Source: an uncultured delta proteobacterium (GTDB lineage Bacteria > Desulfobacterota > WTBG01 > CAIYCZ01 > CAIRTM01). Taken from it: a DNA stretch of 64,000 bases. The stretch is from positions 1-64,000 of the forward strand of contig CAWDSQ010000010.1 of the NCBI GenBank assembly GCA_963804955.1, in the 5' to 3' direction. Every line of letters starts with the position of its first letter. Within the stretch, counting starts at the first letter, position 1. The notes beneath the pieces were generated by a model. That model had not been told where the DNA came from. It saw only the letters and a program-made list of their open reading frames with translations, and made no database searches. A program made the position numbers and the translations under genes. Shown here piece after piece: positions 1 to 64,000 of the stretch.

Positions 1-477
1 CTTGTAGAGATCGCCGCGGAACTGCTCCACTTCAGTTTTCATGGTTAAAGGATTGCCGATGTCGAGAACATCAAGCTCGCGGCACAGACCGAGAAAGGCG
101 CGGTTTTCTGTTTCCCATGCCTCAAGCGCGGCGCGGAGCTGCCTATGCAGCTCCGCTTCCCGGTCGGTGCGGGGCAGGCCGTCACAGGTGTGCAACTCCT
201 GTTTATAGGCTTTTTGCGCTTGAGTGATGACCTGGTACTGAGCAAGCCGCTCCTGCTGCGTGATGCCGGGGTCAAGCAGTATCATGGCCGAGCTTTTGAT
301 AGTTTCAAGGTTTGCGCTTACCCGCAAGATGTTTTCGATGCCTGCAAGCCTGACCGTGCCGATGTCGACCAGATGCGAACTGAGCCTGTTTGCCACACCC
401 CAGCCGATAGAGCCGGTGAGCAGGGTCGTGCAGGCGATGACGGCAAAGCTGCCGAGCAGTTTGGTGCGCAGGCGCAT
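1..477 (-). CDS. Methyl-accepting chemotaxis / 4-helix-bundle sensor membrane protein, N-terminal part (runs off the window)
   Basis: Not in the ORF track because it is open to the edge. Manual translation gives MRLRTKLLGSFAVIACTTLLTGSIGWGVANRLSSHLVDIGTVRLAGIENIL..., the typical MCP start (KL..F, TM helix, 4HB sensor). The true start may be ATG 523 with a frameshift. Confidence 0.65.
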   Translation of the reverse strand, partial: MRLRTKLLGSFAVIACTTLLTGSIGWGVANRLSSHLVDIGTVRLAGIENILRVSANLETIKSSAMILLDPGITQQERLAQYQVITQAQKAYKQELHTCDGLPRTDREAELHRQLRAALEAWETENRAFLGLCRELDVLDIGNPLTMKTEVEQFRGDLYK

Positions 478-571
478 GCGGCCAAGCGGTGCGGCCAGGC
501 GCGTGAGATAGTGTAAGCAACATGGATTTATCCTTTCCCGTGTGGTGGTTGTGGAGCGGTAAAAGCCGCTA

Positions 572-2412
572 TCAAATCTGTTCGCACTTGATGCGCAGGG
601 GAGACTGCTTGGCCTCTTTTTTGAGACGGGCAAGGAGCATGCTGATCTCTTCAAGCGACAGGCTGCTGCGGTTTTTCGACAGGTGCAAAAATACCGCGCT
701 CACGCTCAGCAGCGGAAAGCGCCGCTTCGTGCCGTCGCGGTCAATACCGTTGAGATAGCCGTTGCTGCGGTCCCGCTCGCTGTAAAAAGACAGAATGTCT
801 TCGCGGAAGCGTCGAATGAGCATTTGCGTGCGCGGCAGAAGGTGGCCGCGGTTTTTTTCAGTCACCTTCACGCCGGAAAAAAAATCATCACCCCCAATAT
901 GACCGACAAAAGCGCCGCCGTTGGCGCATGATTTCAGCAGGTCGGCAAACAGCAGTATCGCCCGGTCGCCCACACGAAAGCCGTAGGTGTCGTTGAAGGG
1001 CTTGAAATTATCGAAGTCGAAATACACATAGACATAATCATGATTCAGATCGCACAATGATTCGGCGATATAGGTGCTGATGAGGCTGTTGCCCGGCAGT
1101 TTCGTCAGCGGATTCTGGTCGCGGGCTATGGCGATATTTTTTTCATTCAGCGCCTTCAGAAGAGCCCGTGCGCTCATGAACCCGATATAGACGCCGCCGC
1201 TGGTGAGTATGATTCCCTCTGAGCGTTCATCCAGGGCATAAATGTCCAGGATTTCCTCGAGGGGTTTATGGGCATCAACGACAGGGCAGCGCGAAATGAA
1301 GTCGTACAGGGTCTTGCTCAGCCCGGCATTGAGCAGCAGATCTTTGCCGTAGCGTGAATAGGCGTATTCTTTGAGGTCTTTTTCCATAATGAACCCCAGG
1401 GGCTCGTCCTTTTCATTGACCACGGGAATAAAAGTCTGAGCCTTGTGCCGGCGGAACTCTTCAAATACCTGTGTCATGTTGGTGCGGTCGATCCTGACGG
1501 GCGAGATGAACTCCATCTGGTCGGTTATGATACGGTGGTCGCAGTTGGTATACAGGCGGCGCTCCGAGCGGCTCAAGGCGGGCACGTTGTCATACTTGAA
1601 GCTGATGCGTTTGCAGTCGAGCTGAGGCTCCTGAATGAGGTAGCCCTGGACATAATCGCAGCCGATATCCTTGCACACATGGAATTCATCGATCGATTCC
1701 ACCCCTTCGGCGATGACCGCAATGCCCAGCGTGTGGGCCAGGCTGAGCACTTTTAAGACGAACAGTCTTTTTCTTGGGTCCGCGGCGATGCCGGCGATGA
1801 AAAAACGGTCTATTTTGATGAAGTCGGGCTCCGCGTGATAGAGCAGCTGCAGCCCGGAAAAGCCGGTCCCGAAATCGTCAACGGCAATGCGGAAGCCCTG
1901 CTGCTTATAGGTGGTGAGCGTCGTTTTGATGCTGTTGAAGCATTCGAACTGGTGGCGCTCGGAAAGCTCGAAGCAGACCGTGCTGGGCGGCAGGCCATGC
2001 CGCTCAAGTATAGCGGAGGTGTTGCCGGGCCGGTAATCGGGCATGTGCAGAACGCGATTGTCGATATTATAGAACAGGCGGCACTTGCGGTAAAACTCAA
2101 GGCTTTTGAATTTACAGATCGCTTTTTCGCGCAGCCACAGGTCAACCGTATAGAGCAGGCGGTCGGCATAGGCCGCGTCGAAAAAGTCCTGAATGGTCGC
2201 AAAGCCTGCATGGCCGGTATTGCGCAGCAGCACTTCGAACCCCAGGCTTATGCCCGTATGAATGCTGACGATGGGCTGCAGGGCGAAATCAAGGCTGTCC
2301 ACAATCCCGCGCCATAGCGTACTGTCTCCGGGCTGGCGCTCCGGAAAGGCAACCACTGTTGCAGCGGGCTGGCGGTCGGCGGTAGTCAGGGTCGAGACAA
2401 AGCTGGTATCAT
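572..2412 (-). CDS. EAL-CBS-GGDEF c-di-GMP signalling protein
   Basis: ORF 572..2356 has EVL, FELSE, DDFGTGFS, IKIDR, VIAEGVE, QGY (EAL) and DFDNFKPFND...GHIGGDDF (GGDEF variant). An AGGAG-preceded ATG at 2412 joins the frame if one T is added to a homopolymer near 2400. Confidence 0.9.
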
Positions 2413-2506
2413 GACGAGCTCTCCTTTAAATGAGTTAAGCAGTGCCCCACCCGCGCAGCTGTCAGTTCCATAGACGTTGCCGGCTCTGCGGCCGGCAGCG
2501 CCTGAC

Positions 2507-2773
2507 TTAAAATGGATAGTTGATCATTTCCTGGTAAACAATAGGTGGAGGAAATTCGTTCACACTGTAATAGGGCCCGGCAGGGGCGGGATTCAGCATG
2601 TAGTCGGTAATGGTTCTAATGTCCCGCAGCATGACGGTGCAGCTTGTCTGCACCTCTTGAATTGCCTCGCCGATCGGCAGGCTTCTTGACTTTGAGCCCG
2701 CATAGCCTGCCACGCCGAAGGCAAGTGTACTGATCATGATGCTGACCGTAAGCAATCTGATAATGATGTTCAT
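2507..2773 (-). CDS. Small secreted/membrane hypothetical protein
   Basis: MNIIIRLLTVSIMISTLAFGVAGYA is signal-like. GAAAGGA precedes the ATG. Confidence 0.55.
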   Translation of the reverse strand: MNIIIRLLTVSIMISTLAFGVAGYAGSKSRSLPIGEAIQEVQTSCTVMLRDIRTITDYMLNPAPAGPYYSVNEFPPPIVYQEMINYPF

Positions 2774-2905
2774 GGGAGTTTTCCTTTCCAAAAAAAGTTT
2801 TCGTGCACTGCACGGGTTTTGCGTGTTTCTGGTTGCTTGATTCTGCCTCTGTTCCCGCATGGAAATGCGCATGCTCCTGAACAGAGGTGTTTATTATTAA
2901 TTTCA

Positions 2906-2959
2906 ATTATTGCATCTCAGTCTTAACTCCTGATGAGTTGCCGGTTAATTGTTTGTTAA
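2906..2959 (-). promoter_or_regulatory. Pho-box-like 11-bp repeat array plus -10 (AATAAT)
   Basis: TTAA at 2956, 2945, degenerate 2934, 2923. The -10 starts 15 nt after the last repeat on the minus strand. Confidence 0.65.
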
Positions 2960-3053
2960 AAGTTTTTTTTGCATGATTGATTCTGCCAAACAGGGAATGT
3001 TTTGAGTAATACAGAAATAAAGAGGCCAATGGCACTACAATACGGTACTAAAA

Positions 3054-3096
3054 TTAATTATTTCTTAATGAAACGATAACATGAACGGGATATGTC
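3054..3096 (+). promoter_or_regulatory. Pho-box-like array (3 repeats) plus weak -10 (TATGTC)
   Basis: TTAA 3054, TTAA 3065, ATAA 3076; hexamer at 3091. Confidence 0.45.
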
Positions 3097-3122
3097 TGTT
3101 TACCTGTTGTGTGGAAGGCTCT

Positions 3123-3560
3123 ATGATGAATAGCCTCATCTCTAAAACCATCAATGTTTTTAAAAAAATTGACGGCACACCCGACTATGTCGCCAGAGGA
3201 ATGGCTATCGGTGTTTTTGTCGGCATAACCCCTACAATCCCCTTTCAGACAGCCCTCGCCCTGGTACTGGCAGCACTGTTTCGCGGCAGCAAACCTGCAG
3301 CCGTGCTGGGCATCTGGTCCGGCAATCCTCTAACCATCCCGTTATTGTATATGGGGAGCTATAAGCTCGGCATGCTTATGCTCGGCAGGCCTGCATTCGT
3401 ATCTCCATTGAATCAGCAGTTTTTTATGGATTTTTTTAAATCGGGCGCCGTCATCTGCTGCGCCACAATTGCGGGAGGGGCGCTTTTAGGCATAATTCCC
3501 GCCTTAGCTGCCTACTATATAACCCGGAAAACAATTTCACGGTGGCATATAAATAACTAA
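3123..3560 (+). CDS. DUF2062-family membrane protein
   Basis: TP..VARGMAIGVFVGITPTIPFQT and W..NPLT..PL motifs; hydrophobic. Confidence 0.8.
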   Translation: MMNSLISKTINVFKKIDGTPDYVARGMAIGVFVGITPTIPFQTALALVLAALFRGSKPAAVLGIWSGNPLTIPLLYMGSYKLGMLMLGRPAFVSPLNQQFFMDFFKSGAVICCATIAGGALLGIIPALAAYYITRKTISRWHINN

Positions 3561-3631
3561 CTTTTCCCCCTCTGGTGGCGGGTACGTGTAAGGATTCCTA
3601 TAACCAAAAAAACAGCGGGGCGTTTGTCCGC

Positions 3632-4249
3632 TTATTGCTCCGGGCATGCTCGCGGTTTTTCCTCTTCGGTAAAGCAGCGCCGTTCAGTCATCCGGCCGCT
3701 GCTGTACACAAGCTCTTCTTGAATTTTGCCTGTCTTGTAATAAATCCGGGCATGCCCGTCAAGCTTGCCGCGGGAGAAATGCAGCTCCTTTTCAAGCCTA
3801 CCCGATTCGTTAAAAAGCTTTGCAGGGCCTTCCTGTCTGCCGTTTTTATAGCTTTTTTCGGCGCGCAACAAGCCCTCGGGTGTATATGTGTGACAAAGGC
3901 CCTCATATTTTCCGTCAACACGAAAGCCCTCTGTCATAAGAGCACCGTCTTCATAATATTCCTTGTACGGCCCGTTGGGCTTGCCGTTTTTAAACATAAG
4001 TTCCCTTTTCTTTTTTTTATTTGTATTGCCGTAATAATGCCGGGTCATGCCTTCCTGTACATTGTTCTTGTAGTGCTCTTCGCGCAGGTTGCCATCCTCA
4101 TCATAGCGCTTGCTTACACCCTCCCGTTTGCCATCCCTATATTGGCATTCGGCTTTTATCTTCCCGCCCCGGTAATATTCTTTTGTTGTTTCCACAACGG
4201 CAAACGCAACGGCAGCGTAAAGCACGAACACCAAAGGGAGCAGTGTCAT
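3632..4249 (-). CDS. MORN-variant repeat (YwqK-like) exported protein
   Basis: Repeated YkdGk.eG...Yy.dG.l..e units; N-terminal signal peptide. Confidence 0.8.
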   Translation of the reverse strand: MTLLPLVFVLYAAVAFAVVETTKEYYRGGKIKAECQYRDGKREGVSKRYDEDGNLREEHYKNNVQEGMTRHYYGNTNKKKKRELMFKNGKPNGPYKEYYEDGALMTEGFRVDGKYEGLCHTYTPEGLLRAEKSYKNGRQEGPAKLFNESGRLEKELHFSRGKLDGHARIYYKTGKIQEELVYSSGRMTERRCFTEEEKPRACPEQ

Positions 4250-4346
4250 TAGAATCTTTTTCTTAATGCATAGAGCTGTTTGTCACCTGTGATAAAAGCC
4301 TATATGCAGGCTGACGGTCACAGCAGGCGCTGCTGCGTTTTTGAGG

Positions 4347-4374
4347 GGTGACGGAGTCTATGCTCCGTCACCCG
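4347..4374 (-). terminator. Stem-loop downstream of the phosphoesterase gene
   Basis: GGGTGACGGAG-tctatg-CTCCGTCACCC perfect inverted repeat. Confidence 0.55.
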
Positions 4375-4393
4375 TACAAAAGCGTGAAGTGAA

Positions 4394-6058
4394 TCAGTCA
4401 GCTTTCACGAATATGGGGTTTGAATAGAACCATAGATCGGCATAGGCTTCTTCTAAACCGTCGATACCCAGGTTCTGAGTAGCAAGAGTGTCGAGCAGAG
4501 GGTTGCCTTCCGCGTCGGTTTCAAAGGGCGTACCCGCGGGCACGTTCGTGCCGCGAAGGCGGAAGTACATGTCTTTATCCACATTTTTTATAGTGTAGGT
4601 GATAGTCTTCCAGCCGTCGTGTTCCCGCCAGTCCTCTTCCGTAAAGGTGGCGATAACCTTTGTGGACTCATTGGTTGCCTTTGTATAATCAGGAGATGAG
4701 GGATCAATTTTTCCGGTCACATCGCCGGCAATAAGGTCAATATGGTCAACATTTACTGCATCGCCATTGTTATTGGTCTCAGGGCTCTTAAAACGTATAA
4801 CGATCTTGATGCCCGGCTTGTTCTTTGTCAGCACAAGCTCCTGCCCCATGGTAGCGGTGTTTTTCGGGCATTTACGGTCAACGATGGTGAAATCAAGCGC
4901 ATTAATCAGATCGCCGTTGACGACAAACGAGTTTCCTGAACGAAGGCCGTTGATATATGCCCGTGGCTTATTTGCATCTTTTACATATACATAGGTTTTC
5001 TGGTATTCGCCGGGCCAGAAATCGTCGCCGCCGTCGGTCCAGTGAAGATGGCAGTCGGAGCTTGCAAAGTTCCACCAGTGCCGTCCTTCGCCAAGCAGAG
5101 CATCCCACAGGCCTCCGACTTTAGCGGTGTAATACCCGGCGCCGCCGTAGGTGCCCGTACCGACCGCGCCTGAGCCGAATCCGCCGCGGTCACTGTTTAC
5201 CTGATGGCCGGGAAGCCCCTCGAAGCCGAAACATACATCGGGGCCGGCATTGTTCAGATCGCGGAAATGATTGATGTCATATCCGCCGGTTGCATATGTC
5301 CCCTTGCGTTCAACATGCGCAGGGACTGTATAGCTTGCACCCGGATGATTTGCCTGAAGCCATGCCACGGCTTCAACCGCTTTTGCATGTTTGGTGAGCG
5401 CTGATTTCACCCAGCCCTGCGCCGCACCGCCGCTGATGTCTGCATCGCTGTTGTCGAATTTGTACTCAAACTCGGCAAGGGCTTTCGTATTGGGATTGTA
5501 TTTATCAAACTGTCCTGTAATGAGTGCTACGCTGCAATGCTCATGACCGGGCATATTCCATTCAAAGCCCTGCAGAATCATTTTGTCAGGATAGTCAGCC
5601 CGGGCTTTCAAAACATCCTGCACAAGATAATCCCGCAGGCTCTGCCACCGCCACATAAGCTGATGGCCGCCGCTTGTTTTTACATCGCCGATGATGGGAT
5701 TTGGCACGTAGCTGTCCCAGTAGACATCCCCTCCATTATCAATGCCATGCCTGCCGTCTCGATTGAAACCGCCGCCATGCTCCGACTGCGTCCACCAGTC
5801 AAGGCCGAATTCCTTGTTTTTCTCCATCATGTAATCATAGGAGTAACTGCCGTCGGTGTAAGTCGTGTGCTGGTGGAAATCACCGGCAAGATAGTCGGAT
5901 ATTCGGTAGCACTTTGGGGTTGTTTCCTTGCCCGTGTTCTGGTGGAAATCAGAGCCAAAATGTTCCCCTGCCAGTGATGCCTGCGCGAGCGTAAGGCTCA
6001 AAGCCGGTACAAGCAAAAAGTTAAGCAGGCCGCTGCTTTTTTTTGTTCTTTTTTTCAT
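4394..6058 (-). CDS. Secreted PHP-family metallo-phosphoesterase
   Basis: Signal peptide, LAGDFHQHT..TDG, SEH, HEH, PAHVER and SSDCH metal-binding motifs, C-terminal YSNPIFV. Confidence 0.75.
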   Translation of the reverse strand: MKKRTKKSSGLLNFLLVPALSLTLAQASLAGEHFGSDFHQNTGKETTPKCYRISDYLAGDFHQHTTYTDGSYSYDYMMEKNKEFGLDWWTQSEHGGGFNRDGRHGIDNGGDVYWDSYVPNPIIGDVKTSGGHQLMWRWQSLRDYLVQDVLKARADYPDKMILQGFEWNMPGHEHCSVALITGQFDKYNPNTKALAEFEYKFDNSDADISGGAAQGWVKSALTKHAKAVEAVAWLQANHPGASYTVPAHVERKGTYATGGYDINHFRDLNNAGPDVCFGFEGLPGHQVNSDRGGFGSGAVGTGTYGGAGYYTAKVGGLWDALLGEGRHWWNFASSDCHLHWTDGGDDFWPGEYQKTYVYVKDANKPRAYINGLRSGNSFVVNGDLINALDFTIVDRKCPKNTATMGQELVLTKNKPGIKIVIRFKSPETNNNGDAVNVDHIDLIAGDVTGKIDPSSPDYTKATNESTKVIATFTEEDWREHDGWKTITYTIKNVDKDMYFRLRGTNVPAGTPFETDAEGNPLLDTLATQNLGIDGLEEAYADLWFYSNPIFVKAD

Positions 6059-6351
6059 TATAATCCCCTTTATTAAATTATTAATCACACTAAGAAGGTG
6101 TTTTATTCTGTACGCATCTTTTACTTTTAGCGGTGCCCCGTTGTGTTTATCCGTGTATTTCCGGCAACCGGAACACCCCTTGTACACGTAGCCAATCTCT
6201 GTTTGCTCCCACCACCTCCTTTCCTCTGATGGATCTGTTCCGTTGCCGGATGTCCTTCAGCATGACGAGGTTCCCGCTTTTATTAATAGGCGCCGATTTT
6301 TCGTCTCGGTCTGTTCTGCGTGCACCTGTGCGCAACAAGTGTTTACGGGTA

Positions 6352-6405
6352 AGTGTAGCCGGTAAGTTTTAAGGCGAAATAAGGATCAGGTTAAATACTA
6401 GTTAA
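6352..6405 (-). promoter_or_regulatory. Pho-box-like array plus -10 (TACACT) for the PHP phosphoesterase
   Basis: TTAA at 6402, 6391, degenerate 6380, 6369; -10 at +15. Confidence 0.75.
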
Positions 6406-6450
6406 CTGCGCGCATTGCTGCGCCAGCTGCGATAATGAAAAAGGGAGGGC

Positions 6451-6524
6451 AAAAAGGAAGGGGGCCTTGCGGCCCCCAGGGGAGGAAAAGTAACACTGAA
6501 GTGAGCAGCCTCAGCGTACTCTTT
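6451..6524 (-). ncRNA. Candidate Pho-regulated small RNA, sibling 1
   Basis: Own upstream promoter array. Predicted transcript AAAGAGUACGCUGAGG-loop-CUUCAGUGUUACUUUU hairpin, CCUCCCC linker, GGGGGCC-GCAA-GGCCCCC terminator and pyrimidine/U tail. No ORF. Confidence 0.55.
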
Positions 6525-6530
6525 AACAGC

Positions 6531-6584
6531 AGTATAGCTGAGGTTCTTTAAGGGCTGATAAAAATTGCTTTAAAATCAGGTTAA
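6531..6584 (-). promoter_or_regulatory. Pho-box-like array plus -10 (TATACT) driving candidate sRNA 1
   Basis: Minus strand reads TTAACCTGATT TTAAAGCAATT TTTATCAGCCC TTAAAGAACCT cagc TATACT. Confidence 0.75.
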
Positions 6585-6591
6585 TTTTTCA

Positions 6592-7645
6592 CTATACCCG
6601 GCCGTGCCTGACATGAAAAGACAGGGTGGAGCCCGTGACCATGCTGCGGCCGGTATAAATAAATATGAACAGCCACAGCCCCTGAAGGCCGATAATGCCG
6701 GCAGGCTGCCATAAAAGGCGCAGTCCCGCTGCGATATCCATGCTGCGCACCGTGCTGTCAAGCGGGAGCAGGGCAAGTACTGCGGCATAGGCAATGCCGG
6801 CGGCGCTCATGATCTGATAGGCTGATATGGCGCCTCCTCCCCGGTAGTCGGCCCGGAAAAATTCAGAGGCAATGCGCCACAGATGATTGACGGTAACGGT
6901 CAGTATGAAGGCTGCACGCAGGTGGCCGCGCAGAATCAGCCAGCATCCCGCAAGCCCGGCGGCGCAGTTGATCACAGCGGTGACGGCCTGAATAGGAATG
7001 ACGGGCGTACCATCAAGCCCGTGGGCATAGGCAATCTTTTTTGTAGCGCCCGAAAAGATAAAAGACCTGGAGCGAAAAAAGCCTCCTCATCCAGACGGGA
7101 GCGCGCGACAGGGGCATGCCGTAGCAGCAGCCGAAGCTGATGCAGGCCAGCCTGCCCAGACCTTCACCAAAACAATAAGCTGTGCAAACTGCGGCAACTA
7201 CAGGCAGTACGCGCAGGTCCCAGCCCAGTTTTTCTCCAACCGCCGCCTGCACGGCAACCACTGCAGCGGGAATGGCGATGATGCCGGCAAATGCCGCCCC
7301 TCCCACGGTGAGCACATGGCGTTTGCGCTCTACGAGGCGCGCGATGATGGAAGCAGCCGGTATGCAGATGGCCAGTACGGCAATGGTCATGGCGGCTATG
7401 GCTGCTGCAGGGGTTCCCATGGCCCCCATCAGCATGATTAAAACCGTGACGGCAGCCGTATAGGCTGTTGCGCTGAAAAATCCGTACCAGGTTAGATTAA
7501 CTCCCGACCAGGTCCCGTCGGGGTACTTGCGCAGCGGCACGGCCGCCATCATCTGCCAGCGCTCATCAGGAAGGCGCTTGAAAGCCCATGCCAGCAGGAG
7601 CGCAACGGGCAGAGCCAGACACAGGGTGAACAGCTCAGGAGTCAT
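6592..7645 (-). CDS. Lgt (prolipoprotein diacylglyceryl transferase)-like membrane protein, frameshifted near 7070
   Basis: Multiple TM helices, GRLACISFGCCYG (Lgt GR.g..nGe.yG-like motif) and WRIASEFFRAD (R...EFfR). Two ORF pieces, 7013..7684 and 6592..6975. Confidence 0.75.
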
Positions 7646-8687
7646 GGCGTCCTCCTGTTTTGTTGTCCCCGTTGCCGGCAGCAATGGCCCGGCCGATCAG
7701 AGACCGGACCTGAACGTCCGTTTCAACCAGCTGCGCGCCGAAGCCCTGCGAATAACGGCTGTAGGCGCCCTGATGGCGCATATTAGCGATGATATCATCG
7801 CAGAAGAGAACCCTGTTTTTTTGAAACACAAGCACGTCGGTTGAGCTGCCGGGGCGGTAGAGGCTCTTGGGGCAGCCCTTTTCCAGGAACAGGCCCTGCA
7901 CGACGAACTGCGGGCTGTCGTAGCGCTTCCGGCTGTAGCACTGCACGATATCGCCGATCATGAGGGCCACGATTTCAATCATGGCAACAAGCCCTATGCC
8001 CGTGCCGCCAACCACGTCGGTGTCGATGATGGTTACCACGCGTTTATTTTTTGAATAGGGCGTTGCGACCGTGACGACGGCCGACGGATTTGCCGGATGA
8101 TAACAGCCGGGAATTTCATAGAGCTCAAGCACGCGGCCCGAGACCGGAACATGGTTATAGTGGTACTTGTCGGGCGTGAGGCGGAATACGGCGAAATCGC
8201 CGCCCCTGAACTCCTGCAGCCACAGGGAGCGGTCAAAGCCGATCAGCTCATCGAGGTTGAAGAATTTTTCCTTTAAAAAAATCTGGGATGTGTCGGCAAG
8301 CGACCCCACCAGTAACCTGCCGTCGGCAGGAGAGACGATACCGTCGGGATCGGCGGGCATGGGCCGGGTTTCCCAATAACGTATTTGACGCTCGAATATT
8401 TTTTTTGCCGTGTTCAGCCGCTCGCCCGGTTCGAGGCATTCCGAAAGATCTATGCCAAGCCGCTCCACGAACCGGTGCGCGCCAGCCAGGCGCGACAGGG
8501 TCGGCAGCTCGTAATTCACCATGCTCAGCAGGCCGGACATGCGCGACGAGGTCAGCGCCTTGAACAGGGCCGGCGACTGCTCACGGTCGCTGTTGTACAG
8601 ATAGGAAATAATGCGGTCACCGTAGAGCCGTTCGGTCATGACACGGCGGGTGCCCCTCTCAATATACTGATGCTGCGGTATTTTCAT
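7635..8687 (-). CDS. Phosphatidylserine decarboxylase-family protein
   Basis: VSPADG, FRLTPDKYHYNHVPVSG and PGSST self-cleavage motif. Confidence 0.85.
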   Translation of the reverse strand: MKIPQHQYIERGTRRVMTERLYGDRIISYLYNSDREQSPALFKALTSSRMSGLLSMVNYELPTLSRLAGAHRFVERLGIDLSECLEPGERLNTAKKIFERQIRYWETRPMPADPDGIVSPADGRLLVGSLADTSQIFLKEKFFNLDELIGFDRSLWLQEFRGGDFAVFRLTPDKYHYNHVPVSGRVLELYEIPGCYHPANPSAVVTVATPYSKNKRVVTIIDTDVVGGTGIGLVAMIEIVALMIGDIVQCYSRKRYDSPQFVVQGLFLEKGCPKSLYRPGSSTDVLVFQKNRVLFCDDIIANMRHQGAYSRYSQGFGAQLVETDVQVRSLIGRAIAAGNGDNKTGGRHDS

Positions 8688-11085
8688 GCTGTGTTTCCTC
8701 ACAAGCCCCTGCCGCTTCTTCAGCCTGAATACACAGCAGCAGCAGAGCGATAAAGGTTCTCAGCGAATCCTCCGACAGTTTGCCTGCGGCCATCACGTGT
8801 CCGAGGTCTGCGGCACATGCCTCGGCGCTGCCCCCGCCGAGCAATTCGGCCAGCGTTTCGCGAAACTGCCCGCGGCCTTCAAGGGCCATGCGGTCAAGCA
8901 GCCGCGCCGAATCAAGACAGACTGTTGAGGCTTCCTCACTATGCTGGCGCCGCAGCACGGTGCGGTAATAGCCTTCGGCGGCGGCATTGAAATCGCCTGC
9001 GGGCATGCCCATGGCAGAGCGCCCGCCGCACTGGTCAAGAATGCCCGCCGTGAGCCTGCCGGCTGCAGATGCTGCTGGGTTAGTGATCCGCTCTTCCAGG
9101 CGCTCCAGGGTAGCCTGCATGCCCATATTTTCGATAAGATCAGCGGCATCCTGACGAATGATGGTCAGCAGCGCCCGAAGGTACTCATCATTGTGGCATC
9201 TGGTATATCCGGGATACCGGTTGCTGGTGCGGGTCTTTTTCATGCTGCCGAGAATGTGGGTCAAGAACCGGTTTTGCGTATCGCTGCGCACGAAAAATGT
9301 TGGTATGCCGATTGCAGCGCCGAAAAATATTTGCCGCCTTTCACTTTCACAGGTCGGGCTGTCGGGGATATGCTCATGGGTGAGTTGCCCGTCGGCAATG
9401 TATTTATAGGCCAAAGCAGTGAGAAGTGTCTGCAGATTGACGGCATCGGCCATATCGCCAAGCAGTGTTGCAAACAGGCTGTAATAGCGCCCTTCAAAAC
9501 CCGAAAAACCCATAGCAGCATGCTGCCGAAGCCGGTAAAACAGATAGGGCGACATGCGCTCGTCGAAAACTCCCAGATCGGCAAGGTCTTTTTTCAGGCG
9601 CAGGTCATTGCCGGGCGAGCCGTCGAGTGCCGGGCTCTGGTCCGTACTCATGAGCGCAACCGGATAATCGATCAACCGGTAATCCTGAACAAAATCGCCC
9701 CGGAGTTTAAACAGCCCGCTGACAAACCGGTCAAGCGCGGGCGGGCCGAAAGGCGTCAGCGGCTGGCCCATGATTTTCACATCGGCCTTCAGCTTCCAGC
9801 GCCGCCACAGCATGCGCAAATGCGTATAATCAAGCTCATGGGGCAGAAATCCGAGCACGGTTTCTGGATGGAAATCGCCGAACTCCAGCCGGTAGGGCGC
9901 AGCGCTGTACGTGCCCACAAAAAGGGGGAGGAAATGCTCGACGATTTTTATAGCCAGATCCCCGCAATATTTTTCATCGGCTGCGGTGAACGCGGAACCC
10001 CGTGCCGCGAGCAGGTCCGTCAGTTTCCGGCTACCGAGACTGACATGGGTTCCGTTATTGGCAAGACTGATATTTGACAGATTCGGCAGCACAACCAGAT
10101 CGCGCGTAATAATGCCCGCGTCCTTGAGCTTGGCAAGCGTATTGAGCTGGCTGCGTGACAGCACCTGGTGGCACAGTATCATGTACTGGTGCTTCTCCTG
10201 GCCATGGTCCCAGCCTGAAAGACAGGGGCTCATAAACAGCTCGCGATAGAAACCGTCGCTGATTATGTTGTTCAGGCTCTTCTGGCGTACGGGTGGATGA
10301 GGCGCAAAATAGGCAAGAACGCGCTGGCCGCTTGCGGCAAGCCCGAACCGGTTTTCGCCGTACTGTATCAAAAGCTGGGTCAGCAGAAACCGCAACGCTG
10401 TTTCCCGGGCAGGTTGCGCTCCCATGCCGCGACCGGGCAGCAGCGCCGGCGTATAGAATGAAAATGTTTCAGGCGAGGTGTTGTCGTTCAGGAAATGGTC
10501 CATGTACCTTCGGCCGGTTTGACGGACGGCTTCAGGCGTAAATGCCGAGGCGCTGACTGCATCGGCAAGGGCGAGCTTCAAAAGGTAGCTGACGGGCACG
10601 CGCAAGCACCGTTCACCCCTATCCTTGATGATGAACTTCGCGGAATCAATACGGTCCGGACTCTGCGGGTCGGTTTTGTCGGCGCGCAGATCGTCATGAA
10701 AAACCGAACGCGCATAGCTGCTCAGGCAACGGTAGGGAAACCGCACCCAACTATGCTCCCAGACATTGTCAGGGTTATTGTTCAGATACTTTTCAAGCTC
10801 GGCAATAAGCCGCTGCGAGGTATCGCCGGACAGGGTGCGCCGAATAATGTTTTTATAATAATTGGACTGCTCAATTGTACGGGGCAGGTCAACAGACTCT
10901 TTTGCGCCTATTACGACGGTTTGCAGCTCGTTTTCAACCCCGGCAGTCACATCGCCTGAGGTAAAGGGCAGGGCTTCCACAAAGGCATCGCCGGCGGCGC
11001 AGCGTATGCCGAGGGCCTCACAAAGTCTTTCCGGATTTGTCTTTCCGCCGCTTCTGAAAGGGTAGGAAAGTACAGGTGCTGTCAT
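8659..11085 (-). CDS. Conserved hypothetical protein with glutamate-cysteine-ligase/carboxylate-amine-ligase-like motifs
   Basis: 808-aa intact ORF. AGVENELQ, NNGTHVSLG and FEGR occur in the order of the GCS/GS-fold G.E.E, G.H.h.g and E.R motifs (fold assignment is inference). Confidence 0.6.
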   Translation of the reverse strand: MTAPVLSYPFRSGGKTNPERLCEALGIRCAAGDAFVEALPFTSGDVTAGVENELQTVVIGAKESVDLPRTIEQSNYYKNIIRRTLSGDTSQRLIAELEKYLNNNPDNVWEHSWVRFPYRCLSSYARSVFHDDLRADKTDPQSPDRIDSAKFIIKDRGERCLRVPVSYLLKLALADAVSASAFTPEAVRQTGRRYMDHFLNDNTSPETFSFYTPALLPGRGMGAQPARETALRFLLTQLLIQYGENRFGLAASGQRVLAYFAPHPPVRQKSLNNIISDGFYRELFMSPCLSGWDHGQEKHQYMILCHQVLSRSQLNTLAKLKDAGIITRDLVVLPNLSNISLANNGTHVSLGSRKLTDLLAARGSAFTAADEKYCGDLAIKIVEHFLPLFVGTYSAAPYRLEFGDFHPETVLGFLPHELDYTHLRMLWRRWKLKADVKIMGQPLTPFGPPALDRFVSGLFKLRGDFVQDYRLIDYPVALMSTDQSPALDGSPGNDLRLKKDLADLGVFDERMSPYLFYRLRQHAAMGFSGFEGRYYSLFATLLGDMADAVNLQTLLTALAYKYIADGQLTHEHIPDSPTCESERRQIFFGAAIGIPTFFVRSDTQNRFLTHILGSMKKTRTSNRYPGYTRCHNDEYLRALLTIIRQDAADLIENMGMQATLERLEERITNPAASAAGRLTAGILDQCGGRSAMGMPAGDFNAAAEGYYRTVLRRQHSEEASTVCLDSARLLDRMALEGRGQFRETLAELLGGGSAEACAADLGHVMAAGKLSEDSLRTFIALLLLCIQAEEAAGACEETQHENTAASVY

Positions 11086-11120
11086 GCTAATGTCCTTTAA
11101 ATTTTTATTTTTCTGTTTTT

Positions 11121-11174
11121 GTTATAGCCGCCGCAGGTTAAAGCTGTGTTAACTTTATGATAATTATCAATTAA
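11121..11174 (-). promoter_or_regulatory. Pho-box-like array plus -10 (TATAAC) for the ligase-PSD-Lgt operon
   Basis: TTAA 11171, ATAA 11160, TTAA 11149, TTAA 11138; -10 at +15. Confidence 0.8.
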
Positions 11175-11199
11175 TTCGTGGAGTTAGTCCTCCAGCGTG

Positions 11200-12225
11200 T
11201 CATGGGCCGTCCGGTTGCTGCTGCCGGACTTTGGGTGCAGCTTTTAACACGGTACCGCCCGGCATGAGGTGGGCTTTGATTTTTTGCACCATGTCAGCCC
11301 AGGCGGCAGCGCCAACGCTCTGCTCATTGATAATCATATGGCGGGCGATTGCGGCATCGGTAGTATTGTCTTTTACTATGCTGACAAGGTCCCACCGGTC
11401 AAACCCATTATCGCTGACGAACTCCTGTAGATTCTCGAAGGATACGAATTCATCCTCCTGATCCATGAAAAGGAGCGTCGGCACATTGAGCCGGGGGCCG
11501 AGATTTGCCTCAAAATTCCTGATTGCGTCAAAAAGAGCAGTATAGCCAGCCACGGGCGTGCCGTCATTGGCACGCTGATTTTCAGGGGCTTCGCTGTCGA
11601 TGACAAGCTCGGGGAAAGGCTTAAGCGGCCTCAGATGATACCCGATGGACGGATGGAGCGTAAGGGCCGGAGCCAAAAGCAGCATCCGATCAAAATGAAC
11701 GCCGGGCTTGGCCGCCAGCAGGTCGCAGCCCAGCAGGCCGCCAAGCGAGTAGCCGACAAAATATAAGGGCACGCCGAGTTTGCGGGCCCGGTGCATGGCT
11801 TGCACATAGGCCTGATGAACTTCATTGAGCCATAAAAAATACGCAACGCTCTTGAAGGATTCAAGGCGGTCGCGCTTATCATCGGCAGGGCGGCTCCCCC
11901 GGCGAATGAAATTAGCGCCATGGCCCCGCAGCGAAACGTTCAGCGCTTCGATGCCTGCACTGTTCAGAATGGCAATAATGGGCTCCATCATTTCCGGCCT
12001 TATGTTTAAGCCATGCACAATCAGCGCGATAGCAATGGGCTTTTTATAAGAAGCGGATTTAAACCAGCGGCTGCAATGATCCTGACGGGCAATAAGCTCT
12101 TGTATGAAGGCGTTTGCCCCTGCAGGAGCTATGCGGGAAAGGTCGCCACTATACATATAAATACAGGCGGCAACAGCCGCCGCTGCAGCGAATCCAACCA
12201 GCACGAGCCTTCGATAGGATTTCAT
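11200..12225 (-). CDS. Alpha/beta hydrolase (esterase/lysophospholipase-like) with N-terminal anchor
   Basis: VHGLN, LRGHG and GYSLG nucleophile elbow; late Asp/His candidates (DEFV, RHM). Confidence 0.8.
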   Translation of the reverse strand: MKSYRRLVLVGFAAAAAVAACIYMYSGDLSRIAPAGANAFIQELIARQDHCSRWFKSASYKKPIAIALIVHGLNIRPEMMEPIIAILNSAGIEALNVSLRGHGANFIRRGSRPADDKRDRLESFKSVAYFLWLNEVHQAYVQAMHRARKLGVPLYFVGYSLGGLLGCDLLAAKPGVHFDRMLLLAPALTLHPSIGYHLRPLKPFPELVIDSEAPENQRANDGTPVAGYTALFDAIRNFEANLGPRLNVPTLLFMDQEDEFVSFENLQEFVSDNGFDRWDLVSIVKDNTTDAAIARHMIINEQSVGAAAWADMVQKIKAHLMPGGTVLKAAPKVRQQQPDGP

Positions 12226-12286
12226 ATACAGGCGCCTTTTTTTACGGTCAGGTTCTGCAGGGCCGTCTGGGCTTCCTGCTGCTGAT

Positions 12287-12357
12287 AAAAAAAGGGGGCC
12301 TTGCGGCCCCCTGGAGGAGGAGAGATGCTGAAAAAAGCGGTTTCAACACTTCTCTGT
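12287..12357 (-). ncRNA. Candidate Pho-regulated small RNA, sibling 2
   Basis: AGAGAAGUGUUGAAA-loop-UUUCAGCAUCUCU hairpin, CCUCCUCC linker, AGGGGGCC-GCAA-GGCCCCCU terminator followed by a U-run. Same architecture as 6451-6524. Confidence 0.55.
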
Positions 12358-12361
12358 TTTT

Positions 12362-12417
12362 AATATATACGGCTACTCGGTTAAAAAAAAATAATGGGTT
12401 GATTAATTTACGGTTAA
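12362..12417 (-). promoter_or_regulatory. Pho-box-like array plus -10 (TATATA/TATATT) driving candidate sRNA 2
   Basis: TTAA at 12414, 12403, degenerate ~12392, 12381. Confidence 0.75.
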
Positions 12418-12820
12418 TTTTTAGCTCTTCAAAATCGCAACCGATGATCCATCCGCACAACCATAAAAACAGCCGCCACCGGGGGGTGTGCTGTGATGCC
12501 ATCAGGGGATGTTGCTCAATGTTTTGAAACGTAACCCATAGTGTGCTGTTTAGCGACACGGGCCAGGAACAATAAAATGGGTCCTTCTGCGAAACGGGTA
12601 ACAAAGTCAACGATACGTTTAAGGTTTTGGTAATGCGCAGGGTTCTGATGCAGTTGCTTATGAAGGTGGCTATCATGAAAGCAATATGTCCAGGGCCTAT
12701 CTTATGTGGTCCACATTGAAATTGATTTGCCAAGTTTCCGGGGTGTTTCATCGTGCAGAACGTCGATGATGCTGCCGCTGTATAAGGCTGTATCACGCGC
12801 ACAGCCCTATTGTTATATTC

Positions 12821-13063
12821 TGGTTATTTCCAAAGCTGAACCTGTGTATGGTTGTTAATTTCATTGCACAATTTTGTCATTTCGATTGCAGGGAGTCCGC
12901 AGGTTGCGTACTCGCATCAATCTTAGACTGAAGTGAAATTATGGCGTTAGGATTTCTCATCCCGCTTTCAGCGGGATTCGAAATGACAGCAAGAGCAATT
13001 ACGACAAAGGGTACATACGCTCTTGTCCAGAATAAGGGGGTAGTTCAGCTTAGGAGATAACCA
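12821..13063. mobile_element. MITE-like element (family A TIR TGGTTATCCACAAAGCTGAAC) containing a GTCATTTCGA..TCGAAATGAC REP-type element
   Basis: Ends TGGTTATTTCCAAAGCTGAAC and GTTCAGCTTAGGAGATAACCA. The internal segment CTCATCCCGCTT..AGCGGGATTCGAAATGACAGCAAG also occurs at 21408-21446. Confidence 0.6.
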
Positions 13064-13106
13064 TATATTATATCTAGTTTTGGTTTTGTCCGCCCCAGTG
13101 TAAATT

Positions 13107-13160
13107 TTAACATTTTTTTAACACAGCAATAATCCCCGCATAATTTTTATTTCATAACAT
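13107..13160 (+). promoter_or_regulatory. Pho-box-like array plus -10 (TAACAT), distal
   Basis: TTAA 13107, TTAA 13118, ATAA 13129, ATAA 13140; -10 at 13155. Confidence 0.65.
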
Positions 13161-13213
13161 AAGCCCGGCATTCAGCCATGCCCCGCAGACGCAGCACGGG
13201 GCTTCCATCTTAT

Positions 13214-13267
13214 TTAACCGAAAATTAACCCGCGCTTTATTTGCCGTTAACTCTCCACGGGTATTGT
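13214..13267 (+). promoter_or_regulatory. Pho-box-like array plus -10 (TATTGT) for the TonB/ExbBD operon
   Basis: TTAACCGAAAA TTAACCCGCGC TTTATTTGCCG TTAACTCTCCA cggg TATTGT. Confidence 0.8.
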
Positions 13268-13304
13268 TTAATCAAAAATGCACATCTCAGAGAGGAGCAC
13301 CTGC

Positions 13305-14054
13305 ATGAAAAAAAGACACCTATGGCTGCTGGCGTTAATGCTGGGTATGGCCCCGGCAACGCAGGCCGCGCAGCCCGGGCAGATCAAGCAGACCATCGAT
13401 CAGTCCATTAAAACCCGGGAAACGACCCAGAAAAAAGCCGCCGACTGGCAGGGCAATAAAGAGCGGATGAAGAACCGCTACTTTCAGTTGAAAGAAGCCC
13501 TTGAGATGACCGGGCTTGAGCTGACTCATATGCAGGAAGTGACGGCCAAACAGGATGCCTACCTGGTGCGTACACGGCGCAAGGTGCATGAAATGGAAAA
13601 AATGGGCCGCGAGCTGCAGCCGTATCTCAACCAGCAGGTTGCCCGCCTGTCCGATCACATTAAAAAAGATCTGCCGTTTCTGCCGGAGGAACGCAGCGCG
13701 CGGATTACAACCATGCACGGCATCTTGAACGACCCCGAGATACCCTTGAGCGAAAAGCTGCGCCGCACCTTCGAGGCAATGCGCGTGGAAATGGACTATG
13801 GCAAATCAATTGAAACGACCCGCACGGAGATCGACTACAAGGGGCAGAAGGTTTTGGTGAACATGCTGCGTCTGGGCCGTACAGCCCTGCTGATGCAGAC
13901 CATTGATGAAAAGGAATCAGGCCTGTATGCCGGAGGAACATGGGTGCAGCTGCCCGGGCAGTACGGCGCGGAGATAAAGAAAGCCATGGAAATAACCCAG
14001 CGCCGCAGGCCTGTCGACTTTGTAAACCTGCCCCTTCGGGAGATCAAACAATGA
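13305..14054 (+). CDS. DUF3450-family periplasmic coiled-coil protein
   Basis: Signal peptide, DLPFL.EER..R, SEK.RR..EA...E.DYG and LRLGR motifs; first gene of an Exb operon. Confidence 0.85.
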   Translation: MKKRHLWLLALMLGMAPATQAAQPGQIKQTIDQSIKTRETTQKKAADWQGNKERMKNRYFQLKEALEMTGLELTHMQEVTAKQDAYLVRTRRKVHEMEKMGRELQPYLNQQVARLSDHIKKDLPFLPEERSARITTMHGILNDPEIPLSEKLRRTFEAMRVEMDYGKSIETTRTEIDYKGQKVLVNMLRLGRTALLMQTIDEKESGLYAGGTWVQLPGQYGAEIKKAMEITQRRRPVDFVNLPLREIKQ

Positions 14055-15496
14055 AGCATATCGTATTTTGTGTAGCGCTGCTGCTGTGCACGATTATGTG
14101 CCGCGGCTGCGCCTGGGCCGAAGATAACCAGACCGCGTCGGCCGCCACATCACAGCAGATCACCAGCGCCATCGATGAAGCACAACGCAAAGCCGATGAA
14201 GACGCAAAAAAGGCGCGGGAAGAAGCAGCGCTGAAGGAAGCCGAGGTTATGGACCAGCAGGGCACGCTCCAGGCGACATTGGAGCGTCTTGAAGCTGAAA
14301 AAAAAGCTCTGGACGAAAAGCTCGATACGGCAAAAAAACTCTATGAGCAAAACGAGCAGGAAACCGCCCTGCTGCAGAAGCGCAGCGAGGAGCAAAAGGG
14401 CCAGGCCGACGAGATAGCAGGGTCCCTGCGCGGTATTGCCCAGGACCTGGGCACGTCCATCAGCCAGTCTCTGGTGTCCGGCGAAACGCCGGGCCGCAGA
14501 AAAATCCTCGAGCCCCTGGTGACGCAGAACGAATTTCCCTCCTTTGAAGCCATCGGCGGCATGGCCGATCTCATGTTCGAGGAAATGAGCCGCAACGGCA
14601 AAATTTCCACCACCGCCATGGCCTTCACCGATGACGCGGGCCGCGAGACCCGGGGCGACGTTGTGCGCATAGGCATGTTCAATGCCCTGTGGAAAAAAGA
14701 CGGCAAGGTGGGCTATCTGGAATATTCGCCGGCCAAGGAGACCTTTTCGCAGTTTTCCGTAAAAATGCCCGGCGCCTATCTCGGCGAAGCCAAACAGTTT
14801 ACGGCTGGTGCGTCGCAGGGGCTTTATCTTGATCCGTCATCGGGAGGCGCCTTCCGTTTCATTTCCGACATGCCCGACTGGTGGGAAGAGCTGAAATCAG
14901 GCGGCTCCCTCATGTGGCCTATCTGCCTGTGCGGAGTCATCGCCGTCATTCTGGCGATCGAGCGCTTTATCACGCTCATGCGTCACAGCAAAGCCACGGC
15001 GCAACTTGCCGATGCCGTCACGCCGGTGCTGCAGCGGGGCGACTGGGACGCGGCGCTGCGCATAAGCAAAGGCAGCAGCATCGGCCTTGCGCGCGTTCTT
15101 GCCGCCGGCATCAACCACCGGCAGGAGCAGACCGAGGTGCTTGAGTCGGTCATGGAAGAATCCATTCAGAGCATCCGGGGCCCCCTTGACCGCAATATGG
15201 CCAGCCTGCAGATTATCGCCGTGGTGTCGCCGCTGCTGGGGCTGCTGGGGACCGTCACCGGCATGATTTCAACCTTCAATATGCTCACGATCTACGGCTC
15301 AGGCGATCCCCGGCTCATGTCGGGCGGTATTTCCGAGGCCCTTGTCACCACCGAATACGGCCTGTTCATATCCATTCCCGTAATTCTCGTGCACGGCTAC
15401 TTTCAGGGCAAGGTGGGCGACATTATTGGCCGCATCGAGGAAAAAGCCATGACGCTGGTCAATTCCGTGAAAAAAATCAAAAGGCAGGCCGCATGA
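14051..15496 (+). CDS. Large ExbB/TolQ/MotA-family protein with N-terminal periplasmic coiled coil
   Basis: SPLLGLLGTVTGMI and GGISEALVTT.YGL motifs. Confidence 0.9.
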   Translation: MKHIVFCVALLLCTIMCRGCAWAEDNQTASAATSQQITSAIDEAQRKADEDAKKAREEAALKEAEVMDQQGTLQATLERLEAEKKALDEKLDTAKKLYEQNEQETALLQKRSEEQKGQADEIAGSLRGIAQDLGTSISQSLVSGETPGRRKILEPLVTQNEFPSFEAIGGMADLMFEEMSRNGKISTTAMAFTDDAGRETRGDVVRIGMFNALWKKDGKVGYLEYSPAKETFSQFSVKMPGAYLGEAKQFTAGASQGLYLDPSSGGAFRFISDMPDWWEELKSGGSLMWPICLCGVIAVILAIERFITLMRHSKATAQLADAVTPVLQRGDWDAALRISKGSSIGLARVLAAGINHRQEQTEVLESVMEESIQSIRGPLDRNMASLQIIAVVSPLLGLLGTVTGMISTFNMLTIYGSGDPRLMSGGISEALVTTEYGLFISIPVILVHGYFQGKVGDIIGRIEEKAMTLVNSVKKIKRQAA

Positions 15497-16086
15497 ACTG
15501 GGAAATATCCACCTGGGAGTATCTGGCGACAGGAGGGCCCGTGATGGTGCCCCTGCTGCTGGTCTCGCTTGCCATGGCGTTCATGATAGCCGAACGGTTT
15601 TTGTATTTTGCGGGGATCGAGCGCGGCGATATCAACGCCGATGCCGTCATCAGGGGCATTGAAAACAATGCCCCGGCTGCCGGCGGCGGGCTGTGCGCAA
15701 CGGTGCTTGATCGGCTGCTGGCGGCCCGGGCCGTTTATGGCGAGCTTGATCTGCGGGTGCTCCATGAAACCGTGCAGGGCTTTCTTCCCGAACTGCGGCG
15801 GGGGTTCAATATAATCGCCTGCCTGATAGCCGCGGCTCCGCTGCTGGGGCTGCTGGGGACCGTGACCGGCATGATCGAAACCTTTAATGTCATGAATATT
15901 TTCGGCACCACCAATCCCAAGGCCATGTCCGGGGGCATATCCGAGGCCATGATCACCACGCAGTACGGTTTGGTGCTCGCCATTCTCGGGATGTATGTGC
16001 AGATGTTTGTAGAAAAACGGGCGCGCCGCTGCGAGCACATGGTCGAGGAGCTGACGCGCCACATTATAAGGAAATTTCAGCTATGA
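15493..16086 (+). CDS. exbB: ExbB/TolQ/MotA proton channel protein
   Basis: APLLGLLGTVTGMI and GGISEAMITT motifs. Confidence 0.9.
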   Translation: MNWEISTWEYLATGGPVMVPLLLVSLAMAFMIAERFLYFAGIERGDINADAVIRGIENNAPAAGGGLCATVLDRLLAARAVYGELDLRVLHETVQGFLPELRRGFNIIACLIAAAPLLGLLGTVTGMIETFNVMNIFGTTNPKAMSGGISEAMITTQYGLVLAILGMYVQMFVEKRARRCEHMVEELTRHIIRKFQL

Positions 16087-16503
16087 TCCGCTCACGACGA
16101 AGGACCGAAGGGGACAAGCCCATTGAAATCAACATGGCGCCGCTGATCGACATGACCTTTCTGCTGCTGATTTTTTTCATCGTAACCACCAGCTTTGTGA
16201 AAGAAACAGGCCTTGAGGTGAACCGGCCCTCGGCCAAAAGCGCGGAGAGCAAGGAAAAAAGCACCATCATGGTGGGCGTAAGCAGGCAGGGGTTCATTTA
16301 CATGGAAAACCGCTCCATTGATTTGCGCTCCGTGCGGGCGAATGTCGAAAAGGCCATGGCCGATAACCCCGATGCGGGCGTCATCAGTCGTGGCGGACAA
16401 GGAAAGCTCCACGGGCCTTGTGGTGAATGTCATCGACCAGTGCAGGCTTGCCGGCGCCAAGGCGGTATCGATAGCAACCAAGAGGGAAGACGAGTCCACA
16501 TGA
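16083..16503 (+). CDS. exbD: ExbD/TolR biopolymer transport protein (frameshift ~16386)
   Basis: INMAPLIDMTFLLLIFFIVT; the C-terminus VVADKESSTGLVVNVIDQCRLAGAKAVSIAT is in an adjacent frame. Confidence 0.85.
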
Positions 16504-17150
16504 GCGTTCTGCAGCCTGTCCACCGGCGCTATTTTGCGGCACTGGCCATAGCCTGCGTTGCCACCGCCCTGTGCCTGTTCGTGCTGCCGGTATCGCTGCG
16601 CTTCAGCGCGCCGATGAAGAAAGATCTGCTGCGCGAGGCCCTGCAGCTTGCCGATTACCGCAAGCCGCCGCCGCCGCCGCCGAAAAAGCAGGAGCAGCAG
16701 AAAAAGCCCGAAGCGCAAAAGGTTCAGCCCAAGCTCAAAAGCTTCATGCCGAAAATGGACATGGACTCTTCGGCCCTTGCGGGCAAGTTTCAGTTCGACC
16801 TCGGCCTTGCCGGCGGCTCGGGCGCGGGTGTCGGGATGAATCTGGGGGCAAAGATATTCGACGAGTCAAAAGTCGACGCCAAGCCCGTGGCCCTGTTCCG
16901 GACGCAGCCGATCTATCCGGCAAAGGCGCAGGGCGAACAGCTGACGGGCCGCGTGAGTTTCCGGTTTCTGGTTGACCGCGACGGCATGGTCAAAGACGTT
17001 GAGATAGCAAGCGCTCAGCCGCCCGGTATTTTTGATGATGCCACCATAGCGGCTGTCAAGCAGTGGCGTTTTCAGCCGGCAAAAGTCAAGGGAGAGGCGG
17101 TCGCCTGCTGGTGCCAGTCGTCAATTAAGTATGAACTTGATGTCGAGTAA
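16500..17150 (+). CDS. tonB: TonB energy transducer
   Basis: TM anchor, Pro/Lys-rich linker, P.YP..A....G.V...F.VD.DG.V and WRFQPA C-terminal domain. Confidence 0.9.
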   Translation: MSVLQPVHRRYFAALAIACVATALCLFVLPVSLRFSAPMKKDLLREALQLADYRKPPPPPPKKQEQQKKPEAQKVQPKLKSFMPKMDMDSSALAGKFQFDLGLAGGSGAGVGMNLGAKIFDESKVDAKPVALFRTQPIYPAKAQGEQLTGRVSFRFLVDRDGMVKDVEIASAQPPGIFDDATIAAVKQWRFQPAKVKGEAVACWCQSSIKYELDVE

Positions 17151-17168
17151 AGGAATAGGAGGAGAGAT

Positions 17169-18388
17169 ATGAAAAAATTAGTGGCTCTGATGGTTCTGTG
17201 CGGTTTCATGGCAGCGGGCAGCGCGGCAGCCGACGACGGCGAGATCAAGTGGGACACCGTGCCCGATGAGACCAAAACAGCGCTCTATGAAGCGCAGCAG
17301 GATATGAACGGCGGCAAGATGGATAAAGCGCTGAGCGACCTTCTGAAATTTCAGCAGAAGCGTCCAAATACAACCATTTTCTGGTCGAGTTCAATATCGG
17401 CACGCTCTATGGCCTGCAGAAGCAGCCGGATAAGGCAATTGCGCATCTGGAAAAAGCCGTGGAGATGGAAAAATCCTACAGCCCCATCTGGATGAACCTC
17501 GGCAAGCTGTACTACCAGCTGCAGGCTTTCGACAAGGCAGGGGCCGCGCTGGAGCAGTCGTTCCGGTGCAGCGTTCAGCAGGAAACCGACATACTCTACA
17601 TGGCCATGGCGTCCTATTACCAGGCCGGCGATCTGCCAAAGGCCACGGCCCTGGGCGAGGAGCTGGTGCAGGTATTCCGCCGCGACAGCCCTGAAATCGT
17701 GAGCCTGCTTGCGGGCATTTATATACAGACCGGCAATTTCGGCAGCGCCGTTACCATGCTGGAAACGCTGCTTGAGAAAACCCCCTCCGATGACAAGCTT
17801 TGGAAAATGCTGGCCCAGGCGCATTTCAAGAACCAGAAATACCGCGAGGCGGCCATAGCCTATGAAACCTTCGGATATCTCAGGGAGCTGGGCCGCGATG
17901 AACTGATAGTCATGGGCGACCTGTACACCATGGTGGGCGTGCCCCTGCGGGCCGCGCAATACTATGAGCTGGCCCTGCAAAACGGCGGCACTGCCGATGA
18001 ACAGGAAAAGCTGTCGGTTGCCTACTACTGCGCCTATGAATTCGACAAGGCATCCGCTGCCGTCGATGGCGCCCTTAAGGAAAAGCCAACGGTGGAGCGG
18101 ATGCTGTTGAAGGCGCAGCTGTGCTACCTGCAGGAGCGTTTTGTGGAAGCCCAGCAGCATTATGTGAAAGCGGCGGAGGCCATGTCCAAGGACGGCCATG
18201 AATGGCTTATGGCGGGCTACTGCGCCCTGCGCGGCGGCAATACCAGCCGCGCCCGCGAGCTTTTAAGCAAGGCCGCCGAATTTCCGACGCAGCGCCAGGA
18301 TGCTCTTGCCATGCTCAAGGCGCTGCAGCCGGCCGATGATTTTAAAAAGGCGATGCAGGAATTAAAGGAAGCGCAGCAGCTGCTGTAG
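17169..18388 (+). CDS. Periplasmic tetratricopeptide-repeat protein (frameshift ~17370)
   Basis: Signal peptide and TPR helices (WMNLGKLYYQ, WKMLAQAHF); two ORF pieces. Confidence 0.8.
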
Positions 18389-18422
18389 GGTTCTCAAAAA
18401 CTGATATGCAGGGTGGACGAAC

Positions 18423-21301
18423 GTGACGCTGAAACAGAAGATGGAACCCCGGAGGCAGTGGCTGCACAGGCGCCTGGTGAGAGCCTGCACAGGCATGTGC
18501 CTGCTTGCCGTGCTGTGTTTGTTTGTCCGTGATGCCTCAGCCCAGGCGGCAGGCGGCATTCGCGGCACGGTGACCGATGCCGCGAAAAAACCCCTTGCCG
18601 AGGTTGGCGTGGAGATATCGGAAGTATCGGGTAAACCAGTGCAGGGCGGGTTCGTGCTCACCGGCCGCGACGGCGGCTTCGTGCTGCAGGTGCCCCCAGG
18701 AGCCTATGACCTTAAAGTAACCGCTCCTGGCCATGAGCCCAGAACATTCAAGGGATTGAACGTGAAAGCAGGTGGATTTACCGAGCAGCAGGTAACGCTT
18801 TCGGGCTCGACCGTGCAGATAGATGAAATGAAGGTTGTGGGAAAGCCCCGGCAGGCCAGCGATTTTACCCAGATGATGAAGCGGCAGGCAGCCGCGGGCA
18901 TTATGGACAATATTGCCGCCGATACCATTAAGAAAATTCCCGAGTCCGATGTGGCGGGCATTCTCACGCGCATGCCCGGCGTGGTTATATCCGAGGGTAA
19001 ATACATGCAGGCCCGGGGCATGACCAAGCGCTATAACAATACCATCCTCAACGGCGCCGTGGTGCCGACGACGCGGCCCAATGAAAAGCTCACGCCCCTT
19101 GATCTTTTTCCGGGCGGCGTTGTCGATTCCATCAGCGTTGCCAAGACCTTTACGCCCGACCTGCCGGGAAATTTTTCCGGGGGCCTGTGCCAGATAAAAA
19201 CCAAGGCCCTGCCCGACGGCCCGCAGGTGAAGCTGGGCTATACGGCCAAATACAATACCGAGACAACGGGCGAGGATTATCTGACCTACAATGGCGGCGG
19301 CAAAGACTGGGCCGGCTATGACGACGGCACGCGCAAGCTCCCCCATATCATTCCCGGAATAAAAATAGGGAACACTGACAAGGACACGGCCGGCTCCGTG
19401 GGCGTCAGCGCACGAGAGCGCGAAAAATTAGGCGAATCGTTCGACAATACCTGGAACACGCACAGGCGCAATGCGCATCTGCAGTCCGACTATGAGTTTA
19501 CCGCCGGCGACCGCATGGGCAAGTTCGGCCTGGTCATGTCAACCTATTATAAAAGCGACATCAAGAACTATATTGATGAAGAAAGAACCTATTACGCGTA
19601 TGCCCCGGCTTCCCCCGGCGGCCAAGATCCTGCCCTCAGCTATGATTTTGAGCGATCGCGACTAATCATCAAGGAAGGCGGCCTGCTCAACTTCGGCTAT
19701 GAATTCAGCGCCGACCATAAAATGTATTTCACTAATTTTTACAACCGCAACACCACTGACGAGGCCCGCATCGCCCTGTCGACGTACCACACCGACGACG
19801 CAAGCTATTACAAGACGACGAAACTGCGCTATATCGAGGAGGAATTCTACTCGGGCGGCGTGGCGGGCGACCATAGGTTTGACGAGCTTTTAAAAAGCCG
19901 TGTCAAGTGGCGCTATAATTTTTCCCTGGCCCGGATGAATGATCCCGACCAGCGGTCGAATACGTATGAATTTGTTAGAGATATTAATGGAAATCCTACG
20001 GGGGAGTACATTCTGTCATCAAAAAAGGCCGAGGCTCTGCTGCGGCAGTTCTCCGAACAGGATGAGGACATGGATGATCTGGCTGTTGACTGGTCTTTGG
20101 AAGCGCCGAGCCCCTGGTCATGGCTGGAGCCCAAATTTCAGTTCGGCGCCGCCTACACAAAGCGCGACCGCGATTTCTATATGCGCCGGTTCGCCTTCGG
20201 TACTAGTAAGTCTCGACAGGTACAAATTTGATTTGACGCAGGACCCCGAAACCCTGCTGCAGCCCCAGAACATCAACCAGCAGGGATTTTATCTGCAGGA
20301 AACAACTCTCCCCAATGATACCTATACAGCCGGGGAAAGGCTGGCGGCAGGCTATGCCATGCTCGACTTCACCTTTTTTGAGCAGGTCCAGCTGCTGGGC
20401 GGCGTGCGCCTCGAGCGCGACAAGACCAGTCTCGACTCCATAAGTCTGTTTGATCCTAATAAAAGACATCAACACCACGCTCATTGACAATACCTGGGAG
20501 CCTTCGGTGAACCTGAAGTACAGCCCCTGTTAAAGACATGAATTTCCGGCTGGGGTTCAGCCGCACGGTCTCGCGGCCCGAGTTCCACGAGCTTGCGCCC
20601 TTTCTATTCTACCGATGTCGTCGGCGGCTACGGCATGAAGGGCAACCCGGACCTGCAGGTCGCGAAAATCAAGAATTACGACTTTCGCTGGGAATGGTTT
20701 ATCAACCGGCAGGACATTCTTGCCGTGAGCCTGTTCTATAAAGACATCACCAATGCCATAGAGCCCAGTAATTCTAGAACGAAGAATGGGGTCCATAACT
20801 ACACCAATGCCGATGACGCCTGGCTCAAGGGCGTGGAGTTTGAGGTGCGCAAAAACCTGGGCTTTGCCTGGTCGGGAGTGCGGCACTGGACCATTACCGG
20901 CAATTATGTCTATGCCGAATCGGAATCAACCATTCGGCGAACATACCTCGAATTTCATCCCCTTAACAGACAAGCGGCCCCTTGTGGGGCAGCCGGAAAA
21001 CATGGTGAACCTGGCCCTTGAGTACGATAACCCCGACTGGGGCTTCACTGCCCGCTTCATGTATCAGTACACTGACGAGCGCGTGGATCAAATCGCCGGC
21101 AATGATCTGCCCAATATTATTGAAAAAGAGCATGACCGGTTTGACCTGGTGCTTATCAAAACCTTCGGCAAGCACTGGGACGTGAAATTTACCGCGCAGA
21201 ATCTCAATAATGAGCCTTACACCGTGACGCAGGGCGGCCAGATTTATCATACCTACAAGGTAGGCCGGACCTTCAAGCTGGGAGTTTCCTGGAAATGGTA
21301 G
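18423..21301 (+). CDS. TonB-dependent outer-membrane receptor (several frameshifts)
   Basis: CarboxypepD-like N-domain, plug (RMPGV..RG...RYN...LNG), SRTVSRPEF.ELAPF, GNPDL, C-terminal ..GVSWKW. Split over about five ORF pieces. Confidence 0.9.
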
Positions 21302-21327
21302 CAAAAACAAAACACTGTGTAGGGCTA

Positions 21328-21513
21328 TGGGTATCTCCCAAGCTGAAGCTCTATGAGGCAGCCGGGAGAAATCCCGGGCTGAAGTAAAAACAAGGGCGTT
21401 AAGAGTTCTCATCCCGCTTCCAGCGGGATTCGAAATGACAGCAAGGGCAATTACGACGCAGTCTCAAAAGCAGGTATCCAGAAATCAGTATTACTGCAGC
21501 TTTGTGGATGACC
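21328..21513. mobile_element. MITE-like element, family A
   Basis: Ends TGGGTATCTCCCAAGCTG and CAGCTTTGTGGATGACC; shares an internal segment with 12821-13063. Confidence 0.55.
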
Positions 21514-21539
21514 GGATAATTTTAATAGAATACAAAAAA

Positions 21540-21582
21540 TTAATTCAATGTTAACGCAAAATTAAAATGCAAATGGTACTGT
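21540..21582 (+). promoter_or_regulatory. Pho-box-like array (3 clear repeats) plus -10 (TACTGT)
   Basis: TTAA at 21540, 21551, 21562; -10 at 21577. Confidence 0.65.
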
Positions 21583-21640
21583 TTATCAGAATAGAGGGCT
21601 ATGCTGCTTGACTGGACTTACCCCTTTACATTGTTTTTTA

Positions 21641-21807
21641 TGGGTATCCACAAAGCTGAACCTGCCGGCAGGTTCAGCATGTATACACCAAATGGATTCC
21701 CGCCTGCGCGGGCATGACAAGATTTTTTAGTCTGTTGCGTTGCAAACTAACATCCCCCCGAAAGCGGGGCTACAGACACTGATGCGGTTCAGCTTTGTGG
21801 ATAACCA
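21641..21807. mobile_element. MITE-like element, family A
   Basis: TGGGTATCCACAAAGCTGAACC ... GGTTCAGCTTTGTGGATAACCA near-perfect 22-bp TIR. Confidence 0.7.
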
Positions 21808-21907
21808 GATTGTAGAGAAAGGAGGTGCCGGAGCAAACCAAAAACATGAGAAAAAAAAGCTATCGGGCCTATTCAAACAACAACGGACACAAAAAGGGAG
21901 ATATATC

Positions 21908-23499
21908 ATGAAAAAAATATTGAGCGCTATAGCGCTGGCCGCCATGCTGATAACGGCGGCAAACAGTCATGCCCAGACGGTCGTGCAGGGACAGATTACC
22001 AGCAACACCACCTGGAGCAGCGATGTGCTGATCAGAGGTCCTCTGTTCGTGCGCAGCGGCGCCACCCTGACGGTTACGGCAGGCACCACGGTTTACGGCG
22101 AAAAGGCTACTCTTGCAGCTCTTATTATCGACCGGGGCGCAAAATTGAATGCCGTCGGCACGATGGACAACCCGGTTCTCTTCACCAGCGACCAGCCTGC
22201 GGGTACGCAGGAACGCGCCGACTGGGGCGGACTCATCATCAACGGCTACTCAACCCTGAACGTACCCGGCGGCACGAAATCGGGCGAAGGCGACACCGGC
22301 ATTTTCGGCTGCACGCCTGGCGTTAACTGCAATGAGGCCGACAACAGCGGCACCCTGCAGTATGTGCGCGTGGAGTACGGCGGAATACAGTTCACCCCCG
22401 ATAACGAGCTCAACGGCATCGCCTTCCAGGGCGTGGGCTCCGGCACCACCGTTGACCATGTGCAGGTGCATATGAGCAAGGATGACTGCCTCGAGTTTTT
22501 CGGCGGTACGGTCAGCGTGAAATACGCGATCATGAGCGCCTGCGGCGACGACTCTCTTGACTGGACCGACGGCTGGCGCGGCAATGGCCAGTTTCTGGTG
22601 GTGCAGCAGAAGGGCGACGAGGCTGACGCCGGCATCGAGGCCGATAACTATGAGTTTGGACACGACAACCTGCCCCGCTCCAACCCCACGCTGTACAATT
22701 TGACCGTTGTGGGCGATCCGTGCCATCGGATCAACGAGCACCCGGGGCATGCGCCCCCGCCGCGGCACCGCGGGCAAGATTCGCAATGCCATCGTCATGG
22801 GCTTTGCCACGAATTCAGGCTGCGATATCGATGATGCCGCGACCTTCACTCAGGCAACAGCCGGCAACCTGGTCATCGACAATAATATTTTCTATAATAA
22901 CCTCGAGAAGCTTTGCCACCGACAGCGAAGCCTTTCTGGGCACGACCATGCAGAACAATGAGACAGTAAATCCCCTGCTGGGCGCACCCTACAACCTGAC
23001 AGCTCCGGATTTCCGCCCGGCTGCAGGTTCACCGGCCATTACCGGCGCCGTGCCGGTTGCCGCTCCTCCGGCGGGCAACAGCTATATCATCGCCACCGAT
23101 TATATCGGCGCGGTTGATCCCGACAGTGACTGGACACGGGCTGCCTGGACCAGCTATGGCACGGCTGCCTGGTCCCCTGATGATGCAGACGATGACGGCA
23201 TTTCGAATAGCGTTGACAACTGCCCGACTTCCTACAATCCCCAGCAGCGTGATGCCGACACTGACGGCGTAGGCGACGTGTGCGATACCACCCCGGGCTG
23301 CGGCGGCTGCGGCGAGGCTGCCTGTGAGGATGTTGATGCAGACAACGACGGTATTATTAATAATGTTGATAACTGCCCGAGCACGTGCAATGCTCAGCAG
23401 CGTGATGCTGATCTGGACGGAATAGGCGACGTGTGCGATACCACGCCCGGCTGCGGCGGCTGCGGCCAGGCTGCCTGCGAGACGGTCTGTACGCTGTAA
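21908..23499 (+). CDS. Secreted parallel beta-helix protein with C-terminal TSP3-like Ca-binding repeats (frameshifted)
   Basis: Signal peptide, WGGLIING, DNSGTLQYVRVEYGG, NELNGIAFQGVGSGT, DD..EFFGG; C-terminal DNCP..NPQQRDAD.DG.GDVCD x2. Confidence 0.8.
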
Positions 23500-23521
23500 T
23501 AAACAACGTACATAACAAATA

Positions 23522-23556
23522 AGGATTGAGCTGACCTGCAAGGTCAGCTCAATCCT
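23522..23556. other. Strong intergenic stem-loop (mRNA stabiliser or terminator)
   Basis: AGGATTGAGCTGACC-tgcaa-GGTCAGCTCAATCCT, without a U-run. Confidence 0.6.
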
Positions 23557-23582
23557 AAATTTATCGAAGGAGGAAAAGTATC

Positions 23583-25465
23583 ATGAAAAAAATATTGAGC
23601 GCCATAGCGATGGCCGCCATGCTGATAACGGCGGCAAACAGCCATGCCCAGACGGTCGTGCAGGGACGAGATTACCAGCAACACCACCTGGAGCAGCGAT
23701 GTGCTGATCAGAGGACCTCTGTTCGTGCGCAGCGGCGCCACCCTGACGGTTACGGCAGGCACCACGGTTTACGGCGAAAAGGCTACTCTTGCAGCTCTTA
23801 TTATCGACCGCGGCGCAAAACTGAATGCCATCGGCACCAAGGACAGCCCGGTTCTCTTCACCAGCGATCAACCTGCGGGTACGCAGCAACGCGCCGACTG
23901 GGGCGGAATCATCATCAACGGCTACTCAACCCTGAACGTACCCGGCGGCACGAAAACGGGCGAAGGCGACACCGGCGTCTTCGGCTGCACGGCCGGCGTT
24001 GACTGCAATGAGGCCGACAACAGCGGCACGCTCCAGTTTGTGCGCGTGGAGTACGGCGGCATTCAGTTCACCCCCGATAACGAGCTCAACGGCATCGCCT
24101 TTCAGGCCGTGGGCTCCGGCACCACCGTTGACCATGTGCAGGTGCATATGAGCAAGGATGACTGTATCGAATTTTTCGGCGGCACGGTCAGCATGAAAAA
24201 CGCCATTATGAGCGCCTGCGGCGACGATTCTCTTGACTGGACAGACGGCTGGCGCGGCAATGGCCAGTTTCTGGTGGTGCAGCAGAAGGGCGACGAGGCT
24301 GACCGCGGCATCGAGGCCGATAACTATGAGTTTGGACACGACAACCTGCCCCGCTCCAACCCCACGCTGTACAATTTGACCATTGTGGGCGATCCGGCCA
24401 CCGGATCAACGAGCAACCGGGGCATGACCATCCGCCGCGGCACCGCGGGTAACATCCGCAATTCCATCATCATGGGCTTTGCCACGAATGCAGGCTGCGA
24501 TATCGATGATGACGCGACCTTCACTCAGGCAACAGCCGGCAACCTGGTCATCGACAATAATATTTTCTACAACAATCTCAGGAGCTTTGCCACCGATTCC
24601 GAGGCATTCCTGGGCACGACCATGCAGCACAATGAGACCCGCAACCCGCTGCTGGGCCTGCCCTATGACCAGTCGGCCCCGGATTTCCGCCCGGATGCAG
24701 ATTCACCCGCCCTGGACAACGACACGGTTCCGGTTGCCGCTCCTCCGGCGGGCAACAGCTATATCATCTCCACCGATTATATCGGCGCTGTTGATCCCGA
24801 TAATGACTGGACACGGGCTGCCTGGACAACCTATGGCGAGGCTGCCTGGACTCCTGACGACTGCACCGATGCCGACGAAGACGGCTACTCTATAGAAGGC
24901 GGCGACTGCGGCGCGGTTGACTGCAATGACGGTAATGCCGCCATCAACCCCGGCGCAAACGAAACCTGTGAAGACGGTGTGGACAATGACTGCGACGGCC
25001 AGGTTGATGAAGGTTGCGACAACTGTACCGACGCCGACAATGACACCTATGCCGTTGAAGGCGGCGACTGCGGCCAGGTTGACTGCAATGACGGTAATGC
25101 CGCCATCAACCCAGGCGCAAACGAAACCTGTGAAGACGGTGTGGACAATGACTGCGACGGCCAGGTTGATGAAGGGTGCGACAACGCGACAGAGTGCGTC
25201 CTGACCGTGCGGCCGGCTACGGTATACAAATTCCTGAGCTGGGTTTTCCCGCTCAGGTTATATTCGCTGCAGGGCGACGGCAATGCGGTACTCACCTCTG
25301 ACGACGAACTCGACTGGGGAACTCCGGGGATCACAACATTGAGCGCCCGGGTTACCGGCGCAGCGCGCTATCAGGGGCATTATTTTTGTGCGGCCACGGC
25401 TTATTGAAGCAGGAACATATGATGTGACGGTAGGCAACTGCGCCGGCACGATCGAAATAAAATAA
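23583..25465 (+). CDS. Paralogous secreted beta-helix protein with two C-terminal MopE-like putative metal-binding repeats (frameshifted)
   Basis: N-terminal ~1.25 kb is nearly identical to the 21908 gene. The tail has DCNDGNAAINPGANETCEDGVDNDCDGQVDEG twice (162-bp period). Confidence 0.8.
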
Positions 25466-25538
25466 GGCTTTTCCGCTTGCATTGGATGCGGGCTCTGCCT
25501 GCATCCAATGCAAGCGGAGTTATTCTGAAAGAATTCTC

Positions 25539-26105
25539 ATGAAGAAGCACTGTTATCAGCAATCAAAAAAACCGTCCGCCAGACTCCTGTGCACTACTGC
25601 CGCCCTCGGCGTTCTGCTGCTGTTCTGCCTTGGCCTTCTGCAGGGCTGCTCTTTCTTCGGAAGCGAGCCGGACGCGAAAGGCTGGTTCGGCTCCGCCGAC
25701 GAGCTTGCCCGGGGCGTTGCGCAGGCGCTTGCCGCAAATGACCGGGAGGCGCTTGACCGCTTCCGCATCAGCCGGGATGAATACATGGCCATTGTGTGGC
25801 CCGAGCTGCCGGTCAGCAAAATTGAGCAGTGGAAAAGCCAGTCGGGGTTTGTCTGGTCGCAGCATGCCGCAAAATCAGACGCGGGTCTGCGTATGATCCT
25901 CGGCCTCTTCGGTGGCAAAACTCTCACGATACGGTCCGTCACATGCAAATCGCCGGCGAAGGAATATGCCACGTTCAAACTGCATGTGCGGCCTGTGGTA
26001 GAGGTTGTAGACCAGTCCGGCGCCAAACAGGCTGATCCCGTGCTCGGTACAATTATAGAACGTTCCGGCCGTTTCAAGGTTTTCAGCTATTCCATCAAAA
26101 ATTAG
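25539..26105 (+). CDS. Putative lipoprotein
   Basis: Hydrophobic stretch ending LLQGC (lipobox-like). Confidence 0.6.
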   Translation: MKKHCYQQSKKPSARLLCTTAALGVLLLFCLGLLQGCSFFGSEPDAKGWFGSADELARGVAQALAANDREALDRFRISRDEYMAIVWPELPVSKIEQWKSQSGFVWSQHAAKSDAGLRMILGLFGGKTLTIRSVTCKSPAKEYATFKLHVRPVVEVVDQSGAKQADPVLGTIIERSGRFKVFSYSIKN

Positions 26106-26118
26106 AAGGAGTTTTTAC

Positions 26119-26649
26119 ATGAAAAAATTTTTATCAGCATCTTATAGTATTTCCCTGGCGGGACTGATTATGCTTTGCCTGGCGCTGCCGGCAACAGGGG
26201 CCGCTGCGGCCCGTGATGCGGGCTTCCTCGACAACAGCAGTGACAGCCCCAGACACTATGTTCTGCCGCTGTACCAGTTCGGGTATGAGGTTATAACCGA
26301 AGGCACGGCAAATTATACTATTGAACGCACTATGCGCAAAAATTTTCCGTTTGATATGGATATTACGGTTATTTACGCCTGGGGCTATACGGGAGATAAC
26401 TTCAACATAAAGGTGACCGATCTCGGCGACAGGGGTGACCGGCTGTTTGCCTGCGCCATAGCAGTTTACAACGGCAGAGCAACGACCGAGTGGGGCACCA
26501 TGTACAGCTCCAGCAGCCAGAATTCTTTCGACGTAACCGTGCCCATGGAGTCGCCGGGGGGCTATATTTATCTGCTGTCGGGATATTTTACACCCTCGCT
26601 GGGCGAGGAGCCCTTCAGCTACAGCATGACATTAGCGTTTCCGCGCTAG
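26119..26649 (+). CDS. Secreted hypothetical protein
   Basis: AGGAG RBS and signal peptide. Confidence 0.65.
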   Translation: MKKFLSASYSISLAGLIMLCLALPATGAAAARDAGFLDNSSDSPRHYVLPLYQFGYEVITEGTANYTIERTMRKNFPFDMDITVIYAWGYTGDNFNIKVTDLGDRGDRLFACAIAVYNGRATTEWGTMYSSSSQNSFDVTVPMESPGGYIYLLSGYFTPSLGEEPFSYSMTLAFPR

Positions 26650-26726
26650 TCCTTTGAGGCAGAGCGTGTATGGGTTCAGCGTATGCAGAATCGTATCACA
26701 GGAAGAGCGGTAGCGCGATTGACGGT

Positions 26727-27420
26727 ATGATAAGCAGGCAGAAAAATATTGCACTGGTAGAAGATGACCCCGATATCGCCGAACTGATCATCCTGCATCT
26801 AAAAAAGAGCAGCTATGATGTTACTGCTTTCCCGGACGGCGCAAGCTTCCTGCATTTCCTGGAAACAGAGGTTCCCGCGCTTGTGCTGCTTGATCTGATG
26901 CTGCCGGATATCGATGGGCTTGAAATCTGCAAGATCATGCGCGATCGCGAAATGCTTGCCGCCGTGCCTATCTTAATCGTCACGGCTAAAAGCCTGGAGA
27001 TGGACAAGGTTCTCGGGCTTGAACTGGGAGCTGATGATTATCTGACCAAGCCGTTTTCTCCCAAGGAGCTTGTTGCGACGGGTCAGGGCGCTCTTGCGCC
27101 GGCAGGCGCCGGTGGATCAGCAGGCGCAGCGTATCGAGGTGGGCGGTGTTTTGACCCTTGATCTTGTCAGGCATGAGCTTACCGTTCGCGACCGGCGCGT
27201 CGAACTTACCTTCACGGAGTTTAAAATTCTTGAACTGCTTGCAGCAAAAAAAGGATGGGTGTTCAGCAGGGAGAAGATTTTAAACCATCTCTGGGGGGAG
27301 GGGAAAGCAGTCATTGACCGTACGATTGACGTTCATATACGGCACTTGCGCACAAAGCTGGGATCGGATGCGCAGTTCATCAAAAACATCCGGGGCGTCG
27401 GGTACAAGGTGGAAGAATAG
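26727..27420 (+). CDS. OmpR/PhoB-family response regulator (frameshift ~27078)
   Basis: VEDD, LLDLMLP, TAK, GADDYLTKPFSP receiver; LTFTEF, RTIDVHIRHLR, IRGVGY winged helix. Confidence 0.9.
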
Positions 27421-27495
27421 CCGCCCTTCAGCACGGTTTGACAATAAGGAGGCTGTGGTCTGAAAACTCCGGCTTCACACATGCCTGCTGCAACC

Positions 27496-27753
27496 CTAAC
27501 GGTTGGGCCTTCTGCTTTTTGCTGTTTCGGATTTCAGATATTTTTTTATCTGCCTTGCGGTATCGTTATGATTTTTGCCGGCTGCAAAATTTTTTCGGTA
27601 ATTTCCGTTTCGGGCGATAGTTTCGGCCGCCCTTGAATCAAGTTTCATAATTCCCCGTTTCAGCCAGGCCCCCGGATCAAAGGCCTGCACTGACTGCGCC
27701 GGTAGCACGAAGCATACTGCAACAATGAGTCCAAGAAAAAGTTTGCCTTTCAT
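27496..27753 (-). CDS. Small secreted hypothetical protein
   Basis: GGAGG RBS and signal peptide MKGKLFLGLIVAVCFVLPAQSVQA. Confidence 0.6.
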   Translation of the reverse strand: MKGKLFLGLIVAVCFVLPAQSVQAFDPGAWLKRGIMKLDSRAAETIARNGNYRKNFAAGKNHNDTARQIKKYLKSETAKSRRPNR

Positions 27754-27806
27754 AGCCTGCCTCCATCGCAATGTACAATCATCAGTTTTTCTGTTTCTCT
27801 GCAGGC

Positions 27807-27860
27807 AGTATGGCCTTAACGTATTAAGCGGATATAAAAATACGGTTAAGAATGTGTTAA
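27807..27860 (-). promoter_or_regulatory. Pho-box-like array plus -10 (CATACT)
   Basis: TTAA 27857, 27846, degenerate 27835, 27824; -10 at +15. Confidence 0.7.
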
Positions 27861-28002
27861 ATCATCAGATGGAAGGACTGGGTGTTGGAAATATACGGTC
27901 GCATTTAAGGGCTTAATAAAGAAACTAACACTGGGCTGGAGCGAGGCGCAGGCATCCGCAACAGCGGATCGGGCAGACACGGGTCTGCCCATGTGAAAAA
28001 CA

Positions 28003-28656
28003 TCAACTGATAGTATGATGCTTTATCACCCGGCCCTGAAGCATGAAAATGGTGTCTTCGGCGATATTGGTGGCAAGGTCGGCGATGCGCTCAAGGTTTT
28101 CGGCGATCCGCAGGATATTGATGCAGTGGCTTATGATGGAAGGATTTTCCGTCATGAAGGTGATGAGCTCACGCAAAATCTGGTTGCGCATGTCGTCGAT
28201 GATGCTGTCGCGGCGGCAGACCTCCATGGCAAGCTGCGGGTCTTCGTTGATGAACGACTCAATGACATCGGCAAGCATGCCCCGCACCAGCTCGCTCATG
28301 CGCGGTATGTCGATGAAGGGCTTGATGGGCGGCACCTGTATGAGCTCCAGGGCATTTTTTGAAATATTGACCGCATGGTCTCCCATGCGCTCTAAGGCGG
28401 CATTCATATCGTACACCACCAGGATCGTGCGCAGGTCCCTGGCCATGGGCTGAAACTGCGCTATCAGGTTGGTGCAGGCCTCATCGATATCCAGTTCGAA
28501 GCGGTTGGCCTTTGGCTCGTCCTGATCGACCAGCTCCAGCAGCAGTGTTTCATTGCGGCTTACCAGCCCCTTGACGCTTTTATCAATCATGCGTTCGATA
28601 TGGGCGCTGAACTGAATAATTTCGCCTTTGAGTTCATTTAATCGTTCCGGCTGCAT
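28003..28656 (-). CDS. phoU: Phosphate signalling protein PhoU (copy 1)
   Basis: QP.ARDLR, LERMGDHAVNI and LERIADLATNIAE motifs. Confidence 0.95.
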   Translation of the reverse strand: MQPERLNELKGEIIQFSAHIERMIDKSVKGLVSRNETLLLELVDQDEPKANRFELDIDEACTNLIAQFQPMARDLRTILVVYDMNAALERMGDHAVNISKNALELIQVPPIKPFIDIPRMSELVRGMLADVIESFINEDPQLAMEVCRRDSIIDDMRNQILRELITFMTENPSIISHCINILRIAENLERIADLATNIAEDTIFMLQGRVIKHHTIS

Positions 28657-28680
28657 GGTAGTTCCTTTCTTGGATTGCGC

Positions 28681-28711
28681 TGTAGGGGCTTATGGCACAT
28701 ACGCCCCTACA
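28681..28711. repeat. GTAG-type REP palindrome
   Basis: TGTAGGGGC...GCCCCTACA; a related GTAGGAGCG...CGCTCCTAC copy is at ~62800-62850. Confidence 0.6.
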
Positions 28712-28718
28712 ATTTGTA

Positions 28719-29477
28719 TCAACCAAATTTTCCTGACAAATATTCCTCTGTCCGTTTGTCATCGGGCACGGTGAACAGCTTTTCCGTGGTGCCGAATTCG
28801 ACAAGATCGCCCAGATACAGAAATGCGGTAAAGTCGGACACGCGGGCGGCCTGGGCAATATTGTGCGTGACAAGCAGTATGGTTACATTGTTTTTCAGCT
28901 CGCTGATAAGCTGCTCGATATGGGCCGTGGCCTTGGGGTCAAGGGCCGATGTGGGCTCGTCCATGAGCAGAATATCGGGGTTCATGGCAAGGGCCCGGGC
29001 AATGCACAGGCGCTGCTGCTGGCCGCCGGAGAGAAATGATCCCTTACGGTGGAGCCGGTCGCGCACTTCTTCCCACAGAGCGGCTTTGCGCAGAGATTCC
29101 TCGACAATGCGGTCGCGCTCATCTCTGCGGATTTTTATGCCGTTGAGATTGTACCCGGCAACCACATTGTCATAAATGCTCATGGTCGGAAAAGGATTGG
29201 GCCGCTGAAACACCATGCCGATCTTTTTTCGCACCATGATAGGGTTCATTTTATACAGATCCTCATCATGCAGGTAGATGCTCCCCGCAACCCCGGCATC
29301 GACGATAAGTTCATGCATGCGGTTGATGCAGCGGATGAGAGTAGTCTTCCCGCAGCCTGAAGGGCCCATGAGCGCCGTTACCTTGTTATGCTGGACCGAC
29401 AGATTAATGTCTTTGAGCACAGGGTTATCGCCGAAATGGGCGGAAAAATTCTCGACTCTTAAAACTGGACTTTCCAT
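28719..29477 (-). CDS. pstB: Phosphate ABC transporter ATPase PstB (system 1)
   Basis: GPSGCGKT, FQRPNPF, LSGGQQQRL, DEPTSALDP and VTHN all canonical. Confidence 0.95.
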   Translation of the reverse strand: MESPVLRVENFSAHFGDNPVLKDINLSVQHNKVTALMGPSGCGKTTLIRCINRMHELIVDAGVAGSIYLHDEDLYKMNPIMVRKKIGMVFQRPNPFPTMSIYDNVVAGYNLNGIKIRRDERDRIVEESLRKAALWEEVRDRLHRKGSFLSGGQQQRLCIARALAMNPDILLMDEPTSALDPKATAHIEQLISELKNNVTILLVTHNIAQAARVSDFTAFLYLGDLVEFGTTEKLFTVPDDKRTEEYLSGKFG

Positions 29478-30313
29478 CTCTTTGCTATCACCTTTGCAGT
29501 AAAGTTCATTCCCAGCACAAACACCACAAGCACAAGCGCTGCGCCCCAGGCTTTGGCATGCCACTCGGGATAGGGGCTGGTGGCATAGTTGAAAATCATG
29601 AGCGGCAGGCTGTCGACAGGCTTTAGTACGTTTAAACTCATGTACGGATTGCCGAAAGCCGTAAACAGCAGGGGCGCTGTCTCGCCGGTTATGCGCGCTA
29701 TGGCAAGAAGGATGCCGGTGAGAATGCCCGTGAGGCCCGACGGCACGATAATTTTGAGCACCGTGCGGGAATAGGAAACGCCCAGGGCAAGGGATGCCTC
29801 CCTGATAATATCGGGAACAAGCACCAGTGTTTCCTCGGTGGAGCGCACGATTACCGGCAGCATCATGATGGCAAGGGCCACGCTGCCCGACAGGGCTGAA
29901 AAGGTTCCCATGCTGAGCACGACCCAGGCATAGGCCACAATACCGATGACTATGGAGGGTATGCCCTGCAGCACTTCCATGCACAGCCGCACCCCGGAGG
30001 CGATCCTGCCTGTTTTCTGCTCGGCCAGGTAAATGCCTGCCAGCACCCCCAGCGGTATGGCAATGAGGCTTGCAAGCACGATAAGCATCAGTGTGCCGGC
30101 CAGGGCATTGGCTATGCCGCCGCCGGTTTCGCCCATGGGCCGGGGAAGGGCCGTGAGAAATTCCCAGCTGATGACCCCTATGCCGTTTTTTACGATATGA
30201 AAAATGATCAGCAGAAGCGGCACGATCATGGCAAAAGACAGCAGCACCACCAGGGCCAGAAACAGGCGGTCTTTAATGATGCGCAGCCGTATGTTTAAAT
30301 GTGAAGTATGCAT
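29459..30313 (-). CDS. pstA: Phosphate ABC transporter permease PstA (system 1)
   Basis: GIPSIVIG, REASLALG, ARITGETAPLLF. Confidence 0.95.
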   Translation of the reverse strand: MHTSHLNIRLRIIKDRLFLALVVLLSFAMIVPLLLIIFHIVKNGIGVISWEFLTALPRPMGETGGGIANALAGTLMLIVLASLIAIPLGVLAGIYLAEQKTGRIASGVRLCMEVLQGIPSIVIGIVAYAWVVLSMGTFSALSGSVALAIMMLPVIVRSTEETLVLVPDIIREASLALGVSYSRTVLKIIVPSGLTGILTGILLAIARITGETAPLLFTAFGNPYMSLNVLKPVDSLPLMIFNYATSPYPEWHAKAWGAALVLVVFVLGMNFTAKVIAKRWKVQF

Positions 30314-30373
30314 GAGCACTGTATTTCTTTGATTGATTATATAGTCCGGCAAAGCCGTCCCGCAGGGCGGCTG

Positions 30374-31246
30374 CTACATTTTCATTCTGTGCATGATATA
30401 GCGGCCGATCAGGCTGATGACCAGCGTCACCATCATCAGCAGCAGCCCCACCTCGATGAGACAAGATACATAGACCGCGTCGGTGGCTTCGGCGAATTCA
30501 TTGGCGATAATGCTTGCCATGGTGTTAGCGGGGCTGAAAATGCTTGTGGGCAGTATATTGGCATTGCCGATTACCATGGTGACGGCCATGGTCTCGCCGA
30601 TGGCGCGGCCGAGCGACAAAAGAACACCGGCGAAAATGCCCGACCGGGCAGAAGGCAGCACCACCTTTTTTATCATTTCATAGCGCGTGGCCCCAAGCGA
30701 CAAAGCAGCCTCCTTGAGATCCGCCGGCACAAGGTTCACCACATCGCTGCTGATCGAAGCCGAATAGGGGATAATCATCACCGCAAGGATGAGGGCCGCC
30801 GTCAGAATGCCGATGCCATAGGGTATCACCCCTAACTGCATCTCCACCTGGCGCACCAGGGGCACAAGAACAAACAGGCCCCACATGCCGAAAATAACCG
30901 AGGGTATGCCCGCCATCAGCTCAATGGCGCTTTTCAGAAATGAAGAAACAAGGCCTGCGCGGAAGTACTCGCCGAGAAAAATCGCGATGGCCAGGGAAAA
31001 GGGCAGTGATATGGCAAGAGCCAGGAACGAGGTCAGCAGCGTGCCGACCAGAAAAACCAGGGACCCGTATTCTTTGAAGACCGGGTCCCAGGTGGTGCCG
31101 GTAAAAAAGGTAAATCCTGTCGCCTTCATGGCCGGCAGCGAATCGATCACCAGGGTCACGAAGATGCCGGCAAGCAGCAGGAGCATAAGCACGCCCACGG
31201 CTTTGAGAACTGTTTTAAAAATCGAATCAAACGATACTTTGATCAT
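30374..31246 (-). CDS. pstC: Phosphate ABC transporter permease PstC (system 1)
   Basis: WDP...YG, IPSVIFGMWG, GRAIGETMAV, IANEFAEA. Confidence 0.95.
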   Translation of the reverse strand: MIKVSFDSIFKTVLKAVGVLMLLLLAGIFVTLVIDSLPAMKATGFTFFTGTTWDPVFKEYGSLVFLVGTLLTSFLALAISLPFSLAIAIFLGEYFRAGLVSSFLKSAIELMAGIPSVIFGMWGLFVLVPLVRQVEMQLGVIPYGIGILTAALILAVMIIPYSASISSDVVNLVPADLKEAALSLGATRYEMIKKVVLPSARSGIFAGVLLSLGRAIGETMAVTMVIGNANILPTSIFSPANTMASIIANEFAEATDAVYVSCLIEVGLLLMMVTLVISLIGRYIMHRMKM

Positions 31247-31418
31247 ATGCCTGTCTGCAGTTTGCACCTGTTGATCCCGAAGCAAAAGTCCCGCCATCTC
31301 GGGCGGTGAGGGTGCTTCAGCTGTTGTCCGGTCCATTCTTGTTCGCCATGTATGCTTGCTGCTGTTGTGCGGCAGTAATTTTTGCCGTCATGTCAGCCGC
31401 AATTGTTTACGCCAGAAT

Positions 31419-31536
31419 TGATGGTTCCGTAAAAGTCCGAAACTGTCCCTGAACGAAGTGAAGGGTCCGAAATATGTAAACCAGATTCTTCGCTTCAGCG
31501 ACAAAATAGTGCTTTTTGACTTTCACGAGAGCATCA
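31419..31536. mobile_element. MITE-like element in the pstS-pstC spacer
   Basis: Imperfect TIRs TGATGGTTCCGTAAAAGTC ... GACTTTCACGAGAGCATCA. Confidence 0.55.
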
Positions 31537-31623
31537 GAATCTGCTTCATAAAACGCAAGTTCCGAAGCGCGGCCGACAGTTCAAGGGCGTTTTGAGGCGC
31601 CGCGCTCCGGCATGCCTGCCGTG

Positions 31624-32676
31624 CTACTGCACTATCGCAGCTCCGTCATAGGTGGCTGACTTTAAAATCGCCTCAGCCTTTTTAACTGCTTCAGCCGGCA
31701 GCGGCGCATAGTCAAGGCCCTCTGCAAGCTGCTGGCCCTCATGCAGAATCCATCCCAGGAGATTTACAAGATCCGCGGCCTTTTCTTTTGAGCGTCCGGC
31801 ATAGTTCTGTTCTTTGTAAAACACCAGCCAGGTAAAGCCTGAAATCGGGTAGCCGTCTTTGGCTGCAGTGTTGACGATGCTCACGCGCGTGTCATCGGGA
31901 ATGGCCACGCCTGCGGCGGCGGTGACCGATTTCATGGAAGGCTTAATGAAAACGCCCGACTTGTTTTTGACATCGGCATAGGGCATTTTGTTCTGCACCG
32001 CATAAATAAGCTCAACATAGCCGATAGCGCCGGGCACCTGCTTCACAAGGCCTGCCACACCGGGATTGCCTTTGGCGCCAAGGCCGTTCGGCCAGTTGAG
32101 CGACTTGCCCGCGCCCACGCGCTCTTTCCATTCGGCGCTGACCGTGCTCAGATAATCGCTGAAAATAGCCGTGGTGCCGCTGCCGTCTGAGCGATGCACG
32201 GTGGCGATATTCATGTCGGGCAGCAGCATGCCCGGATTGACATGTCAACGATGCGCTTGTCATTCCATTTTTCAATTCTGCCGAGGAATATATCAACGAT
32301 CAGGTTCGAGGTCAGTTTGATTGCCGGATCGCCGGGTACATTATAGGTAATGACCACGGCGCCAAGGCAGGTGGGAATATGCAGAATGGGGGCCCCGGCT
32401 TCCGCCATTTCCTTGTCTTTCATGCAATCGTCAGTGCCGCCGAAATCAACGGTCTTGGCCTTCAGCTGCTGAATGCCGCCGCCCGAGCCGATGGCCTGAT
32501 AATTGACCTTAACGCCTTTTTCCTGGTTGTAGGTGTCAAACAGCTTGGAGTAGATACGGGAACGGGAAGGTCGCGCCTGCTCCCAAAAGCTCTTTGGCCT
32601 CGGCCCGCGCACCAGGCAGCAAAGCTGCGGCCAGGGCGAACAAAAGCGTGATCACGGTGAGCGCTGCTTTTTTCAT
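31624..32676 (-). CDS. pstS: Phosphate-binding protein PstS (system 1, frameshifted)
   Basis: VNYQAIGSGGG, HRSDGSGTT, GAIGYVE and YPISGFTW across ORF pieces. Confidence 0.95.
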
Positions 32677-32699
32677 GAGAGTCTCCTTCTCTGGTATTG

Positions 32700-33998
32700 T
32701 TAAAATTTAAAATTCAGATCAAGCTGCACCTTTTCCTCGTCGAGGCTCGGGCCGCTGATCTTTTTGGTGTTGAAGTAGCTCGCGCAAAAATCAATATGTT
32801 CGAACAGGCCGTAGGTGAGCGATGATTTATAGCCCTTCACATTTGTCTGGCCGTCATAGGTGTCGGCATCGGGCAGAATATCCGGCCAGGCATCGCGCTC
32901 GAGTTTTTCATACCGGGTCATGAACTGCCAGTCATGCCGTTTTTTGATCTTTTCCGAGCCGAATTTGACGCCCACGAGATACCCTGTGTCGTCGCTGCCT
33001 GTCGAGTTGTTCTTGACCGCGTCGCCGAACAGGGCGATAAACGGCATGCGGGCAAAAGCGGTTTTGTAGCCGAGTTCGCCGCTCAGGGCCAGGGCGTCAT
33101 AGTCATATTTTAGCGTATTTTTGAACTTGCGGGTCGTATTTGTTTTGCTGGAATAGTCCACATCAGACTGCTTTTGACCCTTGTAATTGTCGAACCGGTA
33201 CATGGCCACGGCGTTTTTGAAGTACATATTGCGGAACTTTATCTTGGATCCGGGCTGTATGACATACATGGACGGATCGTTTTCATCGCCGCTGCGCTCG
33301 TCGATCATGAAAAAGCCCGTATTCATGAACAGGTCGACATCCGGATTGAGCGCGTGCGTGAACTGGGCCGCAGCGCCTTCGGGCCGGATATCGGTATCAA
33401 AGAGCAGGTCCGAAGGGCAGAACAGCGGGTTTTCGAACTTGCCGCCGATGAGTGAGAGCCAGCTCCAGGGCTTGTAGCGGGCATAGGCATAATCAAGGCG
33501 GATGTCGCCGCGCTCGAAGGAATTGTCCATGGTCTCATTGGTCGAGCGAGGGTCTGAAGAGCCGCTGGCAAGGCCGAAGCCAACCTCGATCTGGTCATTG
33601 ATCTGGGTTACGACACCCAGGCGCAGGCGGTAGCGGCCGCGGTTGCGGTCGGCGGTATCGTCGCGCTCGGTTGATTCATAGCGAAGCCGCAGGTCTCCCT
33701 TGAGCTGCATCTTGCGCACCCAGGCGGGCAGGGCATCGGCAAACATTTTCGGGTCTTTTTTTATTTCATTGCGCACGGCTTCTTTGGCGCCTTTGATTAT
33801 TTCGGCGCGCTCCTGGTCTTTTTCCTGCCAGGCAGCCTCCTTGACTTCCTTCAGCACATCTTCAGCGTCGCTTTTTGATAGAATTCCTTTTTTCACCAGT
33901 TTTTCCACCAGAATATCAACCTCGCCGGCCTGCGCCGGAGAGGCGAACAAGCCTGCGGCCAGGGCGCAACAGGCAATCATCAGCAGTAACCGTTTCAT
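32700..33998 (-). CDS. Putative outer-membrane porin
   Basis: Signal peptide, GDLRLRYE, R.RYRLRLG, DPRSTN, terminal QLDLNFKF. Confidence 0.8.
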   Translation of the reverse strand: MKRLLLMIACCALAAGLFASPAQAGEVDILVEKLVKKGILSKSDAEDVLKEVKEAAWQEKDQERAEIIKGAKEAVRNEIKKDPKMFADALPAWVRKMQLKGDLRLRYESTERDDTADRNRGRYRLRLGVVTQINDQIEVGFGLASGSSDPRSTNETMDNSFERGDIRLDYAYARYKPWSWLSLIGGKFENPLFCPSDLLFDTDIRPEGAAAQFTHALNPDVDLFMNTGFFMIDERSGDENDPSMYVIQPGSKIKFRNMYFKNAVAMYRFDNYKGQKQSDVDYSSKTNTTRKFKNTLKYDYDALALSGELGYKTAFARMPFIALFGDAVKNNSTGSDDTGYLVGVKFGSEKIKKRHDWQFMTRYEKLERDAWPDILPDADTYDGQTNVKGYKSSLTYGLFEHIDFCASYFNTKKISGPSLDEEKVQLDLNFKF

Positions 33999-34023
33999 AG
34001 AGCCTCCTTTCCTGTGCGGCATA

Positions 34024-34507
34024 TTACTTGGCCACTGCCCAGCTGAAGGTTATGGAAAACTGCGCCGGCAGCAGGACATCGCCGTCGATGTTTTTGATAT
34101 ATGCTCCCACCAGCACCAATCCGTAGGCAGCGCTCATTTTCACGGTTTTTGTGATTGAAAGGGGGGCTGCTGTTTTCATATTGATAAACACGGGCTTGCC
34201 GCCCAGGGGGTAGGCAAGGCCTATCAGGCTGAACTCGAACACCGCGCCGAAATCTTTGGTTACCGTTGGCTTGAGCGTTATGGTCAGATCTCCCAGTTTG
34301 GTTTCATTGTCGCCCGTGCCGATGACCAGATAAGGTCTCGATGGGTTTGAGTCTGCGGCTGTCGAACTCGTCGTACAGCATGAACTCGCGAATCGTGCCT
34401 TCACCGGGCGACAGTGTCAGCAGGCTTGCAGCCTGCGCTGTACCGGCAAGGCCCATTGCCAGAACAAGGGTTAATAAAACAGTTTTTACCATTCCCCTTT
34501 TTTCCAT
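34024..34507 (-). CDS. Secreted hypothetical protein (frameshift ~34370), first gene of the porin-pst operon
   Basis: AAGGAG RBS and signal peptide; two overlapping ORF pieces. Confidence 0.55.
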
Positions 34508-34572
34508 TTCCTTCTCCTTTTTAAGATTGAATATTAAATGCGCACTGCTCAGATGCGCACTGCTATGTGATC

Positions 34573-34626
34573 ATTTTATCCGCCGAGTGTTAATATCGGT
34601 TAATTTTTCTGTTAAGATTCGGTTAA
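34573..34626 (-). promoter_or_regulatory. Pho-box-like array plus -10 (TAAAAT) for the porin-pstSCAB-phoU operon
   Basis: TTAA at 34623, 34612, 34600, 34590 (33-bp span); -10 at +15. Confidence 0.85.
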
Positions 34627-34652
34627 TTTTTAAAAGACAAAAAACATAAAGC

Positions 34653-34682
34653 TTGACTTAACGGGCCAAAAAAATGCAGAAT
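34653..34682 (+). promoter_or_regulatory. Sigma70-like promoter for pst system 2
   Basis: TTGACT-N18 (ending TG)-CAGAAT upstream of phoU2. Confidence 0.45.
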
Positions 34683-34786
34683 AACTGACAGTTTAGGCGG
34701 TTGCCGCACATGGCTATCACGGCTCACAGAGTGTCATGTTGATTCAATTTAATCCAGTAACATTCTAACCCAGGGAGAACCGGCGT

Positions 34787-35474
34787 ATGGACGGTCATAT
34801 TTACAAATCATTCGACAAAGAACTGCATGATTTAAAGGAGCGGCTGCTGCTGGTGGGCGGTCGCGTGGAGCGCGCCATACGCGATGCGATTCAAGGCCTT
34901 GGAGGAGCGCAATTCCGATATTGCCCAGAAGATCATCGCCGACGATGATTTTATCGACAGCGAAGAGATCGAAATCGACGAGTTCTGTCTGCGCCTGCTG
35001 GCGCTGCGGCAGCCCGCCGCGCGCGACCTGCGGTTCATCACCACGGCCATAAAAATCAACTACGACCTTGAACGCATCGGCGATATGGCCGTTAATATCT
35101 CCGAGCGGGTGCTTGAATTAAATAAAGAGCCCCAGCTCAAGCCCTATATTACGCTGCCGCAGATGGCGCTGAGCGTGCAGCAGATGCTGCGCGACAGCCT
35201 CAACGCTTTTGTCAACGAAGACCCCGCAGCGGCCCTCGCCGTTGTGGATGAGGATGAAAAGGTCGATCATGCCCTCAAGCAGATTTACCACGAGCTGGTG
35301 AACTATATGGCCAAAGACTACGGCTCCGTGCCCCGGGCCACACGGCTGCTGTTCATTTCAAAATATCTCGAGCGCATCGCCGACCATGCCGTCAACATCG
35401 CCGAACTGGTCGTGTTCATGGTTGAAGGCAAAATTCTGCGGCACCGCAAGCATCACGAGGGAGAAATCGACTGA
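34787..35474 (+). CDS. phoU: PhoU (copy 2; frameshift ~34885)
   Basis: MDGHIYKSFDKEL start, QPAARDLR, LERIGD and LERIADHAVNIAE. Confidence 0.9.
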
Positions 35475-36294
35475 TGCCGAGGCTTGCACCATGTTTTGCT
35501 GGCAGCGCTGTGCCTGTGGGCGGCGGGCTGCGGCGGGGAATCGTCATCCCGGGCAATTTATGAGAAGCATGTCGTCAATATAGCCGGGTCGACCTCGGTC
35601 ATGCCGTTTACGGAAAAGCTCGCCGAGCATTTTATGGTCGAGCAGCCGACTTTTATCGTCAATGTGCAGTCCGGCGGCTCAACAGCAGGCATTCAGGCCT
35701 GCATGAACAAAACCGTTGGCATCGGCATGAGCTCCCGCGAGCTGAAGCCTGATGAGAAAGCGCTCAATGAAATTACGATCTGCCTTGACGGCATCGCCAT
35801 GGTCGTGCATCCGGACAATCCCGTTACCAGCATGAAGCTTGCGCAGGTGCGCGATATTTTCAGCGGAAAAATAAAAAACTGGAAGGAGCTCGGCTGGCTC
35901 GACCGCCGCATCGATGCTGTGACGCGCGAGGAGGGCTCGGGCACGCGCGGGGCTTTTGAAGAACTGGTGATGCACAAGGATCGAAATCGATGACGGCATC
36001 ATGGTGCAGGACTCAAACGGCTCGGTGAAGGAAGTGGTGGCTACCGACCCCTATGCCATCGGCTATGTGTCGCTGGGCATGGTCGATACGCGCGTGTCGG
36101 CGGTCACCATCGATGACGTAAAACCCACGGTCGAAGCCATTAAAAAAAAGAAGTATAAAATCGTCCGGCCGTTTCTCTATCTCACCATGGGCACGCCGAC
36201 CGGCGACGCACTGACATTTATCAACTATGTGCTGTCAAAAGACGGCCAGGTGCTTTTGAGAAAAGAAGGGCTGATACCGGTTTATGAGTTCTAA
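35474..36294 (+). CDS. pstS: Lipoprotein phosphate-binding protein PstS (system 2, frameshifted)
   Basis: Lipobox AAGC, AGSTSV, GGSTAG, SSREL, REEGSGTRG, AIGYVS, RPF. Confidence 0.9.
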
Positions 36295-37150
36295 TAAAGC
36301 AGTGCTCAAAGAGCGCATCATCAAGCAGATACTCACGGCGTGCGCCTTCTCGTCGCTGCTGTTCCTGTTTCTTATTTTTGCCTTCATCCTGGTCGAAGGC
36401 CTGCCGCTGTTTTACAAGGTGGGCGTCAAAAACATTGTTTTCGGCATGAAGTGGGCGCCCACCAAGGGCTTTTTCGGCATATTCCCCATGATTGTTTCAT
36501 CATTTCTGGTCACCTTCGGAGCGCTGGTCATCGGCGGGCCGCTGGGCCTGGGGTGCGCGGTCTATCTTGCCGAATACGCCGGCAGGCAGCAGAAAATGTT
36601 CCTGAAGCCCGCACTGGAACTGCTGGCCGGCATTCCCTCGGTCGTGTACGGCTTTCTCGGGGTTCTCTACATCGTGCCCTTTATCCGGCAGTTTGTCGGC
36701 GGCTCGGGCTTTTCGCTGCTTGCCACCTCCATCGTGCTCGGGATCATGATACTCCCGACGGTCATCAGCATATCCTATGACGCGCTTATGAGCGTGCCCC
36801 GCAGCTACCGGGAAGGCGCCCTTGCCATGGGCTCAACCAAATGGCAGTCGACCTGGCGCGTGGTCATCCCGGCGGCAAAGTCGGGCATTCTTGCAAGCTG
36901 CATTCTCGGCATGGGGCGGGCGGTCGGAGAAACCATGGCCGTCATCATGGTCGCCGGCAATGCCCTGAAAATTCCCGGGGGGCTTCTGGACCCCCTGCGC
37001 ACGCTTACCAGCAATATCGCCCTTGAGCTTTCCTATGCCCGCGGCGACCACCGCCTCGGGCTTTTTTCAACCGGCGTGGTGCTGCTTTTGATCATCATGG
37101 TGCTCAACTATTTTGCCAATTTCGTCATCAGGAGGACGGTGATTAAATGA
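36284..37150 (+). CDS. pstC: PstC (system 2)
   Basis: IPSVVYG, GRAVGETMAV. Confidence 0.95.
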   Translation: MSSNKAVLKERIIKQILTACAFSSLLFLFLIFAFILVEGLPLFYKVGVKNIVFGMKWAPTKGFFGIFPMIVSSFLVTFGALVIGGPLGLGCAVYLAEYAGRQQKMFLKPALELLAGIPSVVYGFLGVLYIVPFIRQFVGGSGFSLLATSIVLGIMILPTVISISYDALMSVPRSYREGALAMGSTKWQSTWRVVIPAAKSGILASCILGMGRAVGETMAVIMVAGNALKIPGGLLDPLRTLTSNIALELSYARGDHRLGLFSTGVVLLLIIMVLNYFANFVIRRTVIK

Positions 37151-37983
37151 GGGTCAATCCGCGCCTTACCGACACACTGGTCAGACATTTACTCAACATG
37201 CAGGCATACTTCACGGTCGGCATCCTGGTGATCATTGTGTTCATCATTTTCATCAAGGGTATCTCCAACTGCAGCCTGAGCTTCATGCTGACCTACCCCG
37301 AGGACATGGGCCGCCACGGCGGGGTTTTCCCCGCCATCGTCGGCACGATTTTTCTGGTGGCGCTGTCCATTTTATTTGCAACGCCCCTGGGGCTCGGCAC
37401 GGCCATCTTTCTTACGGAATACACGAAGGAGTCGCGCCTCACGACCATCATCCGCTTCGGCGTGGAATCGCTGGCCGGCATCCCCTCAATCATTTACGGC
37501 CTGTTCGGCTTTATTTTTTTCGTCATCAAGCTCGAGATGGGCTGGTCGCTGCTTGCGGGCGCGCTGACCATGACCATTATGATTCTGCCCACCATCATAC
37601 GCACCAGCGAAGAGGCCATTAAAGCGGTGCCGAAAAATCTGCGCATCGTCAGCCATTCGCTCGGGGCCACCAAGTGGGAAACAACCGTGAAGGTGGTGCT
37701 GCCGTCGGCGGCGCCCGGCATTCTCACGGGCATCATGCTCAGCATCGGCAGGGCGGTCGGCGAGACCGCAGCGGTCATTTTCACCATGGGCAGCTCGCTG
37801 CGCCTGCCCACATCCCTTATGGAATCGGGCCGCACCATGGCGGTTCACTTCTATATTCTGGCGCGCGAGGGCATATCCATGGAAAAGGCCTATGCAACGG
37901 CCCTGGTGCTGGTGGTGAGCATTCTGGCAATCAATATTTTCGCCTATTATATGATGAACAAAGTTACGGCGAAGTATTCGTAA
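37147..37983 (+). CDS. pstA: PstA (system 2)
   Basis: IPSIIYGLFG, GRAVGETAA. Confidence 0.95.
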   Translation: MRVNPRLTDTLVRHLLNMQAYFTVGILVIIVFIIFIKGISNCSLSFMLTYPEDMGRHGGVFPAIVGTIFLVALSILFATPLGLGTAIFLTEYTKESRLTTIIRFGVESLAGIPSIIYGLFGFIFFVIKLEMGWSLLAGALTMTIMILPTIIRTSEEAIKAVPKNLRIVSHSLGATKWETTVKVVLPSAAPGILTGIMLSIGRAVGETAAVIFTMGSSLRLPTSLMESGRTMAVHFYILAREGISMEKAYATALVLVVSILAINIFAYYMMNKVTAKYS

Positions 37984-37985
37984 AA

Positions 37986-38117
37986 GGCAGGAGTCAGAAT
38001 TCAGAAGCCAGAAGCCAGAATGAAAGGCGTATAGAGGCTTCCAGGCAATCAGAATATAAAATATTTTTTGCTGTTTTGTTATTCATGCTGAATTCTGACT
38101 TCTGAATTCCGGCTTCT
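37986..38117. repeat. Heptamer-repeat palindromic element
   Basis: CAGGAGT CAGAATT CAGAAGC CAGAAGC CAGAAT ... mirrored by TTCTGAC TTCTGAA TTCCGGC TTCT. Confidence 0.65.
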
Positions 38118-38137
38118 TTGCTCAAGGACTTTCATGT

Positions 38138-38893
38138 ATGGAAGCTAAAATACGCGCGCACAATCTCACGGTCCGGTTCGGCGCTGCCGAGGTGCTCAAG
38201 GGCATTGACCTCGAGGTCTATAAAAACAGGATCACGGGCTTCATGGGGCCGGCGGGCAGCGGCAAGTCGACGCTGATATCGCTCGTGAACCGGATGATCG
38301 ATTTCGAAGACGGGGTACATATTCAGGGCAGCCTGTCCATCGACGGCGAGGATATCCTGGCAAAATCGGTTGATGTGGTCGGGCTGCGGCGCCGCGTGGG
38401 CACTGTGTTTGCCGTGCCGCTGCCCCTGCCGCGCTCGATTTTTGAAAATATAGCCTATGGCCCCCGCCTGAAGGGCATAACCAGAAGGACCGACCTTGAG
38501 GATATCGTTGAGGAAAGCCTCAAAAAAGCCGTGCTGTGGGAGGAGGTGCGCGACCGCCTGCAGGTCTCGGCGCTGAAACTTTCGGGCGGCCAGCAGCAGC
38601 GGCTCTGCCTTGCGCGCACGCTGGCGCTGCGGCCCGAGATCATTCTGCTGGATGAGCCCTGCTCGGGCCTTGATCCCATCTCGACGGCCAAAATCGAAGA
38701 GGCCTTAAACGAGCTGAAAAAAGACTATACCATCATTCTGGTATCCAACAACACCAAGCAGATCGCCCGCGCCACGGATTTTTCCGCCTTTTTTTATATG
38801 GGCACGCTGGTTGAGTTCGGCGCCACGGAGAAAATTTTCACCAATCCATCCGTCAAGCAGACGGAAGATTATATTCAGGGGAAATTCGGATAA
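38138..38893 (+). CDS. pstB: PstB-type ATPase with degenerate Q-loop and H-switch
   Basis: GPAGSGKS, FAVP (no Q), LSGGQQQRL, DEP, VSNN (no H). Confidence 0.9.
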   Translation: MEAKIRAHNLTVRFGAAEVLKGIDLEVYKNRITGFMGPAGSGKSTLISLVNRMIDFEDGVHIQGSLSIDGEDILAKSVDVVGLRRRVGTVFAVPLPLPRSIFENIAYGPRLKGITRRTDLEDIVEESLKKAVLWEEVRDRLQVSALKLSGGQQQRLCLARTLALRPEIILLDEPCSGLDPISTAKIEEALNELKKDYTIILVSNNTKQIARATDFSAFFYMGTLVEFGATEKIFTNPSVKQTEDYIQGKFG

Positions 38894-39642
38894 TGCTCGA
38901 CTGCGCCCTCAAAACCGAAAAGCTGAATCTCTACTACGGCACCTTTCACGGGCTTAAAGATGTCGATTTTTGCGTGTACCGCAATGCCATCACCGCGCTC
39001 ATCGGGCCCTCGGGCTGCGGCAAATCAACGCTGCTGCGCTGCTTTAACCGCATGAACGACCTGATCGACGACGTGACGGTGCAGGGAACGATACTGGTCA
39101 ACGACGAGCCCCTGGACGGCATCGACATCATCGAGCTGCGCAAAAAAATCGGCATGGTCTTTCAGCGGCCAAATCCCTTTCCCTTCACCGTGCGGGAAAA
39201 TCTTGTCTACGGTCTTAAGGTGCACGGGTACAATAAAAGGCAGTATGATGAAATCCTTGAGCGCTGCCTCAAGGCGGTGGGCCTGTGGGACGATATCAAG
39301 GACAAGCTGAACACCCCGGCCATGAACCTTTCCGAGGAAATGAAGCAGCGGCTGTGCGTGGCGCGGGTGCTGACGGTCGAGCCCGAGATCATATTGCTCG
39401 ATGAGCCCTGTTCGGCGCTGGACCCCATCGCCACCTTGAAGATCGAGGAGCTGATGATAGAGCTCAAGCGCAACTACACGATCCTTATCGTCACGCACAA
39501 CATGCAGCAGGCGGCCCGCGTTTCCGACTATACGGGATTCATGCTGCTGGGCGATCTCATCGAGTTCGGCGATACTTCCAAAATATTTACCGCACCCTCC
39601 GATGATCGTACCGACGGCTATATTACCGGCCGTTTCGGATAA
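38893..39642 (+). CDS. pstB: PstB-type ATPase with degenerate signature motif
   Basis: GPSGCGKS, FQRP, LSEEMKQRL, DEP, VTHN. Confidence 0.9.
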   Translation: MLDCALKTEKLNLYYGTFHGLKDVDFCVYRNAITALIGPSGCGKSTLLRCFNRMNDLIDDVTVQGTILVNDEPLDGIDIIELRKKIGMVFQRPNPFPFTVRENLVYGLKVHGYNKRQYDEILERCLKAVGLWDDIKDKLNTPAMNLSEEMKQRLCVARVLTVEPEIILLDEPCSALDPIATLKIEELMIELKRNYTILIVTHNMQQAARVSDYTGFMLLGDLIEFGDTSKIFTAPSDDRTDGYITGRFG

Positions 39643-39751
39643 GCTTTCAGTCAAACAGACGCTGCCCGTTTTCCTGTCTGTACAGTCGATCACAAACCTC
39701 GAAGCCCGGACAAAAAACGCAGCCTCCCGGTTAAAATTTGTGTGGCAAAGC

Positions 39752-39866
39752 AATAGAATTCAGAGGCCGGAATTCAGCATGCAAAATAAAACCGCTACAA
39801 TATTTTTTGGAATTTAATTGCTTACAAGCGATGTATCCTGCTTTTGGATTCCTGCTTCTGTATTCA
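39752..39866. repeat. Second heptamer-repeat element, inverted relative to 37986-38117
   Basis: GAATTCAGAGGCCGGAATTCAGCATG resembles the reverse complement of CATGCTGAATTCTGACTTCTGAATTC. Confidence 0.55.
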
Positions 39867-39892
39867 TTTTTCACGTTTGCAGGGAATGGTGA

Positions 39893-40841
39893 ATGAAAAA
39901 TTCAACGGTTGCTGCTACCATCATAGCTGCTGTATGTGTGCTGACGGCAGGCTTCCTGTCTCCGTTGCATGTTCGCAGGACTGGCAGGCGCTGAACCCCG
40001 GCGGCGTGCAGGAATATTCCTTTAACGCCATCAGCGGCACTGCAGACGGCACTCTGTATGCCGTTGGCAGCGGCGGCATCATATGGTGCCTGCAAAACAG
40101 CAGCTGGGCCCAGATGCCAAGCGGCACGACGGCAAACCTCAACGGCGTCTGGTGCAGCTCCGAGGGAACCGTGTATGCCGTGGGCAATGGCGGCACCATA
40201 CTGCGGCTGCAGGCCGGTATCTGGGCAGCCATGCCCAGCGGCACGACGGCAAATCTCATGGGGATTTACGGCAGCCCGGACGGCGGCGTATTTATCGTGG
40301 GCAACGGGGGCACGATACTGCGGCTGCAGGGGGCAACTGGATCCCCATGCCAAGCGGCACCTCAGCCAATCTTAATGCTGTGTGGGGCTGTGCCTGCACC
40401 GGGCTGTATGCCGTGGGCAATGGCGGCACCATACTGCGCATGAAGGGCGGGAGATGGGCCGCCATGCAGAGCGACACAAAGGCGAATCTCAAGGGAGTCT
40501 GGGGCGCCGCCGATACAGGTGTTTTTGCCGTGGGCAATGGGGGCACGATTCTCCGGCTGCAGGGGAAAACCTGGTCTCCCATGGTTGTCGGGCCGAGTAC
40601 AAATTTTTGCGCAATATGGAGCAGCGCCGATGCCGGAACTTTTGCCGTTGGCGATGGTGGCACCATTCTGTCTCTGCAGGGCGACAAATGGATTGCAATG
40701 AACACCGGCACGACGGCAAATATCAATGCCATCTGGGGCGGCCCGGAGGGCAGCGTTTTTGCCGCAGGCAATAAAGCGTTTATTCTGCGCTTGATTGAAG
40801 CACAACCATTAAATTGCAAATGCATTTTGACTGAGCAGTGA
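39893..40841 (+). CDS. Secreted beta-propeller-like repeat protein (frameshifted)
   Basis: About 7 repeats of ~39 aa, W..M.SGT.ANL..VWG....VYAVG.GGTILRL. Confidence 0.75.
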
Positions 40842-40843
40842 TT

Positions 40844-41824
40844 ATGACCACAGGTATCGGACTGCTTTCAGGCGGGCTTGACAGCATTCTTGCAGTAAAG
40901 GTGTTGCAGGAGCAGGGGATTTCAGGTGGAATGCGTGTGCTTTGTGACACCATTTTTCGGCCCGAAAAGGCCCGTCTTGCAAACCGGCAGCTGAACATAC
41001 CGCTTCATGTTGTCGATATTACCGACGCGCATCTTGCCATGCTCAAAGCCCCCCGCTACGGCTATGGCAAGAATATGAACCCGTGCATCGACTGTCACGG
41101 TCTCATGCTGCGGGAGGCAGGCGCGCTTATGGACAAACTTGGCGCGCAGTTTCTTTTCACGGGCGAAGTTCTCGGAGAGCGGCCCATGTCGCAGAACAGG
41201 AATGCGCTGCGAAGCGTGGAGAAACTCGCCGGACTTCAGGGCCGGATACTGCGGCCTTTGAGCGCGCAGCTGCTGCCGGAGACGCTACCCGAAAAGGACG
41301 GCCGTGTCGACCGCTCGCGGCTGCTCAGCATTGAGGGCCGCTCACGCAAGCCGCAGATGGAGCTTGTTGAAAAATACGGAATAAAGGAATTTCCCGAACC
41401 TGCGGGCGGCTGCCTGCTCACCGACCCGGGCTACAGCAGGCGGCTGCGCGATCTCATGCAGCGCGGCGATGATCTCTCGCGCCGCAATCTTGAGCTTCTC
41501 AAAGTGGGGCGCCACCTGCGGTTTGATGACGGCACAAAGATCATCATCGGCCGCAACGAGGGCGAAAATGAACGCATCGAGCGGCTGCGGCAGCCCGGCG
41601 ATGTCATCATCGTCATTGATAATGATATGCCCGGCGCCACCATACTCATACCGGGCGGCGGCGATGCTGCAGCCATCGGCTTTGCAGCCTCTGCCTGCGT
41701 GCGCTACAGCTCTGCAAAACTTGAACCTTCAACCCCTGTTGCCGTTACTCTGGCCGATGGAACAAAAAAAGTCCTGGAGGCAGAGGCCTGCGTGCAGGAT
41801 GAAATATCAAAGCGGCTGCTGTAA
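40844..41824 (+). CDS. ThiI/MnmA-like PP-loop tRNA thiolation-family protein
   Basis: SGGLDS, NPCIDC, TGEVLGERPMSQ, PAGGCLLT, IIGRNEGEN. Confidence 0.8.
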   Translation: MTTGIGLLSGGLDSILAVKVLQEQGISGGMRVLCDTIFRPEKARLANRQLNIPLHVVDITDAHLAMLKAPRYGYGKNMNPCIDCHGLMLREAGALMDKLGAQFLFTGEVLGERPMSQNRNALRSVEKLAGLQGRILRPLSAQLLPETLPEKDGRVDRSRLLSIEGRSRKPQMELVEKYGIKEFPEPAGGCLLTDPGYSRRLRDLMQRGDDLSRRNLELLKVGRHLRFDDGTKIIIGRNEGENERIERLRQPGDVIIVIDNDMPGATILIPGGGDAAAIGFAASACVRYSSAKLEPSTPVAVTLADGTKKVLEAEACVQDEISKRLL

Positions 41825-41945
41825 CAGTTTGTTGATAAGGTAGTGCTGAAAAAGGAAGAAATCATACCGTGCTCAGAGGTGCAGGCGCCCTGGGCGGTAC
41901 CGTGTTTTTCGGAACAATTAACAATAGGGAGGCAGTGGCAATCAT

Positions 41946-42389
41946 ATGAATCCAATGGACATGTTCAGAAAAAAATTTGAGGATTATCGCCGCATCACTG
42001 ATACTGAAGGGGAGCAGCAGGCCCATGCATTTTTAATGCAGGGCTATGCCGAGCGCCAGAAAAAAAGCCTTGGGCCCTACATTGAAAACAACTCCCTGTA
42101 TGAAGGATTCAAAAAAGCCATTCCCATTTATGCGCAGCTGGGCATGGTGATGGACGCGGTGGATACGTCCAATAAAGACATGGACTCCGTTATCGAAGTT
42201 CACCGCGTATGCCCGTTTATGGACATGGCCAAACAGTACGGCTTTGAAAGGCCCTGCACGGTTATTTGCGATCTTGATGTTGAAGCTACGATTGAGGCAT
42301 TTGAGGGATTCAGCGGCAAAACCATAGCCTGCCAGGCCGATGGCGACTGTGTCTGCATTTTTAAATATGAGCGGCCGATGAAAAAGTAA
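41946..42389 (+). CDS. V4R/ATC-hydrolase-like small protein
   Basis: CPF, C..IC..D and ACQADGD.VC.F cysteine pattern; GGAGG RBS. Confidence 0.6.
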   Translation: MNPMDMFRKKFEDYRRITDTEGEQQAHAFLMQGYAERQKKSLGPYIENNSLYEGFKKAIPIYAQLGMVMDAVDTSNKDMDSVIEVHRVCPFMDMAKQYGFERPCTVICDLDVEATIEAFEGFSGKTIACQADGDCVCIFKYERPMKK

Positions 42390-42812
42390 AGGCCGATACG
42401 TGAACACCTGCACGGGTTGCTTTTATAGGAGCGGGGAGGATGCCCCAGCAAAAGGGCCATGCCTTTTGAGTGTTGCAGTGAGCGTTTGAGCCGGATCGTA
42501 TAGAACGAAGAAGGGGCAGAGCACGTGCAGGCTTTGCCCCTTCTTTCGTTCTATTGCCAGGGTGTTTTTTTTCGGTTACATAACCTGTAGGGCATCGGCA
42601 TTGAACGCGCATATCGGATGGCATGCTTTTATTCCACAGACAGCAGGTACGCATTAAAAAGCAGCAGCGGATAATCTGTCAGTAATGCAGCCGGGCGGCG
42701 CAGCTTTTTTTACTCGCACCGGGTGATGTTTCGTGCGATATAATTATGCTTGAAACGTAAAGCCGGGCATGCGGTGGTTCCTTGTGCAGCAGAAGCAGAG
42801 AGGACAAAGGGC

Positions 42813-43436
42813 TTGGAAGAATTTTTTCTCAACATTATCAAGTCTATAAGCGGGCCGTACGGGTACGTGCTTCTTGGCGTAAGCGCTTTTTTTGAAAATG
42901 TGGTGCCGCCCATACCCGGTGATACGGTCACCGTTTTCGGCGGCTATCTTGTGGGTAGCGGGCGACTGACCCTTGCGGGCACAGTGCTTGCAACAACCGC
43001 GGGCAGCTTTGCAGGTTTTATGACCATGTATGCCGCGGGCCGGTTTTTGGGGCATGAGCTTTTAAGGCACGGGGGCAAGGTTTTTGCCCCTGCGACAATC
43101 GATAAAGTGCATGGCTGGTTTGAGCGCTACGGCGTCGGGGTGGTGCTTGCCAACCGGTTTCTCTCGGGAGCGCGCTCGGTTATTTCCATCTGTGCGGGCA
43201 TTGCACGGCTGAACTCCTGGCTTGTGGCCGGGTGCTGCCTGGTGTCATGCCTTGCCTGGAACTGGCTGCTCATCTGGGCGGGCAGCAAGGTAGGGGAAAA
43301 CTGGGGCATGATTATCGACATGCTGAAAAAGTATAATGCCGTCATGGCCGTTGCGCTGGCCCTTGGCATGTCCGTGTGGATAGCCAGAAGCATCATGCAG
43401 CGCCGCGCACAGCGAGCGCGGGAAAAAAAGTATTGA
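42813..43436 (+). CDS. DedA-family membrane protein
   Basis: ENVVPPIPGD, WFERYG and RFLSGAR motifs. Confidence 0.9.
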   Translation: MEEFFLNIIKSISGPYGYVLLGVSAFFENVVPPIPGDTVTVFGGYLVGSGRLTLAGTVLATTAGSFAGFMTMYAAGRFLGHELLRHGGKVFAPATIDKVHGWFERYGVGVVLANRFLSGARSVISICAGIARLNSWLVAGCCLVSCLAWNWLLIWAGSKVGENWGMIIDMLKKYNAVMAVALALGMSVWIARSIMQRRAQRAREKKY

Positions 43437-43478
43437 AGATTTTGACCGCTTCGGTATTATAGATAATTGGAATTTTGC

Positions 43479-43552
43479 TCGGGGATCGTCCAACGGCAGG
43501 ACTCGGGAATTTGGATCCCGCTACGAAGGTTCGAATCCTTCTCCCCGAGCCA
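43479..43552 (+). tRNA. tRNA-Gln(UUG)
   Basis: Cloverleaf TCGGGGA/TCCCCGA acceptor, GTCC/GGAC D-arm, CGGGA-ATTTGGA-TCCCG anticodon arm, GGTTCGAATCC T-loop, encoded CCA. Confidence 0.95.
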
Positions 43553-43796
43553 TTTTTTTAAAAAAGCGCTGTGCGGTTTACGTGCCCGCTCCGGCGGGGC
43601 GCATTTTCTGACATCTCTGTGGCCGGGCGGCAAGTCAAAAAACACCTTGTAGGCGAGGTGAAAGTCACTGACCGGGCAGAGAATACAGCGCATGAAAAAG
43701 GCCATGTTTGCCGGGAGACGGCGACCACCCGTGACGGCTTCTCACGTCAAAGGTGAAGAGCTTTGCTCTCTGTGGTGAATTTTTACGAGGTTGTTT

Positions 43797-44087
43797 ATGA
43801 AGATTACAATAAAGGACGCGGCACATGTGGCAGGTCTTGCGCGCCTTCGGTTTAAAGATGATGAGCTGGAGGCTATGACCGCCCAGCTCAACAGCATACT
43901 GGAGTCTTTTGACAGGCTGCAGGCTGTCGATACGACAGGCATCCAGCCCTCGACGCATGCCGTTGACGTGAGCAATGCCTTTCGCGACGACGAGGTCCGG
44001 ACCTCTCTTGCTCCCGCAACAGCCCTTGCCAATGCACCCGAGGCCGAAGAGGGCTGCTTTAAAGTGCCCCGTATTATCGAGGTGTAA
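43797..44087 (+). CDS. gatC: Asp/Glu-tRNA amidotransferase subunit C
   Basis: HVAGLARL, FRDD, ALANAP, FKVPRII. Confidence 0.95.
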   Translation: MKITIKDAAHVAGLARLRFKDDELEAMTAQLNSILESFDRLQAVDTTGIQPSTHAVDVSNAFRDDEVRTSLAPATALANAPEAEEGCFKVPRIIEV

Positions 44088-44092
44088 GCGCC

Positions 44093-45562
44093 ATGGCTCC
44101 TGAACTCTATCACTCTTACCATACATGAATTAAGCGCGCTTCTGCAGGCGCGCACGGTGAGCGCCGTCGAGGCCGCAGAATCGGTCATTTCCCGCATCGA
44201 GGCGGTTGACGGCCGGGTGCATGCCTATATCAGCCCCACCTTTGACCTGGCCCGCAGCCAGGCGCAGGCCGCTGACGAGCGTATTGCCCGCGGAGAGGCA
44301 GGGCCCCTCACCGGCGTGCCCCTTGCCATAAAAGATATACTCTGCACTGAGGGCATCCGCACTACCTGCGGCTCGCGGATTTTAGAAAATTTCGTGCCGC
44401 CCTATGATGCCACGGTCATCTCCAGGCTCAAGGCCTGCGGCGCGGTATTTACCGGCAAGACCAGCATGGACGAGTTTGCCATGGGCTCGTCAAATGAAAC
44501 AGCCTGTTTCGGCGCGGTGCATAATCCCTGGGATCTCGACCGGGTGCCCGGCGGCTCAAGCGGCGGGTCGGCGGCAGCAGTGGCAGCAGACGAATGCATC
44601 GCAGCCCTTGGCACAGACACGGGCGGCTCCATCAGGCAGCCCGCTTCCCTGTGCGGCGTTGTGGGATTAAAGCCCACATATGGCCGGGTGTCGCGGTTCG
44701 GGCTTATCGCTTTTGCATCATCTCTTGATCAGGTCGGCCCCATCACCAAGGATGTTGAGGACGCGGCCATACTGCTTTCCTGCATCAGCGGCCATGATCC
44801 CAAAGACTCCACCTCTATCAAGCGCGAGGTTCCCGACTACGCGCAAGCGCTCAAAAAAGATGTGAACGGGCCTGCGCCTGGGTATCCCGAAAGAATATTT
44901 TATTGAAGGGCTTGACCCGCAGGTCGAGAAAGCCGTGCGCGATGCCATTGACCTTCTCAAAGCCCAGGGCGCTGAAATTGTGGAGGTGAGCCTGCCGCAC
45001 ACCGACTATGCCGTGGCGGTCTATTACCTGATCGCCCCTGCCGAGGCCTGCTCAAACCTTGCGCGCTACGATGGCGTGAAATACGGCTATCGCAGCTCCC
45101 AGCCCGGCAACCCTTCTGGAGATGTATGAACAGAGCCGCTCCGAGGGCTTCGGCCCTGAGGTAAAACGGCGCATCATGCTCGGCACCTACGCTCTTTCGG
45201 CAGGCTATTATGATGCGTATTACAAAAAAGCCTCGCAGGTGCGCACGCTCATCAGGCGGGATTTTACGGAAGCTTTTAAGGCCTGCGATCTGATCGTGAC
45301 GCCAACGGCTCCGGCGCCCGCTTTCAAGCTGGGCGAGAAGCTGAGCGATCCTTTAAGCATGTATCTTTCCGATATTTTCACCATACCCGCAAACCTTGCC
45401 GGCCTGCCGGGCATATCTCTGCCCTGCGGTTTTTCAGGCGGCGGGCTGCCCATCGGCCTGCAGATTATCGGCAACCTGTTTGCCGAAGAACAGGTGCTCC
45501 ACTGCGCCTACTGCTACGAACAGAGCACGCAGTGGCACCGCAGGAAACCGTCACTTGCTTGA
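44093..45562 (+). CDS. gatA: Asp/Glu-tRNA amidotransferase subunit A (about 3 frameshifts)
   Basis: [47 protein letters not shown]. Confidence 0.95.
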
Positions 45563-45575
45563 CAGGCTTTGCACC

Positions 45576-47269
45576 ATGCTCCACCACCTGCCACGGGCAG
45601 CTTGTGCCGCGGCGCTGTGCCTTGCTGTGCGCTTCGGCTGCTTTTGCCGCCGCCGGGCAAAATCGCCTGACCGATATCCGCTACTGGACCTCGCCGACCT
45701 ATACCCGCCTGGTGTTTGATCTCAAGACCGAAACCACCTGGGAGACGCAGGAGCTGAAGGACTCCAATCGCCTGGTGGTCGAGCTGGACGGTTTTGACGG
45801 CTTTATGCCCAAAGAGCTGCTTGAGATAAACGACGGCATTATAAAAAAGGTTCGGACCCTGCAGAGTAGCGGCAAAGTGCGGATTTTGATCGAGCTTGAA
45901 AAGCCTGCCGAGCATAAGATTTTTGCCCTGAAAAAAATTGATGAAAAGCCCCCGCGCCTGGTCATTGATGTGACGCGCGCCGATCTTGAGCAGGCAGCCC
46001 GCGTGCAGCGCGAGGAAACGCGCAAGCAGAAAAAGAAGGGCGATTATATCGTTGTGATCGATCCGGGCCATGGCGGCGAAGACCCCGGCGCGGTCAGCCC
46101 GAACGGCACCTATGAAAAAAACCTGGTGCTGTCCATCGGCAGACAGCTTGCAGCAAAGCTTGCGGCAATGCCCGGCATCAAAGCCTATCTGACCCGCAGG
46201 GGCGATTATTTCATACCCGCTTGGCAAACGCATCGAGATCGCCAAGGAATACGGCGCCGATTTGTTTCTGAGCGTTCATGTCAATGCGGGCTTCAGCACC
46301 AAAGCCGCCGGCAGCTCTGTGTATTGCCTCTCTTTCAAGGGCGCATCAAACAATGTCGCCCGCGTGGCCGAGGAGCGCGAGAACGCCTCAGACAGCATCG
46401 GCGGCGTGCCCCTTGAGCAGCAGAAATCAAACCTCAATGTGATACTGTGCGATCTGGTGCAGACCCATACCATCAATTCCAGCGTGCAGCTTGCCGGTCT
46501 GCTGCTTGACGATGTGGGAAAATTCAACAAGCTTTATCTGGACTCACCGCAGGAGGCCAATTTTGCCGTGCTCCGGGCCCCCGACATTCCGTCTGTGCTT
46601 ATCGAGACCGATTTTATCAGCAGCCCCGACCGCGAGAAGATGCTCAAAAGCAGGGATTTTCAGAACCGCTTTGCCGAGACTGTGGCCGGCACCGTCGCTG
46701 CATACCTTGCAGCACGGCCGCAGCCGGATGCAGCACCGGCTGCAAAAGCATGCAAAAAGCCAGCGCGCCGTCGCAGCCTGCAACGGCACAAGCAGTCCAG
46801 CCGCAGGACTTGGAAAAAAGTGCGGGGCAGAAGCAGTTGCGAGCTGAAAAACAAACTCCTTCTGCAAAGCCAGCCAGGGCTTCACCGCTGCAGGCGCCGC
46901 CTGGCGGCAAGTACCGAATTGTGAAGAAAAGCGACACCGAGTATGCCCTGGTGCCGGTTGCCGAGCCGCAGGCAGAGTGTTCAGTCAAAGCCATCGATGC
47001 AGCCGCGCCCGCAGCACCTGCAAAGCCGCAGGCAAAAGCAAAAGGCAGGCGCACCAAAGCTGCAGGCAAAAACAAAGCCCGAGTCTCCTGCGCCCGCCAC
47101 CGCGGTTATCTGGCATGTCGTAAAAAAAGGTGAAAATCTTTCATCCATTGCGCAGAAGTACCAGATGCCGCTTAAGGAGCTGTGCCGTCAGAACGGCTTG
47201 CCGCTCACGACAAAGGTTGAGGCCGGCGTGAAGCTCAAAATCATGAAACAGAAATCGCAGCAGCGCTGA
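45576..47269 (+). CDS. N-acetylmuramoyl-L-alanine amidase (AMIN + Amidase_3 + LysM; frameshifted)
   Basis: TRLVFDL, IDPGHGGEDPGA, FLSVHVN, PSVLIE; terminal HVVKKGENLSSIAQKY LysM. Confidence 0.9.
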
Positions 47270-47276
47270 GAGGGTG

Positions 47277-47932
47277 ATGGCACATACGGGCAGTTGTTTT
47301 CGATCTTGACGGCACGCTGCTTGATACGCTTGACGATATTGCCTGCGCCATGAACAGGGTGCTTGCGGGCCGCGGCCTTGCGGAATATCCTGTAAGCGAC
47401 TATCGCTGGTTTGTGGGGGACGGCGCAGAGGTTCTGGTGCGCAGAACGCTGTCCGGGCACGCCGCCGGCGAAGAGATGATCAGGCAGTGCCTTGCCGAGT
47501 TCAAGTCGGCATATTCTGAAAGCTGGAATGTTCTGACAAAGCCCTATCCCGGCATACCCGAACTGCTTGATGCTCTGGGAACAAGAGGGTTTGCCGATGG
47601 CGGTTCTTTCAAATAAACCCCATGAGTTAACGGTCCGCTGCGTAGAGGCCTTTCTGCCCCGGTGGCGCTTTGCTGCGGTTCTGGGCGAGCAGCCCGGCAG
47701 GCTCCGCAAACCTGATCCTGCCGGCGCATTTGAAGCTGCCGGACTTTTGGATGTGCCGCCGCGGGATATTGTCTATCTTGGCGATACGGCTACCGATATG
47801 CAGACCGCAATTGCTGCGGGCATGCTGCCGGTGGGTGCGCTGTGGGGGTTCAGGCCCGCGGCCGAGCTGCTTGAAAACGGCGCACGGCATCTCATTGAAA
47901 CGCCGTCCGGTCTGATGGATCTGCTGGGCTAA
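47277..47932 (+). CDS. HAD-family hydrolase (phosphoglycolate phosphatase-like; frameshift ~47580)
   Basis: FDLDGTL, LSNK, KPDP, GDTATD. Confidence 0.9.
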
Positions 47933-48237
47933 AAAATTATTGAAATTGACAGGCCCTGGTTCTGGGACGAGCAGAATAGAGAAAGAGAGCTTGACTGCAC
48001 GGTGATCAGGGGCAAGCAAAATTGTGACAAAGACTAAAGACAAACAGTGCCGTAAGGCTACAACGCAGGCAAGGCGCAGGCATACGGCCGCACAAAAAAG
48101 ATGGAGGGGAAATTGAGCCGCTGGCTCCGGATGGAAAACCGATTATGGACTCTCCCTATCAGGAACAGGGTTGCATTCGCCACTGCTTGATCGTTAAAAT
48201 TTTTAAATGCGAACTATAATCCTGAAAAAATGAACCA

Positions 48238-48939
48238 TCAATCAATAAAGCGGAACTTGAGCAGCGTCCAAATCGCTACATACCCGTCCCACCAGGTAAT
48301 CTTCTTGCCCTCTTCAATGCTGCGTGGATTGTAATAGATCGGCACTTCTTTGATGGTATATCCTGCCTTCAATACCTTGGCCGTAATCTCCGGACAAAAC
48401 TCAAAGCGCTTCGCCTGCAACTCGACGCCCCGCAGGACATCGCGCGCGAATACCTTATAGGCGGTAGCTTCATCCGTAATTCTTGAACCAAATAAAACAT
48501 TTACGGTTGTGCGGAGAATCATATTCGCAAGCCAGTTGGAAAATCGCATGCCGGAGATTCTGGTTTCTTTCATAAATCTTGAACCATATACGACGCGCGC
48601 CTCTCCGCGTATAATCGGCGCCAATAAAGCCGGATAATCATTGGGGTCGTATTCCAAATCACCGTCCTGCACGAGCACGATATCACCCGTGACATACGTC
48701 AAGCCAATCCTTATGGCCGTTCCTTTCCCGAAATTGATCCGCGACGAATGTATCACCATCGTAGAATCATCGCTATAGTTCATAAGTTTATTCTGGGTTC
48801 CATCACTTGAGCCGTCGTCGACAATAATAAGCTCTCTGCTCGTGATCGCATCAGGAAGCACAACGCTTTGAATGCGCGTGATGACCTCATCAATATGGGC
48901 GGACTCATTGTACACCGGCATTACAATGCTTAATTTCAT
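48238..48939 (-). CDS. GT2 glycosyltransferase (polyprenol-phosphate sugar synthase-like)
   Basis: PVYNE, VDDGSSDGT, GKG, QDGDLEYDP, GSRF. Confidence 0.9.
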   Translation of the reverse strand: MKLSIVMPVYNESAHIDEVITRIQSVVLPDAITSRELIIVDDGSSDGTQNKLMNYSDDSTMVIHSSRINFGKGTAIRIGLTYVTGDIVLVQDGDLEYDPNDYPALLAPIIRGEARVVYGSRFMKETRISGMRFSNWLANMILRTTVNVLFGSRITDEATAYKVFARDVLRGVELQAKRFEFCPEITAKVLKAGYTIKEVPIYYNPRSIEEGKKITWWDGYVAIWTLLKFRFID

Positions 48940-49328
48940 AATACTAATTTCGCCCTTTCACCATTCTGGAATTCATGAAACGCTCAAGCAAACCAGCAGG
49001 CAGATCAAACGGAAAACTGTCAAGGGGAGGCATGCCCTCATCCTCCCGGACAGAACCAGCGTCTGTAGAGTTTATTTTAAAGCCATTACCCAAAACAAAT
49101 CAAGCTGATTGATACGAACTCGCTTTAGGGTGGTACAAATATAGGACGATGGCGATTATGTGTCAATAAAAAGCAGCCGCACACTATAAACAGGGATTGT
49201 CCGTGAAGAAAGCGGTGGGGCTATTAAACAGTGGCGACATGCTGCAACGTATATTACCCAAGCCAATATGTGATAAATTTATCCTGACCGCGAGTCCAGC
49301 TAATATCGCGTAATGTTGTCTTTTGTAA

Positions 49329-49367
49329 AAAAGGCCTAACCGCTGTATGCAGCAGTTAGGCCCTTTT
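49329..49367 (-). terminator. Intrinsic terminator after the TSP3-repeat gene
   Basis: AAAAGGCCTAAC.GCTG..CAGC.GTTAGG.CCTTTT with A/T flanks. Confidence 0.6.
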
Positions 49368-49491
49368 GATACCTCACAGGCTTAACACTATCTCTGACGT
49401 CTTATTGTAACGCACCTACGTTCTACGTTTCATCTAATCCTCGAAAACAGGAGGCTCCCCACTCTGAGGCGGGCTGTCCATCTCCACCACA

Positions 49492-51258
49492 TCAGGGCGT
49501 TGTATCGCACACATCGCCTATGCCGTCGCCATCAGCGTCAAGCTGAAGGGGATTGGGTGTTATCCAGCAGTTGTCAGCGGCATCTGCAATACCGTCTCCG
49601 TCCGAATCTACCTGGTTCTCACAGACGGGTTGCCCAATGCCGCCACAGAACGGTATTGAATCGCACACATCGCCTATGCCGTCGCCATCAGCGTCAAGCT
49701 GAAGAGGATTGGAAGTTATCCAGCAGTTATCAGCGGCATCTGCAATACCGTCTCCGTCCGAATCAACCTGGTTCTCACAGGCAGGTTGCCCAATACCGCC
49801 GCAGCCGGGATCTCCGTCGCATACATCACCTATGCCGTCGCTATCGGCGTCGAGCTGAAGGGAATTGGCCGTTATCCAGCAGTTATCAGCGGCATCTGCA
49901 ATACCGTCACTGTCCGAATCCAGCTGGTTCTCACAGGCAGGTTGCCCAATGCCGCCGCAGCCGGGGTCTGTGTCGCATACATCACCTATGCCGTCTCCAT
50001 CGGCGTCGAGCTGAAGGGAATTGGCCGTTATCCAGCAGTTATCAGCGGCATCTGCAATACCGTCACTGTCCGAATCCAGCTGGTTCTCACAGACGGGTTG
50101 CCCAATACCGCCGCAGCCGGGGTCTGTGTCGCATACATCGCCTATGCCGTCGCTATCGGCGTCGAGCTGAAGGGAATTGGCAGTTATCCAGCAGTTATCA
50201 GCGGCATCTGCAATACTGTCATTGTCAGAATCAACCTGGTTCTCACAGACGGCCTGACCAATGCCGCCGCAGAAGGGTGTTGAATCGCACACATCGCCTG
50301 AGCCGTCATAATCAGCGTCAAGCTGAAGGGGATTGTAAGTGAAAGGGCAGTTATCAACGGCATCCCAAACAAGGTCATCATCCGAATCTATTATGAAGAC
50401 ATCACAGACGGGTTGTTCGATGCCGCCGCAGCCGGGGTCTGCATCGCACAAATCGCCTAAGCCGTCGCCATCAGCGTCAAGCTGATAGGGGTTGGAAGTG
50501 TACGGGCAATTATCAATGTCCTCTCGCAAACCGTCTCCGTCCGTATCAATCTGGTTCTCACATTTGGTCAGCCCGCAGCCGAGGCCACAGCCGGGTGTTG
50601 AATCGCACACATCGCCTATACCGTCGCCATCAGCGTCAAACTGCTTGCGATTGGCAGTGTACAGGCAGTTATCATAAAAATCAGAATAGCCGTCTCCATC
50701 CGTATCAATCTGGTTCTCACAGACAGGCATACCGCAGCCCCCGCAGCCAGGGCCTGCTGTGTCGCACACATCGCCTATACCGTCGCCATCAGCGTCAAGC
50801 TGAAGGGGATTGGCCGTTATCCAGCAGTTATCAGCGGCATCTGCAATACCGTCATGGTCAGAATCAACCTGGTTCTCACAGGCGGGTTGTCCAAGGCCGC
50901 CACAGCCGGGTGTTGAATCGCACACATCGCCTATGCCGTCGCCATCAGCGTCAATCTGAAAGCGATTGGCAGTGAACATGCAGTTATCCAATGCATCAGC
51001 ATAGCCGTCATTGTCAGAATCAACCTGGTTCTCACAGACGGGCAGCCCGGGGACCCCGCAGCCGGCTGGGGGGTCGCATACATCACCTCTGCCGTCGCCA
51101 TCAGCGTCAAGCTGAAGGGGATTGAAAGTGAGCGGGCAGTTATCAGCGGCATCTAAAACGCCGTCACTATCTGTATCAATCGGCGTCTGTGCCCCCAAGG
51201 GCCGAGCAAAGCACATTACTGCCAAAACAACCAAAAGAAATACTGCGTTTTTTTTCAT
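49492..51258 (-). CDS. Secreted thrombospondin type-3-like repeat protein
   Basis: Signal peptide plus about 11 tandem ~52-aa units [41 protein letters not shown]. Confidence 0.9.
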
Positions 51259-51949
51259 GCTTCTCCTCCCTCATAAATAGTGTTTTTACATCAACAGACG
51301 AACCCCTTTACCCTTAAGAATTTTTTAAATAATGAATATTCGATAGTTGTTTTTATTTTATTAGAAAATATCCTTGACCAATAAAATACAAAAATTAAGA
51401 GGAAGTTAATGCGGCATTCCTCCACTGCCGTATGAGCTTAAATTTAAAGAGCGTATGCTGCTTCATGCAGTATGCGCTTTAAGTTTATGAAAACTGAAAA
51501 GCAGCAGCTTTGTATCTTGTTTACTGAATGGCATCCCCCTTTTTTTGAAAGTTTTTTTAGCCGTATATTCTTTGCTCTATAAGTTTATTTTAATAGCCCA
51601 TATTAAAAGATATAACCATAGCCCTATGGGCTATTTTTAAAGCACTTTAGTGCCTTTGCTCTGAATATGAACAGGAAAGAGAAGATATGCGTAGCACAAC
51701 ATCTTGTGCCCCTGCATGACCGACCCAAAAATTTACATTACGGCTCTCTATACGGGCTGCGGATCATTTCGTAATTAATTCCATATTATCAGAAGAAACT
51801 TCTTCTGCCGGATTATGTTCAAATAACCTATATGCGTACAAAATTAAGTTCAGACTGTTGCAGTTTTAAGGTGTTGACAGGCAATTGTGCAATGCCTATA
51901 CTGTGCACATTTTAAGCCATTGACCAAACACCATCTCATATGTCAAATT

Positions 51950-52810
51950 ATGCCGCTCAGCATTGTCGTTCTCATCAAGCAGGTGCCTGACACTACGGCC
52001 GTTACCACGCAGGCCATGAAGGATGACGGCACGCTCAACCGCTCGGCCCTGCCGGCGGTCTTCAACCCTGAAGACATGAACGCCCTTGAAATGGCCCTTA
52101 ATCTCAAGGAGCGCTTCGGCTCTTCGGTTACGGTGCTCACCATGGGCCCGTCCCATGCCGCCGAGGTGCTGCGCGAGGCGCTCTATATGGGCGCGGACCG
52201 GGCGGTTTTGCTCACCGACCGGCTGTTTGCAGGATCAGACACTCTTGCAACATCTTTTGTGCTCAGCCAGGCCATCCGGCATCTCGGAGCTGCCGATCTT
52301 ATTCTGTGCGGACGTGAGGCCATCGACGGCAATACGGCGCAGGTGGGGCCGCAGGTGGCCGACAAGCTCGACATGAACCAGATAACCTATGTCGATCTGA
52401 TCGAGCAGATCGATGCCTCGAAATGCTCCTGCTGGCATGAAGTCGAGGAGGGGCGCGAACTTGTGGAGTCCAAGCTTCCGGTGCTGCTGACCGTGACCGC
52501 GGCCGCCAATACGCCGCGCCCGTTTTCAGCCAGGCGGATTATGCGCTATAAAAACGCCAAAGCACCCGCAGAATGCGCCCCCGGCACAGCCCGGGACGAG
52601 CTTGCCCGCCGCGGTCTGCTGATTGAAGAGTGGGGCGCCGGGACCATCGGCGTCGATGCGGCGCAGTGCGGCCTTGCCGGCTCCCCGACGCGCGTTCAAA
52701 AGATTGAGAGCGTGGTGCTTGCAGGCAGAGAGTTTAAAAAATTTGAGCCTGATGACGGCGGCATACGCGCACTGCTTGAAGAGCTCATAGCAGACTATAC
52801 CTTTGACTGA
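51950..52810 (+). CDS. etfB: Electron transfer flavoprotein beta subunit
   Basis: KQVPD, NPED, TMGP, FAGSDTLAT, DGNTAQVG, GLAGSPT. Confidence 0.95.
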   Translation: MPLSIVVLIKQVPDTTAVTTQAMKDDGTLNRSALPAVFNPEDMNALEMALNLKERFGSSVTVLTMGPSHAAEVLREALYMGADRAVLLTDRLFAGSDTLATSFVLSQAIRHLGAADLILCGREAIDGNTAQVGPQVADKLDMNQITYVDLIEQIDASKCSCWHEVEEGRELVESKLPVLLTVTAAANTPRPFSARRIMRYKNAKAPAECAPGTARDELARRGLLIEEWGAGTIGVDAAQCGLAGSPTRVQKIESVVLAGREFKKFEPDDGGIRALLEELIADYTFD

Positions 52811-52823
52811 CAGAGCGTATTTC

Positions 52824-53846
52824 ATGGAGCAGAACGGCGAAGTCTGGGTTTATATTCAGCATCAGGGCAGGGACGTGGTGGAGCCTTCGCTTGAGGTGCT
52901 CGGCAAAGCCTGCGAGCTGGCAGCTGCCTTAAAAGTCAGCGTAGTCGGCGTACTGGTGGGCGATAAGGTTGATGTGCTTGCCGAAAAAGTGCTCATGTAC
53001 GGCGCACAGAAGGCCTATGTGCTGCAGTCGCGCCATCTTGAGACCTATTCCTCTGCGATCTATGCAAAGGCCCTGTGCAAGCTCATTCGCAGCAAGCGGC
53101 CGTCGATCTTTCTCACGGCAGCAACGCTGCAGGGCCGGGATCTTGCGCCCCGCATCGCATCAGCCCTTCGCGTGGGGCTGACCGCCGACTGCACCGACCT
53201 GCAGATCGGCTCCCACACCGACCACAAAACCCGGAAAGACTATACTGATATTCTGCTGCAGATCCGTCCGGCCTGGGGCGGCAATATTATTGCAACCATC
53301 GTCAGCCCCGAAACGCGGCCCCAGATGGCAACCATCCGCGAGGGCATCATGAAAATGCCCGAGCCCGTGCGCTCGTCACGGGGCGATATTCTGCATATCC
53401 CTCCCGACGTGCAGGCCGATGACATTAAGACCACGGTGCTCAAGCGCATACCGACCCCGCGCAGGGTCAATCTCAAAGCAGCCGGTATTATCGTGGCGGG
53501 AGGCGCGGGCATGGGCACCAGAGAAAACTTCGATCTGCTGCGGCAGCTCGCTCATGCGCTCGGGGGCGAGGTGGCTGCCACGCGTGCGGCCGTCGACGCC
53601 GGCTTCATCGACCATGACTACCAGGTCGGCCAGACCGGCATCAGCGTCCGGCCCAAGCTCTATATCGCCTGCGGCATATCAGGCGCCGTGCAGCACCTGG
53701 CGGGCATGCAGGAGTCGGCCAAAATCATCGCCGTGAATACCGATCCCGATGCGCCCATTTTCAGCGTTGCCCACTACGGCATTATCGGCGATGCAAAAGA
53801 AGTCGTGCCGAAACTCATAAACACCTACCGGCATTTGAGCCACTGA
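52824..53846 (+). CDS. etfA: Electron transfer flavoprotein alpha subunit
   Basis: GLTADCT, RPAWGGN, QVGQTG, GISGAVQH. Confidence 0.95.
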   Translation: MEQNGEVWVYIQHQGRDVVEPSLEVLGKACELAAALKVSVVGVLVGDKVDVLAEKVLMYGAQKAYVLQSRHLETYSSAIYAKALCKLIRSKRPSIFLTAATLQGRDLAPRIASALRVGLTADCTDLQIGSHTDHKTRKDYTDILLQIRPAWGGNIIATIVSPETRPQMATIREGIMKMPEPVRSSRGDILHIPPDVQADDIKTTVLKRIPTPRRVNLKAAGIIVAGGAGMGTRENFDLLRQLAHALGGEVAATRAAVDAGFIDHDYQVGQTGISVRPKLYIACGISGAVQHLAGMQESAKIIAVNTDPDAPIFSVAHYGIIGDAKEVVPKLINTYRHLSH

Positions 53847-53853
53847 GAGCGCC

Positions 53854-55576
53854 ATGAACTTTTTTACCGACAACCAGGACCTCTCCTTTATTTTTGAGAA
53901 CTGCCGATCTCGACGCCATAATCTCGCGGTATGAAGACGGCTTCAGCGAGCATGACCGCTTCGACTATGCTCCGGCAGACCCTGCCGATGCCCGCGACAG
54001 CTACCGCCGGGTGCTCGCTCTGGCAGGCGATATCGCAGCCCGTATTGTGGCGCCTTTGAGCAAGGCCCTTGACGATGAGCATACCACCATCAGCGGCGGC
54101 GCAACCGTGTACAGCCCGGCCCTTGCCCGGTGCGTGCAGGCGCTCAACCAGGCCGAGCTCATGGGCTGCTGCATCTCGCGCGCCTATGGCGGTCTGAACC
54201 TCCCGACCTTTGTTTTCACCATGCTCGTTGAAATTATTTCCCGGGCCGACGCGGGCCTTCAGAATGTGTTCGGGCTGCAGGGCATTGCCGGCATCATTGA
54301 GACATATGCCGGCCCGGAGCTGAAGGAGAAATATCTGCCCCTGTTTGCGCAGGGCCGGGTGACGGGAGCCATGGCCCTCACGGAAGAAGAGGCAGGCAGC
54401 GATCTGCAGAATGTCAAAATGCGGGCCACCGGGCAGCCCGACGGCTCGTGGCTCCTAAACGGCGTCAAGCGGTTCATCACCAATGGCGGCGCCGAGGTGC
54501 TGCTGGTGCTTGCGCGCTCCGAGGCCGGAACGACCGACGGCCTCGGCCTGAGCCTTTTTCTGTGCGAGGCCGGCCCTGCCATAACCGTGCGCAGGCTTGA
54601 GGACAAGCTGGGCATTCACAGCTCTCCAACCTGCGAGCTTGTTTTTCATGACGCGCCCGCTTTTTTGATCGGCGACCGGCAGCGGGGCCTGATGACCTAT
54701 GTGCTTTCGCTGCTCAACGGCGCGCGGCTCGCCACTGCCGCCCAGTCCGTGGGCATTGCGCAGGCCGCCTTCAACGAGGCCCTGGCCTATGCCCGGCTGC
54801 GCAAACAGTATGGCCGGCGCATCGAGCTGCTGCCCGCCGTTGCCGCCATGCTGGTCGACATGCGGATGGATATTGAAGCCTCCCGTGCCCTTACCTGCGA
54901 AACGGCCCGCATGATGGACTTATCGATCGCAACCGAAAAGCGCCTTGCCGCTGCGAATCTGGCGGCTGATGAAAAAAAGCAGCTCAAAAAGGATGCCAAG
55001 CGCTATGAGCGCAGCCTGATGCTGCTGACCTCGCTTGCCAAATATTACTGCTCCGAGATGAGCGTCAGCGTCACCAGCACGGCCATACAGGTGCTTGGCG
55101 GCAGCGGCTACATGCGCGACTACCCGGTTGAAAAATACTACCGCGACGCCCGCATCACAACCATTTATGAGGGCACCTCGCAGCTGCAGGTCATGAGCGC
55201 ATTCCGCGGCATACTGAGCGGCACCATGGAGAAGTATTTCGAAGAATGCGCCGCGGCGGAGTTTGCCCCGCTTCAGGCGGCTCTTGCCGAAATCCTGCGC
55301 CGCGACCGTGAGCTTCTGCGGCAGTCGGTCGAGCTGCTGAACGCTGCAACGGACAGCCGGCTCATGGATCTGTGCAGCCGGGACCTGGTCGATATGGCCT
55401 GCGATATAACCATGGGCTATCTGCTCCTGCATCAGTCGGCGGCCTCATCGCGCAAGCTGAAGATGGCCAGGCTTTTCATCACCGGCCGGGAGCAGTGCAT
55501 AAAAATGCGGGCCGGGCGGATACAATCGGCCGATACGCTGCTTCTGCAGGACTATGCCGAGCTTATGGGTTCGTGA
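53854..55576 (+). CDS. Acyl-CoA dehydrogenase (frameshift ~53890)
   Basis: MALTE..AGSD, LNGVKRFITNG, KLGIHSSPT, QVLGGSGY, IYEGTSQ. Confidence 0.95.
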
Positions 55577-55682
55577 CAGCAGGTACACACGCTGGCTTGC
55601 GCCGTCTGCAGGCATTCTATAAAGAAATTGACGGGATTATTAAACTTATATATTGTTTTACCGTCAATCAACCGGAGGGCGT

Positions 55683-56045
55683 ATGGCAGATAACAAGACA
55701 GGATCTGCGGCTGAACCTGTCCGCATCGAGATCATGTTCAAGGAGTATGGATCTTTTATCAAGGTCTATATCCCCAACATTACCAATGGCGGGCTCTTTA
55801 TTCGCACCGATAATCCCCTGCCGATAGATGCGCCTGTCCGGCTGCGCATGCGGCTGCCGGAAGAGACGAAAGATATTGAAATTGACGGCAGAGTGGTATG
55901 GTCCTTTGCCCGGGGCAACAAAAAAGCTTTTCTGCCCAAGGGCATGGGCATTCAGTTTCTCAACATGAGCCCTGAATATGCCGAGAAGATTAAAAAAATA
56001 GCGGATCGATTCCGGAGCGAAATCGAGAGATCTTCTATACTGTAA
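55683..56045 (+). CDS. PilZ-domain protein (TIGR02266-like)
   Basis: NITNGGLFI, GRVVW, GMGIQF. Confidence 0.8.
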   Translation: MADNKTGSAAEPVRIEIMFKEYGSFIKVYIPNITNGGLFIRTDNPLPIDAPVRLRMRLPEETKDIEIDGRVVWSFARGNKKAFLPKGMGIQFLNMSPEYAEKIKKIADRFRSEIERSSIL

Positions 56046-56234
56046 GCGCCCGCTGGCCCGGCGCCTCGGCAGACCGCTTCTGTCCAGCTCCTTGAGCACA
56101 AACGGGTCCTCCCCGGAACATGCCGGCACAGCATATCATGGCCGGTCGGCCAGCCCCCGCATTTTTATGACAGGGCTGAAATATTCAGCAAAAAAGCATA
56201 GTCGCATGGCTCGCAGACAGCAGGAACCACAGGT

Positions 56235-56774
56235 ATGAAACTTGCAGCAATTTGTGTTCTGGCAGCCGTGTTGTTGTGTGCTGCCACTGCAAAGGCGGAA
56301 ACAGCCCGGTCTCCATCAGCAGAGCCAAGACAAGTTCCGCCCCCACATGCCATGGGCATTACGGGAATCGTGTGGCCCATTGTTTCCTATCTTCCCAACA
56401 GGGTTTTTGACCTGCTGGATATAGTGCGGCTGAGAGTCCGCGTGGGTCCCGGCTGGTCGGCCGGCGTTCGGGCTACGGAGTTTGCCGATGTTTTTGCCGG
56501 CAGCCATTCTACGGTGTATGCAGGCCTTCGAGGCAGCCGCGGCAGAGGGTGGGGGGTTCCCTGGCCCTTCGGCATTGAAAACCATGGCGGCGTGGAGGTA
56601 AGCGTTGTTGATTTAACTAACCATGGTCCTTTGGCTCCCGTGGTCGATCCCCTGGAAATCGGGTTCGAAGCGCAGGCGGGATTCCTCGGGATCTATCCCG
56701 CGCTGGAAGTGTATGAAATGCTTGATTTCATCACGGGCTTTATTTTCCTCGATATACGCGGGGATGATTTCTGA
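56235..56774 (+). CDS. Secreted hypothetical protein
   Basis: Signal peptide; NRVFDLLDI ... D..GDD C-terminus. Confidence 0.6.
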   Translation: MKLAAICVLAAVLLCAATAKAETARSPSAEPRQVPPPHAMGITGIVWPIVSYLPNRVFDLLDIVRLRVRVGPGWSAGVRATEFADVFAGSHSTVYAGLRGSRGRGWGVPWPFGIENHGGVEVSVVDLTNHGPLAPVVDPLEIGFEAQAGFLGIYPALEVYEMLDFITGFIFLDIRGDDF

Positions 56775-56858
56775 GCCGGACGCAACAAAAAGTATTGCAA
56801 TCGGCAAGTAATAGATTATATTTTATTAAAGTAATAAAAACTGCAGGCGCGAAAAATT

Positions 56859-57113
56859 ATGCACATCTTTAAAATTATCTGCCTATTGATCCTTTTAGTG
56901 CTTGTCGCTCTCTTCACGTTTCAGAATACGGCGGTGGCGGAGGTGCGGTTTCTTATGTGGACCTTTTCCATGTACGTTTCGCTGATGCTGCTGTCATCGC
57001 TTTTTTCCGGTATTGTGATCGGACTGTTTCTTTCATTTTTGAATACCTGGCAAAAAAAACGCAGGGAGAAAAATCCGGGCCTGACCGGGGCTTCGTTCCC
57101 TGGGGCTCACTAG
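56859..57113 (+). CDS. LapA-family small membrane protein
   Basis: F..QN...V.V.FL.W motif between two TM helices. Confidence 0.75.
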   Translation: MHIFKIICLLILLVLVALFTFQNTAVAEVRFLMWTFSMYVSLMLLSSLFSGIVIGLFLSFLNTWQKKRREKNPGLTGASFPGAH

Positions 57114-57146
57114 ATACGAACCCTTTTATATGAAAGGAGTAGCATT

Positions 57147-57398
57147 ATGAATGTTCTGGCTCTACTTATTTCCATAGCCGCTCTCATTGTGGCCATCATT
57201 GCCTATCAGCGAAGCGGGGGGTCCATCGAAGAAATGAAAAAAAGGGTCGAAGAGCTGGGGATAACCACGGAGAGTATGCGCACCAAAACAGCCGACCTGC
57301 TCAACTCTTTTGAAAAAAAGCTGCGGGGCGAAGACAAGCCTTCCGGAGACCCGTCATACGACCAGAAAGACGAGCCGCCGAAGGATAACGCCTGCTAG
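57147..57398 (+). CDS. Small membrane-anchored hypothetical protein
   Basis: AAGGAG RBS, N-terminal TM, coiled coil. Confidence 0.65.
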   Translation: MNVLALLISIAALIVAIIAYQRSGGSIEEMKKRVEELGITTESMRTKTADLLNSFEKKLRGEDKPSGDPSYDQKDEPPKDNAC

Positions 57399-57541
57399 TC
57401 TTCCGCAGGAATGCCTGCGCGCCTGAAGAGCGGTACAGCCTTCAGGCGCTTTTTTTATTGTGTGATCGAGACATGCTGCCCTGGAGGATTTTTGAACAGA
57501 CGTTTCCCGGCTGACGCATGTCCGTGCGAAGTGTTTCCGCT

Positions 57542-58447
57542 ATGCACTGGACGATAGACCTTGCCGATTTTTTTCTGCGCACCCGTATACTCGGGCAGCG
57601 CATTCCCCTGCTTGCAAGCTTTAAGCTGACCTACCGCTGCAACCTTGCCTGCCGCGCATGCCCCTTCCATCGGCGGGCCGGCGAGCCGGACGGGCATATG
57701 GGCTGGGGCACTGCAGTCCGCTGCCTGCACGAGCTTTCCCGGTCGGGCTGCCGCATGATTGTTTTCGAGGGGGGCGAGCCGCTGCTGTGGCGCGATGGCG
57801 ACCGCAGGGTTGATGATCTCATGGAGCTTGCAAAAAAACTTTTTTTGCGCGTTGGCGTAACCACCAACGGTACCCTGGGCCTGGACCTGCCCGCCCATGT
57901 CGTGTGGGTGAGCATAGACGGGCTCCCCGAAACGCATGACCGCCTGCGAAGCTCCTCATTTGCCGGAATCAGGCGCAATCTTCTGCAGGCGAGGCATGGC
58001 AAGATTTTTGTTCACCACACCATCAATCGTGAAAACCGGCACGAGCTCAAAGGGCTTCTGGACCTGCTGGCAGATATCCCCTCCGTGCGCGGTCTTACCC
58101 TGCAGCTGTTTTATCCCTACGGGCAGGGTGAAGACCAGCTCGGCCTCACGGAATACGAGCGCCGCGAAGCTATCGAAACAGCTATTGCGCTCAAGCGGCA
58201 GGGCTATCCGATTTTGAACTCAACCGGCAGGCTGCGCGGCATGATCGACAATACCTGGACCTGCCGCGATACTATTCTTGTCAATGTCGACCCCGACGGC
58301 ACGATCACGCAGGGGTGCTATGCAAAAAGCCGCGGAGCGGTACGCTGCACCCACTGCGGGTTTACGCCCGTTGCCGAGGCTGTGGGCGCCCTTGAGCTGC
58401 GGCCGGGTTCGATTATTGCCGGATGGCGGACATTTATCAGCAGATGA
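57542..58447 (+). CDS. Radical SAM protein
   Basis: CNLACRAC, GGEP, TTNG, SIDG; C-terminal C..GC..CTHCG. Confidence 0.9.
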   Translation: MHWTIDLADFFLRTRILGQRIPLLASFKLTYRCNLACRACPFHRRAGEPDGHMGWGTAVRCLHELSRSGCRMIVFEGGEPLLWRDGDRRVDDLMELAKKLFLRVGVTTNGTLGLDLPAHVVWVSIDGLPETHDRLRSSSFAGIRRNLLQARHGKIFVHHTINRENRHELKGLLDLLADIPSVRGLTLQLFYPYGQGEDQLGLTEYERREAIETAIALKRQGYPILNSTGRLRGMIDNTWTCRDTILVNVDPDGTITQGCYAKSRGAVRCTHCGFTPVAEAVGALELRPGSIIAGWRTFISR

Positions 58448-58594
58448 AGGCCACAGATCATGCGCCGTTTCTGCTGCATGTGGCTCTAAAGATCATGCAT
58501 GCCTGGTATGGTAATCAAAAGAAAAAATTCAATTCGATACTGTCACATGCCCGCATGATGCAGCAGTGGTCAAAGTCCCGCTGCTGCCATGCTC

Positions 58595-59560
58595 TTAAAC
58601 AGCTGTTCCGCAATCACCGGATGGCGCCTTCACTGCCCGGCCGGCGCTGGTGATGATCAGGCTTAATCCCGCCAGGAGCAGGGGCAGCGCGATCAGCGCA
58701 GCGCCCGTACTCAGCACATAATAGCGGCCCCCGGCTGCCCGCGGCCGCCATGAACCGGCTATGCCGGGTTTTCGCTCAAGAAACAGCACGGTTCGGTCAG
58801 CCTGTCTCAGAAGGCCGCCCGGTGGAATATTCTGTGTGGTTGTAAAATGAAGCATGCCGGCAAGCCAGAGAGCGGCAGCACAGGCAGTGCCTGCAACGGC
58901 GAAAATTATCTCCGGCCGGCCGGTACGGCCAATACTGCCTGACAGGAAGCCGCTGCGCTGCCCGGCAGAAGTTTTCAGGCAAACATCGCCATAGCGCAGA
59001 AGCAATCCGGCTGCCGCGCCCAGCACGTTCAGCACGGTATCGTTCCAGTCAAAATAGATGCTGTAGGGGCTGCGCAGAAAAAAATACTGGTTCAGCTCAT
59101 CGCCCAGGCCCAGCACCGCCGTCCAGAAGAGCATGCGGGTAAGCTGCCTGCCCTGTGCGTCAGGGTCCGTGCAGCGGGCAAGCAGCACGGCCAGTATGGC
59201 ATACTGAGGGATATGCGCCAGCTCATTGAATGTGCAGACAAGCAGAAAACAGATTGCTGCGGTCGCCGCGGCCCAGCATGTCCAGGCTGCCGCCAGCCGT
59301 CGACTGATTTTGCCGCTCGCAGCGCCCGCCACAAGCCAGATGCCGAGGGCTGCGGCAAGCCCTGCCATGAGCCTGCCCGTATGGTGTGAAATGGTTGTGC
59401 TGCCGCTCGGAAAAGCAAAAGGGCTTGTAATGAGCCGGGTCATCTTAATATGGAGGCCCGTAATGACGAAATACCAGGAAACGAGGGCTATCCACCCAAA
59501 AAATCTTTCGGCTTTTTTTAGCCGCAGCAGGGGGCTGAGCTGGCGCAGGTTCGGGGTCAT
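58595..59560 (-). CDS. VanZ-like membrane protein
   Basis: E.AHIPQYA, G..DE..QY and FDWND..LN..G motifs; multiple TMs. Confidence 0.65.
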   Translation of the reverse strand: MTPNLRQLSPLLRLKKAERFFGWIALVSWYFVITGLHIKMTRLITSPFAFPSGSTTISHHTGRLMAGLAAALGIWLVAGAASGKISRRLAAAWTCWAAATAAICFLLVCTFNELAHIPQYAILAVLLARCTDPDAQGRQLTRMLFWTAVLGLGDELNQYFFLRSPYSIYFDWNDTVLNVLGAAAGLLLRYGDVCLKTSAGQRSGFLSGSIGRTGRPEIIFAVAGTACAAALWLAGMLHFTTTQNIPPGGLLRQADRTVLFLERKPGIAGSWRPRAAGGRYYVLSTGAALIALPLLLAGLSLIITSAGRAVKAPSGDCGTAV

Positions 59561-59684
59561 TATCGGCCTTTGACCAAATATGTCAGATTAAGGAAAAACT
59601 GTTGAGTAAAAATATTTTTTATATAATGATTATACAATACAACAGTCGATTATGCCACAGTAGCCTGCATCAGGTGCGCAGCAT

Positions 59685-60359
59685 ATGAAAACGGTCATCG
59701 TCATACCGTCATATAATGAGGAACATGCAATCGGGGAAGTCATTTCTGCATGCCGCGGCGAGGGCTTTGCGAACATTGTAGCCGTTGATGACGGCAGCAC
59801 CGATGCCACGGCGGACATGGCCCGCGCGGCAGGAGCAGTTGTTGTGTCGCACCCGGTGAACAGGGGCGTGGGAGCGGCAACGCAAACGGGGTTTGCGGCA
59901 GCGCTCATGATGGGGGCCGATGAAGTGGTCACGATTGACGCCGATGGCCAGCATGATCCCAAAGACATCGCGCGCCTGCTGCAGCAGCTGCGCACCCGGG
60001 GATCCGATATCGTCATCGGCTCGCGATTCATGAGCAGCGGCAACCGCATACCGTTCACGCGCCGCATCTTCAATATCACGGCAAACTGCATTACCTTCCT
60101 GCTGAGCGGCTCATACTTCAGCGATACCCAGTCGGGGCTGAAGGCTTTTTCAAAAAAAGCCCTTGCCTGCATCCATATAAACTCCAGCGGCTTTGAGTTC
60201 AGCAGCGAAATTATTCGCGAGGCGCGCCAGTTCAAGCTTCGTATCGATGAAATACCCGCGGGCGTGATCTACAGCCCGTACTCTCTGTCCAAGGGCCAGA
60301 ATTTAGCCACCGGCCTTACCACGGTTTTTAAGCTGGTGATTCGAACCTTAATGAGGTGA
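59685..60359 (+). CDS. GT2 glycosyltransferase
   Basis: PSYNE, VDDGSTD, IDADGQHDP, GSRF, DTQSG. Confidence 0.9.
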   Translation: MKTVIVIPSYNEEHAIGEVISACRGEGFANIVAVDDGSTDATADMARAAGAVVVSHPVNRGVGAATQTGFAAALMMGADEVVTIDADGQHDPKDIARLLQQLRTRGSDIVIGSRFMSSGNRIPFTRRIFNITANCITFLLSGSYFSDTQSGLKAFSKKALACIHINSSGFEFSSEIIREARQFKLRIDEIPAGVIYSPYSLSKGQNLATGLTTVFKLVIRTLMR

Positions 60360-60763
60360 CGGCCATGGATTTTTCGATGTATAAACTGCTCGTGCCGCTG
60401 TTTGCCGTTTGTATGATTGCCAAAGCCGTCTCCCGTTTCAGGCGGCATCAGCGCACCGTCCGGGAGCTGGTTGTCTGGATCATCATCTGGTCGGGCATTT
60501 CTTTCGCCGCCCTGTTCCCGGATTTTACCATGTACTGGTTTTCAGTCCTGACAGGCATTAAAAGCGGATTTTATGCCATCATTTTTTTCATGCTCGTGCT
60601 GCTGTCCTACGGCTATCTGACCCTGTTCGTCAAGCTGGAAGACATGGAGCGCATGCTCACCGAGCTGGTGCGCAAGCTCGCCCTGCGCGAGCTGCAGCAG
60701 AACATGCCGGAAAATTCCGGGGAGCGGACGCAGCCCCCGCCTGGTCCGGCACAGGGCGCATGA
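60356..60763 (+). CDS. DUF2304-family membrane protein
   Basis: Three TM helices, C-terminal TELVRKLAL; typical partner of GT2. Confidence 0.7.
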   Translation: MTAMDFSMYKLLVPLFAVCMIAKAVSRFRRHQRTVRELVVWIIIWSGISFAALFPDFTMYWFSVLTGIKSGFYAIIFFMLVLLSYGYLTLFVKLEDMERMLTELVRKLALRELQQNMPENSGERTQPPPGPAQGA

Positions 60764-61872
60764 ATATCCTGCTGCTGTTTGATCATTATCACCCGTATGT
60801 CGGCGGCGCTGAAATAGTGAATCGCGCCGTGGCTGAATATCTTGCCCCGCGCCATAGCGTAACGGTTCTGTCAAACGGCTTTGCCGGCTCGGGCCCGGTC
60901 CATCAGAGGGTCAATAATGTGGCTGTCTACCGGCCCCTGCGCTCGCCGCGGCTCCTGCACGGCCTGGCCGCTTTCTGCGCCGGAGGCAGGCTTGCCCGGC
61001 AGGCCGATGTCATCCTGTGCGCCACCTATGCTTCAGGTGTTGCCGGCCGGCTGCTGGCCCGCGCCTATAAAAAGCCCGCCGTGCTGCTTGTTCATGAAGT
61101 GCTTGACGAGCACTGGGCCATGTTCAGTTCTACCCCGCGGCTGTATCGCCTGTTTGAAAAGCTCGTCGTCACCCGGCCTTTTGAGCGGCATATCGCCGTG
61201 AGCGATTTTACCCGCAGGAAACTGCTTGAGCGCGGCGTTCCGCCGGAGCGCATTACCGTCATCTATAACGGCCTGGACAATGAATTGTTTGCGCCCCGGC
61301 CGGTCAATCACGAGCTTCGCCGAAGGCTTGCCGGCGATGCCGATTTTGTGTATCTTTTTTATGGCAGGCCCGGCGGCTCGAAAGGCCTGCCGTTTTTGCT
61401 GCAGGCCCTGCCCGCTGTTGTGCAGGCCCTGCCGCGCAGCAGGGCCGTGCTGCTGCTGAGCCCTGAGCCGGCCAGGGAGTATGCTGCCGCTCTTGAGATG
61501 GTCAAGCGCCTCGGCCTTGGCCCCCATGTGACGGTTCATCCGCCGGTGCCGCGCCGGGAGCTGCCCGATTATATCAACTGCGCCGATGCCGTGGTGGTGC
61601 CGTCGCTGTCGGAAGGCTTCGGCTTTACTGCAGTGGAGAGCTGCGCTTTGGGCAAAACGGTCGTGGCAACCGATACGGGCTCGCTGCCGGAGGTGGTTTC
61701 CGGACGGATTGTTTTTGTCAAAAAGGCCGACAGCGAAGCCCTCGCCAGGGGGATTATCGACGCGTTCCATGGCCGGTGGCAGCTCATACCCGAAAAGCGT
61801 TTCAGCTGGAGCGACAGCCTGCCCCGGTATGAAGCCGTTCTTGAGCAGGCCGCTGCAGGCCGCTTATCATGA
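60760..61872 (+). CDS. GT4 glycosyltransferase
   Basis: GGAE, AVS, IYNG, KG, PSLSEGFGFTAVE. Confidence 0.9.
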   Translation: MNILLLFDHYHPYVGGAEIVNRAVAEYLAPRHSVTVLSNGFAGSGPVHQRVNNVAVYRPLRSPRLLHGLAAFCAGGRLARQADVILCATYASGVAGRLLARAYKKPAVLLVHEVLDEHWAMFSSTPRLYRLFEKLVVTRPFERHIAVSDFTRRKLLERGVPPERITVIYNGLDNELFAPRPVNHELRRRLAGDADFVYLFYGRPGGSKGLPFLLQALPAVVQALPRSRAVLLLSPEPAREYAAALEMVKRLGLGPHVTVHPPVPRRELPDYINCADAVVVPSLSEGFGFTAVESCALGKTVVATDTGSLPEVVSGRIVFVKKADSEALARGIIDAFHGRWQLIPEKRFSWSDSLPRYEAVLEQAAAGRLS

Positions 61873-61908
61873 AATATACCGCAAATCTAAAACAGGGAAG
61901 GACAGCAT

Positions 61909-62256
61909 ATGGACCATGAGGTACAGGATTTTTTTAAAGAGTTCATGCAGGCTAACCAGAAGGCGGCCAAACATATCCCCGACACGTTTAAGGCCTTCAT
62001 GGGCCTGCATGAAAGCATCATCACGGACGGCGCGCTCAGCAAGAAGCAGAAGGAGCTGGTGGCCGTCGGCATCGCCGTAGCCACGCACTGCAAACCCTGC
62101 ATCTATCTGCACACGCAGGCAGCAGTTCAGGCAGGAGCCACGGTCAAGGAAATTTTCGAGGCAGCCTCAGTTGCCGTGCTGATGGGCGGCGGCCCGGCAT
62201 TTGCCCATGTGCAGGAAATTGTCAAGGTTTTTGACGCCCTCGGCGTGGAGTATTAG
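61909..62256 (+). CDS. Carboxymuconolactone decarboxylase/AhpD-family protein
   Basis: GALS.K.KEL, C..CI..H, MGGGP. Confidence 0.9.
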   Translation: MDHEVQDFFKEFMQANQKAAKHIPDTFKAFMGLHESIITDGALSKKQKELVAVGIAVATHCKPCIYLHTQAAVQAGATVKEIFEAASVAVLMGGGPAFAHVQEIVKVFDALGVEY

Positions 62257-62288
62257 AGCAGGTAACATTTTTTTATAGCCGCTGCATA

Positions 62289-62410
62289 AAGACGTTCATG
62301 GTGGGGCCTGAGCTTGACGAAGGGTCGAGCCATGAACGTCTTGTATTTCTGGCATGTATCCGTTCCAACCTTCGATCCTTCGACAGGCTCAGGATGCAGG
62401 GCGAACGGAT
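62289..62410. repeat. REP-like palindromes
   Basis: AAGACGTTCATGG...CCATGAACGTCTT and CCGTTC...CTTCGACAGGCTCAGG...GAACGG. Confidence 0.55.
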
Positions 62411-62463
62411 AAAGGGTTCGTTGTGAGATATTTATGCGGGCTTACAATATTTAGTTAAATGCT

Positions 62464-62887
62464 CTAGTGGATCATCACATTTGAAATTATCAATTGCGAC
62501 CACCCTCCCCTTAATCGCCTCCTCTCAAGGGAGGGGAAAATTATTGGCGCCCTCTCCCTTGGGAGACTGTGTTGCAATTGATTTATTAATGTCATTTCGA
62601 ATCCGCCGCAGGCGGTGAGAAATCTTAAGCCCTTGATTTTACTTACTACAAAGATCTCTCCCTTCGGTCGAGATGACAGCAAAGTTAATTGCAACACAGT
62701 CTCTGGTGGGAGTGGGTCGGGGTAGGGGGACCAGCAAAATCAAATGTGAAGGCCCACTAGTAGGCCGTGACATTTCAAATTATTGGTTGTTGACACTTTG
62801 TAGGAGCGCATGTATGCGTGATTGTTTCGCGGCTGAAGCCGCTCCTACAGGTAAAAACTGACAATTTGAAATGTTATAGCCCACTAG
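62464..62887. mobile_element. Two abutting CTAG-ended MITEs (62464-62760, 62757-62887), the first carrying a nested MITE (62563-62703)
   Basis: TIRs CTAGTGG..TCACATTTGA / TCAAATGTGA..CCACTAG and CTAGT.GGC...ACATTTCAAAT / ATTTGAAATGT...GCCCACTAG. The inner element has a perfect 17-bp TIR GAGACTGTGTTGCAATT flanked by TGG on both sides. Confidence 0.7.
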
Positions 62888-62915
62888 CCTGCTCAGGGCT
62901 GCACCGGCATCGAGC

Positions 62916-64000
62916 TTACGCCGCGGTAAGGCCGCTGAAAAATTCTTCGCAGAACTGCCGGTACCCGTCCTGCAGTATGGCCTGCCGCAGCCGGCGGCAC
63001 AGGTCAAGATAGTAGGTGATATTGTGGACGGTCATGAGAATAAGGGCCGTGATTTCACCGGCCATGTAGAGATGGCGGATATAGCTGCGGGTAAAATTGC
63101 GGCAGGCATAGCAGGAGCAGGCTGCATCAAGCGGCGTGAAGTCGTCTTTATAGCAGGCGTTTTTGATGCGAAGTTTGCCATGGGAGCAGAAGCACAGCCC
63201 GTTGCGGGCGCAGCGCGTGGGCAGCACGCAGTCAAACATGTCGACGCCATAGCCGACGGCCCGCACGATATCTTCAGGGGTCCCGACGCCCATGAGGTAG
63301 CGGGGCTTTTCCCGGGGCAGCGCCAGCGCAGTCTTTTCGATAACCGGATAGGCATCCGTCATCACCTCGCCGACTGAAAACCCGCCCAGCGCATAGCCCG
63401 GCAAATCAAGCTGAACAAGGCCCTCGGCGCTTTGCAGCCGCAGGTCGGCATGCAGGCCTCCCTGCACAATGCCAAACAGCGACGACTGCGGCGATGACCA
63501 GGCCTCCCGCGACCTTTCTGCCCAGAGAAGGCTGCGGTTCACAGCGCGGCCGATATGCGCTTTGTCAGCTGTTGCCGGGGGGCATTCGTCCAGCTGCATC
63601 ATGATATCAACGCCGAAGCCTTCCTGGAGCTTTACCACGCTTTCGGGCGTGAAGGTGAAGAGCGAGCCGTCGATATGGGATTTGAAGGTCACGGCCTCAT
63701 CGGTGAGCTTGCGCAGATCGGCCAGCGAGTACACCTGGAATCCGCCGGAATCCGTCAGTATGGGCCGCTGCCAGCCGGTAAAGCGGTGCAGGCCGCCTGC
63801 TTTTTCAAGCAGGTCAAGCCCCGGCCTGAGAAAAAGATGATAGGTGTTGTTCAGGATAATCCGCGCATCCGTATCCTCCATATCGCGCATGGTCATGGCC
63901 TTGACCGTTCCCTGCGTGCCCACGGGCATGAAAACCGGCGTGGGCACCTCGCCGTGCGGAAGGCTCAGCATGCCTGCCCGGGCTTCAGAGTGCGCATCAG
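62916..64000 (-). CDS. tgt: Queuine tRNA-ribosyltransferase (start just outside the window)
   Basis: FMPVGT, NTYHL, TDSGGFQV, GIVQGG, YLMGVG, DMFDCV, C.C..C ... HN. Confidence 0.97.
   Translation of the reverse strand, partial: DAHSEARAGMLSLPHGEVPTPVFMPVGTQGTVKAMTMRDMEDTDARIILNNTYHLFLRPGLDLLEKAGGLHRFTGWQRPILTDSGGFQVYSLADLRKLTDEAVTFKSHIDGSLFTFTPESVVKLQEGFGVDIMMQLDECPPATADKAHIGRAVNRSLLWAERSREAWSSPQSSLFGIVQGGLHADLRLQSAEGLVQLDLPGYALGGFSVGEVMTDAYPVIEKTALALPREKPRYLMGVGTPEDIVRAVGYGVDMFDCVLPTRCARNGLCFCSHGKLRIKNACYKDDFTPLDAACSCYACRNFTRSYIRHLYMAGEITALILMTVHNITYYLDLCRRLRQAILQDGYRQFCEEFFSGLTAA

Follow-up and report, generated by a model that had tools for sequence, protein, structure and literature searches.

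A predicted family of Pho-box-driven small RNAs, confined to one genus, in the phosphate-regulon island of an uncultured delta proteobacterium

The 64,000-nt stretch of DNA analysed here (the window; CAWDSQ010000010.1:1-64000) comes from the genome of an uncultured delta proteobacterium (GCA_963804955.1) and is rich in phosphate-regulon (Pho) genes. It lies on contig C10 of the source genome (G000; 4,264,429 bp; 87% complete), a metagenome-assembled genome of an uncultured anaerobic lineage. Two short minus-strand elements in this window had been predicted to be sibling small RNAs of an unrecognised family, with a shared fold and under Pho control. The question that the locus raises is whether these elements are stand-alone RNAs or belong, as leaders or terminators, to the transcription units around them. 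Those units comprise the following features.

4394-6187, minus strand: gene for a 597-aa metallohydrolase (PHP/CehA-like), the next gene after copy 1
6592-11085, minus strand: operon remainder, from the 808-aa orphan gene to the 127-aa protein gene, with copy 1 at its 3' end
6592-6975, minus strand: 127-aa protein gene, in the operon between both RNAs
7013-7684, minus strand: Lgt-like gene, in the operon between both RNAs
7635-8702, minus strand: phosphatidylserine-decarboxylase-like gene, in the operon between both RNAs
8659-11085, minus strand: 808-aa orphan gene, in the operon between both RNAs
11121-11174, minus strand: looser Pho-box-type array and -10 box (TATAAC), between the hydrolase gene and the 808-aa gene
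11200-12225, minus strand: alpha/beta-hydrolase gene, downstream of copy 2
13214-13267, plus strand: divergent Pho-box array and -10 box of the DUF3450/ExbB (TonB-system) operon, an exact match to the strict promoter pattern

The phosphate-starvation lipid operon beside the RNAs is itself undescribed. Both elements were located where they had been placed, and their parts are listed below; the start and end points of the RNAs were set from promoter and terminator geometry.

6584-6546, minus strand: Pho-box-type array of copy 1 (TTAACC/TTAAAG/TTTATC/TTAAAG, 11-bp spacing), an exact match to the strict pattern
6536-6531, minus strand: -10 box of copy 1 (TATACT), 9 nt past the fourth hexamer
6451-6524, minus strand: small RNA copy 1, type A, ~74 nt, from its fold and covariance-model match, with ends set by geometry
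6523-6486, minus strand: stem-loop 1 (SL1) of copy 1, predicted fold
6485-6478, minus strand: pyrimidine linker of copy 1, CCUCCCCU, mean P(unpaired) 1.00
6477-6460, minus strand: terminator hairpin of copy 1, predicted fold
6459-6451, minus strand: U-rich tail of copy 1, after the terminator hairpin
6352-6405, minus strand: separate Pho-box array (6405-6367) and -10 box (TACACT, 6357-6352) of the next gene (597-aa PHP/CehA-like), a match to the strict pattern
12379-12417, minus strand: Pho-box-type array of copy 2 (TTAACC/TTAATC/ATTATT/TTAACC), a match to the strict pattern
12364-12369, minus strand: -10 box of copy 2 (TATATA), downstream of the copy 2 array
12287-12357, minus strand: small RNA copy 2, type B, ~71 nt, from its fold and covariance-model match, with ends set by geometry
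12354-12320, minus strand: SL1 of copy 2, predicted fold
12319-12313, minus strand: linker of copy 2, CUCCUCC, mean P(unpaired) 0.99
12312-12293, minus strand: terminator hairpin of copy 2, followed by a U run

Each copy is preceded, as had been claimed, by a four-repeat array and a -10 box: the four hexamers are TTAAC-like, spaced at 11 bp and separated by 9 nt from the -10 hexamer, and the copy 1 array begins 8 nt past the stop codon of the 127-aa gene. Written as a strict pattern, this layout matches six times in the window (0.00 expected) and seven times in the whole 4.26-Mb genome, where six matches are those in the window and the seventh precedes a phoB/phoR-like operon on contig C22. 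Three of the seven, at the PHP gene and the two RNAs, match because the pattern was defined on them. The remaining four are located before the DUF3450/ExbB operon, whose array is an independent match, before one pst operon and the phoB/phoR-like operon, and next to phoU, in agreement with the original assignment of the array to the Pho type; a looser array is found upstream of ppx. From their sequence, the RNA promoters are predicted to be of the PhoB/PhoP type, with four direct repeats in place of a -35 box, and to be controlled by PhoB. From this arrangement the lineage's Pho box can be defined operationally as four TTAAC-type hexamers in 11-bp phase that end 9 nt before the -10 box, a definition that delimits a regulon with seven strict sites per genome.

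From 5' to 3', both RNAs consist of a hairpin, a pyrimidine tract that is left unpaired and has CCUCC at its core, an identical GGGGGCC-GCAA-GGCCCCC terminator hairpin and a U tail; copies 1 and 2 are paralogous RNAs of ~72 nt. The folds recovered the proposed architecture, with energies of -33.1 kcal/mol (z -4.3) for copy 1 and -31.9 kcal/mol (z -5.1) for copy 2, neither equalled by any of 200 shuffles. The two 5' hairpins differ in sequence and nevertheless pair, as anticipated: SL1 carries two double and three single pair-preserving changes between the copies, in the upper stem. The terminator hairpin, an 18-mer, occurs twice in the window (0.05 expected) and only twice in the whole genome (4,264,429 bp) at up to two mismatches, so it is not a genome-wide repeat, an explanation that the original prediction had held open. 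It has the form of an intrinsic terminator, with 7-8 G-C pairs and a 4-nt loop followed by UUCCUUUUU or UUUUUUU. Rfam 15 at its gathering threshold matched only a tRNA in the window (43479-43549), and a search of positions 6000-12800 at E values up to 10 gave five weak, chance-level matches that overlapped neither element, so that no Rfam family matches either copy.

Covariance models identified nine strong matches (49-98 bits) in G000, G001, G002 and G004, four of the five genomes of the genus; G003 is the genome without the RNA. In G000 the models match only at C10:6448-6526 and C10:12284-12359. A search across the Desulfobacterota had been suggested; the family was found within the genus, where there are nine copies, and no copy was detected in 37 other genomes of the class. 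In G006, which belongs to another genus, the intergenic DNA that separates the 127-aa homologue from the hydrolase contains no copy either. Each carrying genome has two or three copies within the phosphate-regulon island: type A closes the phosphate-starvation lipid operon at its 3' end, type B precedes the hydrolase gene, and type B' comes after phoU. Two weak model matches (G001:C57 and G003:C18) are gene-end terminators, not family members. We also scanned metagenomes for the CU-tract-plus-hairpin pattern and obtained 48 loci. Five are full-length, with bit scores equal to those of the three G004 copies, from which we infer that they add no new variants; 13 inspected intermediate matches are ordinary gene-end terminators without arrays, and at the remaining loci only the hairpin matched. 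By these searches the RNAs form a small family, so far undescribed, that is limited to a single genus.

All nine copies fold as SL1, a free linker (mean P(unpaired) 0.93-1.00) and a terminator, and all nine stand behind four hexamers in 11-bp phase, with 9 nt between the last hexamer and a TATNNN -10 box; the arrays match 14-15 of 16 core positions. The terminator stem is invariant, and so are GCU in the apical loop and UG...UUCA in the arms. The pyrimidine tract (10-13 nt, internal, between SL1 and the terminator) is always unpaired and is kept as pyrimidine-only composition while its exact sequence varies. Paired bases occupy 93.8% of alignment cells at the predicted pairs, compared with 46-62% when the partners are slid. 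Homologues with compensatory changes, for which the original prediction had called, thus exist, with the fold kept and some changes compensatory. The covariation score is 0.274, compared with 0.205 for shuffles and reached by none of 500, and five of 13 SL1 pairs have double changes, a count reached by 107 of 500 shuffles; this covariation is thin because the sequences are nine copies from four closely related metagenome-assembled genomes. The alignment was fitted to the structure.

Two protein-coding explanations were weighed. Copy 2 falls within a 184-aa ORF (12248-12802, minus strand) that is open across promoter and RNA and has tblastn similarity in relatives. That similarity is confined to the promoter-plus-RNA stretch (33-107 aa), and the ORF has no Pfam or NCBIfam match; moreover, the DUF3450 gene of G001 starts ~400 bp upstream, leaving no room for the ORF, and in G002 it is the phoU stop codon that precedes this stretch. 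We find it scarcely credible that copy 2 is part of such a gene. On the plus strand, antisense to the RNA, GGAGGAGG resembles a Shine-Dalgarno sequence and is followed by an ATG that opens a mini-ORF (MLKK...), and an antisense Shine-Dalgarno sequence, start and MLK... ORF of 10-22 aa recur in six of nine copies (all five B/B' copies and the type A copy of G004). A small protein gene is extremely improbable: three of four type A copies lack the ORF, neither its length nor its C-terminus is conserved, no plus-strand site beside either copy was among the promoter-like sites listed, and the array, -10 box and U tail are all directed along the minus strand. Such an ORF arises as the mirror of CAU and the pyrimidine tract and need not be under selection itself.

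What follows each copy determines whether it could serve as a leader. Type A is followed by a second Pho promoter in G000 (the separate array whose presence behind copy 1 had been noted), G001 and G002, and by a convergent DUF2062 gene in G004; type B' in G002 and G004 has a convergent response-regulator gene downstream. Six of nine copies would therefore not be leaders, since a second promoter or a convergent gene follows. The claim of a stand-alone transcript is supported for these six, copy 1 included, but not for copy 2 and its two orthologues (the type B copies of G001 and G004), which are in leader position ~60-90 nt ahead of the hydrolase start, an interval that contains no promoter-like site. 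In G000 the hydrolase start is 61 nt past the U run of copy 2 and no promoter-like site is recognisable in positions 12226-12286, so transcription would enter the gene only by reading through the copy 2 terminator. This dependence would suit a cis-acting leader or attenuator of the hydrolase-lipid operon with conditional read-through, the stand-alone copies being duplicated, orphaned leaders. We regard that account of the family as unlikely. The six copies without a gene to lead have kept promoter, fold and pyrimidine tract, and the hydrolase gene of G002 is not preceded by the RNA, so the two need not occur together. In addition, no alternative antiterminator pairing is apparent, a single two-hairpin MFE structure is found for all nine copies, SL1, a plain 12-15-bp hairpin, lacks the size and complexity of a ligand-binding aptamer, and the gene after the hydrolase has its own looser array at 11174. 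Because the terminator of a type B copy must also limit how much transcription enters the hydrolase gene, these three copies may be small RNAs and attenuators at once.

The position of the other copies suggests a different objection, namely that the hairpin is merely the terminator of the upstream operon (lipid or pst-phoU) and that the array and RNA are a promoter remnant or noise. The sole terminator seen after the 127-aa gene is that of type A copy 1, B' sits after phoU, and CCUCC-plus-GGGGGCCGCAAGGCCCCC terminators occur at gene ends on unrelated metagenome contigs; transcriptionally inert PhoB sites are known in E. coli, according to the available text of a published account (PMC10294691). 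A remnant, however, would not be expected to retain the array, the exact 9-nt spacing, the -10 box, a pair-preserving SL1 and an unpaired tract in nine of nine copies, and it would not outlast its surroundings: downstream of the RNAs the intergenic flanks are unalignable between species, and neighbouring proteins are only 64-93% identical, whereas the RNA itself is kept. We consider a functionless transcript quite improbable.

The reading that we favour, with some confidence, is a genus-restricted family of stand-alone, Pho-box-driven small RNAs of ~70-75 nt that probably pair with purine-rich ribosome-binding sites. Under low phosphate, an activated response regulator would switch on the RNAs together with pst, phoBR and scavenging genes, a co-induction that we infer from the shared promoter architecture. 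Each RNA would be transcribed from its PhoB/PhoP-type promoter, end at the strong intrinsic terminator and, most likely, act in trans independently of Hfq. The CCUCC tract, whose core is also carried by the 3' end of 16S rRNA, would pair with purine-rich sites of the Shine-Dalgarno type in mRNAs and alter their translation or stability, while the type B terminator would also throttle transcription into the hydrolase gene. Their probable role would be to adjust translation under phosphate scarcity.

Neither strand of the genome, when scanned for seeded duplexes, yielded a convincing conserved target at a start site; the top-ranking sites fall within coding sequence or where there are no genes. 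Folding the RNAs as duplexes with the leaders of Pho-promoter genes, that of phoB among them, was not informative, since a full-length duplex takes no account of intramolecular structure. The best extended match, the start of an FGE-type lipoprotein gene (C5:194739) that pairs with 12+7 nt of copy 2, was dropped because only G003, which lacks the RNA, has a clear orthologue. GGAGG lies near the candidate start of 423 of 5175 ORFs of at least 150 aa; a CCUCC seed alone would match hundreds of start regions and would therefore not account for specificity.

The lack of an mRNA target in the duplex scans would fit an RNA that is bound by a protein through its apical loop and pyrimidine tract, as would the invariance of GCU and UG...UUCA in all nine copies and the retention of the tract as composition rather than exact sequence. 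Known protein sponges typically carry repeated motifs, whereas each of these RNAs has a single tract; no candidate partner was identified, and neither Hfq nor CsrA was found in G000 (87% complete). Protein binding or sequestration in place of pairing with mRNAs is very doubtful. A bolder version of pairing, which we rate a long shot, holds that the RNAs are starvation-induced mimics of the 16S rRNA 3' end whose CCUCC tracts occupy strong Shine-Dalgarno sites globally, with the type B terminator gating the lipid-remodelling operon. If so, two or three strong Pho promoters would supply RNA in bulk, which would act as a stoichiometric, cell-wide decoy instead of regulating particular targets, and initiation of translation would be throttled globally, lowering demand for phosphorus-rich ribosomes.

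To our knowledge, very few RNA regulators of phosphorus metabolism have been described. In the available text of the 2024 PhoS paper, almost all known regulators of this metabolism are proteins (PMC11522486). PhoS, of Bacillus velezensis and B. subtilis, is the closest analogue of the favoured small RNAs: as described there, it is 66 nt long, is induced by phosphate scarcity from a separate promoter in which an OmpR-family regulator binds four Pho-box motifs, lies in the 3' UTR of phoPR, and activates phoP translation with a 17-nt C-rich seed at its 5' end (PMC11522486). By that description, the two systems share short length, four Pho boxes, a place at the 3' end of a Pho-regulon operon and a C-rich single-stranded tract, which in PhoS pairs near a ribosome-binding site and here is predicted to do so. 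They differ in that PhoS belongs to a different phylum and to the phoPR 3' UTR, whereas the G000 copies occur only in the C10 island and not at the phoB/phoR-like locus (C22); its seed is 5' while the tract here is internal, between SL1 and the terminator; and it activates phoP, while the phoB leader here has no purine-rich partner. Two further small RNAs, EsrL of E. coli (PMC11522486) and PsiR1 of Synechocystis (PMC4195498), are phosphate-regulated via the Pho system, in the available accounts. These come from unrelated lineages, no Rfam family matched the RNAs described here, and the likeness lies in the phosphate response so described.

The pairing mode has a counterpart in the RoxS/RsaE-type RNAs of Firmicutes, which are C-rich and Hfq-independent, respond to redox or NO, and pair with the G-rich Shine-Dalgarno region through several unpaired CCC motifs in loops. 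The RNAs described here have instead a single 10-13-nt linker tract and predicted Pho control, and no sequence relationship to that group (no Rfam match). In genomic position, type A (8 nt past the operon's last stop, with the sole terminator) and B' after phoU resemble 3'-UTR small RNAs of the 'type I' class, which lie at the end of an operon, start from an internal promoter and share the operon's terminator; the type B copies, by contrast, stand 5'.

The value of the family is limited by its narrow distribution, four metagenome-assembled genomes of one genus. With it, the Pho regulon of an uncultured anaerobic lineage would gain a multi-copy family of small RNAs with a defined structure.

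Both candidate small RNA genes lie on the minus strand and have the same build: an array of four Pho-box-type hexamers, a -10 box, a 5' stem-loop (SL1), a pyrimidine linker and a terminator hairpin. Re-reading the coordinates and parts, we found the original prediction's description of both elements correct to within a few bases.

Parts of the two RNA units in the window
6584-6546, minus: copy 1 array (TTAACC, TTAAAG, TTTATC, TTAAAG, 11-bp phase)
6536-6531, minus: copy 1 -10 box, TATACT, beyond a 9-nt gap
6524-6451, minus: copy 1 RNA, about 74 nt, non-coding, with a predicted fold
6523-6486, minus: copy 1 SL1, 15 pairs
6485-6478, minus: copy 1 unpaired linker, CCUCCCCU
6477-6460, minus: copy 1 hairpin, GGGGGCC-GCAA-GGCCCCC, then UUCCUUUUU
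12417-12379, minus: copy 2 array
12369-12364, minus: copy 2 -10 box
about 12357-12287, minus: copy 2 RNA
12354-12320, minus: copy 2 SL1
12319-12313, minus: copy 2 linker, CUCCUCC
12312-12293, minus: copy 2 hairpin, identical to that of copy 1, with seven U after it

The folds are far more stable than those of shuffled sequences (z of -4.3 for copy 1 and -5.1 for copy 2), none of 200 shuffles being equally stable. The window contains the 18-base hairpin twice, against 0.05 occurrences expected, and the rest of the 4.26-Mb assembly adds no further occurrence with up to two mismatches allowed; hence it is not a dispersed repeat, an alternative that the original prediction had raised. The Rfam search proposed with that prediction returned no family matching either copy. 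A 184-aa ORF across copy 2 was discarded as spurious, since it has no family matches and the similarity in relatives is confined to the promoter and RNA.

We built a covariance model from copies 1 and 2 and ran it on 61 genomes. It gave nine strong matches (49-98 bits; next best, 28 bits), all of them in the host genome and in three of the four relatives from its genus. When a second model was trained on the nine copies, the outcome was unchanged; among 17 genomes of the taxonomic family it added only two weak matches, which we rejected as ordinary gene-end terminators lacking arrays, and among 42 genomes of the class it matched four genomes, in one of 26 genera. Thus homologues that keep the fold exist, as predicted, but within a single genus in this class-wide search. 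In the fifth genome of the genus (G003, 79% complete) we found neither the RNA nor the 127-aa and hydrolase genes that border it elsewhere, so the whole locus is absent or unassembled there. In a genome of another genus these two genes are adjacent, with no RNA element between them. In public metagenomes, a scan yielded nothing beyond contigs that score equal to the copies in G004, one of the relatives. We also observed, at metagenome loci L063, L084, L093, L094 and others, genes of unrelated organisms that end in a CCUCC-type tract and an identical GGGGGCCGCAAGGCCCCC hairpin; this terminator sequence has thus arisen repeatedly and, taken alone, does not identify the RNA family.

All nine copies match the array at 14-15 of its 16 core positions, keep the 9-nt spacing to a TATNNN -10 box, and have an identical two-hairpin minimum-energy fold and an unpaired pyrimidine tract (mean probability of being unpaired, 0.93-1.00). 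The GCU of the apical loop is invariant. In a model-fitted alignment of the nine sequences, which come from four close genomes, pairs form in 93.8% of cells, against 46-62% with the partners slid, and the covariation score is above that of 500 of 500 shuffles; double changes occur in 5 of 13 SL1 pairs, a count equalled by 107 of 500 shuffles. The terminator stem is invariant across the copies and hence uninformative on structure. We regard covariation from so few and such close genomes as supportive, not decisive.

The promoters were described by a strict pattern (TTAAC, TTAA, TTAT and TTAA in phase, followed by TA...W as the -10 element), searched with at most one mismatch and with expectation taken from 100 shuffles. 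The window has six matches against 0.00 expected, and the whole genome seven, three of which had defined the pattern: both RNA promoters and that at 6405, which serves a 597-aa PHP/CehA-like hydrolase. The other four are independent of its definition.

Independent matches to the strict pattern
13214, plus: upstream of a DUF3450/ExbB TonB-system operon
27860, minus: adjoins phoU
34626, minus: in front of one of the two pst operons
C22:132562, on another contig of the host: upstream of an operon with PhoB-like and PnpS/PhoR-kinase-like products

In the last operon, one product (gene at C22:132711-133394) has PhoB (TIGR02154) as its best match, at 236.5 bits, under the 296.2 cut-off; the other best matches are PnpS/PhoR kinases. 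Looser arrays lie at 2959, 11174, 13107 and 21529 in the window, and the exopolyphosphatase gene, too, has a looser array ahead of it. The window is thus a phosphate-regulon island: besides six of the genome's seven strict arrays, it has a pair of divergent pst operons, two genes for phoU and a TonB/ExbB/DUF3450 system. Both RNA promoters are typical of this island, with presumed regulator binding and induction. The window's pstS-like genes each appear split into two adjacent ORFs, which may be frameshifts, assembly errors or truly split genes.

Split pstS-like genes
31624-32229 and 32211-32612, minus
35484-35993 and 36001-36294, plus

The nine copies occupy three kinds of genomic position.

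Positions of the RNA copies (G000, host; G001, G002 and G004, relatives)
Type A (G000 copy 1, G001, G002, G004): starts 8 nt past the stop codon of the 127-aa gene
Type B' (G002, G004): faces a response-regulator gene head-on in both
Type B (G000 copy 2, G001, G004): about 60-90 nt upstream of the hydrolase start

The operon that ends at type A encodes, in order, the hydrolase, an 808-aa orphan, phosphatidylserine-decarboxylase-like (PSD-like), Lgt-like and 127-aa products; in the window (6592-12225, minus) the PSD-like and Lgt-like domain matches were confirmed, and a looser internal Pho array lies at 11174-11121. The hydrolase orthologue in G001 (C121:2076-3089) has one in-frame TAG inside the match. 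Type A is followed by a second Pho promoter in G000, G001 and G002 and by a convergent DUF2062 gene in G004. The B' copy of G002 lies downstream of phoU; the PhoU encoded there and that of the window phoU at 28006-28155 share 90% identity. Judged by gene arrangement, six of the nine copies cannot be leaders, because a second Pho promoter or a convergent gene follows them. The predicted stand-alone transcript is therefore favoured for these six, including copy 1; copy 2, which the original prediction had named as a possible 5' UTR of the hydrolase gene, does sit in a leader position, and we detected no promoter-like site between the type B copies and the hydrolase start. In these three copies the strong terminator must also limit hydrolase transcription, and with a terminator ahead of that gene a double role as small RNA and attenuator is plausible. 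The G002 hydrolase has no RNA element in its upstream region.

Promoter, RNA and terminator have moved or been duplicated as one block. Ahead of its array, copy 2 shares a motif (GGTTGTGCGGATGGATCAT; 12444-12462, minus) with G001 B and G002 B', and DNA further upstream, at about 12560-12700 (minus), can be aligned to the 3' end of the G002 phoU at roughly 60-65%; the protein trace of phoU there is weak (16 aa, E 0.21). This phoU-like DNA is probably a relic from the copying of a B'-type unit to the hydrolase locus. About 20 nt past the U tail (…GCAGC.UGAAGUA…) are conserved among type B and B' copies (L020 397-420, L038, L019; window 12262-12286); either the duplication took in more than the RNA or some transcripts pass the terminator. 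The B' RNA of G002 and G004 lies between phoU and the response-regulator gene; in the window this position (27496-27860, minus) is taken by a Pho array that drives a 91-aa ORF, whose N-terminus resembles a signal peptide and which matches no family.

In silico, then, each unit has a Pho-type promoter ahead of a short, structured predicted transcript that ends in a strong terminator; the transcript exposes a conserved tract of 10-13 pyrimidines, whose CCUCC core is also the core of the host's 16S rRNA 3' end. We propose that low phosphate would induce the RNA and that the tract would pair with purine-rich Shine-Dalgarno-type sequences. Hfq would not be needed for this pairing: searches of the genome, which is 87% complete, detected neither Hfq nor CsrA. 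In seeded duplex scans for targets, the top-ranked sites fell within coding sequence or in gene-less DNA, and the phoB leader has no purine-rich partner for the tract; hundreds of start sites would be compatible with a CCUCC seed alone. Extended complementarity was seen at one start region, C5:194739 on a further host contig, which was rejected because its conservation is limited to G003, the genome without the RNA. Conceivably, the RNA instead binds a protein through its conserved loop and tract. A plus-strand mini-ORF (MLK...) antisense to the RNA is an unlikely alternative: it is found in six of nine copies (window 12313-12360 and five others), and its strong Shine-Dalgarno sequence reads MLKKAVSTLLCF in the window. 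However, three type A copies lack it, its length varies from 10 to 22 aa, it is not conserved in type A, and no promoter lies on its strand.

By analogy, the closest functional counterpart of an RNA that pairs through its tract would be Bacillus PhoS, described as a 66-nt RNA from the phoPR 3' end that has its own promoter of four Pho boxes and whose C-rich seed makes the ribosome-binding site of phoP accessible (PMC11522486). The present RNAs would share this regulatory logic. However, PhoS lies at the phoPR 3' end and has its tract at the 5' end, whereas the present RNAs lie at a different locus with an internal tract; PhoS acts on phoP, whereas the tract finds no partner in the phoB leader here; and the hosts belong to different phyla. 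By locus, tract position, phoB leader and phylum, the present RNAs thus do not match PhoS.

We conclude from these comparisons that the RNAs represent a conserved, previously undescribed candidate small RNA family behind Pho-box promoters. Small RNAs that respond to phosphate also include EsrL and PsiR1, and to our knowledge few RNA regulators of phosphorus metabolism have been described. Although its value is limited by its being confined to four metagenome-assembled genomes of one uncultured genus, the candidate family offers a small RNA with clean anatomy in this sparse field.

Follow-up and report, generated by a model that had tools for sequence, protein, structure and literature searches.

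What does a bacterium make with a ligase, a decarboxylase and a membrane transferase that are encoded together behind a promoter of the Pho-box type? The question is raised by positions 6592 to 11174 of the 64,000-nucleotide stretch of DNA from an uncultured delta proteobacterium that was analysed here (the window). It was originally predicted that three genes in this region, coding for a carboxylate-amine-ligase-like protein, a PSD-like decarboxylase and an Lgt-like transferase, constitute a pathway for a phosphorus-free lipid.

Gene layout and a frameshift in the third gene

All three genes lie on the reverse strand. The first is an 808-aa ORF (8659..11085, the ligase gene), and its stop is overlapped by 29 nt by the PSD-family ORF (7635..8702), which is 355 aa long if read from GTG 8702 or 350 aa long from ATG 8687 (7635-8687). 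The Lgt-like frame opens with ATG 7645, so that its first 11 nt are shared with the end of the PSD-family ORF. The operon ends at an intrinsic terminator (6453..6480, reverse strand), which consists of GGGGGCCGCAAGGCCCCC and a T-rich tail and belongs to a repeat family (D4) with a near-identical second copy at 12287-12314. Hence, the description of three overlapping genes holds for the ligase and PSD-like ORFs, but 6592-7645 is not a single ORF; its length, 1054 nt, is not a multiple of three.

The Lgt-like gene is split over two frames of the reverse strand. Frame A (7013..7645) encodes the N-terminal part, family residues 1 to approximately 190, and runs into a premature stop at 7013-7015, while frame B (6592..7083) encodes the C-terminal part, family residues approximately 189-350, and ends at the natural stop (6592-6594). 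Frame A matches residues 1-203 and frame B residues 189-350 of the intact 350-aa protein of a related locus, L008 (83 % and 75 % identity, respectively), and on the profile of the Lgt-like family they cover positions 1-203 and 188-350. The one-base insertion that shifts the frame was placed at 7066..7080 by contig comparison and by alignment to L008 and a second related locus, L007; both have intact Lgt-like frames, relative to which the window carries one extra base in this interval. All covering contigs in four of four public runs lack one window base at 7069; no run contained as much as half of the sampled words, the best share being 0.30. Because the assembly contains other split genes, namely the housekeeping psd, an Amidase_3 gene and a gene for an OmpR-type regulator, an assembly error is likely, and the frameshift is probably of this kind. 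Two pstS genes in the assembly are also fragments. If the frameshift, which stands in the assembly, were instead real, the module would be a decaying pseudogene cluster in this organism. We regard this as doubtful, though not negligible, given that, the frameshift aside, each half is undamaged and shows 75-83 % identity to the protein of the relative, that no damage is seen in the promoter, the start sites or the terminator, and that the split housekeeping psd and several other genes form a pattern of indel errors.

Three protein families

The motifs quoted in the original prediction were all found, including GRLACISFGCCYG and RIASEFFR in the Lgt-like protein. In the ligase, GVENELQ is at residues 49-55, NNGTHVSLG at 343-351 and FEGR at 530-533. 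Searches of Pfam and NCBIfam with the 808-aa protein returned no family match. However, its AF2 model (pLDDT 91.3, pTM 0.92) has the predicted GS/GCS fold: every top-ranking Foldseek match is a GCL, GshF or YbdK structure (probability 1.00), and VIA-align gave a Z of 16.5 against E. coli GCL (1va6_A; rmsd 4.1, 410 residues aligned), 15.7 for YbdK and approximately 14 for PafA/Dop, compared with no more than 4 for unrelated rows. Residues E51, E53, H347, E531 and R533, invariant or nearly so in the family, map to beta-strands in the model; conserved Glu-x-Glu, His and Glu-x-Arg motifs carried by central-sheet strands are likewise common to ligases of the GshA/YbdK/PafA type. On the strength of the model, the 808-aa protein is a ligase of the cytoplasm whose fold is that of glutamate-cysteine ligase (a GS-type carboxylate-amine ligase), shared with GshA (PDB 1VA6, 2D32, 1V4G), YbdK (1R8G, 1TT4) and the Pup ligase/depupylase PafA/Dop. 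It differs from these proteins in its length (808 aa against approximately 370-520 aa), and sequence similarity to them is not detectable. For GshA, the hhalign probability is 0.09 and a profile search of the PDB gave 0 matches; since sequence methods show no relation to GshA, the substrates of the ligase are assigned by fold and logic alone. Unlike GshA, the ligase is always encoded beside the PSD-like and Lgt-like genes and not beside glutathione genes. With neither PF04262 nor PF04107 matching any gene of this genome (87 % complete), the search revealed no GCL besides the 808-aa protein.

The PSD-like protein matches PF02666 (E 5.7e-37, 127.8 bits) and falls far below the NCBIfam cut-offs for psd equivalogs (133.8 vs 371). 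By its family match and conserved residues it is a pyruvoyl decarboxylase paralogue of the PSD family. The cleavage motif, PGSST, is at residues 284-288, and SPAD, YHYNH and PG(S)ST are invariant across 20 family members. The G-S(S)-T self-cleavage motif and Asp/His residues are those of E. coli Psd (PDB 7CNW, 6L06), to which the family profile is clearly related (7cnw, 5e-17). The protein is distinguished from Psd by its own conserved N-terminal region of approximately 100 residues and would act on a gamma-glutamyl group rather than phosphatidylserine. Had this gene and the Lgt-like gene been the only psd and lgt of the genome, housekeeping roles would have been expected; this is not so, as a short-type housekeeping psd, split over two frames, is on contig C20 and a canonical lgt (209.5 bits) is on contig C5.

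For the Lgt-like protein, PF01790 gave 20.8 bits on frame A and 41.9 bits on an intact relative. When compared with the Lgt of the same genome using hhalign (probability 96.1, 215 columns), its GR..C...GCCYG and R...E..R motifs align with those of that protein. The sole probable Foldseek match of its AF2 model (pLDDT 88.5) is E. coli Lgt (5azb), with which it shares its fold, though the model has one added helix at each end, nine in total. The Tyr and His positions known from E. coli Lgt are not kept. In 22 of 22 sequences, lysine and arginine are concentrated in L1, L3, L5, L7 and the C-terminus (13-24, against 0-5 in the other loops), a positive-inside bias opposite to that of the homologous loops of Lgt. 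This bias predicts that the enzyme faces the cytoplasm and would place its catalytic loops there, where the ligase works.

Conservation of the trio and its phosphate context

Both the grouping of the three genes and their arrangement are conserved. Ligase, PSD-like and Lgt-like genes occur in this order in all 20 genomes sampled from the phylum (contiguously in 19), in loci L007, L008 and L009, and in one Latescibacterota MAG. Among 401 genomes of the phylum, the ligase family is present in 44 and the Lgt-like family also in 44; 43 genomes have both and one has each alone, these exceptions being G213, where the contig is cut, and G129, an assembly of 250 contigs. The carrier lineages named by the sources are Geobacter, Trichlorobacter, Desulfonema and Desulfococcus. 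No named Desulfatibacillum protein was among the best 120 rows of either search or among the cluster members inspected.

The promoter array noted originally is real, and its architecture is common to pst, ppx and phoBR-like promoters. It occupies 11121..11174 on the reverse strand and comprises four hexamers at an 11-nt period (TTAATT 11174-11169, TTATCA 11163-11158, TTAACA 11152-11147 and TTAACC 11141-11136), a 9-nt spacer and the -10 sequence TATAAC (11126-11121). At 34573-34626, the promoter of a porin-pstSCAB-phoU operon is built in the same way, from four hexamers, a 9-nt spacer and a -10 sequence. In the window, 16 copies of the two-hexamer pattern were counted where 3.96 are expected, and none of 100 shuffles reached that number. 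The array of the trio scores 21/24, and seven arrays score at least 20/24 genome-wide against 0, 0 and 0 in three block shuffles; five of the seven are in the window, and the others precede ppx and genes for an OmpR-type regulator and a histidine kinase (phoBR-like). The array is kept at -88/-90 in L007 and L008. When 24 trio loci were examined using mononucleotide shuffles as the null, 12 had an upstream array at p<=0.005 and 12 had no significant TTAACA-type array upstream.

Genes associated with phosphate starvation or lipid remodelling adjoin the trio in 12 of 21 loci, a raw count without chance control that covers 20 hand-picked genomes from the 43 others with a match, with 94 of 127 flanking ORFs scanned. 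These neighbours are ppk, alkaline phosphatase, PhoH, PsiE, RR+PstS, a metallophosphoesterase, a Zn-PLC, a large GT4, MGDG synthase/PAP2/DAGK, Lipase_3 and an Aas-like protein. The alpha/beta hydrolase gene (Hydrolase_4, PF12146, E 4.5e-13; 11200..12225, reverse strand), whose product has a hydrophobic or lipobox-like segment at its N-terminus, was also suggested to take part. Though it is adjacent in the window, a hydrolase adjoins the trio in only five of 24 loci (the window, L007, L008, L052 and, of a different type, L040), and it is placed outside the core because it lies upstream of the Pho-box promoter of the trio; its membership is uncertain.

A candidate pathway to BACys-type lipids

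Of the findings that would speak against a phosphorus-free lipid pathway, those that can be sought computationally were sought and none was made, and the overall reading is supported. A lipid class that fits was described in 2024: 'N-butyramide cysteine glycerol' (BACys) lipids replace phospholipids in Desulfatibacillum alkenivorans, which belongs to the phylum-level group of the trio's host, and were seen only under phosphorus limitation (Ding 2024, PMC11181052). That paper gives a head-group fragment of C7H13O3N2S+ (m/z 205.064), an [M+H]+ of C41H79O7N2S for BACys-DAG(31:0) and a structure that is tentative, from MS2 only, and it names no genes (PMC11181052). Hence, of the claim that no described pathway has this gene set, the literal part stands, none having been found, though the chemistry of a fitting product is on record.

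On balance, we favour the view that the Pho-regulated trio makes a phosphorus-free glycerolipid of the BACys type, containing sulfur and nitrogen, when phosphate is scarce. From the folds, family memberships, conserved residues, linkage, co-occurrence, promoter architecture and formula match established here, we infer substrates, step order, topology, induction and product as follows. The GCL-fold ligase would use ATP to join glutamate to cysteine in a gamma-Glu-Cys-type amide. At the cytoplasmic face, the Lgt-like enzyme would then move the diacylglyceryl group of PG to the cysteine thiol and release glycerol-1-phosphate, the phosphate of which the cell could reuse; the chemistry would be that of Lgt, but with what is presumably a small peptide in place of a protein as acceptor. 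Finally, the PSD-like pyruvoyl enzyme would take off the alpha-carboxyl of the glutamyl residue, which holds the sole free alpha-amino acid group. The end product would be S-diacylglyceryl-N-(4-aminobutanoyl)cysteine, which has the elemental composition of BACys. The last two steps could occur in either order, and the outcome would not change if free glutamate were decarboxylated first and ligated afterwards. The arithmetic is exact: gamma-Glu-Cys (C8H14N2O5S) less CO2 is C7H14N2O3S, which with DAG(31:0) (C34H66O5) less H2O gives C41H78N2O7S, BACys-DAG(31:0), although the match leaves the isomer and linkage unfixed, an ester or ether link giving the same formula. If this is true, a gene set recognised here from sequence would provide the genes for a class of lipid found chemically without known genes.

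That the trio makes or modifies some other membrane-lipid head group is unlikely, though linkage, Pho context and lipid-remodelling neighbours would also fit. PS or PE might, for example, receive an amino acid from the ligase, with the Lgt-like enzyme exchanging head groups on another acceptor; the ligase has no sequence relation to GshA, and no report of BACys in Geobacter, Trichlorobacter, Desulfonema or Desulfococcus was found in the literature examined. Against this, one amide bond, the loss of one CO2 from a free alpha-amino acid and transfer of diacylglyceryl to a thiol exactly yield the BACys head-group formula with no extra step, and a literature search found no other orphan lipid fitting the gene set. 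It is very improbable that the module yields a soluble metabolite (a thiol or a peptide), or that the PSD-like protein decarboxylates free amino acids in the manner of PsiD, with the Lgt-like protein doing something other than lipidation. The products of GCL-fold enzymes are usually soluble and the PSD-like profile also matches 9jer, a tryptophan decarboxylase resembling PsiD (E 4.7e-6), but its match to E. coli PSD is much the stronger of the two, the Arg/Glu/Arg motifs of the Lgt-like protein are kept, and the co-occurrence of this protein with the ligase is near-perfect. Least credible of all is a variant of lipoprotein maturation in which a second Lgt copes with scarce PG and the other two enzymes modify lipoprotein N-termini: the protein does belong to the Lgt family and phosphorus starvation depletes PG, the normal Lgt donor, but its catalytic loops are predicted to lie away from exported lipoboxes, the ligase has a soluble, ATP-dependent ligase fold and the genome has its canonical lgt.

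The proposed BACys-type route can be compared with remodelling of the PlcP/Agt type (Sebastian et al. 2016, PMC4796936), which is likewise Pho-controlled and replaces phospholipids with phosphorus-free lipids. In that route the head group is first cleaved to leave free DAG, which is then glycosylated. In the trio, a single Lgt-type transfer would directly replace the old head group by a decarboxylated dipeptide. Glycosyltransferase and phosphoesterase genes of the PlcP/Agt kind adjoin the trio in several genomes.

Gene order and conservation of the trio

Four minus-strand genes occupy positions 6592–12225 of the window: an alpha/beta hydrolase gene (11200–12225; PF12146, E 4.5e-13) and the trio, which consists of the 808 aa ligase (8659–11085), the PSD-family ORF (7635–8702 from a GTG start, or from the ATG at 8687 chosen by the earlier reader) and the Lgt-like reading frame, opening with an ATG at 7645. 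The first and second genes of the trio overlap by 29 nt and the second and third by 11 nt, as claimed in the original prediction, and every one of the sequence motifs quoted there for the three proteins was found. However, the Lgt-like gene had also been described as a single ORF at 6592–7645, and these 1054 nt contain two frames. Frame A ends at a stop codon at 7013–7015 and frame B makes up the remainder, to 6592. When compared to the intact 350 aa protein of locus L008, from a relative 93 % identical to the window, the two frames correspond to residues 1–203 (83 % identity) and 189–350 (75 % identity). Alignment with L008 and a second close-relative locus, L007, revealed one surplus base in the window's gene, and at position 7069 the covering contigs have one base fewer in each of four public runs aligned to it. 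The window's exact sequence was in none of the runs searched (best share of sequence words, 0.30), and none of these is recorded as RNA. The same assembly contains further split or truncated genes, namely an OmpR-type regulator, two pstS, an amidase, an Amidase_3 and the housekeeping psd; these lie at 26670–27420, 31624–32229, 35484–35993, 44157–44906 and 45532–46924 in the window and at 250900–251575 of C20, another contig of the source genome (G000). As so many other genes are split, the frameshift is probably an assembly error and is unlikely to be genuine. Indel errors of a single base seem to be frequent in this assembly. Genes in it that look like pseudogenes need checking. Given the frameshift in the third gene, the description of the trio is only partly confirmed.

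The ligase family was found in 44 of the 401 genomes in the phylum sample (39 of the 339 of high quality), with one copy per genome and a scattered distribution. The Lgt-like family, at E≤1e-40, was also found in 44 of the 401, and 43 genomes contain both. Two genomes depart from this pattern, namely G213, in which a contig end truncates the ligase match, and G129, whose assembly is in 250 contigs. Regions of 18 kb were retrieved from 20 of the 43 other ligase-containing genomes, chosen by us among the best matches, and the order ligase, PSD-like, Lgt-like was seen in 20/20, with the genes contiguous in 19. At the remaining locus (L041) a GT4 gene and a gene of unknown function interrupt the trio. 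The order is also retained in L007, L008 and a locus from a Latescibacterota MAG (L009, 49 % identity). The expectation that the three genes would be conserved together is thus borne out, and they almost certainly form a conserved module. The suggestion that the hydrolase may take part fared less well; though it adjoins the trio in the window, its homologues do so elsewhere only in L007, L008 and L052, and a different alpha/beta hydrolase is found at the trio in L040.

The genes surrounding the trio were surveyed in 21 loci by scanning 94 of the 127 flanking ORFs against Pfam, the 33 omitted being mostly the outermost. Genes associated with phosphorus starvation or lipid remodelling adjoin the trio in 12 of these 21 loci by raw count. 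They encode Ppk, a Zn-phospholipase C and a DUF2062 protein (L040), alkaline phosphatase (L044 and L046), PhoH (L047), PsiE (L052), an OmpR-type regulator with PstS (L048 and L052), metallophosphoesterases (L053 and L009), GT4 proteins of 817–874 aa (L041, L047 and L055), an MGDG synthase-like protein, a PAP2 protein and a DAG kinase (L043), a Lipase_3 protein (L055) and an Aas-like acyltransferase (L050).

Folds and families of the three proteins

An AF2 model of the ligase built from 36 sequences (pLDDT 91.3, pTM 0.92) was compared to known structures using VIA-align and Foldseek. With VIA-align, Z was 16.5 against E. coli GshA (1va6_A; rmsd 4.1, 410 residues aligned), 15.7 against YbdK (1tt4_A), about 14 against PafA/Dop (14.5 for 4bjr_B), about 9 against glutamine synthetases (9.0 for 1hto_A) and no greater than 4 against unrelated structures, the next one scoring 4.0. 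The top 11 Foldseek matches were all GCL or GshF, and the best matches, which include YbdK, had a probability of 1.00. The protein therefore has, as originally predicted, the GS/GCL fold common to GshA, YbdK, PafA and GS. At the sequence level, no Pfam or NCBIfam family, including PF04262 (Glu_cys_ligase) and PF04107 (GCS2), matched at E≤0.1, the ligase profile had 0 matches to PDB sequences at E≤10, and hhalign of the family profile to E. coli GshA gave a probability of 0.09. Hence, the relationship to GshA was detected from structure and not from sequence. The three motifs quoted for this protein in the original prediction include H347, E531 and R533, which do not vary among the 36 sequences, and E51 and E53, which are conserved in 90 % or more of them; these residues sit on strands 46–53, 346–352 and 529–535 of the model, a placement by strand and not by residue-level superposition on GshA. 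In GshA, acidic, His and Arg residues that bind metal and ATP lie on the central sheet.

The ligase family comprises 2962 proteins at E≤0.001, out of 7999 candidates scored, and 724 representatives of 50 %-identity clusters. Among the best 120 of the 2962 homologues, all of those with a name are called 'hypothetical' and none has a Pfam domain, and an Atlas search recovered only 'hypothetical protein' clusters from Thermodesulfobacteriota. The family is compact and well conserved. No PF04262 or PF04107 genes were found in the source genome, which is 87 % complete.

The PSD-like protein is a member of PF02666 (127.8 bits, cut-off 22). Residues P284, G285, S287 and T288 together with D127, H181 and H184 are invariant in 20 sequences, and the motifs SPAD, YHYNH and PG(S)ST show little or no variation in 20 family members. 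The invariant Asp and His residues align with MPAD and YHRVH of 7cnw and, by the E. coli PSD residue numbering, we take these groups to be the self-cleavage motif and the Asp/His residues of the processing triad. The protein scored well below all of the NCBIfam cut-offs for psd equivalogs (best NF001941, 133.8 bits versus 371), and its profile had matches to E. coli PSD (5e-17) and to a PsiD-like tryptophan decarboxylase (4.7e-6). As the genome has its own canonical lgt (contig C5, 209.5 bits) and, on C20, its own psd of the short type, the PSD-like and Lgt-like genes of the trio are extra paralogues and not, as would have counted against the original prediction, the sole housekeeping copies.

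The intact Lgt-like protein of L008 scored above the PF01790 cut-off (41.9 bits, cut-off 24.9), and the N-terminal piece of the window's split gene, at 20.8 bits, fell below it. The AF2 model (pLDDT 88.5) has the Lgt fold, with E. coli Lgt (5azb) as the only probable Foldseek match (probability 1.00, TM 0.43/0.52). Alignment of the Lgt-like profile with the genome's own Lgt using hhalign (probability 96.1, 215 columns) paired GRLACISFGCCYG in the Lgt-like protein with GRLGCFFAGCCYG in the own Lgt, and WR..SE..R with FRLFEELFR, so that GR..C...GCCYG and R...E..R are matched between the Lgt-like family and the own Lgt. R165, R257, E261 and R264 are invariant in the Lgt-like proteins.

The E. coli Lgt has seven helices, with the catalytic loops in the periplasm. 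The Lgt-like protein is predicted to differ from this, the model having nine helices, one extra at either end of the Lgt-homologous region. In 22/22 sequences, loops L1, L3, L5 and L7 with the C-terminus carry 13–24 Lys+Arg and the other loops carry 0–5; the catalytic motifs are in L5 and L7. In the genome's own Lgt the bias is reversed, with weaker charge in the homologous loops and stronger charge in the intervening ones (SREAKR, KKYR and KNRK, and a KKRNR tail). By the positive-inside rule, this charge bias indicates that the active face of the Lgt-like enzyme would be cytoplasmic, opposite to that of E. coli Lgt.

A candidate lipid product

Sulfur-containing aminolipids with a matching composition have been described. 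According to the main text of a study of phosphorus-limited Desulfatibacillum alkenivorans, PE, PG and cardiolipin are almost completely replaced by glucuronosyl lipids and by new sulfur-containing aminolipids, tentatively identified as 'N-butyramide cysteine glycerol' lipids (BACys), with a head-group fragment C7H13O3N2S+ of m/z 205.064 (Ding et al. 2024, PMC11181052). Supplementary table sd01 of that paper lists the [M+H]+ of BACys-DAG(31:0) as C41H79N2O7S, m/z 743.5587. No genes are named in its main text, and the terms 'butyramide' and 'thioether' had no match in those of its supplements that were searched (PMC11181052).

The three chemistries expected of the trio would be formation of a Glu-Cys amide bond by the ligase at the expense of ATP, removal of one CO2 by the PSD-like pyruvoyl enzyme, and transfer of diacylglyceryl from PG onto the thiol by the Lgt-like protein. 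By arithmetic, gamma-Glu-Cys (C8H14N2O5S) less CO2 is C7H14N2O3S, which when joined to DAG(31:0) (C34H66O5) with loss of H2O gives C41H78N2O7S. The computed [M+H]+, C41H79N2O7S, agrees exactly with the listed BACys-DAG(31:0) composition and, hence, the three chemistries would account for BACys with no remainder. The carboxyl that a pyruvoyl enzyme removes must have a free alpha-amine beside it. In gamma-Glu-Cys such a site exists solely at the glutamyl end, which leads to 4-aminobutanoyl-cysteine as the predicted head group, in agreement with the name butyramide-cysteine. An Lgt-like enzyme facing the cytoplasm would have access to a cytoplasmic acceptor, and the starving cell would recover the glycerol-1-phosphate.

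The reading of the trio as a phosphorus-free lipid pathway was supported on every computational test suggested when it was first proposed, and the trio probably makes a membrane-lipid head group. That its lipid is of the BACys type appears somewhat more plausible than not, the product, the isomer, the linkage and the order of steps being what we infer. No gene assignment for BACys was found in open PMC papers (to 17 November 2026) or in bioRxiv (to about 30 October 2026), subscription-only papers being excluded, and the phrase 'butyramide cysteine' occurs in a single paper in the open PMC and bioRxiv literature. No protein named as from Desulfatibacillum was among the best 120 of about 2960 matches in each of two homologue searches, which does not imply absence, and none was named in a cluster look-up of 10 proteins.

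Taken jointly, the trio could tentatively represent the missing BACys gene set, a proposal to which we give slightly less than even weight. Its ligase would belong to a GCL-fold family that had not been recognised before, its PSD paralogue would decarboxylate a gamma-glutamyl group, and its Lgt family member would have an inverted topology and be the first in that family with a non-protein acceptor. In one step in the cytoplasmic leaflet, this last enzyme would swap the head group of PG for the gamma-Glu-Cys-derived dipeptide, handing glycerol-1-phosphate back to the phosphate-starved cell, and the route would be widespread in anaerobic Thermodesulfobacteriota and present in other phyla. If this is correct, genes would be available for an orphan lipid class that takes the place of nearly all phospholipids in a phosphorus-starved sulfate reducer, and there would be a third phosphate-sparing route by which membranes are remodelled, in addition to those using glycolipids/betaine lipids and ornithine lipids. 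A small-molecule acceptor would be the first for the Lgt family, and the flipped topology would be new to it, and a large ligase family without a curated model would be defined. The trio genes could then mark phosphorus stress, and the substitution of 'sulfur and nitrogen for phosphorus' in lipids, in anoxic sediments.

The large GT4 proteins encoded beside or inside the trio (L041 2195–4648, L047 3402–5864 and L055 12452–15076) have an N-terminal portion of approximately 430 residues with no Pfam match. They are candidates for the glucuronosyl-lipid synthase co-induced with BACys.

Pho-type promoters and adjacent features

The 114 nt gap 5′ of the ligase gene contains an array of four hexamers (TTAATT, TTATCA, TTAACA and TTAACC) with an 11 nt period, followed after 9 nt by TATAAC (11121–11174, minus strand). 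The array scores 21/24, and its direct hexamer repeats stand next to the −10, where they replace a −35. Between the two divergent pst-type operons of the window the same layout recurs (TTAACC, TTAACA, TTAACC, TTAACA, 9 nt, TAAAAT). The two-hexamer pattern occurs 16 times in the window versus 3.96 expected, a number reached by 0/100 shuffles, and genome-wide only seven four-hexamer arrays score at least 20/24, compared with 0, 0 and 0 after block-shuffling the genome three times. The window contains five of the seven, and the two outside it precede ppx and a gene pair for an OmpR-type regulator and a histidine kinase. A PhoB-type regulator is encoded at 132711–133394 of contig C22. The identification of the trio's promoter as a Pho box is thus upheld by a shared architecture at a pst operon, at ppx and at the regulator and kinase pair. 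L007 and L008 also have the array, and its spacing to the start codon is unchanged there. Across 24 loci, an upstream array was present in 12 at p≤0.005, with a mononucleotide shuffle as the null, and the other 12 have none at that level. The trio is likely to be under Pho control. Control by Fur was considered on account of a Fur-like palindrome, TGATAATTATCA, in the array, but the Fur-box consensus had 0 matches in the window with up to three mismatches and this idea was dropped.

New for the window are the Lgt-like frameshift, an unusually clean Pho island and, upstream of the hydrolase gene, a third promoter that is followed by a candidate short hairpin RNA. This third promoter, of the same layout and on the minus strand, consists of TTAACC (12417–12412), TTAATC (12406–12401), ATTATT (12395–12390) and TTAACC (12384–12379) and, 9 nt after the last hexamer, TATATA (12369–12364). 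Two hairpins lie downstream within approximately 70 nt, the second being an intrinsic terminator (12312–12293 plus a T run). The fold energy is −31.9 kcal/mol (z −4.39; 0/200 shuffles fold as well), no Rfam match was found, and the boxes and hairpins are kept in L008. This feature (12286–12417) may be a small RNA under Pho control or the leader of the hydrolase gene. Two 28 nt terminator hairpins (6453–6480 and 12287–12314), sharing 89 % identity and 5834 nt apart, flank the hydrolase gene and the trio.

Further genes in the window lie behind Pho-type boxes. The minus-strand gene at 4394–6187 encodes a secreted 597 aa metallohydrolase of the PHP type (CehA/McbA-like; NF038032, E 6.3e-14, under the cut-off), with a two-hexamer box, TTAACTagtatTTAACC, upstream at 6389–6405, and is likely a phosphate-scavenging phosphoesterase. 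As no homologue was found at the trio in 23 other loci at E<1e-5, this PHP-domain protein is not counted as part of the module. Boxes at 13105–13230 precede plus-strand genes (13278–20231) that comprise an operon for DUF3450, ExbB, ExbB and an ExbD-TonB fusion together with the genes for a TPR protein and for a fragment of a TonB-dependent receptor, which points to phosphate-controlled uptake powered by TonB. In L007 and L008 the DUF3450-ExbB pair also occurs, divergent from the hydrolase gene. A perfect two-hexamer box (2943–2959) precedes the gene for an EAL-GGDEF-CBS protein (572–2356, minus strand), which may connect c-di-GMP with phosphate status, and a protein with the same domains is encoded next to the trio in L058. 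Just downstream of phoU, a minus-strand gene (27496–27771) encodes a 91 aa secreted protein of no known family and is preceded by a Pho-type array scoring 21/24, with a box at 27844–27860.

Follow-up and report, generated by a model that had tools for sequence, protein, structure and literature searches.

Paralogous candidate small RNAs with Pho-type promoters and predicted pairing to strong ribosome-binding sites in an uncultured delta proteobacterium

INTRODUCTION

The LhrC small RNAs (sRNAs) pair with the Shine-Dalgarno (SD) region of their target mRNAs through unpaired C/U-rich motifs (UCCC), and RF00519, the suhB/mmgR family of alpha-proteobacteria, has a C/U-rich motif resembling the anti-SD sequence. 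To our knowledge, sRNAs tied to phosphate control are few in any bacterium, and very little is known about regulatory RNAs in uncultured bacteria of the sulfate-reducer type.

LhrC is described as a set of multicopy sRNAs of Listeria monocytogenes (PMC4132741), and the Rsa sRNAs, with RsaE (RoxS) of Staphylococcus and Bacillus, are reported to have a conserved UCCC motif (PMC2790875). For Bacillus, the account of PhoS presents a PhoP-stimulated sRNA that is induced by phosphate scarcity via the Pho two-component regulator, and characterizes the known regulators of bacterial phosphorus metabolism as almost all proteins (PMC11522486).

Here, we analyze a 64,000-nucleotide (nt) stretch of DNA from an uncultured delta proteobacterium (contig CAWDSQ010000010.1 of GCA_963804955.1, positions 1 to 64,000), hereafter the window. 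A preliminary description had proposed that two candidate sRNAs in this stretch each possess a perfect 12-nt complement on a ribosome-binding site (RBS) of the same gene island.

RESULTS

Two units on the minus strand look like real sRNAs, independently promoted and terminated. The first, sRNA1 (6451..6524, minus strand; about 74 nt, with the 5' start deduced from the -10 box), comprises a 5' hairpin, an unpaired UUUUCCUCCCCU linker, a terminator stem (6477-6460), and a U-rich tail. The second, sRNA2 (12287..12357, minus strand; about 71 nt), likewise has a 5' hairpin, an unpaired CCUCCUCC linker, and a terminator stem (12312-12293), which is followed by U7. They are paralogous units of about 72 nt each with an identical terminator, the exact stem of which occurs genome-wide only at these two loci. 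Minus-strand folding gave -31.6 kcal/mol (z -4.0) for 6450-6522 and -28.1 kcal/mol (z -4.9) for 12286-12353, compared with plus-strand z values of -1.3 and -3.8 at the sRNA1 and sRNA2 loci, respectively. The G.U pairs and U tails of the units are also consistent with the minus strand, and their covariance-model scores are 82.1 bits (sRNA1) and 85.2 bits (sRNA2).

The family to which these units belong has nine copies in four of the five species of one Thermodesulfobacteriota genus, and the hairpin, CU-rich linker, and terminator are common to all of them. Homologues of sRNA1 are present in three related genomes (G001, G002, and G004; the present genome is G000). In the consensus structure of the nine copies, 96.5% of cells are paired, versus 45 to 62% when the partners are slid, and three pairs have changes on both sides. 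All nine copies carry, in silico, the promoter repeat design with a -10 box as well as a GC stem with a U tract. Individual folds and the consensus fold alike leave the linker unpaired, and it is C/U-rich in every copy; it contains CCTCC in eight of the nine, the exception being sRNA1 of G004 (CTCCTTCTCC). Its CU-rich stretch (CCUCCU or CUCCUCC) is identical in letters to the anti-SD end of the 16S rRNA of this genome, the 3' end of which reads GGATCACCTCCTTTCT, and in sRNA2 the stretch runs on into CAU, the complement of AUG. An Rfam search of the whole window returned a tRNA as its single match and no match for either unit; the sRNA1 locus gave nothing at E values up to 1, and the sRNA2 locus gave three chance-level scores (12 to 18 bits, against gathering thresholds of 41 to 70). 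Hfq was not found in this genome, which is 87% complete.

Both units are preceded by four TTAACC-like direct repeats at 11-bp spacing. The sRNA1 promoter (6531..6584, minus strand) reads TTAACC, TTAAAG, TTTATC, and TTAAAG, then 9 nt and the -10 box TATACT (6536-6531); that of sRNA2 (12364..12417, minus strand) reads TTAACC, TTAATC, ATTATT, and TTAACC, then 9 nt and TATATA (12369-12364). They are, respectively, the fourth and third best of 47 genome-wide matches to this design, which is kept at both promoters in G001, G002, and G004. All of the five best matches lie inside the window, one of them ahead of porin-pstSCAB-phoU. The best of all (score 20) is a four-repeat promoter at 13214..13272 (plus strand), which precedes a TonB-type cluster ending in a TPR gene, while the fifth best (6339..6405, minus strand) is located just downstream of the sRNA1 terminator and precedes a gene for 597 amino acids (aa) (4394-6187). 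The pst promoter (34560..34626, minus strand) has the same design and precedes a small secreted-protein gene, a porin gene, and pstS-C-A-B-phoU. A candidate reader of the repeats is a PhoB/OmpR-type response regulator encoded in two frames at 26739..27411 (plus strand), with a Response_reg domain and matches to TIGR02154 over positions 2-115 (114.9 bits) and 107-225 (95.7 bits). The TTAACC repeats most likely constitute a Pho box recognized by a PhoB-type regulator, and we infer that in this lineage PhoB binds at these repeats. A Pho context for the sRNA units is plausible, because their promoter design is common to the pst and TonB-cluster promoters and a PhoB-like regulator lies in the island.

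We next turn to the proposed target sites. The 12-mer GGAGGAAAAGTA is found at 23569-23580 (plus strand), followed by TC and an ATG at 23583, and AGGAGGAGAGAT is found at 17157-17168 (plus strand), with the ATG at 17169 immediately after it. These words recur on the plus strand at 6481-6492 and 12315-12326, so their complements belong to minus-strand transcripts: UACUUUUCCUCC lies within sRNA1 (6492-6481) and AUCUCUCCUCCU within sRNA2 (12326-12315). The positions and complements given in the preliminary description were reproduced. The site for sRNA1 (RBS and ATG, 23569..23585, plus strand) belongs to a secreted repeat protein with a MopE-type metal-binding motif, previously labeled the second beta-helix gene, a name that refers to a putative fold; its frame breaks between 23583-24002 and 23644-25407. 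The site for sRNA2 (17157..17171, plus strand) belongs to the TPR gene, the last of a DUF3450-MotA/ExbB-ExbB-ExbD/TonB-TPR cluster; a frameshift divides this gene into two parts, 17169-17495 and 17459-18388. Upstream of the 12-mers, the sRNA loci have no similarity to the target loci. Folding also agrees with the proposed geometry, in which the seed begins in the linker and extends into the 3' strand of the 5' hairpin: the 12-mer of sRNA1 is divided into 7 nt of unpaired linker (UUCCUCC) and 5 nt of hairpin base, and that of sRNA2 into 6 unpaired nt and 6 nt at the stem base. The predicted duplex of sRNA2 with the TPR site consists of 12 bp, a small internal loop, and then UGAAAAAA pairing with UUUUUUCA.

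How often such matches arise by chance can be estimated from strong start sites. GGAGG precedes the start of 518 of 4,858 crudely called genes, and the probability that two such start regions have some 12-mer in common is 0.0012. With about 10 GGAGG start sites in the window, approximately 0.012 in-window matches are expected per sRNA. Neighboring start sites have common words about three times as often as random pairs (19 pairs seen versus about 6.6 expected, a rough estimate). From these two quantities, the nominal probability that both sRNAs match inside the window is about 1e-4 to 1e-3, before allowing for free choices in the observation. Across the genome (4.26 Mb), GGAGGAAAAGTA occurs three times and AGGAGGAGAGAT only twice. 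Perfect complements of at least 12 nt to the CU-rich seed of sRNA1 number six genome-wide, and only the one at 23569 has an ATG 2 nt downstream that opens an open reading frame (ORF) of at least 50 codons; at C13:110337, an ATG 11 nt downstream opens a 67-codon ORF. The CU-rich part of sRNA2 has two such complements, at 17157 and C32:135875.

The genome-wide target ranking called for in the preliminary description favors both sites. In a structure-aware cofold ranking of 4,859 start sites, for which the crude gene list was manually supplemented with the two target sites, sRNA2 with the TPR gene is rank 1 (ddG -22.8; next best, -20.8) and sRNA1 with the beta-helix gene is rank 4 (ddG -16.7), with the island holding three of the six top sites for sRNA1. 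When 10,897 looser sites are scored with plain RNAduplex, the two proposed pairs rank only 18 and 144. On the TPR site, sRNA1 scores -16.2, nearly equal to its own proposed target. Complementarity to mRNA ribosome-binding sites is above background in silico, with the TPR site being generic for the whole sRNA family.

Comparison with related genomes bears on this last point. Among 520 strong sites, the TPR site ranks between 1 and 12 for each of the seven orthologous sRNAs, sRNA1 types included, indicating that it binds any CU-rich seed well and that the match owes much to a generic purine run. It scores equally well or better with the orthologous sRNAs of G002 and G004, assemblies in which a TPR orthologue was not detected; one sRNA of G004 (G004b) reaches a ddG of -29.5, with a perfect run of 15 nt when seed and site are compared by eye. 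No orthologue of the TPR gene was found in G001 to G004, and in G001 the contig breaks off within the corresponding cluster. Seven orthologues from other genera have start regions unlike that of the TPR gene in G000, and the long purine run is absent from all of them. Relative to G001, G002, and G004a, sRNA2 of G000 carries a single change (CATATC to CATCTC); with it, perfect pairing to the TPR site grows from 9 to 12 nt, and the ddG falls from -14.5 to -22.8.

For the beta-helix gene, the RBSs of the G002 and G004 orthologues are ordinary, and neither orthologue keeps the pairing: with their own sRNA1 the ddG values are -6.6 and -3.9, near the median for strong sites. The island contigs of these two genomes (18,073 and 30,358 nt) contain no seed complement of at least 10 nt before the start codon of an ORF of at least 50 codons. 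The covariation of seed and target that had been suggested as a check was therefore absent in both orthologous beta-helix pairs. Conversely, sRNA2 of G002 matches an unrelated secreted-protein gene over 13 nt, and the G000 orthologue of that gene lacks this match, which suggests that long matches come and go.

DISCUSSION

We propose that the window encodes two paralogous minus-strand sRNAs, each transcribed on its own, with four TTAACC-like direct repeats driving transcription and a strong intrinsic terminator stopping it. The conserved functional part would be the unpaired CU-rich stretch that resembles the anti-SD end. Once induced, the sRNAs most likely pair with strong, purine-rich translation starts and so block ribosome loading, the pairing starting in the linker and then invading the base of the 5' hairpin. 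The best predicted sites in this genome are, for sRNA2, the TPR gene closing the Pho-box-driven TonB cluster and, for sRNA1, the secreted repeat protein at 23583. Such a loop would have a single regulator switch on an operon together with an RNA that damps one gene of that operon. We give this explanation as a whole about an even chance of being correct; the analysis establishes the sequences, the structure and how far it is conserved, the promoter design, and the ranked complementarity, and from these transcription, Pho control, and repression of the two genes are each inferred. The TPR gene may equally well be a real target or not, and the beta-helix gene is a doubtful one. The earlier suggestion of posttranscriptional tuning within Pho operons stands in part, in that the units resemble sRNAs, the promoters are of the Pho type, and the targets rank 1 and 4, but covariation is absent and the TPR site is generic. 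Specific regulation of the two nearby genes is a reasonable, though unproven, prediction.

One possibility is that the sRNAs are real and both 12-nt matches are coincidental, with any true targets lying elsewhere or forming a broad strong-SD class. We view this as possible but unlikely. It follows from the expectation that a handful of the roughly 500 strong starts in any genome will match a seed that complements the ideal layout of SD, short spacer, and AUG: for each sRNA, the genome should contain about 0.6 strong sites with a match (518 x 0.0012), and one or two are seen. That orthologues do not keep the 12-nt matches, that G002 has its own unrelated match not kept in G000, and that every family member binds the TPR site among its best all fit coincidence. 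However, the two best sites share the Pho-box island with the sRNAs, at distances of no more than 17 kb and against an expectation of about 0.012 for each, and they stand at ranks 1 and 4 of 4,859 sites. Moreover, the G000-specific seed change in sRNA2 improves the TPR match, and the purine run is missing from the TPR orthologues of genera in which no such sRNA was detected.

The units might instead act in cis, sRNA2 as the terminated 5' leader (attenuator) of an operon encoding hydrolase, 808-aa, PS-decarboxylase-like, and LGT-like proteins and sRNA1 as an end-of-operon terminator region, with the CU tract serving pausing, protein binding, or an alternative fold. On the same strand, 60 nt separate the end of the sRNA2 terminator from the ATG of the hydrolase operon (12225), a layout also present in G001 and G004, and neither a sigma-70-like site (12286-12225) nor a TTAACC promoter intervenes, so the operon probably depends on read-through; sRNA1 begins 8 nt past the stop codon of the last gene of this operon. 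Only sRNA2, however, occupies a position between promoter and first gene without an intervening promoter, as sRNA1 has a full promoter of its own and the next gene a separate one. Neither the minimum-energy nor the centroid structures, the two types inspected, contain an antiterminator fold, and a leader role is compatible with trans action of the terminated product. We regard a purely cis-acting role as improbable. Less credible by far is a plus-strand signal, in which the purine words would be RBSs of tiny ORFs or relics of duplicated gene starts. All five sRNA2 loci do carry on the plus strand GGAGGAGGAG, 2 to 4 nt, and an ATG opening an ORF of 10 to 22 codons that starts with MLK, and the plus-strand fold there has a z of -3.8. 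Yet these ORFs vary in sequence and length (10, 12, 12, 19, and 22 aa), and the sRNA1 loci have no ATG at this position, only GTG starts in three of four and none in G002. The hairpin directly precedes the plus-strand SD, leaving no room for a promoter; the U tail, promoter design, and G.U pairs are all consistent with the minus strand, and similarity to the target genes does not reach upstream of the 12-mers.

A broader scenario can be drawn, which we consider rather unlikely in its entirety. A genus-restricted phosphate-starvation sRNA family would imitate the ribosomal anti-SD end, and AUG's anticodon side as well, and would act as a rapidly evolving brake on any strong start sites of the Pho island; one seed substitution and an unusually purine-rich TPR start would have created a new regulator-target pair in this genome, and sRNA2 would double as the attenuating leader of a lipid-remodeling operon. 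If expressed and acting as predicted, the sRNAs would add to the Pho island an RNA layer coupling phosphate uptake, the TonB energy system, and probable membrane-lipid genes, and would cleanly illustrate how fast a seed that mimics the anti-SD end can acquire targets. Should the matches be due to chance, the lesson is methodological: seeds that complement an ideal start yield long perfect matches in every genome, and top ranks consequently need orthologue controls.

Judged by their predicted features, sRNA1 and sRNA2 belong to a known kind, the C/U-rich sRNAs that pair with SD sites. In Rfam, RF00519 alone among sRNA families scores at all on the sRNA body of the sRNA2 locus, and membership in it was rejected (16.2 bits against a gathering score of 41; E, 0.45). 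Like LhrC, the units are sister copies with predicted two-component-type control and unpaired C/U-rich motifs directed toward the SD. Unlike LhrC, they occur in another phylum, have no sequence or Rfam relationship to it, and would respond to a phosphate-type signal, as predicted from their promoters, rather than to envelope stress. Their predicted seed is also longer (CUCCUCC, plus CAU in sRNA2). With the Rsa sRNAs and RsaE, as portrayed in the cited account, they have in common unpaired C-rich motifs that are predicted to be aimed at ribosome-binding sites; that account reports Hfq independence, and here Hfq was not found in the 87%-complete genome. The Rsa motifs are described as lying mostly in hairpin loops, whereas the motif here forms the linker between the 5' hairpin and the terminator, and regulators and taxa differ. 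Like PhoS, the units are Pho-linked, as far as their promoters predict. Whereas PhoS is described as deriving from the phoPR 3' untranslated region, sRNA1 and sRNA2 are paralogues with Pho-box-type promoters of their own and an anti-SD-like seed.

Two paralogous predicted small RNAs carry the complements of the start-site 12-mers

The preliminary description had proposed that each of two predicted small RNAs (sRNAs), sRNA1 (6451..6524, minus strand) and sRNA2 (12287..12357, minus strand), has a perfect 12-nucleotide (nt) complement on a ribosome-binding site (RBS) within the Pho-type island that holds them. Both 12-mers were found in place: GGAGGAAAAGTA lies at 23569-23580, 2 bases 5' of the ATG (23583) of a secreted repeat-protein ("beta-helix") gene, and AGGAGGAGAGAT lies at 17157-17168, immediately 5' of the ATG (17169) of a TPR gene. 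Each has exactly one further copy in the window, on the plus strand at 6481-6492 (GGAGGAAAAGTA) and 12315-12326 (AGGAGGAGAGAT), which places the complements on minus-strand RNAs. Across the 4.26-Mb assembly, GGAGGAAAAGTA occurs three times and AGGAGGAGAGAT twice. About half of each match is generic Shine-Dalgarno (SD) sequence, as had also been stated, because the CU-rich linkers (seeds) of the two sRNAs carry the same letters as the anti-SD end of 16S rRNA, which in this genome reads GGATCACCTCCTTTCT.

The two minus-strand loci share the same anatomy, in which four TTAACC-like hexamers at a spacing of 11 bp are followed by 9 bases and a -10 box (TATACT or TATATA). The predicted transcript of ~70 bases comprises a 5' hairpin, the CU-rich linker, the stem GGGGGCCGCAAGGCCCCC, and a U-rich tail. 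This stem occurs at only these two places genome-wide, and both copies are at the top of a terminator scan. Relative to shuffled sequences, the minus-strand folds have z scores of -4.0 (sRNA1) and -4.9 (sRNA2), versus -1.3 and -3.8 for the plus strand of the respective loci.

Of the four other species in the genus, three carry homologues of the sRNAs: G001, G002, and G004, with three copies in G004. A BLAST-level search of 36 genomes of other genera yielded no homologue, bar one weak match at chance level. When a covariance model was built from the nine copies and run on 17 genomes of the family, it recovered only those nine known copies; seven weak matches of 21-30 bits were also returned, with E-values that are rough. 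One of the latter, at G003:C22:227214, is an ordinary terminator 3' of a gene. Pattern scans identified no new family member among genome contigs (28 loci, on the known G001, G002, and G004 contigs only) or metagenome contigs (43 loci, including five contigs with seed regions identical to those of G004). The sRNA loci match no Rfam family, and the sole Rfam match in the window is a tRNA gene at 43479-43549 on the plus strand (56.4 bits). Two helices are kept across the nine copies, with 96.5% of cells paired versus 45-62% for slid partners. Three pairs changed on both sides, and the observed score was reached by 12 of 500 shuffles; covariation support for the two helices is modest. We conclude that sRNA1 and sRNA2 are two predicted sRNAs of a new family with few members. 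A search for Hfq (PF17209) in the genome, which is 87% complete, was negative.

The sRNA promoters belong to a putative Pho regulon

A genome-wide search with the four-repeat design returned 47 matches, and the best five all fall in the window. These include the promoters of sRNA2 (12417) and sRNA1 (6584), both on the minus strand. The remaining three stand 5' of the DUF3450-MotA/ExbB-ExbB-ExbD/TonB-TPR cluster (13214, plus strand), 5' of a small secreted-protein gene, a porin gene, and pstS-C-A-B-phoU (34626, minus strand), and 5' of a 597-aa gene (6405, minus strand). A second phoU-pst operon diverges from the promoter at 34626, and a frameshift-split PhoB/OmpR-type regulator is encoded at 26739-27411. 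Regulators of the PhoB/OmpR type usually bind direct repeats spaced by 11 bp. We infer with good confidence that the TTAACC repeats serve as the Pho box in this lineage. The five promoters, all with the 9 nt and the -10 box after the four hexamers, outline a compact regulon comprising the TonB cluster, the porin-pst operon, the two sRNAs, and the 597-aa protein.

Many genes in the window are split by single-base frameshifts, including the TPR gene (17459-17495), a TonB-dependent receptor gene (18423-21301, in three pieces), pstS (31624-32612), the PhoB-like regulator gene (26739-27411), and the repeat-protein gene (23583-24002). Contigs from relatives have one-base gaps at 16386, 20528, 22721, and 23667, among the differences listed. 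The frameshifts are likely assembly errors. A separate stretch at 21666-22256, in the gene preceding the thrombospondin-type-3 repeat region, has a summed contig depth of 83-286 in all four metagenome runs versus ~1-30 elsewhere; it is either common to many organisms or repeated.

Both start sites rank highly in a structure-aware comparison

The genome-wide ranking that the preliminary description had called for was performed on 4,859 start sites, using the dimer energy minus both self-folds (ddG). The crude gene caller lost both target genes to frameshifts, and their two start sites were entered by hand. The proposed pairs came out near or at the top: sRNA2 with the TPR gene ranked 1st of 4,859 (-22.8; next best, -20.8), and sRNA1 with the beta-helix gene ranked 4th of 4,859 (-16.7). 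For sRNA1, the top six also take in 13940 and the TPR site, both within the island; the value of -16.2 for sRNA1 at the TPR site is almost equal to that at the beta-helix site, its own proposed target. Plain RNAduplex, without self-structure, ranked sRNA2-TPR 18th and sRNA1-beta-helix 144th among 10,897 loosely defined sites, many of them GC-rich and intragenic; we keep this as the less favorable result. The predicted duplexes run past the 12-mers and over the start codons, with the sRNA2-TPR duplex consisting of 12 bp, a small loop, and then UGAAAAAA paired with UUUUUUCA.

A perfect 14-bp hairpin (GGATTGAGCTGACC TGCA GGTCAGCTCAATCC) is located at 23530-23562 on the plus strand, between the two repeat-protein genes and separated by 6 nt from the downstream beta-helix 12-mer (23569). 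Possible roles are termination or processing that fixes the 5' end of the target mRNA.

Seed-target pairing in related genomes

The covariation of seed and RBS that the preliminary description had asked for did not appear at the beta-helix gene. Against their own sRNA1, the true orthologues have ddG values of -3.9 (G004; start region AAAAGGAGGTTTATCATG) and -6.6 (G002; start region AAAAGGAGAGACATCATG), near the median. The beta-helix site ranks high for its own genome (rank 3) and G001 (rank 22) only, with the others at 121-247. The TPR site, for its part, places between 1st and 12th among 520 strong sites with each of the seven orthologous sRNAs, sRNA1 types included; these seven also cover the sRNAs from G002 and G004, in which no TPR gene was found. 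This site is a generic purine run, which counts against specific targeting. Within the family, six further genera have orthologues of the TPR cluster (TPR identity, 55-61%), as does one genus of the order, and the long purine run is in none of these seven TPR start regions.

The seed of sRNA2 differs by one base from those of G001, G002, and G004a (one of the sRNA2-type copies in G004); the G001 seed reads CAUAUCUCC and its equivalent here CAUCUCUCC. This change extends the perfect run with the TPR site from 9 to 12 nt and shifts ddG from -14.5 to -22.8. Both the seed change and the lack of the long purine run in the other TPR start regions favor the sRNA2-TPR pair. A compensatory-looking word in G001, GGAGGAGAAGTA, has one other site, within a histidine-kinase gene on the opposite strand, which is not an RBS. 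The G001 contig stops at the window equivalent of 14356, leaving the TPR gene beyond the assembly; because it ends inside the first genes of the TonB-type cluster at 84% identity, G001 probably has the same cluster. In G002 and G004, the position of this cluster (window 13278-18388) is instead occupied by a distantly related ExbD-TonB pair (24-33% identity; G004:C93:12597-13552 and G002:C413:7600-8576). Metagenome DNA contigs from relatives, 93-97% alike, span the TPR site, and none of the differences listed (40 of ~2,984) falls within the four 12-mers.

The island contigs of G002 and G004 contain no seed complement of at least 10 nt before a start codon opening an open reading frame (ORF) of at least 50 codons. 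The best in-island ddG values are -17.3, -14.1, -11.6, and -13.6 in G004 and -14.9 and -14.5 in G002; we judge the -17.3 site, an in-frame GTG with a weak SD, to be presumably intragenic. For the sRNA2 of G002, a match of 13 nt that takes in the AUG lies on another contig, at a secreted-protein gene; the orthologue of that gene in the present genome lacks the match and reads AGGAGGCTCTATG.

G004 carries a third paralogue, sRNA2b (G004:C93:20736-20814), and the sole sRNA2 of G002 is of the same type. When we compared the sequences directly, the sRNA2b seed CAUAUCUCUCCUCCU was perfectly complementary to the TPR start site in the window over 15 nt, AUG included (ddG, -29.5), although G004 has no detected TPR orthologue. 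A 14-mer for this seed has no other site at up to one mismatch in G004. Separately, codons 5-10 of a PS-decarboxylase-like gene are complementary to the sRNA1 5' stem (GUAUGCUGA...) at G004:C93:6440 (minus strand), G002:C413:14780 (plus strand), and window 8687 (minus strand), with ddG values of -15.0, -16.3, and -7.1, respectively, the last with one stem base different. This pairing is within chance for the best of ~60-90 sites.

Trans action and its alternatives

The favored reading, to which we give roughly even odds, is that the sRNAs are trans-acting, phosphate-induced anti-SD mimics that would occlude strong start sites, with pairing that begins at the unpaired linker. All targets named here are predicted; within this reading, the TPR gene is a probable target, held at about even confidence, and the beta-helix gene a possible, more doubtful one. 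The main rival, that seeds complementary to an ideal start site gave both matches by chance, is less probable yet a serious contender. In an empirical null of 4,858 crudely called genes (518 with GGAGG before the start), some 12-mer is common to two GGAGG start regions with a probability of 0.0012, giving ~0.6 expected matches per sRNA genome-wide and ~0.012 in the window; neighboring start sites share words ~3 times as often as random pairs. Perfect complements of at least 12 nt number six genome-wide for the sRNA1 seed, and 23569 is the only one followed after 2 nt by an ATG that opens an ORF of 50 codons or more; for the CU-rich part of sRNA2 there are two, at 17157 and on contig C32. With so few complements, the genome-wide number of matches is what chance gives. 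The unusual feature is that the match of each of both sRNAs falls in the same island.

Action in cis is unlikely, though it finds some support in the position of sRNA2, which ends 60 nt 5' of an operon encoding a hydrolase, an 808-aa protein, and PS-decarboxylase-like, LGT-like, and 127-aa proteins (12225 to 6592, minus strand). The intervening gap (12225-12286, minus strand) contains no promoter-like site, and sRNA2 may therefore double as the leader of this operon, its terminator needing read-through. A plus-strand reading is very improbable: all five sRNA2 loci have a perfect SD, an ATG, and an ORF of 10-22 codons starting MLK on that strand (12315-12363 here; L010, L011, L012, and L013 in relatives), but these ORFs differ in length and no ATG is present there in the sRNA1 loci. 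These antisense ORFs are probably a by-product of a seed that complements an ideal start site.

Comparison with known systems

The nearest known systems to this family are the multicopy LhrC sRNAs and the UCCC-motif sRNAs of the Rsa/RsaE type, reported to pair with SD regions (PMC4132741, PMC2790875). The working principle is common to these and the present family, and there is no sequence relationship. In signal, the nearest is PhoS of Bacillus, reported as a PhoP-stimulated sRNA (PMC11522486).
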